Shown: positions 1 to 64,000, counted from the first letter of the stretch. The stretch: DNA of 64,000 bases from Camelus ferus (GCF_009834535.1 NC_045696.1:30692001-30756000); one strand, 5' to 3'. Numbers and translations: made by a program. Notes: a model not told the origin generated them from the sequence alone.

Positions 1-514
1 TGTCCTGTTTGGAAAACTCTTTGAGAACATACCCAAGGTCTCAACCCAAGTTCTCTGACTTTCCTCCAGCAAGCCTTAGTGGATATTCAGTGAAGGATGA
101 TCTTTGCCCAGAAAGTTCATTTCTGTTGCAACCTATCATCAGGGATGTACCTCTGTAAAAATTATTTTGGTATACTCACTATATATTATCACAAATATTC
201 CTAGTTTCATTTATTCTGGAGAAATACTTTTTTTCCAGAAATTAAAACATGAAGATGGAAAATTATCTTATTATCCTTCTGCAAACTTTCTGATTTTCTG
301 CTGCTGGAAAGCTGTTTGTCCAAACACCTGTGCAGCATCTCACTCCTTTCTGACCTCTGCTTACAGTGTACTTTCTAAAACAGATTTTTTCCTTTTTATT
401 TGGAAGAAAATTCTCCATCACCATCACTTTGTTCTTTTAACCTCCTTTGTTCTTCCTCATAGCAATTATCCCTACTTGACATAGGCATATTTCCTGTTTA
501 TGGTGTCTGCCCTA

Positions 515-615
515 CTTGGACATAAGCTCCATAAAAACAAAGTATTTGTCTGTTTTGATTCATGGTTGTTCTGCTGTACTAGCACAGTGTCTGAACTTTG
601 TTGAACAAATGAATG
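515..615 (+). mobile_element. L2 LINE 3' end remnant
   Basis: 'taagctccat...tttgtctgttttgattcat...tagcacagtgtctg...gttgaacaaatgaatg' resembles the L2 3' terminus with its (AATG) tail; recognised by eye. Confidence 0.5.
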
Positions 616-864
616 TATTTCCTCCATTAAACACAAATTTAAAGCAAATGTAGAGCTATAAAACCAACCCAAATTTTTGAGTCAACATAAAAATATATTT
701 CAATACATATAAGTATAACGAACTTAGGGAAAAAAGAAAAGAAGTTATAAAAATCATATTCTGTTCATTAAAATGGCATGAACAGGAAACAATAGTTTGT
801 GGACCACAGACACCACTTTGAACTGGTCTGATGTCTATGGACCATTTAAGAAACTTTGTTTTTT

Positions 865-1970
865 CTGAGTGATACTGGAAGCCACTGTAAGGTTTTGAAC
901 AGAGAGGTTTTCAATTTATGTTTTATAAGTATTATTCTGACTACTTTGTAGAGAATAGATTTTGATGGGCAGATATGAAAGCAGCCAAACCAGTTTGGAA
1001 GTTGTTAAAATACTCCAAAGAAGGCAACAGTAACCCAAGTAGTGATCAAAGAGGGAGGTTAAGTTGGAATTATGGACACATTTAGAAGATAGAGCCAACA
1101 GAGCTTACTGATGAACTTTGTAAAATATGAAATATTGAGTAAAATCAAAAATGGATAAAGATTTTGGGACCTTAGTGTGGTGAAATATGGAGTCACCATT
1201 TCCTGAGGACAAATAGGGTAGGAGCAGATTTGGCATTTAAAGGTGAAGAGTCAGGAGTTGAAATTCAACCTTTTACACATTATTGGCTTTTTAGCACAGT
1301 GTAACAAATTGCTGCGAACTTGGCAGCTAAGGAGACCAAGCATTCATTATCCCACAGTTTCTGTAGGTCTGTTAAGTCTGGGCTTGACTTAACAGAATGT
1401 CCTGCTCAGGGTCTCACAAGGCTGAAATCAAGGTGTCCATCACTCTGGAGTTCTCATCTGGAGCACAGCATTCTCTTAAATGTTTATTCAGGTTGTTGGC
1501 AGAATTCTAGTCCTTGAAACTGCAGGCCTCATGCTCTGCTTTCTTGCTGGCTATAAACCTGAGGCCATTCTCAGCTTCTAGAATCTACATACCATCTCAT
1601 GCCAGGTGGTCCTCTCCATGACAGCACAGTAGCTTGTTCAAGACCAGTAGGAGAATCCTCTATGTCAGCTACCAAGCAATCTTACGTGAAGTAACATAAT
1701 CATGGAGTGACTACTCCATTATCTTGATAATATAACGTCATCAGTGGAGCATTGTCACATCACATTCCTAGGACCCTTCACAGTCAAGGCGTGAGGATTG
1801 TTCAGGTCCTGTATACCAGAAAGCGGGAAATTTGGGGACCATCTTAGAATTCCACACACCACAGATGCTTATCTGGTATCTGAGGGGGACCATCAAGTAA
1901 ATAATTAAATATAGAGATATGAAATTCAGAGGAGAGATCTGAGTTGGAGATACAGAATTGAACATTATGT
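865..1970 (-). mobile_element. L2 LINE fragment interrupted by an MLT1 LTR (1283-1863)
   Basis: 'ggaagccactgtaaggttttgaacagag' at ~877 and 'gaaattcagaggagagatctgagttggagatacagaattg' at ~1921 are typical antisense L2 motifs on either side of the LTR. Confidence 0.5.
1283..1863 (-). mobile_element. MaLR solo LTR (MLT1E/F-like)
   Basis: 'tgtaacaaattgc...cacagtttctgtaggtc...ctcagggtctcacaaggctgaaatcaaggtgtc...ggggaccatcttagaattc..accaca' matches recalled MLT1 antisense consensus blocks. Confidence 0.7.
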
Positions 1971-1984
1971 TGGCTATTTTACAT

Positions 1985-2395
1985 TTACCACCCTCTCTTC
2001 CTGTCTTCCTATCTGTATTCTCATTTTGCCATCCTGATCTGTACCATAGGAGACTGACATTTGTAGACAACATCGTTTCCTTCAGCTAATGGAAAGCAGA
2101 GGCTTTCAGAATGGCAGACAGCCTGGACATTTCTCAGCCTGGCTTCCAGCCTTTACAGCCAAAGCCCCTTTTGGAGCACTCCACTTCTGTGGTTCCAGTT
2201 TTTTAAGGATCTGAAGACACCATTATTTCCCATTTTCCCTTCAGCCTAGGGTTTGTAATGGCTTTCCACTCTTGCTCATTCTTTGCATGCCTCCCCATTC
2301 CTTTATCTTTGCCTCTATCCTTTGGTAAATAGCCCTTTTGCTGAACTACCTTTTGCTGCCCCTTTGAATTGCCATCTTCCCCATCAATACTACAA
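1985..2395 (+). mobile_element. ERVL solo LTR, LTR33-like
   Basis: 'cccttcagcctagggtttgtaatggctttccactcttgct...gtaaatagccc...cccctttgaattgccatct' resembles the 3' half of LTR33. Confidence 0.55.
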
Positions 2396-3139
2396 TAGCA
2401 CAGGCATTACCAAACAAAGGGAAATAAAATGACCGTCTGAAACAATTTAATTCACTAGTGGAAGAAATAACATAGTTTCTCAGTGAGCCTCTTTGCAGCT
2501 ATCTGAGGCTGACGTGGTCAGGCTGAAATTAGAGCTCATTATTAAGTTGAGGGATTTTCAAAAAGGCCTTATCAGAGTTCGGTTAAAAGGTGGTATTATA
2601 TCTGTGATATGAAATATACTCAAGAAGCAATTGAAAAACAGAGAAACCACTCTATGAAAGACTTAAAAAAAAAAAAAGAAAAATGCTTCAGATCAGTAAA
2701 CCATCTACATCTTAGGCGCAGATGCTGGGTTAAAGGGTGCTGAATGGGGAAAACACTTAGAGGTGATCCTCAAAGGCCACAGAAAGACTCAGCCCAAGAG
2801 GAATGGCAAAAGAGGAAGTAACAGTAGGGGCCTGCTAAGTACAGATTTCCCTGATCTGTCCTGAGAATGGCAGCCAGTAAGAATGCATTTGGATTTAAAG
2901 GCTGCTCTCAACAATACCTAAATAACCTGAAGTTGCTGTCTTAAGTATCAACGTGACAATATCTAGGTCAGTGGAATAGTTTATGATTAATAAATTGACT
3001 TTCTATTTTAAGACAAATATTCTGTAGCTGCTGCAAGAACATTTCTATCTCCTTGAGAAGGAGGAAAGGTTTGATGACGTTGATTGAGTAATGACAGTGT
3101 GTGTAAATGAGTGTAAACAGTTCAGTTTGACAGTAGTTC

Positions 3140-3330
3140 TAACAGACTGTTATTGGTTTGAATTCTGAGGGTCCCATGTAAGCTCTGTACAAATAATCAT
3201 ATTGCTTAATATCTGTGAGCCTCTATTTACTGATAGTCAAAATAAAAAATAATATTACCCACCTCAATACTGTGTTATGAAGATTATATAAAATAATGCA
3301 TGTTAAGTAATCAGGCACTTGTTGGATTTT
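3140..3330 (+). mobile_element. MIR SINE remnant
   Basis: core-like 'ctgtgagcctctatttac...aataatattacccacctca...gttatgaagatta...ataatgcatgt'. Confidence 0.45.
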
Positions 3331-5359
3331 TAACAAATCTCTTCTGCAGTTTTTTGACTTAAATCATAAAGATAACTCAAACTATGATATAAAAAATGTT
3401 TTTAGGTATTTTGCATGGTTGCCACTGGCAATAAATTCTATAAAAATATAAACAATTATGTACATAATCCTCCATGCAAATGTATTATTTAATTCAAAAG
3501 GGGTATTAGAAGCATTTGCCTTAGTTCAGTAAAGTGATATTTAAAAATAATAAGCACTTGATATGCATTTATATGTAAAATAATTTTCTTTATCCATTGA
3601 CATTTCAGACTTTAGGAATGATTTAAATGGATTCAACCTTTCCTCCATTCATGACCAACATTTATAGGAGCACTGGTCACACCAAATTCATGGCAGTAAC
3701 TAGAGTCACGTGGCACACATGTTATTAAATCCATGCTGCTGCCCCAGTGTATACAATTAGTTTCAAACCTTTATTCAGACCATAAATAATCAGAATAAAC
3801 CTATGGTAGAATTTAGTGAGTTACATTTTATGATGCAGAATTTGAGTCTGCAAATTCTGTAGTGTGTTTCCTCTAAACATACTGAGTACTAGAGTTAGAA
3901 TAATTGCTAATGTAGTATAATTACTAGTGTACAAAGGTACTAGTGTAGAAAATTATCATCACTGATGGCAAGTCCAACCACGGAAGGTCCTGCACCGTAG
4001 TCAATGAGGCTATTTCTTTTATTAACCCTTATATCCCCTGCCATAGAGCAAATCAATACAATGGGATGAAATAAGGGTATATTCATGCCTTCTAAGAGCT
4101 GGAAGTTAAAATGCTTAAAATCATCACAAGTATTTTACCACTCTGTTATTCTAAATGTTCTCATAGGGCCTATATTTATTTTCCAAATTCAAATTGGAGC
4201 TTTATTTTTTTCTATATTGTAAAGTATGAGCGAAGTAAAATTCCACTGGCCTGTTGAAAGTCACTCTGGCCTTTTCCCAGTGGTTTTGTCTCCTGCATTG
4301 TGAACTGTTTTCCCCAACGATGACAGAAATGTCTTTTCCCCTCAGAGATGGAGGAAACAGGCAGAATTCATCAGTAAGTGGAAGAGACCTGACTGATACT
4401 GAGCCAAATTTGGAAAACTGTGCTGAGAAATAGGGAGCTTAACGAAGGATAGAAAAAGTTGGCTATTTCTTGCCTGGGGCTGGGTCCCCAGAGGCCTGAA
4501 TTAATATAAAGAAGATATGGGGGGGAAAAGGTATAGGAACCAATAGAAATTGAGTAAAGATAATCTATTTATAAACAAATTCTCTTGGGTGTGAAACTAT
4601 TACCTTTTTGACTCATGGAGCTATATATTACCCAGTAAATAATTTAGGGTAATTTGTTATTCAGATGTTATCTGACTGTAAATATAATCTGTAAAATTGT
4701 GTACACATACATAGACTTGGCTTTATTATGTATTAATTGAATGCTACCTGAGGATGGGCTCAATAATATCCAAGCAAGTAATTTACCTTTTCAACATATG
4801 GCAGTCGTCTCATGCAAGGGCATAAAGAAATTTGTTTATTTTCTTTTACTCATAAGCATGTGGAATTAAATAAGATTCCTGCCATTGCCCTTTCATCATT
4901 TCTTCATTAATTTAATCATTAAATTATTGCCTGATTACCTCCTGAAAAAAATGCTCAATTATCTTTTGGGACAGCTTTATATAATATTCAGGTTTTATTA
5001 TAAATGGTTAAATTTTCATTTAATTTAATCATAGTAACATTGCCTGTATCATCAGGTTATTGTTAAGGTAAAATCTGAATGTCTAGTTCTTGAGTATTTC
5101 CTTCTGTAACACTATAAAAATACTAAATGAGTAGGATACCTTCGCTAATATGCCTAACTAAGAATTTTCTAAATTGCCTAATCTCTCCTTGCTTACAAAA
5201 CCATTCCTAACTGAGGGAGCTATTTTGCCTTAGAAACAAAAATGTTATGAATGTGATGTAAGAATTTAACTTTTTTGTTTTTAAACTAACTGTCAAGATT
5301 CAGAAGTTTTGGGTCTTATAAATGTTGACAGTAAAGTCCCCTCTTTTCTACTACGTGAA

Positions 5360-5399
5360 CAGGGAGATTTGGGATGACTCATGGGGCTTAAAACAAGGA
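5360..5399 (+). repeat. Copy 1 of a 40-bp dispersed direct repeat (copy 2 at 7526-7564)
   Basis: cagggagatttgggatgactcatggggcttaaaacaagga vs cagggaaaattgggatgactcatggggctg-aaacaagga; exact 20-nt core ttgggatgactcatggggct. Confidence 0.85.
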
Positions 5400-7259
5400 C
5401 AGACAGAAAACTGATCTACTCAAGGGATTCATTCTATTATCTTGGGATACTTTTCATCTAAGACACAGGATTTGGACTCAACTGTGTATACCTGCCCTCT
5501 TCTCACTCCCTGCCCACACAGCTATCTGTGATACCTGCTCTTACACACTGCTTATATGTCTAATATATGAAATATATTTACTGGAAAATATATTCTCTGT
5601 GATTATCTTTCGTAATCCTAACCTAACCTAAGGGAAGGTCTACCCTAAGTTTTTAAAATTATTATCAATGCTTGACAATCTTTGTATTACATTCTCTAAT
5701 ATCATTAAAACCTTAGACCATTACCTAAACTGACATCTGGGAGATTATTAATTTGCAAATGCTTTACTGTTCTTAAAGTTTCTTTAGAAGCTCTTTGTTT
5801 CATTAAGCTAGTCACTGCATGGAATAACTTTATCTCACATTTTACAGTCTCCAAGAATAGTGAAGAATCCAGATATTTGCTAGAATTTTCATATTTTATG
5901 TTCAAGAATTTCTGTGTCAAGGAAGGCAAATACTGCAAGTTTCTTTTTTTGTCATTATGCTCGATTTTTATTTCCTAACAAAGATGTGCTCTTACCTGTC
6001 AGTTTTTCACCTGAAGTGCCCTAGGTGAGGAATGAGAGTGCCCTAAGTGTAACATAAGTTCAATTTCTGTCATTTTGTACAGGCCTTTCCTGGGTAGACT
6101 CTATTTGTACTTCTTCCCATAAAAACTTACCGGAAAGGGGTAGCTTACAGTCATTACTCTTTCCTAAGGGAAACTGAAAGAATCCATGGCAAACACGTTG
6201 CTTTATCTCTCTCCTGGGCTTGAGAACTTGCTTTTCTCTTCTTCGCCATGGCAGTAACAAAACTGTATCTTGATCTTTTCTTTCTGATGCATTTGTCATT
6301 TGGAATTGTTTTGAGGGCTGCTGGATTTTAAACTTGATTCATTGCTAAAGTTGGTTTTTGGATACAAAATTATAGATCCTAAAGCTAAATGTTGAGGGGG
6401 CCTGAGAACAAATGCAGCAATATAATCCTTAAAAATCCATGTGTCAGATTTGGAAGTTTTTACTTTCCTGTCCTACAAAATTTTAAAGTGAGATAATCCT
6501 GGTATCTTTCACATAAGCAGTTTATATTGAAATCATTTTAGGGAGAAATATGTCCTAAGAGAATAATTTAGATTGTTTGGCTGCAGAAAATATACTTTAT
6601 ATGATCCTTTATAAAATATACATATAGCCTAGGGTTTCAGATGATGTCTGTTTTATGAAATGAAAGAATGGTGATCAGGATAATAAAGTTTTTTTTTTTT
6701 TCATTACCAGTGGCATCTTTAACTCTAGAATTGGTGAGTAAGTGACATAATGCTTCATTTGATAGAGAGTGTCTTAAAGTATAAGACCTGAGTCATGATT
6801 TTAGTAAAAAATAAATTCAAAACTAGACTTATTTAAATCACTATTTATAGGAAGTATTTTAGTGATAAGTATTTAGTGATAAATAATAGTTATTCATTAA
6901 TTTAATCCAAAGTAATGGTGCTTTCTTCCTCCCATCGGTTTTTTTTTTTTTTTTTAATTTTTGAAGCAGGGAAACAATACATAAATATCTGCTTCAGAAT
7001 TTGGGGGAAATTTTTCAGCAAATAACAAAAAGACTCAAAATTACAGAAAGCCAAATTGTATATTAAAAGTCCCAAGAATTATTAATGTGGAGACATTTTC
7101 CTTAATAATAACATTATTAATACATCAATATTTCCATAAATACTACTTGATGACTCATATATTGGACTTGCTTAGTGATAAGCATAATGTACTAGAAAGT
7201 GTAGAACTATTTTATTTCCTCAGATTCAAAACTTACTGAACTATTGGCCAGCCATTGGC

Positions 7260-8200
7260 TAGACTCTTGATCAACATGGCAGATTAATCAAATATTCTCA
7301 TCTCCTCAACCAAACTAAATAAATCACATATGAATAGAATTTCTTTAAATATATATGAACAAAAAGGGATTGTGGGTAAACTACAACAAAAAGTATTTCA
7401 AGGAAGAAAAGCCAAGAAGCTCTAACTGATTGGAAGCAACAGAAGAGCTAAAACACAAAGTACTTGCTGAAATAAGTGTGAGAACTCACCTCATAGAGCC
7501 CTGAGAGGCTGAAATCACCAATCATCAGGGAAAATTGGGATGACTCATGGGGCTGAAACAAGGAGCTTGAGTTACATTTACATCAATCCAAATATAAAGT
7601 CACTGTACCACCAAATTTCCTTCTTTAGGATGTGAAGCCGCAAAATTGAAGCTTCTTATCCTCCTCAAGAAAACCTGAGGCAGATCTTCATTAACATAGA
7701 TCCAGAGAGGCTTTTGAATGAGACAGCTAGGCAGAGCTGAGGTCAGGTGAGGGAGTTGGAAGACCCAATAAGAGATGCATGCCAAAGTCAAACTTTCAGT
7801 TTCCTCTACTCAACCTCTAATGTATTGGCATCCAGATACATGCTGTTCCAACAAAGGGAGGATTGTTTGCCTAAGTGAAATGCCCCCAGTGGAATGCTCT
7901 GACATGATACAGTCCTCTTATAAAAAGAGGAAAGACCATTGCTGACAAGACCACCACAAAGCTCATCAGTCACAAACTCGTGGCCATACCTCAGTTGTCA
8001 GTATAATTTGAAAGACAAGGATCACCATCATGAAAACTTTTGCTACAAAATAGGAAATCAGAAGCTAGAACAAACTCAGACAAGAATGACAGGAATAAGC
8101 CTGGAGTAAGAGAAATGGAGTAAAAGTAATGTCTACAATGAGACTTCAATAATTGACAGCATAAAAGAGGAAGAAGAGGATGATGAAAATAGATAGAAGA
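7260..8200 (+). mobile_element. Ancient L1 (L1M/L1ME-type) 5'UTR/ORF1 remnant
   Basis: starts with a YY1-like 'caacatggcaga'; A-rich ORF1-like composition downstream; highly decayed. Confidence 0.35.
7526..7564 (+). repeat. Copy 2 of the 40-bp dispersed direct repeat
   Basis: see 5360-5399; contains ATGACTCAT (AP-1/TRE motif). Confidence 0.85.
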
Positions 8201-10329
8201 CTCTTTCCCAAAGAAGGGTATTTATAAAGGGAACAGAAGATATGATCTGGAGATGTCATTGGGGAGCAATGAGGTCATTGAGCTAATAGCCTAACCCTAA
8301 CATATAAAAAATACATCAAAACACACACACACACAGAGCCTGAAAAAATACCTGAGAAGGCTATTGGGGAAGGTGTACCTGCTGGAATCAGATACTTCTC
8401 AAGTGGTTTTATTTGTGAAAAACCTACAGGTTGACTTACAAATTACAAATCTCCATCATTCCACTAATTTGTGAAAACTAACTATAATGAATAACTTACC
8501 ACATAATGGTACCCCTGAAACATAAGAATTGGGAAAGAAAGAGAAGAAGCAATAGCTCTCTGTATTTTGCACTCATATTTAATATCCTGTTTAGGGTTGC
8601 CTGAATGCTTGCCACCCAGGACAAAAAATTTTTTTTGCCTTTTTCCAATTTAAGTTTTTCTCTAAGATGTAATTGCTCTGAGTTCTAGATTGCAAAGAGG
8701 GCCTGTGAATTTGTGTATAGCAGAACTTCCCAGGTTTAGCAAATCTATAGTTGTTAAGTCTAATGGTTTCCTACATGCCCTCCTGTTGCCTTATTGTATT
8801 ACCAGCATCAACCCAATTACTGGACATGTATTCCCTAATGATTAAAGATGGCTGGGAGGAACAAACATAATTTTTAGCAACTTTAAGTATCTATGTAATG
8901 CATATGGAACCTAGAGAAGGTTTGTGATTTTTAGCAATTTTTTAACAAGGCAATATTTTAACCCATAATAATAATATATTTTGAGTTGCTACATAAATGA
9001 TTCAATCTGCACTTTTTTCGATTCATATAAAATACTATCAACCACATATCTGCACTTCTAGATAAATTTTATTGATTTTTAGAGTTTTACATATTTTCTT
9101 CTGAAAAGTGCAAAAGTGCTACCATACTAATTTGAATACTGCTATATACTTTGCTAAGAACAAATCTACAAGGAAAGGCTTTTGGTGTGCTTGCGAGTGG
9201 GTATGTTTTAGTGTCTGACACAAAAGACTTCTTTCCATTGGTACTGATTATCTAGGGTAATTGAAATGCTTTGTCATCATATCAATATGCCTTGCACTTG
9301 GAGGAAATATATGGCAAAAGTCCATTGTAGCTGCCTCTGAGTATATTGTGTAGAATATATATAAAATAAATTTTAACAAATGAATCAGAAGGCTCACTGC
9401 ACAAAGTTCTTGGAATAGTCTCTAAATATGAAGTATTGAACTAAAGCAAAAAGAAAATGATAAAACCAAAATTCACTTAGTAGAGCTATCCTGGCTTAAC
9501 AGCATAATATCTCAGGACCATTACATAAAAATGCCAGCAAATAAAACAAAACGATAGTTATCTGGCTTGAGAAATGCAAGATGATCACCAGATACTTTCT
9601 TATATACATTTATAGTTCACATGTGGTGCTTGCTTTTGGAAAAATAAAGCAAAACAAATAAACTTTGTTTAAAGTACAACGGACATTTTATTTGATCAAA
9701 ATTATTTTAAAAAATAATACTTTTTTAATCACTAATCTGCTTAAATCAACCAATATTTTAAAAAGTATGACAATGGTTTATCTTTTTCTGTTGCTCTAAT
9801 GCACATCCTTACATTTGAGAACTGAAAGCTCATTTATACTGAAGCCCCATTGGCTGATAATGGTTTTTAATCTCAAAAGAGTGTTGGGTCCATCCAAATA
9901 TCAAACCTTAGGTTAAATGAATAGAGGATTGTCAGCAGCATTTCAGGCAACAGTAGTTTATCACAATTTGCTTTATGTTATTTTATTTAATTTTAAAGGA
10001 TGAGTGTTTATTTTCTGATAATCAAAAGTAGTGTGTAAAATGAGTCTATATTTTGATTCATAAAATATAAGTATTAATATATTTTGTTTCATTTTATTAC
10101 TATAACTGACTAGCTCATCCAAAGCCAGAAAAATGGCTTTAAATACAAGCTGTAGTTGTTTGCTTTTAAAAATTTGATGCTACATTTTTAATTAATAAGC
10201 ATCAACCTTAAAAATTACACTAGGCAGATGTATTTCCATGTAACTTCTTGGATTGATGTATACTTAGCTTTATGTTTATTTGACTAGTCTATTAATGTTG
10301 TTGGGGCCCATTTAATATTGTACTGGAGA

Positions 10330-10665
10330 TTTTTTTTTCTTCCAGTTTTATTGGGATATACTTCACATATAGCCCTGTATATGTTTAAGGCATACAGCAT
10401 AATGATTTGACTTACATACATTAGTAACTACAGTAAGTTTAATGAACATTTATCATCTCATATAAATAGAAAATAAAAGAGAAAGAAAAAAATATTTTTC
10501 CTCATGATGAGAACTCTTAGGATTTACTCTCTTAACAACTTTCATGTATAACATACAGCAGCATTAACCATATTAATCATTACATCTGTAGAACTTACTT
10601 ATCTTAAAAGAGAAAATTTGTACCTTTGGACCACCTTCATCACATTCCCCCTCCATCTTTCTTCC
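10330..10665 (-). mobile_element. L1 3' end (L1MA-like)
   Basis: poly-T followed by 'ccagttttattgggatata...gatgagaactcttaggatttactctcttaacaactttca...tttgtacctttggaccaccttcat'. Confidence 0.7.
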
Positions 10666-11784
10666 AACCAGGTGACCGTGGAACAGAGGAGTCAAAAAGC
10701 TTATATAAACAGAGTAAGAACAGTGTGTACTTTAATCTCCCTTTTGCAGGCCAAACAGTAATATATAGATTGAAAGGAATAACAAGATCATAGAGTCTTT
10801 GTCTAACTTTCTAGTTGGGTTTCTAAAGAGAATTCAACCAGAGAAAAATCAGAAATATGGTATAGTTAGATCAAAGGAGTAGGATAAAGAATGGGTTGAA
10901 AAGTTACTATATGTTCCAAGAGGAAGCTCAGAAGCTGGCTGAATGTTGGCAGGAGACCTCCGTAAAGGGGGTCATTCTAGCTACTGACTGACTTGTGCTG
11001 GAAATCCTTCTGGTGGACTTTCTATCTTTGCCTTAGACAAGGATAGTAGATCACAATTGGATTATTGGCAGACTTTGGGTACCAACACGTCTCCTATAAA
11101 CTAGACAGACATAGAGAGGCCTGCTACAGACACCAGAAGGATATCAAGGGTGGATTCAAAACCTCTGTCCTCTGCTCCATTAGAATTGGTTCATCTGTCC
11201 TATATATCCTGTCAACATCTGGAAGGGAGAGGGAGGAGTAGAGACACGTACAAAAGAGACAGTTTGAAGTTAAAAGAGAAGGTACTCTCTAAAAGGACTC
11301 CATACAAATTGTTAGTATGGTCTGAATTTACCAACTGAACTGAATCCACCCTTCTGCTCTGTGCCTCTAGTTTGATTGAGGTTTCAAGAGGCAACCCACA
11401 TCACCTTTTAGACAATTTTACACATCTGAATATAGTGTGTAAATTCTGCTGCAATATAAAATTTCTACAGAGGAGGGACAAATCAGTTTAATTTATCTAA
11501 TGAAAACAAGAACCAGATGTTCATTTAATAAATATCATTTGCTGCCACATGAATCTTGCTGATATATGTACGATTCCTGATTGTTCTTATTACAAAGTAA
11601 TAGGACTAGTAATTTCTAATTATCTACTTACATCCTTATTATGCAAAAAGTATACTTTAAAAAATTAGAAATGCTTTGGAGTTGAAACAATATGGCCACA
11701 GTATATGTGAGGAATAGGGATGCTATACATTTTGCCAGATATTCAAATTTAGGATTCAGAAGTTTAGTTTAAAATTCAGTAGCA

Positions 11785-12228
11785 TATCCTTTGACAGATG
11801 AATGTGTAAACCAAATGTACTCTATAACTGCAATAGATTATTACGTAGCTTTAAAAAGGAAATTATAACAAATACAACATGAATGAAACTTGAGGACATT
11901 TTGCTAAGTGAAATAAGCCAGTCACAAAAGGACTAATACTGTATGACTCCACTTATGTGAAGTACCTGGAGTAGCCAAATTCAAAGAGACAGAAATTAGA
12001 GTGGGGATCACCAGGGACGAGGAGGAGGCAGTCATGGAGGATTTATTTTCTGAAGAATATGTAGCTGCAGTCTGGGAAGATGAAAAAAGTTCTGAAGATG
12101 GATGGTAGTTATGGTTGCACAACAATGGAATGTACTTAATACCACTAAACTGCACACTTAACAAGTGTTAAAACAGTAAATTATATGTTACATCTATTTT
12201 ACCATAATAAAAAAGGATTAAAAAAAAA
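11785..12228 (+). mobile_element. L1 3' end (L1MB-like)
   Basis: 'gaatgaaacttgaggacattttgctaagtgaaataagccagtcacaaaaggac...gatggatggtagttatggttgcacaacaatg' followed by an A-rich tail. Confidence 0.75.
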
Positions 12229-12869
12229 CAGACTAAGATTTTAAAGAGCCTCTGGAGATTGGCATTTCACTCCACTCTGATGCACTGCAGGAAACCATGA
12301 CCTGGCATCAGAGCCAAGGAAGGGTATTTACCATCAGCTTCTTTGATTGTAAAGTTATGCCGGCTAAGAAAATTCTTTCCTGAATTAGTTCCCCATGAAA
12401 AAACAGTTAAGCTATCTCAGTAATTTGAGAAAACTGAATAATTTCAACCTGAGTAAAAGTTATAGAATTAGTTAAAATTCCCTTAAACTACTTAAGCCTT
12501 TCTTTCTTATTTTGCCCTTGGCAATACAGCATAATCAGACAACCTGCTTTTGGAGAAAGGATTATTTGCATATTTTAGAAAGGATCATGTACAGGTAAAA
12601 CTCAAGAAATGAGTATTAGGTCTAAATTATTTGCTAAAAGAAGGGAAAGGGAGAGAATGTGATTCTATTAAGCTATTGGGAAATGCTCCAGCGACCCCAT
12701 TATTATTTTTAAAAGTGCTAATTCTACTATGATAAATGACCAGAGGGAAATAAGACCCAATCTATGCAGGAGAATCTGAAGGCTTCACAAATAGTCATAT
12801 TTTTAAAGACTTATCTCTTTTGTAGACATTAAAATCAGAGAGGATTTTATCAGCCTGTCAAATGACTTC

Positions 12870-12871
<2 letters not shown>

Positions 12872-12922
<51 letters not shown>

Positions 12923-12935
12923 TGAGAGAGAGAGA
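12872..12935. repeat. (TG)24 microsatellite followed by (GA)6
   Basis: directly visible. Confidence 0.95.
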
Positions 12936-14349
12936 AGCTCTATAAGGAAGAAAAAGAAAATACATGAATTCATTCAAATAAAACATAACCTTGACAGAAA
13001 CTGTGTGGCGAAGTACAGATCTTAAACAACTAGATTTGGGTACAATCAAGATAAAAATAAGTCACTCATATTAATCAAAGAAATAGTATGATGCTTTTTT
13101 GTTCTTTACTTTTAATTTCAAGACTTTCTCTCTGATAACTGAAGTAAATTCTTTTTGTTCCTTGCCACTTGGGACCTCTCCTTCCTGCTCAGTTTACAGA
13201 GTACATGTCTAAAATGAGAAACCTCAAATGCACTCTGCACATGCTCTCACCATATTATCCTAAAGTTTATTATACTTAGAGCAGGAATAATTGCTGTAGA
13301 TACCCGCCTGTCCCCTTTTGTGCGGCACAGTGGTTCCTGCACAGTGATCGACATTGCAGTGCCCCATTATAAGTAGCTATCACATTTTTTTTTTATAAAT
13401 GGAACAGATATTTGACGATCTGCCAAAAGCATCTTTGTAAGTCTTAAAGATATTCATACTGTGAAAACTATTCATATAACAAAAGATATATGGACAAGTG
13501 GATAAGTAATTGGTTACATGCCTGGGACTGCCCATGGGGTTTTGTTTTGTTTAAAAAGCAAAACCTCTCACTCTGCTCTTCTGAATAATGTTTCTAGTAG
13601 TGACAGTTTCAAAACGTAGTTTGCTTTTTTTTAATACCTTGTGTGGGAAAAGGTCATAAATACAGCAAGTTATTCAAAGAAAGAGAGAGAGAATTAAAAA
13701 TGAAACAAACCAAAGTCAAAAATAATCAAAAGCTCAACTAAAACAAAATGTGAAAATGGCTTTTTTAAAAAATATAAGACCTTTGTGTAACTTACTCCAT
13801 TGTACTCTGTTTTTTCTTTTTTCAAGCAAAGTAACAGGGTATGGTAACACTGATGTGATATGTCCAGATTACCTGAGCAGTTTGCATAACTATTTTATAT
13901 GCTTTCCACTTAGTCTGTATGAATTTTTTTAGACCAGGAACAGACTATGAAATGTGCTTTGAGTGAATCCTACTAAATCTGAGGCCCCATTGGTCACTCA
14001 GTCACTGAAAATCCAGACACTCAGCTTTTTCAGTTTGACTACACCATTTTGATTTTTAAAAACACATTTTGTAATTCTGGTTCACTTTACTTTGTGCTTT
14101 TTATGAATAATGTTCTGCTGAGTGTGGTACCTTACTTTCATAATTTCCATAAACAACTCTGCAAAGTGTAAAGTTGACAGAAACTTTGAAACCAATTTTA
14201 ATGACAAAGGATGGTTCTTAGTGATTCTCTACCCTAAAATTACTTGCTATTGTTGTTAATATATTTGGGCTGCCAGAGGTACTCTCATTGATCACATTTT
14301 TTGTAATGTTATATTTATGTTTGTAAAATTATTTATTGAAATCTTATGG

Positions 14350-14520
14350 TACCTCCCAATTAAGCTATGAAGTAGGAGTTGTTCTGCTTAGTTTTTGAAA
14401 TAGGAAAAGTAATGTTCAGAAGCATAGTTATTTGTTGGAGATAATACAACTACAAATATGAAAACAAATTCGGAGAAAGATTTATCTGATTCCAAAGTCT
14501 ATCAATTTCTCACTAGGCTG
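14350..14520 (-). mobile_element. MIR remnant
   Basis: 'ctatgaagtagg...ttttgaaataggaaaagtaatgttcaga...tctgattccaaagtct'. Confidence 0.4.
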
Positions 14521-14919
14521 GAATAGGAAACCATGTCTCATCTATGTTTTCTAATATATTCCATGCCCCAAATTTTTACGCTGAGACCAGCAGACTCAGA
14601 TACATGAGCAGGAAAGTGTGTAAAAGAGGAAAAATGGTCTTTACCACTTCAAACGATAAGTGTCATAGGAGTTTGCTTCTTGTAGAAAAATACACACACA
14701 CAAAAATTCTAACACTCTTGCTTCTTATAGATGCTGCCTGACTCTTTGAAAAGCTATTTATCTCCTCTTATCTAACCACAATAAGACCATTTTTTAAATA
14801 GGAATGATTTCAAGTCAGTCAACCTTTGCATAATGGGAATTAAGTCCAATGCAATAACTTATCCAACCTACAGATATTTACTGAATATCTATCTACTGTG
14901 TAACACCTTCAGCTAACAC

Positions 14920-15290
14920 CTTCTTTACCGAGATGAGAGGCATAGGAAACAAGAGTATGCAGGGGAAACAATCTATCCATCATTTAGTTTTGAATTTGGT
15001 AAGATGAGGTGCCTGTAAAACTGAGTCGTGATGTAGCAAGGTAATAGGATATACAACAATGGAGCTAAAATAAGCCTGAACCAACAATTACGATTTGGGA
15101 GTGATGACCATATGCATGATAATTGAGGTCAATGGAATGAATGAAAGTCATTTAGGAAGGGATATAGGGGAAAGAAAAAGGGAGACCCAAGACTGAGTCC
15201 TCAAAGTCTCCTATGTTTATAATGAGAGTAGAGTAAAAACTCAGCAGAGGAGGTTAATACAAGGTGAGAGAATGGAGAAGATAGTAGTTA
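14920..15290 (-). mobile_element. L2 fragment
   Basis: 'gatttgggagtgatgaccata...ataattgaggtcaatggaatgaatga...cccaagactgagtcct'. Confidence 0.45.
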
Positions 15291-16568
15291 AGAAATGTAA
15301 TAGCATCTTTGTCCATATTCTTATTAAGTCTGAATATAAATGTTGATCTGGTGTATTTTATGAGTAATTTTGATATTATAATTCATAATTTCAAAATAAA
15401 GTGTTTCCAGTAGTTTTGCCATATCCACATATGTTCATTACATGGAGATCTTCAGCACATGGTTCTGAAAAAAGACATAAAGTTATAGAAAAATTAGACT
15501 AATTTTGATGTAAACATTTTCAGTAATCACTATTATCTCATAAGGGTAAACATGACTACACAGGTAAGTATATGACAACTGTTATTTAAGTATACTGTGG
15601 TAAATCTGCCTTTTATAATGCGGTAATAGAAAAAGCTCCTATACTTCATAATTACCCCAATTTCAAAATGACTTACTACATAATAGCTGGGCAGTTTCTT
15701 TCAAATTGCAAGTAGCATTACACATTGCATAACATCACTGTATCTAGGATACAAGGTGGCATTTTTTTTTTCCTTCTAAGACATTCAATGCAGTTAATGG
15801 GATAAATAAAAACACCTGCCTAGAACATTTTCTCCATTTGCACTGCAGCAGCTTCTTTTGTGGCTTGAAGTTTTGTTTAGTAAAAGAAAGGAGACAGGTG
15901 TGTAGAGGAGCAAAAATTAGAAAGTAAAAAGCAACCAAACTGAGAGAAAAAGTAAATATCTTAATGAACCATCAAAACAGGAAAGAAAAACTAGAAAGTA
16001 AGGAATTTACTGGAAAACATTTTTAAAGATATTTTATCTTAAAAATAGTATATCAGAACTGTTTTTAAATGGTGTCTTAGAAGTTTAAAATCAAGTTTCT
16101 CCCAGAATTTTGTGTTTATATCTTTCATTCAAGTGAATTAAGTGATATCTTCTTTTAAGCCTAAAACTAATTGCAAGTGATAATTATGTGATCTAACTTG
16201 AGTCAGGATAAAAACTACATGAAGCTGCTATATGGGTCATTTCAGAGAACCATACAAATGTTCAGCCACATTAAGTGACAGCATTTATCTGCTGTATTTA
16301 ATGAATTCTTTCTTCTTCTTAAATTATTACTGTGATGCCACTTTCTACACCATGTCTTTACAGACTAATCAGAGTAACTGATGAACCTCCTTCATTTCGT
16401 CCATCTGGATCATAGACTGATGTTTCCGTGTTTAAACTTGATTCTTAAATAATTGTACTATCTCTTTATAAAGCTGAATGCTAATGGAGATTTAAAATAT
16501 TTCTATGGAATTTAATCTGTGTGGATTAAAAGAGAAAATAATACATTGTTCAAAGCTAAATTAGTTGA

Positions 16569-16937
16569 AGTCAAAGAGAAATTGCACCAGACACTTGTTA
16601 AAAAGATCAAGACAGATCTTATGAGATACTGCAGTGAGGGAGAGATACTTCAGTATAGAATGGTTCACTCTGAATATTGCCAGAGCAAGTCGGGGTTTGT
16701 AGCCAGTGGACTGAATGAGGGGATCAGTGGATGGAAAATTACTGAGGAACTTGTTTAGATGCAAAAGTAAGGTGGGTGCTGAGAAACTTGATTTGATATT
16801 AAGGGTAGGTTGGTTCTCCCTAAACTGGCTTAGCAGAATTCTTGCTGAAGCAGGACTCAGCAGCCAAGGACAAGTTCTAGTACAGAGGAGGGTTCAGAAG
16901 AGCCTTTAAAGTTTGATCTGGGAGAGAGTCCCTGTCA
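16569..16937 (-). mobile_element. ERV1 solo LTR, MER31/MER67-like
   Basis: reverse complement begins 'tgacagggactctctcccagatcaaacttt...ggctcttctgaaccctc' and ends 'gtctggtgcaatttctctttgac'. Confidence 0.6.
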
Positions 16938-18689
16938 ATGGGAAACATCCTTGATGTATAATTGGAACAGTATAACAGAAAGAGGTCAGCATATTTTGAG
17001 CTTTTTTTTTTTTTTTTTGCTCATAGTCTTTAAAGGAGTTAGTGTTTCTATCCATGATAAAATGAGGGCAATATAGCAAAAATGAGATTTAGCAATAAAA
17101 CAGTTGATGTAGTACAAAATATAATCTGTGGCTCATTTCTCTCCCATTTAATGTCCAAGACAAAAAGTCCAAGGAGAGGTACTGAAAAATCATTATTATT
17201 ATTATTTATATTTTTCATTTAAAAAAACCCATAAAATGTTTACAAATATCATACTTGTTTATTAATTTTCACAATGTAGTTTAACTTTCAAGTTTTATGA
17301 TTCTAGTTACATCTCTGTTTATTCTTTAGATTAATAATTATTGTAAAGCATTTATAAATGGCAGTTAGTATCACATACAAAAGTTTGAATAAATTTATAA
17401 AATTTATGTTAATTTTCATTTGGCTGACTTTCAGTATTTCCCTCTTCATAATGATGATTCAAATAGGCTCTTCTAAAAATGTAAGACAGATTTTAAATAC
17501 TTGAAATTGAATATATTCTAAATGCTTAATGACAACTTCCTCTGTTCTATGAAAATTTGAAGAAACATTGAGAATCCCTTCCATCCTACTTTCAGTAACA
17601 CTAGAATAATATGTTATAAGCATCTCAAAATAGAAGAACTCTAGTACAATGTAAAATTTGACAAAGGATTTTGCTAGCTTGAATTTTATAATTTTTTCTA
17701 ATAATTTCTTACTTAAAGGACAGTAAAGTTGACCTTAAATATAAAATGTTAAACTCAAAATATGTCTTTGTTTTAAAATTGCAGAATAATAATTTCTGTG
17801 ATTCCAGTCAAATGAAAGCATTCTAGTAGTCTAATTTTTAGTTTCGGTCAATCAAGGACATAAAAAAAAATAGCAGAAAAGGTCAAAAAACCCTTACAAT
17901 GCATAGAATTTTGAATCAGGCATAGCCCATATAAGTCATTCAAGGGTTTAATTTGAATGCTTCATGCAGTTTCTCTAAACTAAACAAATTGCTTCAGTAG
18001 ATTGATTGAACTACATGAATTTAAGTTAGATATTCAGAAGTGTCCAACTATCCCAAGGGTTTTAGTTTTCTCTCTGCAGTCACTGAGTCACTAATTGATC
18101 CCTTCAAGGCATGGAAGAAAAGAATGTTAGCCCTAGCATTCTCCATTCTAAACTCTTTCCCTACCACTACCACTACCATTAATGAAATTTAACTGTGATC
18201 TGAGAAAAGGTAAGATAGAATCAATTTACAAAGTGAATATTTGGCAATCTCCTTCCTTGACCATACTGCCTCTAGCATGAGTTTTTCTCCTGCCTCTATG
18301 ACATATCACCTCAATCAGAGCCAAACATATGACTTTGGAACTTGATGAAAAAGTAACAACTTAAATTTTGATATACTAAAAATTATTGTTTTCTTCAATG
18401 ACTTTCTTAGTCTTTATAGGTCATGCTATGTTTAATTGAAGTTCAAGAGCTCAACCAGGGAATTAAAAGCTGAAATCTATTCTGTCCATTTATACTTTCT
18501 TGGTAGATTATAGGGTGAGGAATTAAATAGTTAAAGGTAAATAAATTTATTTTTACTTAGTATCCATCTAATCAAAAACCCTCACATTATCCAGCAATGA
18601 TCGAAGAGTGGAGAGGAATAAATATTACAAATTGTCATGCAAATCAGAATACACTTAATTGATAAATTATATGTTATCTATTCTTTCAT

Positions 18690-18790
18690 CAAGCTTTTAT
18701 TGAATATCATTATGCATTAGGCACTCTGCTATGTGTTGGGATGGGATCGGTGAACAAGACACATTACAACACTGAAAACACTCATAGTTT
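18690..18790 (-). mobile_element. L2 3' end remnant
   Basis: 'ttttattgaatatcattatgcattaggcactctgctatgtgttgggatg...gtgaacaagaca'. Confidence 0.45.
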
Positions 18791-19779
18791 TATGGGACTA
18801 CTATGAATTTAATAGTTGGTCCCAGGTGCTGCTTTGACAAAAGGGATAGCAACCTACCACAGCCTTTGTAAAGAATATGTGTGTCTATGTCTTTGTGTAT
18901 CTGTACATGTGTGTGGTGGGGTAAGGTGGTTGACAGTGGGATAATGCAGGCATATGTAATGCAGACTACATGCAAGGGGTGTGACACAGACTGCAAATCT
19001 TTTAGAACTTCAGAGAAAGAGAAGATTAAATTAGACTGGTTTGAATGAGATTGATCTAATAAGGGTGATTTCTGCTTCGGCATCTGGATTCTGGCCCATT
19101 CTTGCAGACACATGTGTTTTTCTTGTGCTTCCTACTTAAATGATTTTTGTCTTCCTATAAGTTTTAATCCAAATTTGACTTTAACATTTTTCCTTGAAAA
19201 CTCTTAGGTTCTTAAAGTTCAGCGTCCATGAATATCACTTGCCAAATTGTTCTGACCATATAGAGTTCATATCCCACAGTTTTTATTTGACAGTGCTCTC
19301 TCGGGTCCAGGGAACCTACATTGAAAACCACCATCTTAAAAGTCTCCCAAGTTTCCCTGAAGATGAGAATTGCCTGCAGTTTTCTAAAACACATGGCTTT
19401 TTAGGTTTTAGACTAAACCTAGTAAATCAGAATGTCTTCGTAATTTGGCTGATAATTATAAGCTGTATATTTAACAGATACTTTAGCAGGGCACTCTTCA
19501 AAAATCCTAAAATTATATTCCTTTTACTGTTTCCCTTCTTATCCTCTCGGTAGTATTAGATACTTTCTTCGCTTGGTCTATGTGTCATCACATTCCTCAC
19601 TGTCTATCCACTTTCTCTTCATTTATTTATTATTATTATTAATTTTTTCTTTTTTGGTGATTTCTCATCCTCTCCTTCAATCTTAAATGTCAGGAAGGTA
19701 AGAATGACCCAGAGTTTGGTCCTGATCATTCTTCCTTAAACGCCCCTTTCTATCCAATGTTTTTACATTAATTTTAGGG

Positions 19780-20610
19780 ATTCTGGATATAATTTTTTTC
19801 TGAAATTCATTTTTTTCCAAAAATATAGGTGATTGAAATTAAGAATAGTAAAACAAACACTAATAGATTCAACAAATGTTAATATTTGCCATGTTTGTTT
19901 TTCCTTTTGTTTTTCTGAATTATTTGAAAGTGAGTTGTAGAGACCACCAGATGTTTCTGCATGCACCCCTAAGAACAAGAATACATATCTGCCCTGCCAA
20001 TTTCACACTTAAGACAATTTAAAATAATTATACAATATTATATAATAGCCATTTCATATTAAATTTCAGCAATTCTTTTCCCCCAGAGGTTCTTGTAGCA
20101 TTTATTTCCCCTAATTCAGAACTTAGTCAAGTTTCATGAGTTGCATTTTTTGGGTAATGTCTCTCTAGGTGCTTTTAATCTAGAACATTCTCCTTCCTTA
20201 CATATTTTAGTACACCGACACTTTATGAATCTAAACCAATGGTCTTGTAGAATATTTCACTTTCTGGAACTTCCTTCATTCTGTACCTTAACTTAGTTTT
20301 GGCAAGAGTGCTTTACAGGTGATGACGCAAGCTTCACATTAATCAGGACACACGTGATGCCAGGATGCTCCAGTACTGGTAATTCTAAGTCTGATCATTT
20401 GGTTAAATGGCACACACCAACCCTTCAGTATAAGAATACATTTTTTCACTTTCTAAAGAGGATGATAATCTACATAATAATACTTTAATATTTCCTGAAT
20501 ATCTTGTTCTTCAACAATCTTTCACCCTTTTTATTTTAACATCCATTGATGCTCCCTGTTTATATCAATTCTTATATTGGGGATTTCAAATATAGTGACT
20601 TTCTAAATAT
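19780..20610 (-). mobile_element. Old L1 3'UTR (L1MC4/5-like)
   Basis: 'ttatttgaaagtgagttgtagaga...cctaagaacaaga...ttttaatctagaaca...aacatccattgatg'. Confidence 0.5.
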
Positions 20611-20919
20611 ATCAGAAATACACAGTGAATAGTATCAGAGACTACGGTCTTCTTGACCTTCATGTGGATGCAATCACCATGCTATTTCTTCAACCCTCAT
20701 TATTAATCTTTCTCTAATATGATCTATTCACATTTTAACATACTCTAGGCTGGACTCCAACACACCTCTTCCAGAGACAGTTTCCTGAAATAAGTCTTGC
20801 TCCAAATTCCAAACTAAGACCAATTCAAAGAACTTGAATTTATGGTACATTTGACACTGTTATCATATCCTACTCTTAAAATGTTTACTTCTGGAACGGT
20901 ATTAGCATTTTGGAGATCC

Positions 20920-21140
20920 AGTGTACTCTGCTAAGTATTTATTGTACATGGTTTGAATATTTTTCCTTAAAATGACCCAAAAATACTATTAAAATTCCCA
21001 TTTTCTAGACAAGATCATGGAGGATGTAGAAAAGCAGTAATTTATTTGAGGTCACATAGCCACTAAGTAAATGCAAGCAGACTTTAATTTCAGATAATTC
21101 TCACTCTTACTAACTCCATCCATAGTCATCGTGCTTTACT
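20920..21140 (-). mobile_element. MIR remnant
   Basis: 'cccattttctagacaag...gaggtcacatagccactaagt'. Confidence 0.45.
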
Positions 21141-22119
21141 GTCTTACTTGGTCTCTCTACTGTGATATTATACAAAATCTTTATAAGATGATATTCAAGT
21201 CTGAACCAGTATCTTCCCAAAATATGTTTCTCTGATATTTCTAGCAAAATAGTGAAACTTCATGTCCCTTTCCTTCCATAAACAGTGAGTCACATCAATT
21301 CCAAACTTTTTGCCTATCTACTACTGTCACTTTTTTGCCTCTTTTTTTTTATCTCCTACCCTAGTCATGTTTAATATATGCATATTATTTTTCCTGTTCC
21401 TTTTTAAAAAATTATTTGATCTGCTTTTGACTCTGAAAGATTGGTTTCAAAATATTTAACACATTTAATCTCCCTCCAACTTGTTAATGGTGCTTTCCTG
21501 CCTAAACTTAGAATCTCTGTTTTCTAGGAAGTTTAGGAGGTAACAGTTGTTTCAGAATTTAGAGACTGAAATAACTCCTGTTGAATGACAGATTATTTTT
21601 GGAATATCTGAGCCTTTGTGAGTCTTCCAGTGAAAAATATAAAACAAATAAAACCAAATCAAAATAAGAAAAGCTCATACTATTAATCATAAAGAAGAAA
21701 AACATACAAATGTAAAACCTATTAGTTAGCCTTCTTTTGTAAAAATCAAAGCATATGGCCTAGAATGGTTTTCAAGGCAACATAGTAAAAATGGTTAAAG
21801 CAGATTTTTTATGTAAGTATATTTCTACAACCCTTCATTTTTATTATGTCTTGTAGAATTGTACATGAATTGGGACCTACATGACATTCTGTTATTTTTC
21901 ACTATTCCTCCTCTTTTGTTTCTGTTCTGTACACAAACAGAAACACTTTATCTCCATCCAAATTACTTTTAATTCATGGGAATTCCTCTAAATACAACTA
22001 TTGAATTCTTACTCAGATATTGCCTATATTAATCCCTCTATAAGAGAGGTCATCAATCACTTTTTTTATGTCATCCATAAAATGGGGCCTCTGCCTCTCA
22101 AAATTTAGTTTGTAGATGG

Positions 22120-22825
22120 TGTAATAAGGAAATTATCTGGCCTCTAAACCCTTTGAATTCACACAGTAATAAGAGTGTCTTTATTGTTCATGGTGGGCCC
22201 CCTTGGACAAAACCACAAAAGATAGTTTACAACAAAGAGGTGACTTATGTTGGCCATAAGATAGGATATGATAAAGAGATGACCAAGGATAGGACAGGAC
22301 ACTTTAGAAAGACCATTCATGTTAATAGAGGGTTGGAGCTCTGAACCATGTGAGGGCACTAGAGATTGAACTCAACCACATAGTGATGATTCAGTCAATC
22401 ACGCCTAGTGATGAAACCCCAATAAAAATTCTGATGATGAAACTTGGGTGAGTTTCCTGTTTGGCAATACTTGTGTGTTATCACATATCATTATACTGTG
22501 AGGATAACATCTCTTAGGAGGATGGACACTTTGCATTTGAAACCCCTCCAGAATTCACCCTATGTATCTCACTTTGACTGGATTTGATGTGTATCCATTG
22601 CTATAACTACAGTCAAAATTATAGGCATTTTCCTGAGTTCTATGAGTTGTTCTAGTGAATTACTGAACTTGAGATAGTACATGGGAGCCCTCAAATTTGT
22701 AGCCAGCTGGTCAGAATTGAGAGTGGTCCTAGGGACACTCAAACATGTAGCTGGTATTCAAGGTGAGGGCAGTCTTGTGGAAGACGATACCCTTAACCTT
22801 AAGTTTGGCAAATTCATTGTAGGAA
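22120..22825 (+). mobile_element. ERVL solo LTR, MER21C-like
   Basis: 'cagtcaatcacgcctagtgatgaaaccccaataaaaattctg...ttcctgagttctatgagttgttctagtgaattactgaac...aaatttgtagccagctggtcaga...gagggcagtcttgtgg'. Confidence 0.7.
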
Positions 22826-25800
22826 TCAATTGGATCAGATTAACATGAGATACTTGAAAAAAATGATGGCTCCTGTCCCTACAACATGTGTGCTAAATCA
22901 AGATTTCTTGAATATGACCCAGAAATCTTTGTTAGCCATGATCCCTCATGTCTCTAAGATATGAGATCAATTGTCCCAGTATATATCTTCAGTTAATTAT
23001 CAATTCTTTATAATGATATATTAAAAGTTTTCTATTAAATATCTATAATCTATAACATCAGTTTTTGAATGATAGGACATATGTCTTATTTACAACCATA
23101 TTCCAATTATCTAGTAGCATATCCAGCACATTGTCAAGGGCTTCAGGAATGTTTGTGTATATTCTTTTACACTTATATTTATGTATATTATATATTTATA
23201 TATTGTCATTTCTCTGTAATTAAATAATTAGTCAATTTGAATGTGTTAATTATGCCATACTTATTTTTCCACTAAAATACCAGTCATATTTATTAAATAA
23301 GTAGTAATTAATATGTCATAGCACTGTACAATCTTGCATTTATTTCATTTAATGTGTTTCACTTAATGTTTTATTTAAATGACAGATATTGACAAACAAA
23401 ATTCAGAATTTTGATTTTTATCTCAACAGAAACATAAATGGTACTTTGGAAATAAAATTTCTCAGTACATCTAAATACTTTTAGAACCTGACATTTCATC
23501 TCATGTAAACATTTCACAAATCCTTGACCTGATCCTACGGATCATTCTGTAGCAATTGTTCTTTAGTGACAATTCTTTCAGTAGTCTTCTGTGCTCCCAC
23601 AACTTTGATTGCATGTCAAGAATTTCAGTCTGGAGAGAAGGTTTGTTCCCAGGATGATGTCCCTGAGTCCAAGACAATAAAATCCATCAGCAATCACTTC
23701 CATGATGACCAACAGAATTGATTGTCTATCAACACCCAACATCAGCATGGCACTCATCAGAAACAGAACATACAGTCAGGCCAGCATTCATCATAGTAGG
23801 AATTTCAATGGTTGTTTTCTTCAATTTTTGTTTACCTATTGATGCAAATTATTGTCAGTTTTCTCATCAGTCTGTGTTTTTATAATGCATATTTGAAAGA
23901 TAATTTGTACTTTTTCTTATTAATTATACATTCTGTTGAATAGGTAAAATATTTTATACATGGCACTCACTAAAATAGTTAAAATTATAGTTCTATATAT
24001 ATATGTTAATGTCTTCTGCATATGTCTATCACATATATAGCACTTTTTTTTTGATGGGTGCCAAAACACATTTTTTCAAAATAAAACCTAAATTTTCTTT
24101 GTTGTTTAGTTATCAGTATTGGCATTGATGTAACTACTTTTATATATAATGAAAAGTGAAACTAAATTCTTTAAAGTAGCAAACTCCTTTCTACAAATAT
24201 AATTTCTCAACAGTTTTCATGGTTATTAATTTGATGTGAACACCTTACATTTAAATAATATCCTTCCTCTGGAGATTTAAATTCATTCTATGTTAAGAGA
24301 GTCATGGCCTGAACTACGCATTCCTCTTGCATTTCATTTTGTGAACAAAGGCATCTTTTTCTTACTGTGAGTTATACTCAGGGAACATTTCTTGTCCAAG
24401 CATCTTGTTTTTGTAGGAAAGTGAATCTTTTTGCTCCAAAGTAGTAATCAAAACACATTCACTTGCAGTTATTTCTACCTTTTGAAACAGGCTTTGATGC
24501 CAATGATTTTTCACTCATGAGTCAGCATATTTCAATATAAGCAGCAAATCTGGGCACTGTTCGGGGAAATTATAAGTATGAAGATTAATTCTTGTGTAGA
24601 ACATGCATAAAAATCAGTCTCAAACATATTCCTTTTGTAGTGCCTTTATGGACAAATTTTAAATTCATGTTACTATACAGGTTTTATAGTATATTAGAGT
24701 TTCAAAAGTGACATCACTGTGCATCAACTTATTAAGTAATGTGACCCTGTATGACATAATGGAAGTCCCACATTTTAGAGTAATACTTCTTACAGTATCA
24801 TCAACTAATCATGCAGTACCTAGTTAAACTAAAAAATTAAACCACTCTGTGGCCATTTATCATGTCCAGAAAGACCTAAAGTTAACATACATACTAACAG
24901 TTAATCTCAAATTGAGATGTTCATTTATGTATTGAATGCCTTGTGTCTCTTACTAAAAGAACAAGACTAATGTCAACTTGAGGATTTTTACCGCCCCAGG
25001 CAATATGAAAAATGTCTCCTCCTTCTGGCAAGTAATCACTCACATAATAAACAGTCACAAAACACTTTACTCTTCTAATATTTTGCTGCCTGAGGCAACC
25101 AGCTGTTCTACCTATATGATACAGCCAGTTATAACTATTGTGCAGTTGCAGTGACTTAATGTAATGGTAATAAAGACATATAATATATTCTGACTCACAG
25201 CCTTGAAGAATTGCCAAGTGCAGGGCAAGATTCTCATTATTTGAATTTTGACTTTATAGCTATTAAAAATACCTTCATAAGGGAAATGGATTGTATTATC
25301 CAGAGTAGTTCTTTGAAGTATAATATTGTTTGCTTTCAGATTTTTCTGATAGTTTTTAGATAACTTATGTAGACTTTGCTTTGTTAATGAATATAATTAT
25401 TATTCTGGACATAAGGCAATATTTACTTGCTGATACTGGAGAATTATCAATATTTCTCTGTATCATGAATAACAATACTTTTCAATTATAAAAAAGATGA
25501 GTAAAGTTGTAATCTCTGAATTCAAGTTGTGAAAAAACAAACCTTAGACAATTAAAATATTATAAGTGAGTTAATATGATTATAAGTCAGTTGATATAAC
25601 ATAAAAATATATCCTTTTATTTCTTATATATATGACAATATTTACTAACAAATGTGCAGAAATTGATTGTATTCTTTTTTAATTATTCCTAATTCTTTTA
25701 TTAGATTGTAAAGGCTTTCAAGTCATGGCCTTGCTTTACATTACTTATCCCTAAGATACACAAAATATCTAGTCAATAAGTGATATTAATAAAGATATTC

Positions 25801-26889
25801 ATGATAATGGTGATTGTATTATTAATAGGCCACTGAAATTAGAACTTGGGCACATTACTAAAATTTTTCCGAAACTAACCATGTGACAACAGGCCTTCTT
25901 GTACTTGAAAAAGTGGCTATTTCATTGGAAAAAAAACCTCAGTAATAATTACAGTAGCAACATAATAATGCCTAGTCCAGATATAATCTACAGCTAGAGT
26001 CTTACAAAATGACAAGAATATAGAGAATGTTCCACTGGACTTTTGTTAATCTCAATAGAAAAGATAAAGAACAAATTCATTGCTATAAATATAATTATTT
26101 TTTGAGGCCTAAACAAGTTTCAGAGATTTTGTCAAAGTAAAATTATCTTGGACGAGGACCATTTCAGGGTAAAACTTGAGATTATGTCTCCATCCACACT
26201 AAAAAATATGCTGGCATTGTAGAAATTATTTTGGTATGTGGTAAATTGTGTATTAAATAATTATGTCCACCTCACAACGTTGATTTTCCTATTTTGAAAA
26301 GTATGACAGAGAAAAAAGGACTTAATGTTATAATGACACTTGTCCTCAAGAGATGTATCAGAGTTCAAATTTCTAACATATGGAGATATCTATTATATAT
26401 GTTCAGTCTTTGGGGTCTACAGTTTGAATTCTAGAACTCAGTAAAATGCCAAACTTCAAAACAATTTTTCGTTACTTCCAAAACCTGTATACCTACTGAC
26501 AGTTATTCAGTTCCTTATTTCTTTCAAAACCAAAGGTTTATTTTAAGAGCAAATTAATGAACTCTTTTTCATCCATAGAGATATTTTCAATAGCTACCTC
26601 TCCACCATCACCCATTTCCCCACAATGCCCTCCCTCTCTCCCACTCTCTCCTGACATATGAGAACTACTCCTGTTTGATTTCATCTCCTAGTCTTTATAA
26701 ATCCCAAGGCAGTTAAACACACAAATCTCTCATCTTTCTTGTTTCCTAGGAAGACTGAACGTACTCAGTAAGAGAGAAAGCTAGTTAGTATTCTTTAATA
26801 CAGGATTCTACATACCTTTACCAATTATAGTTGCATTGTCTGCCTGGAAATTCTATTATTATTTTATTAAATTCTGTGATTTTCCTGTG

Positions 26890-28763
26890 ATTTTTAAATT
26901 TTACTTTATTTTTACATAATTTTAAAATTATACTCAATTTACAGTTATTATAAAATATTGACCCCATGTGATATAATATATCCTTGTGGCCTATTTTACA
27001 CTCAATAGTTTGTGTCTCCCATCCCCCCACCCCTTTATTACCCCCCAACTGGTAACTGCTAGTTTGTTCTCTATATCTGTACATCTGCTTCTTTTTTGTT
27101 GTATTCACTAGTCTGTTTTATTTTTTAGATTCCTCATATATGTGATATCATACAGTATTTTTCTTTGACTTATTTCACTTAGAATAATGCCTTCTAACTC
27201 CATCAATATTGTTGCAAATGGCAAAATTTTATTCTTTTTTTTAATAGCTGAGTAGTATTCGCTTGTGGAATGTATAGAATATATATATATATATAGTTCT
27301 TTATCCATTCTTCTACTGATGGATACTGTTGTAGCTTTGCAATTGTAAATAATGCGGCTATGAACACTGGGGTGCATGTATCTTTTCGAATTAGTGTTTT
27401 TGCTTTTTTTCAAATATATACCCAGGAGTGGAATTGCTGGTTCATATGACAGTTCTATTTGTAGTCTTCTAAGAGACTTCCATACTGTTTTCCACAGAGG
27501 CTTCAGCAATTTATATTCCCACTAACATTTTACGTAGGTTCCCTTTTCTTCACCTTCTCACCAGCATTTGTTATTTGTATTTTTTTTTTTTTTTGATGAT
27601 AGCCATTCTGACAGGCATAAGGTGATATGTCATTGTGGTCTTTGATTTACATTTCCCTGATGCTTAGCAATGTTGAGCATCTTTTCATATGCCTGTTGAC
27701 CATCTGCATTTCCTCTTTGAAAAAATTTGTCTTCAGTTTTTCTGCCCATAATTTAATACAGTTGTTTGCTTTTTTTATGTTGAGCTGTATGAGCTATTTA
27801 TATATAACTTATATGTTTATATATGTTATGTTGGATATTAATCCCTTATCAGTCATATCATTTGCAAGTATTTTCTCCCATTCAGTTAGTTGTCATTTTG
27901 TTTTTGTCTGTTATTTCTTTTACTGTTCAAAAGCTTTTAAGTTTAATTAAGTCTCATTTGTATATTTTTGCATTTATTTTCTAAAGGAGACAAATCAAAA
28001 AAATTTTACTGTGAATTATTTCAGAGAGTGTTCTGCCTATGTTTTCCTTTAGGAGTTTTATAGTATACAGTCTTACATTTAGTTCTTTAATCATTCTTGG
28101 GTTTATTTTTATATATAGTGTTAAAGAATGTTTTAATTTCAATCTTTTACATGTAGATGCCCAATTTTCCCAGCACCACTTATTGAAGAAACTGTCTATT
28201 CCCCATTGTACATTCTTGCCTCCTTTATAATACATTAATTGGCCATAAGTGCATGGATTTATTTCTGAGATCTCTATCCTGTCCACGGATCTATGAGTTT
28301 GCTTTTATCCCAGTACCATGCTGTTTTGATAAGTGTGGCTTTGCAGTATAGTCTGAAGCCAGAGACCATGATTCCTCTAGCTCTTTTCTTCTTTTTCAAA
28401 ATTGTTTTTGCTTTGCATTTCCATACAAATTTTTTAATTATTCTAGTTTTGTGAAAGATGCCATTGGTATATTGATAGGGATTATGTTGACTATGTAGAT
28501 TGCCTTCAGTAGTATGGTCATTTTAATAATATTTGTCCAATTCAAGAACATGGTATATTTTTTTCATCTCTTTATATTGTCTTCAATGTTTTCATCAGTG
28601 TTTTATAGTTTTCAAAGCACAAGTCTTTTGACTCCTCAGGTTGGTTTATTCCTAGGTATTTTATTCTTTTAGATGCCACGGTAAATGGGATTGTTTCCTT
28701 AATTTCTCTTTCTGATACTTCTTTGTTAGTGTATAGACATGCAATCAATTTCTGTGTCTTAAT
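26890..28763 (-). mobile_element. L1 3' (non-inverted) segment of a twin-primed insertion; decayed ORF2 C-terminal half plus 3'UTR
   Basis: ORFs 27108-27509 (PLWKTVW...EPAIPLLGIY) and 27981-28286 ([18 protein letters not shown]) are L1 ORF2; 3' end near 26890. Confidence 0.92.

Positions 28764-28765
<2 letters not shown>

Positions 28766-28795
<30 letters not shown>
28766..28795. repeat. (AT)15 microsatellite at the L1 inversion junction
   Basis: directly visible; tg(at)15ca at 28764-28797 is a perfect palindrome. Confidence 0.95.
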
Positions 28796-28798
<3 letters not shown>

Positions 28799-29300
28799 TC
28801 TATCCAAAAAAAGTAGAATACACATTCTTTTCAAGTGCATGTGGAACATTCTCCTAAATGAATTACATGCTAGGCCTCAAAGCAAGCCCAGGTAAATTTA
28901 AGAACACTGAAATAATATCAAGCATCTTTTCTAGCCACAACACTATAAGACTAGAAATCAACTACCAAAAAAAAAAAAAAACTGCAAAAAATACAAATAC
29001 GTGGAGGCTAAACAATATGCTAGTAAACAACAATGGGTCACTGAAGAAATTAAAGATGAAAAAAATAAAATCCTACAAATAAAAATGAAAACAAGATGAT
29101 CCATAACCTATGGGGCTCAACGAAAGCAGTTTTAAGTGGGAAGTTAATAGTGATATAAGCTTACCTCAGGAAACAAGAAAAATCTTAAGTAAATAATCTA
29201 ACTTTACACCTAAAGTGACTAGAAAAAGAGAAACAAACAAAGCCCAAAGTTAGTAGAATGAAAGAAATCACATAGATCACATTTATTAAAAATAAATGAA

Positions 29301-29472
29301 GGGGAAGGTATAGCTCAAGTAGTAGATCACATGCTTAGCATACACCAGGTCCTGGGTTCAATTCCCAGTACCTCCATTAAAAAAATGTAAATAAATAAAC
29401 CTAATTACCTCCCCCTGCCAAAACCAAAACAAGGCGAAACAAAAACAACTAAACTGAAAATAAAAAACTTAG
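29301..29472 (+). mobile_element. tRNA-derived SINE, Vic-1-like (camelid), inserted in L1 ORF2
   Basis: 'ggggaaggtatagctcaagtagtaga' (A box), 'ggttcaattcc' (B box), tail 'aaataaataaacctaattacctcccc', A-rich end; 13-bp TSD aaaaataaatgaa at 29288-29300 and 29473-29485. Confidence 0.85.
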
Positions 29473-31274
29473 AAAAATAAATGAAACAGAGAGTAAAACA
29501 GTAGAAAAGATCAATGAAACTAAAAGCTGGTTCTTTGAAAACATAAACCAAATTGATAAACCCTTGACCAGACTCATCAAGAAAAAAACAGAGAGGCCCC
29601 AAAGCAATAAAATTGGAAATGAAAAAGAAGTTACAATTGACACCACAGAAATACAAAGGATCAAAAGAGGCTACTATAAACTAATATATGACAATAAAAT
29701 AGACAACCTAGAAGAAATGAACAAACTCCTAAAAAGGTACAAACTTCCAAGGCTGAACCAGAAAGAGACAGAAAATATGAACAGACCAATTACCAGTAAT
29801 GAAATTGAATGAGTAATTAAAAACTCTCAACAGATAAAAGTCCAGAACCAGATGGCTTCATAGGTGAATTCTACTAAACATTTAGACAAAAGTTAACACC
29901 TATTCTGAAAGTACTCCAAAAAATTGCAGATGAAGGAACACTTCCAAACTCATTCTATGAGGCCAGCATTACCCTGATACCAAAACCAGAAAAGATATCA
30001 CAAAAAAAGAAAATTATAGGCCAATTTCACTGGTTAACATGGGCGTAAAAATCTTCAACAAAATACTAACAAACTATATCCAACAATACATTGAAAGGAT
30101 CTTAGTGCATGATCAAGTGGGATATATCCCAGGGATGCATGATTTTTCAATATCTGCAAATCAATCAATGTAATACACAACATTAAAAAATTGAAGAATA
30201 AAAAACATGATCATCTCAATAGATACAGAAAAAGGTTTTGACAAAATTCAACATGTATTTATGATAAAAACTGTCCAGAAAGTGGGCATAGAGGGTCCAT
30301 ACCCCAACATAATAAAACAATATATAATGAACCCACAGCTAACATCATACTTAATGGTGAATAGCTGAAAGCATTTACTCTAAGATCAGCAACAAGACAA
30401 GAATGCTGACCCTTGTTACTTTTATTCAGTATAGTTTTGGAAGTCCTAGCCACAGCAGTCGGAGAAGAAAAAGAAATAAAAGGAGTCCAAATTGGAAAAA
30501 AAGAAGTAAAACCGTCACTGTTTGCAGATAACATGGTACTATATATAGAAACTCTTAAAGACTCTACCAGAAAACTACTGGAGCTCATCAATGAATTTAG
30601 TAAAGTTGAAGGATCAATTCCTTATTATTTTTAATGTGGGGGAAAAATATATAAATACACATATACATTTAAATGTAAAAGTACTGTCAAATTTGCTACT
30701 ATATATCAAGAAGTTTGAAAAGCGTTTTACTTATGAAGGACATAAGTAAAACTAATTGGAACATAGAGCTCCGTATCTATGCATAAGTGCAATGTAGTTC
30801 TCCCTCTCACACAAGAAATGAGTAGATACAAAATAGACTTCCTGTATGTTCTTACTTTAGATATATTTTCATTCATGAGAGAATGACTTGATGAAACATG
30901 TAATCATATTTAGCTTTGAATAAATTCACTTTAATTCAGTTTGTAGTATTGGCAGTAGAATTCATGAAAGTATGATTTTATGAAATACTTCAGGGCAGAA
31001 ATTTTAAATAAACTGTTAAAACAAATATAATATCATAAAACTACATGCACACACACTAGAACAAAGTATCCTAAGAATTCTGCAGTAAATATATATTTTT
31101 TTTACTATTGGTACATTGAACATGATTTGGGAAGATTCACCTCACACAGAAACTCATAAAGTATCTATGTATTTACATACTCTGGAAGACAAAGTCTTTG
31201 CATATAACACAGGAATACACTGGATAAACTCTCATGGGCTTTATAATTTCTCAGCCCAGTGATTACACATTATA

Positions 31275-31610
31275 TTTTCTTATACAGTTTTACTGAGGTA
31301 TAATTGACAAATGAATATTGTATGTAAGTATGTTGTACAACTAGATGTTTGGATATACATATACAGCTTGAAATAATCTCTATAATCAAGCTAATTAAAA
31401 TATCCATAACTTTCCATAGTTACCATTTTTTATTTTGTGTGTGTGTGTGGTGATAATACTTAATTTAAGATCTATGTTTTTAGTTAGCAAATTTCAAGTA
31501 TACAATATAGCATTAACTATAGCTATATTAGATCTCCAGAACGTATTCCTCTTATATAACTGAAATTTTGAACCCTTGAGTAACATCTTCCCATCTTCCC
31601 CCTCCCTCAT
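31275..31610 (-). mobile_element. L1 3' end (L1MA-like)
   Basis: 'ttttactgaggtataattgacaaat...aatcaagctaattaa...gcaaatttcaagtatacaata...tagatctccagaac'. Confidence 0.7.
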
Positions 31611-32299
31611 TGTATATCATCAGTCAGGGCTAGTTACATGGCCTTGCATAATTGTGAGGGGCCAGGAAATAAAGGGTAATGAGAGGAATACTTGGTGTGC
31701 ATTACACTCCTGCCAAAATATTTACATGCGTACAAAAGTACATAAAGAAATAAAATATTAACAGTGATTAAATCTGTGTGATTGGAATGAAGATGGCTTT
31801 TATTTATTTTCTTATGCTTTTAAGTATTCTTAAACTTCCTTAACTAAGCCTATGTATAATAACAAAAATTCTATAATATGTTTTATTTTAATAATTAAGC
31901 AAAGCATAATTGGGTTTCCAAGTGAGCAAATCTGTTCCTCTAAGTGTTGAATCTAGGACAGACTTAAAAGTAGAAATATCTTTTCATAAAGTTTTGGATG
32001 TACATGGTTTCAGTATGATTTTGGACAAGGAAATTTCATGTTCAAAAGCATAAAAGTAGAAATTGGTTGAATGTTAAACAGTGTTAGGTCCACTTTGGCT
32101 TTTATAAAGAACTTACAGTGATTGGTAAAAGCAAAAGGTATAAAAATAGTTGAAATCAAGACTCCTAAATAATGTACCTAATTTGTGAACAAATAATGAA
32201 ATTGGTTTCGGTTTTGTTTGATATGCCACATAAGCACTTAGGATAAGAGGTCCAGTAGCTAAGTATTATTTACTTTAAAAAACATACATAAGGCTTTTT

Positions 32300-32510
32300 C
32301 TACTCAGGTGTGCTATGTTCTAATAATCAGATAACTAGTAAGTCATCTAATTCTCATAGCAACTCTGTAAGATAGGTACAATCTCATAGTACCTATATAT
32401 GATATAGAGAAGGATAAGTGCCAAAGATTATGTAGTTAGTATGGAGCAAAACTAGGATTTGAAATTAGGCAACCAAGTTCCAAAATATCTTAACCACTAC
32501 GCTGCTTAAT
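32300..32510 (-). mobile_element. MIR remnant
   Basis: 'ctcatagcaactctgtaagataggta...ggatttgaaattaggc...cttaaccactacgctg'. Confidence 0.5.
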
Positions 32511-33018
32511 TCCAGAGCCTGAAAAATGGGTCTGCAAAAGTATTATAGTATAGATGATAACTGACGTTTTTGAGTACATGAGCTTGCCAAAAGACAAGTA
32601 GCAACTAATATAAAGTGAAAATAGGATTGAATGTGTAAGTAGAGAGTATACTTATTTACAAAAATGGTGTTTATGTATTTTTTTCTCAAGGATAGAATAA
32701 ATGAACAAATGAGAGAATAAGCCCAAAGAAAGATTTTTAGGTAGAGACTAAAGATGCAATGCCAACTTCTGAGAGTGAATTTAGTAGAGGAAGGCTTTAT
32801 ACAAATTAGTTTTCTGTTCATGTGTAACAAATTATCATTTGTTCTCACTAGACACCAACCTTGTTTGTGCCTTGATCATGTACTTCAAGCATCCAGAACA
32901 GTGAGAAAATAAAGCACTACTGTTAAAGTCTCTGATATTTTGTTATGGCAATCTGATGGGACAAATACAGTTCCATTACTGAAAAGCAGGAAAATAGAAA
33001 AAAAGTGATAGTATAAAA

Positions 33019-33055
<37 letters not shown>

Positions 33056-34949
33056 CTGTAAAAGAAGAAATTTAGGGAGAAATTAAAAGGAAGATATGAC
33101 AATTACTTTAGAAAGCATTTAAAGCTCTTCAGTGACAGGTTAGGGAATTTGAAAATATTTAACAACTTTTGGTTATAAAATTCAGTGTATAGTTTCATCA
33201 GAAAATAGTTACAAGTTTATAAATTAGTTTTAATAACATTTTGTGAATTTTTAATGGTAACATAATCACAAATTCCTGAAATTTGACATCTTGCATCTCA
33301 GAATAATCAAGGAAAATGCAATTAAGGAAAATAATTGCTGCCTAAAGTTTATTTTTGGTACGTAGCAAATCCCACAGTGTCAATTGTACTGAGTCAGAAA
33401 TTATCAGAAAGGTGTTCTAAGATTGGAAAAAATGAATTTTACTAAGTATGTTTGCCTCTTGGAATCATGGCAAATCAGAGGCGCTGGGTGATCCAGAACA
33501 TCTGACTGACAAATATTTATTTATTCTGAAACAGCATTTTTGTAAGTGCTTGAATCTCAGTCCAGAATATTAGGAGTGAATGAGTTTGCCTTTATTTCTT
33601 ACAAATAAACCTATTGTAACGTTCACTTTGAGCTTCTTTCATGTAACCTTTATCAGAAATTCAGCCTCAAGCTGTGCAGCAAGCTTTCTTCCAAGTGCCC
33701 TAGACTTTGGCCTTGTTAAGTCAACAGGCTTCTCATCATTACCTGAGTTTATTTAATACGAGTGTCTCTTTGTTTTGAGCCATGCATGGGTCACAAGAAT
33801 CTTTTGTAGCTGATTCCAGCATTCCTGATACCAAGCAGGGTGATTCTGCCTGAGAGCAGGACTCAGAGTATCCACCTTTAGGACCCAAGGATTACTTGTC
33901 TGACTCCAAACCCAGGGAAATCTTTCTAATTTAAGGAAAATTTATCTTAAGCACACTCAGTCCCCATCTAATATATTAAATTCCTTTCTCCTTAAACTGT
34001 CCTTATTGGTGTGTGTAAGATTTTGAAAAGGAAAACTAGCTTGACTTTCTCCCCTACATGTCCTAAGAGGCAAGAAATGCAGAAGTTTTACTTTCTTAGG
34101 TCTATAGAAACTGAGTAGAGAACAAAAGGGAAAATAAGTAATCAATAAACATAATTTTATTACCAAATATAAATCATGGCTCAAAAGTTATTGTTTTTCT
34201 TATTAATATTAGTCATCCTTGCATTTTAATTCAAGGTTGAAAAAAATCTCTATTCATAATTTGTTCACAATTTCTGACATTATTGTGACATCTTATTGAT
34301 AGTGGTTGTGTGTTGGGGAAAAGTATGTAAAAATATTTTCCTTTGTACTTTAGTTTTTCAGTTTGTGAATTTTCTTACCTATGGTGACTTTAAGGTAAAA
34401 ATAATATTGAAAAAAATTATTACACATCAGACATTGAGCCATTGCATTTATAATTTTTGCTCTAAAGACTACTGATCATAATTAAATCTTAGATAAATCA
34501 TTTGATGTAATAACTACTTCTATCTAGAGAATATTTGGTGCTACAGTACTAAAGATTTACACTCAATTCTTTCAGATATAATTCCTTATCATGTGCTCAG
34601 CCTGGCTGAATCCAGTACTTTATGTTTTGTGGTGTCAAACCTGGCAGATAGATCAGTAGTCTATAGGCTCCTAAGCTAGTATTTCTGATTTTAATAAGTA
34701 ATAGATGATTTAAATTCTATATATACATATATTTCATCGTGTTTTGATTTTTTTTAGAAATATAGCATGGATGGGGGATTTGAATGAGAGGTATAAGATA
34801 TTTTGTCATTATTGCTTCAGTCAGAAACCCAACTGCTTAATATTTTTGATGTTTTAAATAAATGAATATGAAGTAAAAAATTGGGGGGCCCTCATCTTCC
34901 ATCTAAAAAGAATGCTAAAGGGGGGATGACTCATTTTTTTCATTTAGTT

Positions 34950-35960
34950 GCAATTTTTTTCTTGTGATGAGAACATTTAAGATCTACTCTCTTAAAACTT
35001 TGAAATATGAAATAGTATTATTAACTATAGTCACCATGCTGTACATTATATCCCCATGATTTATTTATTTTATAATTGGAAGTTTGTACCTTTTGATCGC
35101 TTTTTGCTCACCCCTCATCCTTGACTGTCACTTCTGGCAACCACCAATCTGTTCTCTATATTTATGGACATATTTGTTTTGTTTTTGTTTTTGTTTTCTT
35201 CTGGATTCCACATATAAATGTGATTATAAGGTATTTGTCTTTTTCTGTCTGATTTATTTCACTTAGCATAATTCTCTCAAGATCCATTTGTGTTGTCACG
35301 AATGGCAAGATTCATTATTTTTTATGGCTGAATAATATTCCACTGTTTGTATGTATGTACATATGTGACATATGTATACACACATCAGTGCACAGTTAGC
35401 TTGCTTTCCAGTGTTGGCTATTGTAAACAATGCTGCAGTTAACATGAGGGTGGATATATCAGTGTTTTTGCATTCTTTTGATAAATGCCCAGAAATGAAA
35501 TTGCTGGTTCGTATAATAGTTCTATTTATAATTTGGGGGGGAAACTCCACATTGTTTTCCATAGTGGCTACACCAAAGTGTATCAGGTTCCCTTTTCTCT
35601 ATATCCTCGCCAATACTTATTTCTTATTGTCTTGATAATAGCCATTCTAACAGGTGTAAGGTGCTATCTTGTTGTGGATTTGATTTGCATTTCCCAGATG
35701 ATTAATGATGTTGAGAATCTTTTCATGTACCTGCTAGCTATCTGTGTATGTATTCTTTGGGAAAATGTCTACTTAGATCCTCTGTCCATTTTTTATCAGA
35801 TTTTTTTTTTTTTTTTGCTATTGAGTTGTATAAGCTGCTTCTATATTTTTATATTTATCACTTATCATATATATGATTTGTAGATATTTTTTCCCATTTG
35901 GCCAATTGCCTTTTTACTTTGTTCATAGTTTTCTTTGCTATGCAGAAGCATTTTACTTGA
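34950..35960 (-). mobile_element. 5'-truncated L1 (L1MA-like): ORF2 C-terminus plus 3'UTR
   Basis: ORFs 35296-35562 (AALFTIA..VEYYSAIK) and 35858-36085 (KCFCIAKKTMNKVKRQ..WEKI). Confidence 0.85.
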
Positions 35961-38443
35961 CTCCTTATAGAAATTAGGAAAATATATGGTGATGTCAGGT
36001 CAACTCTGTCTTTTTCAATTATGTGATCCAAATTTCTCCAAAAAACATTTTGTGGTGAAGGACTTAAACTTAGGAGACTGGGCAATTTGAATTATCCTTT
36101 TTAAAAAAATGGGGGGGTTAATATGTTTACAAAGTTTCAAAAGGAAGTGAATAATGTCATAGATGTCACTATTTACTTAAACCATTGATTTATAAATCAA
36201 AAGAATGGGAAAAAAATGAAGAACCCTAGAGATATATCTCCAATCCTTGGTCTGTTGTTTTGAAAACTTTGTTCCATTACAATCAACATATCCAAATCAT
36301 TCTTTTATTAGCTGTCCCTCAATATGAATACTCATTTGTCTTTAAAACTGATTTCTCTGCTTTTATATTTGTCTTGACTCTCATTTTTCACAAATAAAAC
36401 TTCAAAAGGTCCAAATTTATCCTGTTTTTGTATGAAAGGGAGATCATTCAAACTTGTAAATGTGTATATTTTAAAAACTTTGGATTCTATAAAATGAAGC
36501 ATTAAGTTATTTTATGTTCTTTTGCTTACTTGTATATTTATTTGTGTATTAAATATGTAAAATACATATTTTACTTTTGTGTATTAAATATGTAAACTAC
36601 ATTCTCATACACTTTTAAAATCATGGTCAATTGAATGTTTATGTGAATTTCTTTCATAATTTAGTAAGCAAAATACAATACTGAAAAAGAAGAATGTTGC
36701 TAAAATATTTTAATATAAAGACATTTTTCAGTATGTATCTACACTTCTTTATGTTCCCTCAAATTGATTTCTGTCTGCATTTAGTCATGATCAAGTGTCT
36801 TTAGAATGTATTATTTATATCCAAGTTGGAAACATCACTAACAACGGGAAGTTTAAATAATTTGTACATTTAAATACCATGTTATAAGCAAGTAATGCTA
36901 TAACATACTTTAAATTACTATATAGTGTAACAAGCATGCAGAAGTTTTCCTAAAATAGATAAATAGCTTAATGAATTTTTTTATTAAAGTATAGTCAGTT
37001 ATAATATATCAATTTATGGGGTAAAACACAATGTCCCATTCATGCATATAAATACATATATTCATTTTCATATTCTTTTTCATTAAAGGTTATTATAAAA
37101 TATTGAATATAGTTCCCTGTGCTATATAGAAGAAATTTTTTAAAATCTGTTTTTATATATAGTGGCTGACATTTGCAAATCTCAAACTCCCAAATTTACC
37201 CCTTCTCACCCCTTTTCCCCTGGTAAACATAAAATTGTTAACTATGTCTGTGAGTCTGTTTCTGTTTTGTAGTTGGGTTCATTAGTGTCCTCTTTTGTTC
37301 TTTTTTTAGACTCCAAATATGAGTGATATATGATAGTTTCTCTTTCTCGCCTACTTCACTTAGAATGATGATATATAGGTCCATCCATGTTGCTGCAAAT
37401 GGCATTATTTTATTATTTTTTATGGCTGAAAAGTATTCCATTGTATAAATGTACCACAACTTCTTTATCTAGTCTTCAGTTGATAGACAGAACTTTGGGG
37501 TTCATGTACCTTTTCAAGTTGGATTTCCCTTTGGGTATATGCCCAGGAGTGGGATTGCTAGATTTTAGTTTTTTGAGGAATCTTCATACTGTTTTCCATA
37601 ATGGCTGCACCAAACTACATTTTTTTAACATTATTTTATTGAGTAATAGTCACTGTACAATGTTGTTTCAAATTCTAGTGTAGGGCACAGTTTTTCAGTT
37701 ATATATGAACATATATATATTCATTGTCATATTTTTTTTTCTGCTATGAGCTACCACAAGATCTTGTTTATATTTCCCTGTGCTATACAGTATAATCTTG
37801 TTTATCTACTCTGCATTTTAAAATCCCAGTCTGTCCCTTCCCACCCCTCACCCCCTTGGCAACCACAAGTTTGTATTCTATGTCTATGAGTCTGTTTCTG
37901 TTTTGTATTTATGTTTTGTTTTGTTTTTAGATTCCTCATATGAGTGATCTCATATGGTATTTTTCTTTCTCTTTCTGGCTTACTTCACTTAGAATGACAT
38001 TCTCCAGGAACATCCATGTTCCTGCAAATGGCGTTATGTTGTCCGTTTTTATGGCTGAATAGTATTCCATCGTATAAATATACCACCTCTTCTTTATTCA
38101 GTCATCTGTTGATGGACATTTAAGCTGTTTCCATGTCTTGGGTATTGTAAATAGTGCTGCTATGAACATTGGGGGAGAGTGCAGGTGTCATTTTGAAGTA
38201 GGGTTACTTCTGGATTTATGCCCAGTAGCGGGATTCCTGGGTCACATGGTAAGTCTATTCCTAGTCTTTTGAGGAGTCTCCATACTGTTTTCCACAATGG
38301 CTTTCCTTGCTTCCCTCTCCCACTCTTAATGATTTAGATGTCTTATTTTACAATTTTGTGTTTATTCTTTTTGTAATTCATGGCAGTTATCTCCTTTCTA
38401 GTTATGAGTTTCTCATTTTTGTAGCATCCTGCTTCTTTTCTAT

Positions 38444-39342
38444 TTAGAGTAGACCTGTCAATATTTCTTTTAGCATGGGTTTAGTGTTGCTAAACTCTTT
38501 CAGTTTTTGCTTGTCTGTGAAGTTCTTTATCTCTCCTTTGATTCTAAAGGATAGCCTTGCTGGATAGAGTATCCTAGGCTGCATCTTTTTTTCATTAAGG
38601 ACTTTGAATATAGCTTGCCACTCCCTTCTGGCCCGTAGTATTTGTGTAGAGAAATTAGCTGAGAGCCTTATGGGGGTTCCCTTGTAACTCACTCTTTGTT
38701 TTTCTCTTGCTGCCTGTAGGATCATTTATTTCTCTTTGACTCTGGCCATCTTGATTATAATATGTCTTGGTGTGGGTCTGTTTGGGTTCTTCCTGTTTGG
38801 GACCTTCTGAGCCTCCTGTACTTGGATATCTGATTCCTTTAGGTTTGGGAAGTTTTCAGTCACAATTTCTTCAAATACCTTTTCAATTCCCTTTGTTCTT
38901 TCTTCCCCTTCTGGAACCCCTATCATGCATAGATTGGCACACTTTAGATTATCCCATAGGTCCCTTAAATTGTTTTCATTGTTTTTTATTTGTTTTTCTC
39001 TCAGATGTTCTGATTGGGTGCTTTCTGTTGTCCTGTCTTCTGGGTCACTTACTCGTTCTTCTGCATTATCTAGCCTGCTTTGTACAGCCTTTAGGTCAGC
39101 TCTCATCTCAGCAAATGAGTTTACTAATTCTACTTGGTTCTTCTTTATAGCTTCTGTTTCATTTTTGACAGATTTTGTATCTCTAAACACTATTTCTTTT
39201 AGTTCCTTCAGTACTTTGATCACTCCTTTTTTCGAAATCTTGATCTAGTAGGCCATCAATGTCTATTTCCTTGATCATGCTTTCAGGGGATTTCTTGATC
39301 TTTTATTTGGTAGTGGTTCCTCTGCTTCTTCATATTGCTCAT
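38444..39342 (-). pseudogene. L1 ORF1 of the nested half-L1, nearly intact
   Basis: ORFs 38726-39223 and 38444-38725 are in one frame, separated by a single TAA where the host copy has GAA; motifs REKQ, ARREW, YPARLSF; small frameshifts near the ATG (39333/39342). Confidence 0.9.
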
Positions 39343-39369
39343 ATCTCTCTAGCACTGTGGCTTAAGAGT

Positions 39370-40680
39370 ATCAGTTATCTAGTTCTCTTGGAGACACTGT
39401 GCTCTTAATGATTTCATCGAGAGGTCTTTGTGTCTTCACCCTGTTTCGCAAACTCAGCTTGCTGTTTCCAGAGGCCCTCTGTTGGCACCCTCATCTGTGT
39501 TGCTCCCAGTGGCTGTTGGCTAGCAGATCACACCCCCTCCCAACACTGGGTCAGGTGCTGAGCTCTTATCCAGTGGGCGGATGGGTCACTCCCCTTCCCA
39601 ATGCAGCAGTCAGATGCTGTGCTCGGGGGAGGCAGGTGGGCGGATTGTGCCCCCTCCCAGCACCGTGGTCAGGTGCCGTGATCCTGCCCACAAAGTGGGT
39701 TGCCTCCCGCCCTTTCCTGGCGCCGGTCGCTCTGCTGCTCTGTGCAGCTGCCCTCTCCCCCTCGGGTCGGTGTTCCGAAGGTGGGCTCGTGGAAGACCGC
39801 GGAACGGCCCCACCTCTGCTCCATGCCAAACCTCAGCTCCTTATTTGTCTTGGTGGTGCAAGTTCTCTGAGGTGCCAGGGCAGAAAGATCCTATCTGCCT
39901 CCAGCCGTAAACAAGTCTCAGTCCTGCCTAGGAGGTTGCAGAGCCCCTGGGTGTGGATTCAGGCCTCGGCCCCACCCCCGCCCGGGTGCTGTGCACAGGA
40001 GAATATGGTAGCTGTGGCTGAGCCCCGCCTCTCTTCTCATGAGAAGCCCCAGTAATGGCAGCGCAGGTCTGAGGAGACAAAGGTTAAGGCACCCCTCCCC
40101 CCAGGGCACACCAGCCGTGTTGCTTTGCTTTCTTCGCAATCTATGGGAGACTGAGGTTGTTCTGCTCTGTATCCCCTCCCAGCCATGGCGCACAGCCCCC
40201 TGCAGTCCCCAGGGGCTGCCTCAGTGCAGCCGCCTCAGTCCTCCACCCGGTACAGGAGGCCTGTCCCGGCCCCAGCTGCTGGCTCACATCTTGGGCTGGG
40301 TGTTGTGGGGACCCTTCGTGCCCATTTAACTCAGTTCTGTCAGTCAAGGGGTGCTCGGGGTAGATCTGAGCCTCAGAGGCTCCCTCTCTGTCCCGCTGGC
40401 CTCTCCATTGGAGAGGGGAGACCCAGTGAACGAGCGCCAGTCCTCCTTTGCCGCTCCATCCCCGCGGGATCAGTCCTGCACTGTTTTGCTTTTTCTTCTT
40501 TCTTTTTTCCTTTTTTCCTACCAGAGTTTTGGCGTCTTTGTCTTTCTAAGAGGGCGATGTTCTGTTGGAGTTCGGCAGGTGCTCTGGTTGGCTGAGTGGG
40601 TCCATAGATGTGAGTTTTGGTGTATTTGTGGGAGAGGGTGAGCTACAAGCGTTCTTCTACTCCGCCATCTTGCTTCTCTC
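39370..40680 (-). promoter_or_regulatory. CpG-rich L1 5'UTR internal promoter with YY1 motif (CAAGATGGCGG, 40662-40672)
   Basis: the only clearly GC/CpG-rich block in the window; YY1 motif near +9 of the element, as is typical of L1 5' ends. Confidence 0.75.
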
Positions 40681-43600
40681 CCAAACTACATTCTTACCAG
40701 CAGTCTCTCCACACCCTTTCCAGGATTTATCCTTCATAGACTTTTTAATGATGGCCATTCTGCCTGTTGTGAGGTAATACCTTGTTGTAGTTTTGATTTT
40801 CATTTCTCTAATAATTAGTGATATTGAACATTTTTTCATGTGTCTTTTGGCCATTTCTGTGTCTTCATTGGAGAATTGCTGGTTTGGGTCGTCTGCCCAT
40901 TTTTAGGTTGGGTTGTTTGTGTTTTGTTGTTAAGTTGTATGAGCTATTTATATATTTGGAAATTAAACCTTTGTCAGTCACATCATTTGCAAATATGTTC
41001 TCCCATTCCATAGACTGTCATTTTGTTTTGCTTATGACTTCCTTTGCTGTGCAGAAGCTTATAAGTTTAATTAGGTCCCATTTGTTAATTTTTGCCTTTA
41101 TTTCTATTGCCTGGGTACACTGCCCCTGGAGAACACTGCTGAGATTTATGTCAGAGAATGTTTTGCCTAAGTTTTCTTCTAGGAGGTTTATTGTGTCTTG
41201 TCTTATATTTAAGTCTTTAAGCCATTTTGAGTTAATTTTTGTGTATGGTGTGATGGAGTGTTCTAACTTCATTTATTTACATGCTGCTGTCCAATTTTCC
41301 CAACACCACTTGCTGAAAAGACTGTCTTGTCTCCATTATATATTCTTGCCTCCTTTGTTGAGGATTAATTGACCATATGTCTGTGGGTTTATTTCTGGGC
41401 TCTCTATTCTGTTCTATTGATCCATATATCTGTTTTTATGCCAATACCATGGTGTTTTGATTACTGTAGCTCTGTAGTATTATCTGAAGTCTGGGAAGGT
41501 TATTCCTTCCGCTTCGTTCTTTTCTTAAGTATTGCATTGGCAATTCTGGGTCTTTTGTGATTCCATACAAATTTTAGTATTATCTGTTTGAGTTCTGTGA
41601 AAAACATCATGGGTAATTTGATAGGGATCACATTAAATCTGTAGATTGCCTTGGGTAATATGGCCATTTTAACAATATCGATTCTTCCAATCCAAGATCA
41701 TGGGATATCTTTCTATCTCTTCAAGCCATCTTTAATTTCCTTAAGCAATGTTTTGTAGTTCTCCACATATATGACTTTCACCTCCTTGGTCAGATTTATT
41801 CCTAAGTATTTTATTGTTTTGGATACAATTTTAAAAGGGGTTGTTTCTTCACTTTCTTTTCCTGCTATTTCATTGTTAGTGTAAAGAAATGCACCCGATT
41901 TCTGTATGTTAATCTTGTATCCAGCAATCTTGCAGAATTCTTTTATCAGCTCTAATAGTTTTTGTGTGGAGCTTTTAGGATTTTCTATATATAGTATCAT
42001 GTCATCCACATACAGTGACAATTTTACCTCTTCTCTTCCAATTTGGATCTTTTTTATTGCTTTCTCTTGCCTGATTGCTGTGGCTAGGACTTCCAATACT
42101 ATGTTGAATAGAAGTGGTGAGAGTGGGCATCCTTGTCTTGTTCCAGATCTTAGTAGGAAGGCTTTCAGTTTTTCACCACTGAGTATTATGCTGGCTGTGG
42201 GTTTGACCTAAATAGCTTTTATTATATTGAGATATGTTCCTTCTATACCCATTTTGGTAAGAGTTTTTGTCATAAATGGGTGCTTAATTTCATCAAATGC
42301 TTTTTTTTTTTTTTTTTTTTTTTTGCATCTATTGAGATGATCATGTGGTTTTTGTCCTTTCTTTTTGTGGATGTAGTGTATCACATTGATGGATTTGCAT
42401 ATATTGAACCATCCTTGTGTTCCTGAGATGAATCCAACTTGATCATGGTGTATAACATTTTTTATGTGCTATTGGGATCAGTTTGCTACTATTTTCTTGA
42501 GTTTTTTTGTTGGTTTGTTTTTTCTTACATGATCTTACATCAATGATAATTGGACTGTAATTTTCTTTTTTGGTAGTGTCTTTGGTTTTGGTATCAAGGT
42601 GATGGTGGCTTCATAGAATGAGTTTGGTAGTTCTCCCTTCTTTTCAATCTTTTGAGAGAGTTCGAGAAGGATCAGTATGAGTTCTTTGTATGTTTGGTAG
42701 AATTCTCCAGAGAAGCCTTCTGGTCTTGGACTTTTGTTTGTAGGGAGGCTTTTTAATTGCGTATTCTATTTCATTTCTAGTGATCTTTCTGTTCAAGAGA
42801 TGTTTCTTCTTGATTCAGTCTTAGTGGACTGCATGTTTCCAGAAACTTGTCCAGTTCTTCTGGGTTGTCCAATTTGTTTCCATATAGTTGTTCTTAGTAT
42901 TCTCTTAAGGATTTTTTTGTATTTCTGTGATATTGGTTGTAATTTCTCAATTTTTCTTTCTTATTTTGTTTATTTCATATCTCTCTCTTTTATTCTTGGT
43001 GAGCCTTCCCAGAGGTTTGTCAATGTTGTTTACTCTTTCAGGGCTCTTGGTTTGATTGATTTTTTTCTATTGTTTTTTTTTAAATCTCTATTTCCTACCT
43101 GATCTTTATTATTCCCTTCCTTCTGCTGACTTTAGGTTTTGTTTGTTCTTCTTTTTCTGATTCTTTTAGATTGTGGATTTGGTTGTTTATTTGAGATTGT
43201 TCTTACATTTTGAGAAAGGCCTGGATCACTATGAACTTAGGAATGTTTTTGCTGCATCCCATTAGTTTTGTGTGGTTGTATTTTCATTATCATTTGTCTC
43301 AAAGTATTTTTTAATTAATTCTTTGATTTCATCATTGACCCATTGGTTTTTTAATAGCAAGTTGTTTAATATCCATGCTGTCATTTTTTTTTTCTCCTTT
43401 GTTTTTCTGTGGTTGATTTCTAGTTTCATGGCATTGTGGTCAGAAAAGATGTTTGAAATAATTTCTATCCCTTTAATTTGTTGAGGCTTCTTTTGTGCCC
43501 AAGTATATGATCCATCTTATAGAATGTTCCTTGTGCACTTGAAAAAAAGTATATTCTGTTTTGGGGGGATGTAATGTCCTAAAAATATCAACTATTCTAT

Positions 43601-44493
43601 TGTGTCATTTAGTATCTGTGTTGCCTTATTGATTTTCTGTCTGGAAGATCTGTCTAATGATGTGAATGGGGTGTTAAAGTCTCCTCCTATGATTTATTCC
43701 CATCACTTTCTCCCTGTCCATTAGTATTTGCTTTATGTATTTAGGTGCTCCCATATTGAGTGCATATATGTTAGCAAGTGTCATATCCTCATCTTGTATT
43801 TCTCCTATAATCATTATATAGTATCCTTCTTTATCTTTCTATATGGCCTTTGTTTTAAAGTCTATTTTGTTTGAAATCATTATTGCTACTCTTGCTTTCT
43901 TGTCATTTCTATTTGTATGAAATATCTTTCCATCCTCTGACTTTCAATCTATGTGTATCCTTCACAATAAAGTAGGTCTCTTGTATGTATGCAGCATATT
44001 GTAGATTCTTGTTTTATTATCCAAGCTGTCACTCTTTCTTTTGATTGGAGCATTTAGTCTATGGACATTTATGGCAATTATTGATAGATTTGTGTTTACT
44101 GCCATTTTGAACTTAGTTTTCCAGTTGAGTTAGAATTTCCTCTTTGCTCCTTTTTCTTTTTCTTTTCCTTTTTGTGGTTTGATCATTTTCTTTTGTATTA
44201 TCTTGGTTTCTTTTTAGGTCTTTGGGACTCTATTGTATGCTTTTGATTTGTGGTTACCCTGTTTTTCAAATATATTAACCCATTACTATATCTGTGCTTT
44301 AAACTGATAGTCATATAAGTTCAAAGACATCCTAAAAATAATGAAAAAAAGAGAAAAAATTTGTATTTTCTTGCTCCCCTCTTCTATCTTTAATGATTTT
44401 GATGTCCTCTTTTACATTTTCATGTTTGTTCTATTGTGACTCATTGTAGTTGTCTCATTTCCTATTATGGTTTTCTCCTCTCTTATTTTCTAT

Positions 44494-45362
44494 TCAGAGT
44501 AGACCTTTCAATATTTCTTTTAGCATAGGTTTAGTATTGCTGAATTATTTTAGTTTTTGCTTGTCTGTGAAATTCTTTTTCTCTCCTTCTATTTTAAATG
44601 ATAGTCTTGCCGGAAAGAGTATCCTAGTTTGCAGCTTTTTCTCATTCAAGACTTTGAACATATTTTACCTCTGCCTTCTGGCCTACAATGTTTGTGTTGA
44701 AAAATCAGCTGAAAGCCTTATGGAGGTTCCCCTGAAACAGTTTTTCTCTTGTTGCCTTTAGAATCATTTCTTTATCTTTAACCTTGGCCATCTTAATTAT
44801 ATGTCTTGTTGTAGGTCTATTTGGGTTCTTCTTATTAGGGACCCTCTGTGCTTCCTGTACTGTACCTTTAGGTTTGGGAAGTTTTTGATCACGATTTCTT
44901 CAAATACCTTTTCAATCCCCTATTCTCTTTCTTTTCCTTCTGGGACCCCTATTATGCAAAGATTGGGGTGCTTTATATTATCTCATAGGTCCCTTATATT
45001 GGTTTCATTAGTTTTTACTTGCTTTTCTTTCTGTTGTTCTGATTGGGTGATTTCTGTTATCCTGTCTTCTAAGTCACTTACTCGTCCCTTTACATTATTT
45101 AGTCTGCTTTTGACTGCCTTTAACTTGGCTCTTATCTCAGCCATTGAGTTTTCTGTTTTTAATTGGCTCCTCTTTGTATTTTCTATTTCCTTTTTATAGT
45201 ATTCTGCATGTTTATTCATAGTCTCTCATATTTCATTCAATAGTTTTATCATTTCCTTTTTGAAGTCATAATCTAGTAGACCTCAAGGTCTATTTCATTA
45301 ATTGTTCTTTCAGGGGACTTCCATTGTTCTTTTAATTGGGAGGAGTTTCTCTGCTTCTTCAT
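44494..45362 (-). pseudogene. L1 ORF1 (host element), disrupted
   Basis: ATG AAG AAG CAG at 45362; coiled-coil piece 44983-45219 (AEIRAKLKAVKSRLNNVKGRVSDLEDR); ends GGT CTA CTC TGA. Confidence 0.85.
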
Positions 45363-48300
45363 TCTATTTATAACTCTCTGGCACTACAGATTATGAAATA
45401 TCAGTTATCTACTGTGGTCTTGAAGGGCTTTTTTTTTTTTATTTAAATAGGACACATTTCTGTGTAGACTGTGTGCCTCTAATAATTTTGTCACAAAGTA
45501 TTTTTTTTTTTTAATGTTGATAGTTGCCACATCTTTCTTCTGTGTGTTGGCTGTTACATATTTGAGTGGGGGTGTGGCCAGTGTTGTGGTGATCAGAGCC
45601 TGCCCCTGGTTGTTCAGCAGGGCCTCCTTTTTGTTCTGTGGATGTCACGGCCCTAACAGGGGCCAGGTCTGTTCCCCTTTTGTTGGAATGGAAGCTTGCA
45701 GAACTGTTTCTGACTTGTGGTTTGTTGCAGGCGGGGTTGGAGCCCTTCAAGTACTCTTTGTTGATGCTGCCCTTGTCCTTGCTTTGGCCACAGTCAGATA
45801 CTCTGTTTTGGTGTCCCCCAGGTTCTCTGCCCTCAGAGCTACCAGTGCAGTTCTGCCAACATCTGGGTCACACTTTTGGATCATGGCACGCTATCAGGTC
45901 AGCACTATCCCTAGCACTGTGTCTGAGTAAGGTTGGCAGGTCCACTGAAAACTCTGCACCTGTACTTGCCTCCACTGTGTGCCAGAACTCCAGTCCTTGC
46001 TCATTTGTCTTAGAGGCCTGGGTCCACAAAGGCACCTGTGGAGCAAATTGGTCCCCTCTGCCTCGGGCTGTAAACAAAGCTCAGTCCTGCCTGTGAAGTT
46101 GCAGAGCTCCTGCTTACGGATTTAGGTTTCAACCCCTCTACACCTGGGAGCTGCTCACCAGGGAATATGGTAGCTATTGCTCAGCCCTGCCTCTCTTCTA
46201 GGAGAACACGCCAGCAATTGTGTCGTGGGCTATGGAGACAGTGGCTATGGCTCAGCTGCCTTTCGTCCCTCCTTACAATGCGTACTGGCAGTGTTGCTTT
46301 CTTTCTTTCCTGCTTTCTTTCTTTCTTTTTTTTTTTAAATGAGGGACCCAGGCTATTCTGTTCTAAATACACTCCCAGCCACAGCCCATAGTACTTCTGG
46401 CCTCCTGAAGCTGCCTCTGTGCAGTCGGCCCTAACCCTCCACCTGGCTCGGGCAGCCAGTCCTAGCCCACTCCCACTGGCTTGTGTCTAGGGCTGGGGAT
46501 CACAGGAACCTTTTGTGCTAGTTTCTCTCAGTTCTGCTAGCCAAGAGGCTGCTGTGCACTCCTCTGAGCCTCAGAGGTGCCCCCTCCATCCTCACTGACC
46601 TCTCCATTGGAGAGGAGGCATCCCAGCATAAAAGCTCTATTCCTCCTTTGCCACTCCATCCCTGTGGGACAGGTCCTGAATTAATTTTTGCTTCTTTTTG
46701 TTGTTGTTGTTGTTCTCCTACCAGATTTTGTGAGGAATTTTGTCTTTTGAAGAAGGTGATTTTCTATCAAAGTTCATCAGGTGTGCTGAGTGAATGGGTG
46801 GGTCTGTGATGTCTGTCTTGGTGTATTCATGGGAGAGGGTGAACTAAGAGCATCCTACTCTGCCATCTTGGCACCCTCCTGCTTAATGAATTATTTTGAA
46901 TTGAACCCCCATAAAACCCTCACTCAGGTTAAGAAATAGAATGCTGCATTATAATTTAGCTTTTGAGACTAACCATTTTTTTCTCTGAAAATAAATGTGT
47001 TTCATAACACAGCCTTTATGATAGCTGAGTTTAATTTCTCTTCTAAGCAATCTATAAAATGTAGCTTTAAATTGTAGCTAACATATTCACATGAAAAAGT
47101 GTAGAAACTTCAAACAACATTCTTTCACAAGTCCTTGCTTTCCCTGTAGGAAGCCTGAAAACTTGATTTAAAGAATTTTAAAATTTGTCTTGGTTTGTCT
47201 AAGAAAAATATCTAGGCCCCCCATAGCAGGGAACGTACTCTAACCAGAATAACCATTTACGTTGTAATGTTAGCAGAAGCACAAAGCATTGATACCTCAG
47301 ATCAGTTTTTCAATTGTGATGAAAAACTATTCACTAATAGCTACTCAAGCGAATAGGTACCTACTTAATGAAGAGAAATAAATCCATTCTCTATCCCAAA
47401 TAATGCAAAATTGTGGAAGAAAATAATGGAAAAGGAAACATAAGAAATTCATACATAAAATTACCAAAACTAGGAAATTCTAGGATTGATCATTCTGATG
47501 ATTTGTCCTGTGAATATGTACAAGGGCATGTGACTGTCACATCTTTATGATTGTTGTTCAATTGAAAGAGAAATTCTGAAGTTCAAATATCAAGGAAATA
47601 CATTATAAATTACAGTGTGCATGCTTTCTCTTCTAATACTTTACTGTCATGTTGTTAGACTACTCTCTGTTAAGAAAATAATGTTAACACCTCCCCCCTT
47701 CCCTTATGTGACACAGTCTTTAGATAAGAATACATAACCTTGTCTTTCTACACTATTTTGCTCCGCATGTCAGTCCTCTGCTATTATTCTTTAGTGATTT
47801 CTATTCTCCGCCTTTAAATCAAACCTAAGCAAGTCTTTCTTATAACTACCTACTGCTAGATTGGATCTTTGTTTATTGTTCAAATTGAGTAGCTTTGATT
47901 TTTTTTTTTTTTTACTCCCCTGCTTATACTTTATTAATCTGCCTTACCATTCCCATTTATCTAGTCCTTCATTTTGATTTATCTATTTCACATTGTCTTC
48001 CAGATGATGGATATCCTTTGGTGCTTAATTTTTAACTGCTGACCATTTTTCACTTTGTTAAAATATTCATAGAAGGTAGAATAGAAGAGGATTAGAGAAA
48101 GCAAATTCAGTGAAAATTATAAAATGAGGGATTCTTTGGAAATAGTGTTGACTAAATTATTGCCATTAATTCCTTTAAGTTGTCAATAGTAAATTGACTC
48201 CAAAATCAAACAAGTGTAAACTACTGAATTAGTTAGAATGAAAATACACATTTGAATTTTAATTATAAAATTCGACTTTATGAATGAACAAAGGGTGAAA

Positions 48301-48479
48301 GTGTTTGTTGTAGAACTTGGTTATGACCAAATGATAATAAACATGTAGCGTATATTACAGTTTTATCTCTGAAAATCTTACTCACCTTCAGTTCATCTTC
48401 TTACTGGTGTTAGAGTAATCCTTTTAAAAATCAAAACTGATAATATTACTTCAGTGTAATCTTAATGTAATACAATTGC

Positions 48480-49610
48480 TTCCAGGTGGTTGGTTGATCT
48501 CACTGGAGAACGGTGCATATCGGATAATCAGTAATGGGCATTCAGGAGTGACTGTAGCCAGAATATAGTCCTAAATGAATAGACTGACATGATTTTGAGC
48601 TCAGGCATGGCCATTTCTGCCATTTTTTGATGAATCTACTGCCAAGGATGGAGTAATTAGGGGGAAATGTAGATTGATAACCACATACTAGATCATTTAG
48701 TCTACCTGGCTCTTTAGATTCTCTTCTGCTCAGGTGCTTTTTGTTAACCACTTACCTAATATTAAGTAAATACTTTGGGGCATCTATATTTCACATTTTT
48801 CTTAAAACTTTTTGCAGTCTAACCATATATGTCTTCCCACCAAATTTCCAGTCTGTTTCCTTTAAAGTTCCTCATTCAGCCAGAAAATTAGCCACTGTTT
48901 GTAAGTAATTAGAGATCTGAATCTTCAGGTTAAATGGAAAAACACCTGCCCATGAAGTAGATTTTCCTTCAATACTGCCTTAAGGGTCACCATGGAGTAA
49001 GATTGCAGTGCTATGGTGGATATTTTTGGTAGTGTCATCATATCATGCAGGATCATCAAGAAATTAGGTTTACATTGTAAAATGATTATAAATCAATGAA
49101 AAATGTTAAAAAAATTAGGTTTAAACTATTTCTTCTTCCATCATTTGTTTATATTCAGTTCCCATTGAGGCCATTCAGGTTGAGAAAGAAAAACAATGAG
49201 ATATTAGGAATCAGTGTCATGGGCATTAGTACCACTTGTTCAAGTTACTTATTCATGATGTTGGGACCTGCTAAAGCCTGACTTTGTGTACACCACTTCC
49301 ACTTCATGGAAGTTTATTCTGCATGATTGCTCTGCATGCCCATCTTTATGACTTAGTAGATCTAAGCACACGCAGTTTATGATGGAAAACTAAAGTTGTA
49401 TAGTAACTTGGGAGTTAATGGCCACATATTCAGTCTATTAACCTTCAATTACTAGCTCAAAGCTGTTTCTCAAAATTAGGCTAATCACCTGTAGAAGATG
49501 GCATAGTTTTGTTCCAAAATTCTAAAGACCTATGGAATTAATTGTGAATAACTGGGAAAGGAAGCAGTGATCTGCGGGGGCCAATAGGGTCAGTATGATT
49601 CAGTTCTTGC
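48480..49610 (-). mobile_element. ERVL/MaLR internal pol relic (RNase H-integrase region)
   Basis: reverse complement 'ggtctttagaattttggaacaaaactatgccatcttct...tttgagaaacagct' (~PLGFWSKALPSS..FEKQL), 'gaagtggaagtgg' (~KWKW) and 'gagatcaaccaaccacctgg' (~DQPATW); may continue at 50126-50460. Confidence 0.65.
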
Positions 49611-49613
49611 AGA

Positions 49614-50126
49614 CTGTTTAGTTTTCTATTGCTGATGTGACAAATGTCCACAAAACTTAGTGGCTTAAAAGAATGCAAATTTCTTTCTTTTCGTATAGAT
49701 TCATAATTTAGAAGTCCAACATGGGTCTTGCTAGACTTAAAATCATAGCGTCAGCAGGAGTCTATTCCTTTTAGAGGCTTAAATGGGAAATGTGCTTCCT
49801 TGCGTTTTCCTAGTACTAGAGGTCACCGTATTCTTAGACATGTTTTCTTTCATCCACCTTCAAAGCTAGAAACAGCTGGTCGAGTCCTCTATCATCACAT
49901 TTTTTGGGGTGCTTCTGCTGTGTCACATCTCTCCCTGAAGGAAATGGTCTCCATTTTAAAGAGCTCATGTGTCTAAACTGGGCCCACTCTGGTTAATTCA
50001 TATCTTCCCATCTCGATGTCTATAACCTTAATCACATATGCAACATTCTTGTTGCCATGTAAAGTAATATATTCACAGGTCCTGGGGTACGGATATTTTT
50101 GGATGGCCATTTTTTTCTGCCTACCT
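49614..50126 (-). mobile_element. MaLR LTR (MLT1C/D-like)
   Basis: 'tgtttagttttctattgctgatgtgacaaat...cttagtggcttaaaa...ccttaatcacat...gtaatatattcacaggtcctgggg...tctgcctacc'. Confidence 0.72.
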
Positions 50127-50829
50127 CAAGAAACTTTATAGAGAGAGTCAAGGTGGCTAAGTAAGATATTTTCTTATAAGCCAGGATTTCATATTTGAGC
50201 TCCTTTGCTTTCATTTTTTCCCAGCAAATAGGGACAAGCAGTTGAAAGGTTTCCCATGCAAAATTCTCTTTTCCTACCACTACAGAGAAATACTGTTTCT
50301 GAATATGTGCTTTGTTCTTACGATTCCTCATTTAACTCCTCTTCTGTTGTCAGAGCCAAGGCAGGCCTAGGAAAGCCCCAATGGCTGGTCATGTGTCTCA
50401 TTCCCCCTGTTACTAACGTGGGATCTAAGGATTGCACTACAGGTTGTGATTTTTAGCTAAAGAGATGGACTCTGTAGGATCTTTCTGAGATCCAGAGGCA
50501 AAGAAACTTCTACCCACTGCTTCCAAGACACAATTGTTCAATCTCTATTCCTTTCAGAAATGCTTCTGCCTATTTTATCTTCTAAGGTTTGACTGCCACA
50601 TGTTTTTCTTATAATGAAGTTTTAATTTTTGCTTCTTATACTCTTTGTTGCTTTGACATGATTTACAGATCCAATATGCTGATTTGTACCATTATCTCTA
50701 CCATGGAGCTCCATGCTTGCCCTTGATACTGCAGCTGAACTGCCAATGTTCTATTTATGGGGGTGTGACCACAAATGTATGCCAAAAAATCTGTGAGGGT
50801 GTCAGTTAGTTTTAGACATTCAAAATTAC

Positions 50830-51160
50830 ACTCTGTCAATGAATATGTATGTGTTCATATGGAAAATCTCTAAGATATATTAAAAAGTAAAAAATTAAGA
50901 ATATGAAGAACCATATTTAAAGTATGTTTATATTTAACTAGTCACACACACACGTATATGTGTATGTGTATATACATATTGTAGGAAGAATCTTAAAAAA
51001 AATCTGTTAACAGAGGTATATTTAGGGAAAGGGCTAGAGGATAAAGAGGAATAGTTTTAGTATTTTTCCCTTACTCTCAGAAAAGTATAAAATAAAGATA
51101 AAAATGACCTTTTGGCCATATGTATATGTCACTTCTTTGTGAAAAAAAGTAAAATAAAAA
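50830..51160 (+). mobile_element. Ancient L1 3' end (L1ME-like)
   Basis: 'atggaaaatctctaagatatatta...ctgttaacagaggtata..tagggaaagggctag'. Confidence 0.4.
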
Positions 51161-51849
51161 GAAACCCAGGTCATTATTCCTGGAGGCATTTTAGATGTGG
51201 ATCAGAAAGAAATTTTGTTGGTCATATTGCCTCTTTCACTCAGAGTGCAGAGTTCTTAGCATGTGTAATACGGTTCTGTTAAATCTCTCTGGTTTTGGGG
51301 TCTCATTGTAAATCAGTTTTCCCTGCAAATTGAAGTAATTCATTTAGCAACTGACTTTCAAATTCTCTAACTTGATATGAATCAGTGTAGGCAGGAAACC
51401 CATAAACAGGATTTTTTTTTTCCATGATGCCCATACAAGTGTATAAGTATGACAGCCACTAGTGGGTAAGACTTGACATAGGGACAGAGGAGACAGAAGC
51501 CAGAGTATGTTTCATAAATTTCCACTTTATAAGTCTGTTTGCAAAAGTTCCAAGCATGATTTTAGATCTGTGCTGATTTGAACAGTACCTTAAGAAGCTG
51601 CACTTGGAAATAATGTTTCCTATTAAAATCATGGAGCAGAGATGTCACATTTAGCTTTAACAACTTTTGCTATCTTGGCCCAGAAGAATCACACTTTAAT
51701 TATTTATAGCAGCTGTTCTCTCTCCTGGTGTACATTTTCTCAAAAAAAAAAATACATAACAAGAAGGAAAAAATAAATTACACAAAATACTCCACTTTAG
51801 TATACTCCCCTTTGGAATACTGAGGATATCCATGCATATAAGTAATCAT

Positions 51850-52690
51850 AATCTATCAGCACGGGGTCACAGATTCTTATTTTTCTTTTTAGATTAGATT
51901 TTAATACAACTATCATTTTATTCTTGTTGAACTTATTCCAAGTTTGGCCATTGGCAACTCTTATATGTTGACTCTGTCCTTTTGATATGCTTTTTTTTTT
52001 TTTTTCCCTTTTCTCACTCTCTTTCCTCCTGGCACTTTAAAACACACAAGGCTTATCTTGCATTTTTCACGTCCAGTTCCAGAATCAGCCATGTCACCAA
52101 GTCACCTTGGCTCCTTTTATTGGAGAATGGCGTTAGAAACTAAAATTTGGATACTGGGTGTGCTCATTGCTCCTGAATTATCATTGTGTCTAGGTCCTTT
52201 CAACATAACAAAGCTAGAAATTATGAATTTCTCCTAGTGTCTTTACACACATATACTTTTATGTGTTCCTATCTATCTGTGTATTTATTCACATGTTACG
52301 TGTATATTTATATAAATTCATGCTATCTCCCACTTTAATCTCACCACGGTAACATTTTATCATGGTCTCCCTCCTCCTACTCCCTTGCTTGTTTGTAACT
52401 GCTTTCTCCGGCAGTGAGGGACCTGGCTCTCATTACCTGCAATATACTTATTTATCCAACTCTAAGATACATGTGAAATAATTTCAGAATTGAAAACCTA
52501 TACTGCTGTAAGGAACAAATTTTCCCAAGTAGAGTACAGTGTGTGTACATAGTTTTTCTTTTTTGCTTTGGTTTAAAATATACTCTCAAAACACTGATTT
52601 CCAGGTTTACTTAGCACATTTTTCCATACTCTCTTCAGTAAGGAATTTGTAGTTAGTTTCATCTGAGTCTGTATTCCATTCTGGGATCCC
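51850..52690 (-). mobile_element. Old L1 3'UTR (L1MC/L1MD-like)
   Basis: 'agtttggccattggcaactc...ccagaatcagccat...ccttggctccttttattggagaatgg..ttagaaactaaaatttgg..ctgggtgtgctcattgct'. Confidence 0.6.
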
Positions 52691-53352
52691 TTGCTACTCT
52701 TGTTTTTTTTTTTTAATTTACATAAAAATGTTTACTCTTTTTGGTGTATAGTTTTAACAAAGGCATACAGTTGGACATCCACCACCACAGTCCTCATTCC
52801 TAAAAATTCTCCTGTGCAAGAGTGTATACACAGAATCATACCTAACATAAAGGGAGGCTCAGCAATGTTGTCTGACCAAATGCCTAGGTAGAACGAGAAA
52901 ATGGCAATAATGGATGCTGTTAGATGGCCCTACCAGAGATACTTCATTATTTTTCCCATGTAATTTTTTTTTATGTTATCCCTTATCTCTCTTCCAGTCC
53001 TTTTAGGATAGCTGCAATAGTACAAATTCACTAAAAGTGTATATAACAGATGCATATTTTGAACATTAAAAGCAAAAAGAAATGAATGAATGATAAATAC
53101 ATATATATAAGGACACATATGCATCTTAGTTAAAATGAAGTAATGTGAGAAAAGTAGCAAACCAATTATTTAGATAGCAGAAGAGATTAGTCTTCTAAAT
53201 TTAATATCAGTTTTAAAATTATAAATATTGTAAAGGAGAGACTATTTTTTTAATAGAAGAGGGAGATGCCAGATTTTCAATCCAGCAGAATTTCTACAGA
53301 AATGTAGCACGATGATCAGAAATTTGAAAGAGAATGGCAACCTCACATACAT

Positions 53353-53770
53353 GTATTACGTAGTTTTGCAGTGCCTTCCCACTGAAAACAGGGCATGCTT
53401 TCTTAACTCTTGGAATTTGGGTTTGGCCCTCTAACTTTTGCCAAGTGAATGATGTGGACGAGCACGTGTGCCTTTGCAAACCTTCAGCCTTAAAAGGCTT
53501 CACATTTCTGCTTCTCCTTTTCTGGCTCTGACAACTCCATGATGAATGCCTCATGGAGGCACATGTGGAGCAGAGCTGAGCTCACTCTAGGTGAGGAACT
53601 GCACCCAGTCTGATCCACAGATTGAAGCACAGCAACCCAGCCACTCACTCCCCTTCAGCTATTCCTCAGCCAAAATGCGGACTTAAGAGTGATTAAAATA
53701 AAACCAGTGTTGCTTTAAGGCAGTCATCTAGTTATGGGCAGGTTTGTTACACAGCAACAGCTAACTGACA
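53353..53770 (+). mobile_element. MaLR solo LTR (MLT1G/H-like)
   Basis: 'catgtggagcagagctgagc...ttgctttaagg...gtttgttacacagcaacagctaactgaca'. Confidence 0.55.
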
Positions 53771-54561
53771 GAATCCATGTTACATCTTCCAGTTGTTTGC
53801 AGAGTTGACACTGTGAAGGATTATGTCAAATAATCTACTCATTACTTTAGTCAATCACATAGACTGGAGAAATACAAGCATGTCAATTGCATGGCTGAAC
53901 ACTTGAGATGGTTTTATAATTCTTTCAATATACGTGGATAGAAGAGAAAAAGAAAAAAAATTTTAAAGGAGGGGTTTCCCCTTATACTGTCTTGCTTACA
54001 CAAGCTGCTTTCCCTAGGGCTCTGGCCAGAAATCTGGTTTCCCTCTGGGTTTTTCATGCTTATTGGGCAGTTCTGCACTGGGGCTACTGTTGAATCAGCT
54101 AAGTGTCCTCTTAGTACCTGTGGCTATGAGCTGATTTCATATGTATGGTTATGTTGTCTTGTGAGGACCATATCCTTCAGGCTCTGACAATTGTCCAGTG
54201 CTTTGGGATTTAAAATGCATTTATACAACACATCACCATGTCTATAGTCTTAGTGTAGGAACAGAAGGCATTGTGCCTCTCATTTCCCAAATAGGAGGAA
54301 ATGCCCTGTGCCAAGAAATGTAATGCAGTAGAATTGTCAAAGAATGTATGAAATCATTTATGTAAATTGGGAAATATAAGCCATAATTCTTGACATGTAA
54401 TGAGGTAAATATAGCAAGCTTTCAAATACAGAACTTCAAAATATAAAGAAAACTCTGAGTACACTGGTATAACTTACTGGAAAGGAACAGTTTATTTATG
54501 ATATATTTGCTTGATATTGTTTTGCCTCCTCTTCTGACTGTCTCGTTTGTTCATGTACATC

Positions 54562-54905
54562 TGTCTTAATTCATTCAGGCTGCTGTAACAAAATAGCACA
54601 AACTGGGTAGCTTATAAAAAAAACTTAGATTTATTTCTCACGGTTCTGGAAGCTGGAAGTCCGAGATCAGGGTGCCAGCATGGTTGTGTGAAGGACCTGT
54701 TCCTGGTTGCAGACTCCTCATTGTATCCTTATGTGACAGAAGGGGCCAGGGAGCTTTGTGGGTTCTTTCTTAGAAGAGTACAAATCCCATTCATGAAGGC
54801 TCCACATACTCACCCCACAAAGTATACACCTCCTAAAAACATCACATTGAATATTAGGGTTTCAACATGTGAATTTTGGGGGACACAAACATTCAGACCA
54901 TAGCA
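54562..54905 (-). mobile_element. MaLR solo LTR (MLT1A-like)
   Basis: 'tgtcttaattcattcaggctgctgtaacaaaatagcacaaactgggtagcttata...tttcaacatgtgaattttggggacacaaacattcagaccatagca'. Confidence 0.8.
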
Positions 54906-55258
54906 ATCTATTTATTATTTGATGATACTAAAATTACTACTTTTATTTTAGTCATTTCTTACTTCTCATATTATTGTTTCCATTGCATTGATAACAATAG
55001 TCATTTAAAATTATGTTATAATAAACATTTGTTATGATGTATTTTTGCGGAATGCCCATGAGTTTACTAAACATTATGGTATCTGAATGCAGAAACTAAA
55101 TTTTTTTATAATCAAAAATTAGTATATTTTTATTTCTTAATTTAGATTTAGCATATGATACAGTTCAAAGCCAGAATACTAACCCTTTCTTAATTTGTGA
55201 ATATAAGTGACTGGTTAGCAAACAGTATCAGTCTTCTAAGTATATAAAATATATGTAG

Positions 55259-55262
<4 letters not shown>

Positions 55263-55296
<34 letters not shown>
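55263..55296. repeat. (AT)17 microsatellite
   Basis: directly visible. Confidence 0.95.
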
Positions 55297-55303
<7 letters not shown>

Positions 55304-55731
55304 AAACATTTGAATTTATGGAAGGTGTGTAAATCAAAGTTTAGTTATGGAAAAGACTCTTTAATAGGTCAAGAAATTTCTATTTACAAAAAAAAATCTC
55401 TGGTAAAATTCAGAAAGAAAAAAAATGGCATTTTAAATAATCGAAACTGTGTTGTGAATATTGACTTTCCAGTGAATTGGCTAATGAGTTTGCTTATTTG
55501 AAATGAGTTAAAATATTAAATTCATAGATAATACCAAATTAAGTTTTAAAATTTCTTATAAGGCACTATTTTCTGTTAATAAGACTGGGTTAATCAATTT
55601 TACTTCTTATGAAAAAAATAGAGCAGTTTGAAATCAGAACATAAAGGATAATATATCTTTCAGGAATCAATATTATAAATTAATTTGCATCAATAGTTAC
55701 AAAGTTTAATTGAATAGCTGGAAAACAAATT

Positions 55732-56205
55732 TGTTAGACAGAATACCCCCACCAAAGGTCTCCATATCCTAACATTGTAATACTGTTAATATTTTAACCT
55801 ACATGGAAAAAGAAACTGTGCAGATGTGGTTAAATTAAGGAATTTGAGATGGAGAGATTATCCTGGATGACCTGGGTGGGTCCAGTATAATCACAAGAGT
55901 CCTTAGAGGTGGAAGTGGAAGGCAGGAGGATTAGAGTCAGGGGAGCAGAGGATGGAGTGATGTAATTGCTGGCTTGGAAATGGGAGGGGGACATAAGCCA
56001 ATGAATACAGCAGCCTGCACAGGATGGAAGAGGCAAGGGAAAGGGTTTTTTCACTAGAGCATTTGAAGAAACACATCATGATGAAACCTTGATTTTAGCC
56101 CAGTGAGACTAATTTCTGACTTCTAAATGCTGATACTATATGGTAATAAATTTATGTTTAAGCCACTAAATTTGTGGTAATTTGTCACATTGGCAGTGGT
56201 AAACT
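55732..56205 (+). mobile_element. MaLR solo LTR (MLT1D-like)
   Basis: 'gcagatgtggttaaattaagg...gagatggagagattatcctggat...accttgattttagcccagtgagac...taagccactaaatttgtggtaatttgt'. Confidence 0.8.
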
Positions 56206-56539
56206 TTGCATGTGCAAAGGCAATTAAAGAACAGACAACTTAGACAGTTATCTAAATTTAAAATAGATTCTTCGTTTTCTTTGATATTTAAAGCAGAACT
56301 AAGTCTAATTTAACCAGCATTTCAAAAAATTCCCTGCATAGAATCTCCTTTGATTTGTATAAGATAAAGCTGAAACTCATGAAAAATTTGATATAGCTGC
56401 AATAAAATTTTGGGTGAGACAGGAATATTATGTCACTTTTTAAATTTAATTACATTGTGAGAAAGAATAAGATTTTTGAAGCAACTTGTCCTTTTATTGT
56501 AATGTATTGTTCATGCACTGTAGATTCAGTGGAACATTT

Positions 56540-57597
56540 TTAAAATTTAAAAAAAAATTTATTGAAGTATAAATGATTTACAATGTTGTATTAGTTTCTA
56601 GTGTACAGTATATTGATTCAACTATACATACATGTATTTACATATTCTTTATCATTGTAGGTTATTACAATATTTTGAATATAGTTCCCTGCGCTAAACA
56701 GTAAAACCTTGTTTTTCTATTTTCTATTTGGTCATTAGTATCTGCAGATCTCAGACTCCTAATTTATCCCTCCCTCCCCCTTCGCCCTCTAGTCACCATA
56801 AGTTTTTTTCCCATGTGCATCTATGTCTGTTTTGTAAATAAGTTCATTTGTATCATTTTTTTACATTCCAAATATGTGATATCATATGATATTTGTCTTT
56901 CTCTGTTTGACTTACTTTTCTTAGTACGATAATCTCTAGGTCCATCCATGTTATTGCAAATGGTAGAATTTTATTCTTTTTTATGGTTGAGTAGTATTCT
57001 GTTGTATATAGATCACATCTTCTTTATTCAGTCATCAGCTGACGGACATTTAGGTTGCTTCCATGTTTTGGCTATTGTAAATAGTGCTGCTATGAACTTG
57101 AGGGTGCATGTATCTTTTTGAACTAAAGTGTCCTCTGGATATATGACCAAAAGTGGGATTGCTGAGTCATAGGGTAAGTCTACTTTTAGTTTTTTTTTTT
57201 TTTTTTTTTAAGGAATCTCCATACTGTTTTCCATAGTTTCTGTACCAAATTACATTTCCACCAACAGTTGTAAGAGGGCTCCCTTTTCCTTTTCTCCACA
57301 CCCTCTCCAGCATTTATCATTTGTGGACTTGTTAATGATGGCTATTCTGAGTGGTGTGAGGGGTGATACATCATTGTAGTTTTGATTTGTATTTCTCTTT
57401 GTATAATTAGCAATATTGAGCATCTTTTCATGAGCCTCTTGGCCATCTGCATGTCTTCATTGGAGAAATGTCTGTTTAGATTTGATTGCATTTTTGTTGC
57501 TGTTGTTTTTATTGAGTTGTATGAGCTATTTGTATATTCTGGAATTTGAGCCCTTGTGGGTCTCATTGTTTGCAGATATTTTCTCCCAGTCCATAGG
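56540..57597 (-). mobile_element. 5'-truncated L1 with TSD
   Basis: 11-bp TSD gtggaacattt at 56529-56539 and 57598-57608; ORF 57342-57566 ([20 protein letters not shown]). Confidence 0.9.
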
Positions 57598-57969
57598 GTG
57601 GAACATTTAAAAAAAAAATCTCTAAACTCAGAAAGGGATAGTCTGAAGAAAACTATGTAGTTAGTTTAAAAAAGTGTTGGCCAATACATCGGTGTGCGAC
57701 TTTAGTGATGATAGGTGAGCTCATGAAGGTTAAGATAGGAAGTTCTATCAAATGATTAGTCAAATCATTTGGGATTCAAATGGTTTGTCAAAATCGGTTT
57801 GCAAACTTGAAGTTTCTGTGTTTTTTAAAATGTCTAGTGTTTTAAAAAGTAATACTTAAGCTGTAACTAATATTACTGATAAATATGGATTATGAGGATA
57901 GCTAGCAAACAGTAGGAGAATGTTTCATCATGTTCTGTGGTTTGGTAAAAACTGATTAAGAGTTTTCTG

Positions 57970-58160
57970 ACTTAATACTCACAATAATTTCATGAGGTAT
58001 GCATTGTTATTAGTCCCATTTTACAGATGAAGAAAATGAGGTTTAAGGTGGATAAATCACTTGTTTAAATTTCCATGGTTAATAAATGGCAATGCTGAGA
58101 GCTGAACCCAAGAAATAAGATTTTGCCACTCACTCTTGTAACCAATTCAATATATTGCCT
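57970..58160 (-). mobile_element. MIR remnant
   Basis: 'ttattagtcccattttacagatgaagaaaatgaggttta'. Confidence 0.6.
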
Positions 58161-58533
58161 CTCTAGAAGGTAGAAGAAATAATCAGTCTATTTATTTTCT
58201 GAAGAATATATTTCAAATGTAATTTGGACACAATTTATTTATCAAAAATTTCTATACATTTCCAATTGAAGTTTTTAATTTTTGGAGGAGAATAATTCTG
58301 AAAAAATGTTAGCAATTCGGGTATGTTTTTTCCTAATTTTTCAGAAAAACTATATAAGATGTCCTTTAGGATTTACTATTAATTCACTAAATATATGTTT
58401 ATCACCTTCATAATATTCTAAAATTAAAATATACAACTAATTTTATTCAGAAAAAGCCACTGATAAGAAGCAATGTTTAAAAAGCTTAAAGCATTTACAG
58501 ATTTGATACAAGAATAAATAAAGAACTTCGGTG

Positions 58534-59538
58534 CTGCAAATGACATGCCTGATAAGAGGTTACTATCCAAAATATATAAAAGTATATACAGCTCAATATC
58601 AAAAAGCAAATATTAAAAATGGGCAAATACCTGAGTAGATGTTTTTCCCAAAAATGTATGCAGATGGCCAAAGGCACATGAAAAGATGCTCAACATTGCT
58701 AATTATCAGAGAAATGCAAATCAAAACTACAGTGAGATATATCACCTCAAACCTATTGGAATAGCTATCATAAAAAGCCTATAAATAACAAATGTTGCCT
58801 AGGATGTAGAGAAAAGGGAACCCTTAAACACTGTTGATGGGAATGTAAATTGTTGCAGCTACTGCAACAATTGGAAAACTGTATGGAGGTTCCTCAAAAA
58901 ACTAAAAATAGAACTACTATATATGATCCAGTAATTTCACTCCTGGATAAATATACAAAGAAACTAAAAACACTAATTTCAAAAAGATACATGCACCCCA
59001 ATACTCATAGCAGCATCTTTTAAAACAGCCAAGTGTCCATCAACAGATTAATGGAAAGAAAATTTGATGTGTGTGTGTATATATACACACACACATACAC
59101 AATGGTATATTATTCAGTCATAAAAAGAAATTCTACCATTTGCAAAAATATGGATGGACCTAGAGGGTACTATTCTTATGAAATGTCCGGCAGAGAAAGA
59201 CAATTACTATATATAATCACTTATATGAGAGATCTGAAAAATATACAAGTGAATATAGCAAAATATAAACAGACTCACAGGTATAGAGAACAGACTGGTG
59301 GTTACCAGTGAAGAAAAGGAGAAGGGGATATACAGAGTGATGGTAGGGAATTGAGAGGTATAAACTCTTGTGTATAAAATGGATAGGCTACAGGAATGTA
59401 TTCAACCTCCCAGGGAAATACAGCTATTGTTGTATGATGACTTTAAATGGAATATAACCTACAGAAATGTTGAGTTGCTATGTTGTGCACCTGAAACTGA
59501 TACAGTGTTGTAAATCAACTCTAATTCAATTTACAACA
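58534..59538 (+). mobile_element. 5'-truncated L1 with TSD
   Basis: 14-bp TSD aaagaactt(c/a)ggtg at 58520-58533 and 59539-59552; ORF2 C-terminal motifs and 3'UTR ending 'tgtaaatcaactctaattcaat'. Confidence 0.9.
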
Positions 59539-61510
59539 AAAGAACTTAGGTGTCACTGATTTTACACGTAGTTAAATTTTGTTTAAAAATGATTTTATCT
59601 TGTATTGATGATTTTAGCAATATATTTTTCTTAGTTGCAATCTCATAATATGCTCATTTAATCTAAAATACTGGATTTTCATTAGTTTAGTCAATACCTG
59701 CAGCCATTTCAGGAAGATAATTCTTCAATTTGCATAGCTAGTCATGTTCTGTGAGATTATACAGGACAGTGGACACAAAGTGGTCTAGCACTAGTGTCTA
59801 TGGAATAGAAGCTGATGAAGCCTGAAAGATTCAGTGGAATGCTGGCATATTTTCCTACATCACTATGAGATGCTGAATATGTCATCATTAGAACAATCTC
59901 ACATATAAACACTTCATAATTTGGTTGGTGTGCTTTTATTTTTCAAACTTTTACTTGTCATGATGTTTGCTTTTAGTGAAAATATAATAAAAATGACTAA
60001 TTTTATAAGAAAATCATTGTTTTACTAATAAAATGAATAATGAGAATAAAAACATTTAAAATTATGCACATTATATTTTCTATAAGTAGTTTACATTAAT
60101 ATCTACAAGGATCTAACCCTATATATGCAATAATTTTTCTCTCTCTCCCCTTACCTCCCTCCTTTCTCCTTTTTTCTTTCTACTTTGCCATTCTCCCTAG
60201 CCCTGCCCATTCTCTTCTCTCTCCTTCTCTATTTTTCTGCATATTGCAAACAAAGACTTATATCAAAAAAAAAAAAGCCTTAATTTGTGCATTACATCAG
60301 ATTTGTCATAATTTTCACAATGTAGCTAAGGTTAAAAACATTATTTTTGATATGAATGTATTCAGCTCTATGTAGAATGAATAATAGTAACTTCATGTTT
60401 CTTTCTTTTAATTTCTCTATTTATATTATATTTCAGGTTAACCTTTGTACTCAAGTGGTTTCTGGGAGATATTTCATTGATAATAAGGCTACTATTACTC
60501 AAAGTGTGTAAGGAAAGAAAAGCAATGACAAGATTGCACTGATACCTTAAGATTCTGGCGGGAAATTAAATTTCTCTACAATACTCTTTGCTATTCGTTG
60601 CTAACAGTGCTAGCTCTGGTTCCGTACAAAGGCCTGTATTTTACTATTATAAGCTTTCAATAGAAACTGCAGTTTTTATAAAATGGCACTTTTATCTCCC
60701 CAGATTTATAATAATTTCAATTTTTAGCTTTCATTCTTAAAAGGGGATTACAAACTGAGGCAAGGACAAAGCTAGTTTTATTCAAGTAATTGCTGGGCTC
60801 CATAGTATGCAAAAATGCTTCCAGATTATTATTAAAATGGAAAGACTGTGTGGATACCTGTAGTTATTTCATATTTAGCAGCCCTTTTTCACCAGCTTCC
60901 CTGTTTTGGAGCTCATTGACCATTTTCACTAAGCTGGCTCTCTGGGCATCACGCCCAGCTTGGATTAAGGTTTGTTTATTATAATTTACATTATCCAGGA
61001 TAGTGTTTTTAGCTGGTGCCTTAGAAATGATTATAATTAAGTAGCAAGGAATACATTTATTAAGCACATAAGTACATTAGGTCATCAAAGATATTTTTCA
61101 CACATCAGTTCAAATAAAAGGTTTATATATAAAGTATTTTGTGATTTTTGTTAACCTGGTAACCTTTTTTGTCTTTGAGCCAGTTTAGATTGTTCCATGT
61201 CTAGATGGATTAACTTTCTCTTCCTTTTGGTCCAAGAACAACCATGTATTATTAATATCCCTTACAATGTCATATCTTTTAATGACAAGGGAGAATATGA
61301 GCTTTAAGTGACATGTACTTAGGATAAAAGAAGGTGATTAGATGGGTGTAAGCTAAAATGAGATGACTTAAATACCACACTAATAAGGATTTGCTCAATA
61401 GAACAGAAAATACTCTTAGGTATTCTAGAAGGAAGAGATACATAATACAGGGAATTAAAAGCTAACACAACAATATATACTAGGTAGAGAGAGAAAAGAT
61501 GAGGGAGAAC

Positions 61511-61741
61511 TGTTAGAGCAGGCAGATAGCTAGATATGAGCAGAGAAAGGGGAACACAGACCAAATGGCAGGCATTGGGCAGAAAGGAGGGGCACAGGCC
61601 AAATGCAGGAAACCACACATCATGTAAGCAGCAGGAGTCTGACAAATCCTCACTTTACTTTTTTTAACCACTAGTCTTGTCTCTGAATTCTTTCTGGGAC
61701 AGGACAGGAACCTGGTACACCGGTTGCATCTATAGGCAACA
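61511..61741 (+). mobile_element. Short (231-bp) ERV1-like solo LTR
   Basis: TGTT...AACA termini; 4-bp TSD GAAC at 61507-61510 and 61742-61745; U3-like tandem repeat; U5-like 'tcttgtctctgaattctttctg...ggaacc'. Confidence 0.75.
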
Positions 61742-63449
61742 GAACCACTCATGAAATTCAGAAAAATCAGGAAAAATGAAGAAAGAAACTGCAACAATTT
61801 TTTATGTATAAGTCATAAAAGAAAACGGTAAATTTTTTATTTACAATTCTCACCATCAATAGTATATCTATTTCCTGATTGTATTGTTGCTTAATAGTTA
61901 AAACAGCAGTATTTGGAGGAGACTGTAATCTAGCGCTCCAGTGCTGTTTTATTTCAAGAACACATAATGAGTCTAGGCAGCCACTTCTGGGGTGAAATCT
62001 TAATTTTAAATTTGAACAAGCTATCAAGAACTACAAAATACAAGGACAGACACAAATCATCAGAGACATGACATTACAAAGTAAATTATTTACATTAGAA
62101 GAAACAGTTAATAAACCAATATAAAGGACTTTAATAATTTATATACTAAAGTGAAAAAGAATTAGTTAATAAAGCAATATAAATAAAACTTAATAGTTTA
62201 TATACAAAGTAAAAAGAGAAGCCAGGTGGCTGGAGAAAGTTACTCTGGATTAGGTGGGAAAGCATGGAAAGGTAAAGTGAGTGCAGATGATGTAAGAGAT
62301 ATAAAGAAAATGGAAATTTATAGCTGCAATTTTTAATTCTGTACAGATAACATGTACATCCCCAGATTCCTCCTGTAGCTCTAAAAGAGTCCATTTTTGT
62401 TGTCTGTTACAATGTCATGCCATTTTTTACTCATTGATTCAAAGTCCATGTTGTTTTAAAATATAATAAATAATCTTCTGAACATTAGACTTCTCTAAAA
62501 AACAAATCTGCATTTATCAATTAGTGTAAATCTAATGTCTGTTTTATTTCCAACATCCTATTGGTCTTATCTTGACCTGAACACATAGGACAGTTAGGAT
62601 AGGGAAGAAAACTACTGAGCTTGTTTTATATCCCCCAAGTCCCACCCCTAGGAAGTCCTGGACCGCTGAAAGGTAGAGCAAATTAGACATCGGGACAAGT
62701 GGACAGCAGAGTGTGTTACAGAGCGTATGGAGCACAATTATTTTTCACCCCTCAAATTTTTATACAATTACAGCAGTAGGTAAAACAAGCAATTTAAAAT
62801 GGAAGGCAGCCTACTTGATTTTTGGTGTTAATGAAAACTGTGCTAGGTTGTAGAAATAACAGGTTTAAAGTAGCACCAGTATCTTTCAAAACCAGAGACT
62901 AAAATCAATGGTTTCATGCATAAGTCCACTTTAAAAATCCTCTATTCATGTCTCCCCAACTGTCTTTAATATGGATTCCCAGGTGTGCTTCTGCTTTACT
63001 TTAGTTACTGCTGATATCATTAAGTTTGTCCTTATTCAAAGATCATTATTGTAATTTGGGTCTCTTACTAGGGCAACTAGAGGCTGTTACCTGTGAGCCT
63101 TTTATTAAATCTTATGCCTTCTTGTACAAGACATCTCACCTTTGTGGTCATAAAATTTTTAAACTTACCAAACTTCTGCCAGTTTCTTCTAGAGTTTTTT
63201 GATCTGTACATCCATTCAAACAGTATCAAAATTACCTTTATTTCTAAGTTTCTTTATTTCTACTTATTTTAAAGCTTGATGCATTTCCTTCATCCTATAC
63301 TATAATTAGACTATAAAGGCTAATTCATTTCTAGATTTCCCGTATGAACTGCCCTCTGTAGCTGCTTCTGACCACTCAAAAGAGTAAGAGAATCTTAATG
63401 ATTATAGAACACAACTCCTAATAATCAGTAAATAATAACCATATGTTAA

Positions 63450-64000
63450 AAAGAAATATGTCTTCCCTGATTGAGATCAATAATGAGAACTATAGTCATA
63501 TTATTCCATATATCACACCAAGAAAATGAAAAATTTAAAAGCTATATGTGACAAAAATCATTTCAAAAAGTTAGATATTAATATTTACTAATAATTTTAA
63601 TAGACTAGATTGAGGAAATAAAATTACAATGCACATTTTTATAAAACTGCCACACTTTCCTACATTTTAAAATATAAGAGCATACCCATTAAATCAGGTA
63701 TAAAGCAAGGGTACTCATTACTACAACTCTTATTTGGCTTTGTTTTAGAAGTGGTGAACAATAGAAGTAGGCAAGAAAAAAGTTTAAAACGTATACATCT
63801 TAACATGCAGTAATTAAAAAATTTCCCCAGAACAAGTTACTGTCTTTTGAAAATCCTCAATACTGAAAAACTATTTTTTTTATAAAAAACATTCAATAGT
63901 CACTGTTTTGTAATCATTTTTGTAATAATCTGTCAACATACAAAAACTGTGTATATATTCTATGAGCTATATTAGTAAGTTAATATAGGTATAAATTAAA
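63450..64000 (+). mobile_element. Ancient L1 ORF2 RT remnant running off the window end
   Basis: 'cccattaaatcaggtataaagcaagggg...ctcttatttggctttgttttagaagtg...aggcaagaaaaa' approximates [28 protein letters not shown]. Confidence 0.55.

Follow-up and report, generated by a model that had tools for sequence, protein, structure and literature searches.

Structure of the half-L1 element and its host

A 3.06-kb L1 insert lacking the enzymatic part of ORF2 raises the question of whether it is a copy of a non-autonomous camelid family or the product of a single deletion, both of which had been left possible by the original prediction. It lies in the window, i.e. the whole 64-kb stretch of Camelus ferus DNA analyzed, in which all coordinates are counted. 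The element comprises 3,059 nt on the minus strand (40680-37622) and is nested in an older L1. It runs from an L1 5'UTR through ORF1 and 142 nt of spacer to a clean jump, after which the final 680 nt of L1 follow. The predicted size, intact L1 5' end, spacer of ~140 nt and jump at ~38301 to the last ~680 nt were thus confirmed. The 12-mer CCAAACTACATT, predicted as an exact 12-bp target site duplication (TSD), has exactly two occurrences in the window (37610 and 40681) and therefore sets the bounds of the insert at 37622 and 40680. When 5000 pairs of 40-nt zones with like spacing were drawn at random, draws that may include the real pair, 5 shared a word of at least 12 nt. A longer TSD of 15 nt with one mismatch can also be read; the nick site is CATT/CT for the 12-nt TSD and TCTT/AC for the 15-nt TSD. 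Once joined, the flanks of the element form a single older L1 of full length (6,839 nt), which has its own 12-nt TSD (36966 and 46881). The features are listed below.

40693..46880, minus strand: host L1 5' part (5'UTR, ORF1, spacer and most of ORF2), from alignment; host TSD copy at 46881
40681..40692, minus strand: TSD copy at the element 5' end, 12 nt exact or 15 nt with one mismatch
39343..40680, minus strand: L1 5'UTR with intact purine-rich 5' end, 72.5% and 68.4% identical to the host 5'UTR; Pol II promoter presumed
38444..39342, minus strand: ORF1 with trimerization, RRM-type and C-terminal domains (Pfam), two frameshifts and one stop
38302..38443, minus strand: first 142 nt of the inter-ORF spacer, 77.3% identical to the host spacer
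38301..38302, minus strand: deletion junction, 1 nt of microhomology relative to the host, 3,688 nt missing
37927..38301, minus strand: last ~125 codons of ORF2, broken, without endonuclease, reverse transcriptase (RT) and upstream cysteine motif; matched to dromedary ORF2
37622..37926, minus strand: L1 3'UTR with AATAAA (37640-37635) and short A-rich tail, from alignment to the host
37610..37621, minus strand: TSD copy at the element 3' end, exact 12-mer
36978..37609, minus strand: host L1 3' part, exactly continuous across the insertion site, from alignment; host TSD copy at 36966

When the host was aligned with the insert removed, the 5' part of the element corresponded to host positions 11-824 and 1470-2515, and its 3' part started at host position 6204. 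Host positions 2516-6203 have no counterpart in the element, so that 3,688 nt including endonuclease and RT are missing, in agreement with the ~3.7 kb proposed earlier. Identity to the host is 81% in ORF1, 77% in the spacer, 83% in the ORF2 tail and 73% in the 3'UTR. The 5'UTR (1,338 nt, 58% GC) contains 43 CpG, with an observed/expected ratio of 0.38 versus 0.12 in the host; its description as CpG-rich therefore holds as far as enrichment is concerned and needs the qualification that the sequence is decayed. It is presumed to contain an active internal Pol II promoter. The tail is short, AATAAA being followed by 13 A-rich nucleotides. The marks of a unit insertion by target-primed reverse transcription (TPRT) are present, namely the intact 5' end, the A tail, though short, and the TSD, and the layout is that of HAL1-type elements, with L1-derived 5'UTR and ORF1 and without the ORF2 endonuclease and RT. 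No RNA structure stood out near the junction (z 0.70).

The ORF1 (39342-38444) matches PF17489, PF02994 and PF17490, all above the Pfam cut-off. To call it near-intact was generous: two frameshifts are found near its start (~39290 and ~39235) and one in-frame stop at 38728-38726, and full ORF1p therefore cannot be made from this copy. The host ORF1 has nine stops in the same kind of alignment, against one in the element. The dN/dS ratio of 0.38 over 249 codons, calculated between element and host, reflects the L1 lineage and not constraint within a family.

A probable second locus with the same junction

The element is quite probably a defunct member of a camelid HAL1-type family present at several loci, mainly because a dromedary gene model, P0185 (KAB1270384.1), fits its junction with no substitution while intact L1s need at least three, and also because of the complete 5' end, tail and exact TSD expected of TPRT. 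P0185 was the best of 8 proteins retrieved out of 15 candidates by using the 57-residue frame across the junction as query, in a search ranked by likeness to the element. This C. dromedarius protein consists of element-type 5'UTR sequence up to ASENSKL, followed by R-K-PLWKTVWRLL; in intact L1 proteins, ECSLVQ precedes PLWK. With exon boundaries deduced from the predicted protein, joining the GT at the end of the element's 5'UTR to the AG just before the junction yields L-R-K-P with 0 substitutions. The P0185 residues require three substitutions from the host empty site, three from the copy at 27.5 kb and ten from the copy at 57.2 kb. By a hand estimate, the AG and the two residues would occur together in unrelated sequence with a frequency of ~1 in 4,000.

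P0185 departs from the element at 6 of 41 tail residues and, over the final stretch of the 5'UTR, at 6 of 29, so its locus is a paralog and not this locus. All its matches within the window are to L1, with none outside L1 sequence. One cysteine is common to P0185 and the element and absent from P0039, P0186, P0193 and P0194. The junction signature was found in one of the four named dromedary proteins covering the site (P0185). The lysine at that position also occurs in three other proteins among 111 motif matches, in intact-type context, and likewise in a second stretch of P0193; it is therefore not diagnostic alone. On this evidence the junction is very probably present at several loci, mostly under the HAL1-type reading. 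The support for a family is indirect: it comes from the agreement of a single paralogous gene model with the junction and not from a count of DNA copies.

Downstream, P0185 continues into an older same-strand L1 tail, as is the case at the locus studied here. In a comparison made to see whether this second tail derives from the host, the two differ at 12 of 45 residues; the majority control, with only four rows of a younger subfamily, carries no information.

Searches for further copies

A single match to the junction, the element itself, is present in the 64-kb window. The junction pattern had no match in JGI metagenomes and IMG/VR viral contigs, nor did the spacer pattern in GTDB genome contigs; these collections showed no camelid L1 control, and their zero matches therefore weigh little. 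No ORF1 was detected by scanning the viral contigs. A search for junction peptides of near length returned one protein, which is of the intact type, and no junction form. Among the best 150 of 4,594 matches in the junction search of all representatives, 13 start at residue 8 or earlier, and none of the eight examined carries spacer-side residues. The ORF1 locus scan gave one locus with 69% identity, which was rejected as a family member for its short spacer and intact ORF2 start. Parts of 37400-40900 were found in 20 of the 24 sequencing-run rows listed, as judged by word content only; the share of words was 0.48-0.53 in 14 DNA or unlabelled rows (four organisms) and 0.10-0.30 in six RNA rows.

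The counts of L1s intact only in ORF1 given in PMC5203782 are 494-677 in camelids, 706 in ferret, 653 in walrus and 7,898 in sloth; the camelid counts are not raised, and any family is thus probably not both large and young. Among 3,611 somatic solo L1 insertions reported in 10.1101/2024.08.27.596794, 10 are full length and 3,598 are 5'-deleted; single colinear deletions that leave the 5' end intact therefore seem uncommon. No camelid HAL1 was found in a search of published papers, as distinct from the repeat libraries Repbase and Dfam.

Coincidence of breakpoint and target site

The 3' piece of the element begins at an L1 position homologous to a site 3 nt beyond the TSD in the host. The TSD corresponds to host positions 6189-6200 and the 3' piece starts at host position 6204; 38262-38302 matches 37566-37606 at 90% over 41 nt. 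The TSD encodes ECSLV, which is read just before the breakpoint in parent-type ORF2. The chance of such a match within ±15 nt is 0.0013 per random insertion and 0.0045 given a landing in the host, and within ±3 nt it is 0.0003 and 0.001, respectively, all under the assumption of independence and based on five homologous sites in the window. L1 insertions into L1 show a 2.2-fold sense bias in PMC2836564, where same-type sense self-insertions were left out; this bias lifts the coincidence chance only a little. In the literature, no report was found of a deletion ending at the homologue of its target. This match had no place in the original prediction and is the part of possibly greater importance.

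Taken alone, the match favours an event tied to the target, in which the RNA would have paired with the nicked strand and the RT stalled and jumped to the spacer. Given the second locus, three readings are to be weighed: chance, a family birthplace and homology-guided landing. Chance takes the larger share, being more likely, but not by much. That the match is causal is possible but doubtful; the RT would then have run into RNA paired with the homologous target and skipped ORF2, making this locus the birthplace of the half-L1 family, or the family would land on older L1s guided by homology. If the latter is true, family RNA would pair with older L1s up to the junction and the nick would be steered, so that copies would lie at one L1 position.

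Alternative explanations

The coincidence bears on a one-off origin without any family: a full-length L1 RNA would have been inserted into a homologous L1, with the RT stalling at the segment that matches the target, switching to the spacer and continuing to the 5' end. The start of the 3' piece 3 nt past the TSD homologue and the 90% identity to the host over the 41 nt after the breakpoint would be expected from such an event. Moreover, intact dromedary ORF2 proteins (P0039, P0186 and P0193) read ECSLVQ just before the sequence of the 3' piece, which is what the TSD encodes, and the parent RNA therefore matched the target there. Templated insertions are known at up to 15 bp from L1 insertion sites. 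The nick CATT/CT fits the consensus 5'-TTTT/A given in PMC5860796 poorly, which counts in favour of this origin; however, the 15-nt TSD with one mismatch gives the ordinary nick TCTT/AC, and since the one nick is atypical and the other ordinary, the nick site does not decide. P0185, on the other hand, suggests that another, diverged locus carries this junction too, and no published description of a one-off outcome of this kind was found. A one-off origin is therefore improbable. Of the two options offered originally, the family has gained from the junction fit of P0185, and a single deletion, if placed at the moment of insertion, has been strengthened by the match of breakpoint and target.

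Splicing was considered because the junction has an AG on its 3' side. An L1 mRNA might have had its spacer joined by splicing to an acceptor within the ORF2 tail and then been retrotransposed once or repeatedly, like the human SpIREs, which account for ~2% of the full-length L1s in primates (PMC5860796). A cut between GGAAAG and CCATTG is possible, the acceptor then being the AG of the intact CAG, and a shared junction at several loci would result. However, GT is missing at the homologous spacer position in the host and in two pig consensus spacers (2 of 8 places), the acceptor has little polypyrimidine tract, and the cut required leaves four differences from the host in 12 nt, against one in 9 nt for the other cut. 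A splice origin has a small probability, and in view of the missing GT the simpler explanation is a template jump at 1 nt of microhomology. Loss of 3.7 kb in the genome after a full-length L1 had landed is very improbable. Intact ends and a TSD fit any full-length insertion, and the retained parts are about equally far from the host (spacer 77%, ORF1 81%, ORF2 tail 83%), but such a loss accounts for neither the second locus nor the breakpoint-target match, and recombination between element and host would be expected to have eliminated one end of the element, its 5' part or its tail, with one TSD. An assembly misjoin of two L1 copies can hardly be credited. The region is L1-dense; however, the two sides have 1 nt in common, which is too short an overlap for joining, a single TSD accounts for both ends, and an independent gene model fits the junction.

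Comparison with known elements

HAL1 elements, as described in PMC5753468, PMC5786205 and PMC13756887, consist of an L1 5'UTR and ORF1 without the ORF2 enzyme domains, followed by an L1 3' end, with a TSD and a size of ~3 kb; according to the same sources, which cite Smit 1999 and Bao and Jurka 2010, they arose several times independently in mammals. The element shares the layout, TSD and ~3 kb size and differs from them as a plain colinear deletion that keeps ~125 ORF2 codons. The pig HAL1_SSc (L1A6) is 3,016 nt long with a 5'UTR, a 906-nt ORF1 and an A tail (PMC6501411). It resembles the element in its ~3 kb size, its 5'UTR and ORF1, and a break inside the spacer. However, its 5'UTR is of another type, and its AT-rich 3' part does not follow the ORF2 tail and ends in a short L1 terminus, as seen by eye. 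Identity of the element with HAL1_SSc was rejected for the different 5'UTR and 3' junction in this comparison of the consensus by eye; the junctions are not the same, which argues for a separate origin.

SpIREs, like the element, appear as full-length-looking L1s with an internal deletion, a TSD and an AG at the 3' side of the junction (PMC5860796). As described there, they lose the promoter or the start of ORF1 and are dead on arrival, whereas the element keeps both promoter and ORF1. In template-switch and templated L1 insertions, the cDNA leaves the RNA and resumes elsewhere, and such events cluster at up to ~15 bp from the insertion site (10.1101/2024.08.27.596794; PMC11702581; PMC13174262). 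The classes described in these sources are 5' deletions, inversions or insertions from non-L1 templates, and in none of them does a colinear gap of 3.7 kb end at the target homologue while the 5' end is intact.

Camelid relationship and putative origin

The camelid assignment made in the original prediction is well supported by C. dromedarius proteins, whose best stretches are 63-88% identical to the 5'UTR, ORF1 and ORF2 tail of the element. The ORF2 tail is 83-88% identical to P0039, P0186, P0192 and P0193, and pig ORF1 is 62% identical to the ORF1 of the element. Autonomous camelid L1s (KAB1253934.1, KAB1260518.1 and KAB1265850.1) have an ORF2 tail 83-86% identical to that of the element and extend upstream into the cysteine-rich part of ORF2, which the element does not. 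From these protein comparisons, they are likely to represent its parent lineage and enzyme donor; L1-2_Vpa is the Repbase name for one camelid autonomous L1 (PMC6726744).

In L1, the 5'UTR drives Pol II transcription, the poly(A) tail recruits ORF2p, which may act in trans, and insertion proceeds by TPRT (PMC5860796). Under the HAL1-type reading, a founder L1 would have been shortened by 3.7 kb between the spacer and the ORF2 tail, probably when the RT jumped on 1 nt of microhomology, and the founder RNA would have retained promoter, ORF1 and poly(A) tail, with ORF1p being made. Family members may have been transcribed from their own 5'UTR and inserted by TPRT in trans with ORF2p borrowed from contemporary full camelid L1s; such mobilisation is suggested by the presence of a TSD and the absence of RT. 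The present copy would have arrived in the host L1 as a complete unit and decayed afterwards.

As a family copy, the element would stand for a further independent emergence of L1 parasites with ORF1 only, and for one by a simple colinear deletion. The match of breakpoint and target bears on the way in which HAL1 elements originate and on a possible use by L1 RNA of homology to its target, and a family with a fixed junction would make both countable, as insertion sites in L1 coordinates. Camelid repeat and gene annotation would also be corrected. Such sequence has already been read as protein in P0185 and in P0026, a dromedary protein with 63-84% identity to the element in its best 5'UTR and ORF1 stretches.

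Dromedary gene models related to the element

Two predicted proteins of Camelus dromedarius, P0185 (KAB1270384.1) and P0026, match positions 37984-40602 of the window, within the ORF1-only element, and each consists partly of L1 5'UTR, ORF1 or ORF2-tail sequence. One of these gene models is named as cylicin-1 and carries about 370 L1-derived residues at its C-terminus, which is likely an annotation artefact. The element and a third dromedary protein, P0192 (KAB1266627.1), have four tail residues in common that are mostly absent from the intact-type proteins, the L1 ORF2 proteins continuing upstream of the junction site; the gene model of P0192 begins just after that site. P0192 may thus represent a third copy of the candidate HAL1-type family, or a close L1 relative.

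The ORF1 scan also detected a metagenome contig locus (L001), of which positions 1-1149 are a mammalian L1: the final part of ORF1 is followed by a short spacer and the start of ORF2, and two SINE-like inserts interrupt the ORF2 start.

L1 and other repeats in the window

Two further L1 copies were delineated:

36966-46892, host L1 of the element, complete and older, 6,839 nt long and flanked by a separate 12-nt TSD
27048-30597, internally inverted L1, with a minus-strand part at 27590-28763 and a plus-strand part at 28815-30597

The host L1 bears two small internal deletions in its 3' part, just downstream of the insertion site. The inverted L1 looks like a product of twin priming, and an (AT)15 repeat lies where its minus part gives way to its plus part; a search for a TSD of this copy found none that was convincing. 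Elsewhere, two L1 3' fragments with 67% likeness (56558-59327) point in opposite directions and are separated by about 1 kb, and a 58-nt A-rich unit is present in two copies, 82% alike, at 62099-62217.
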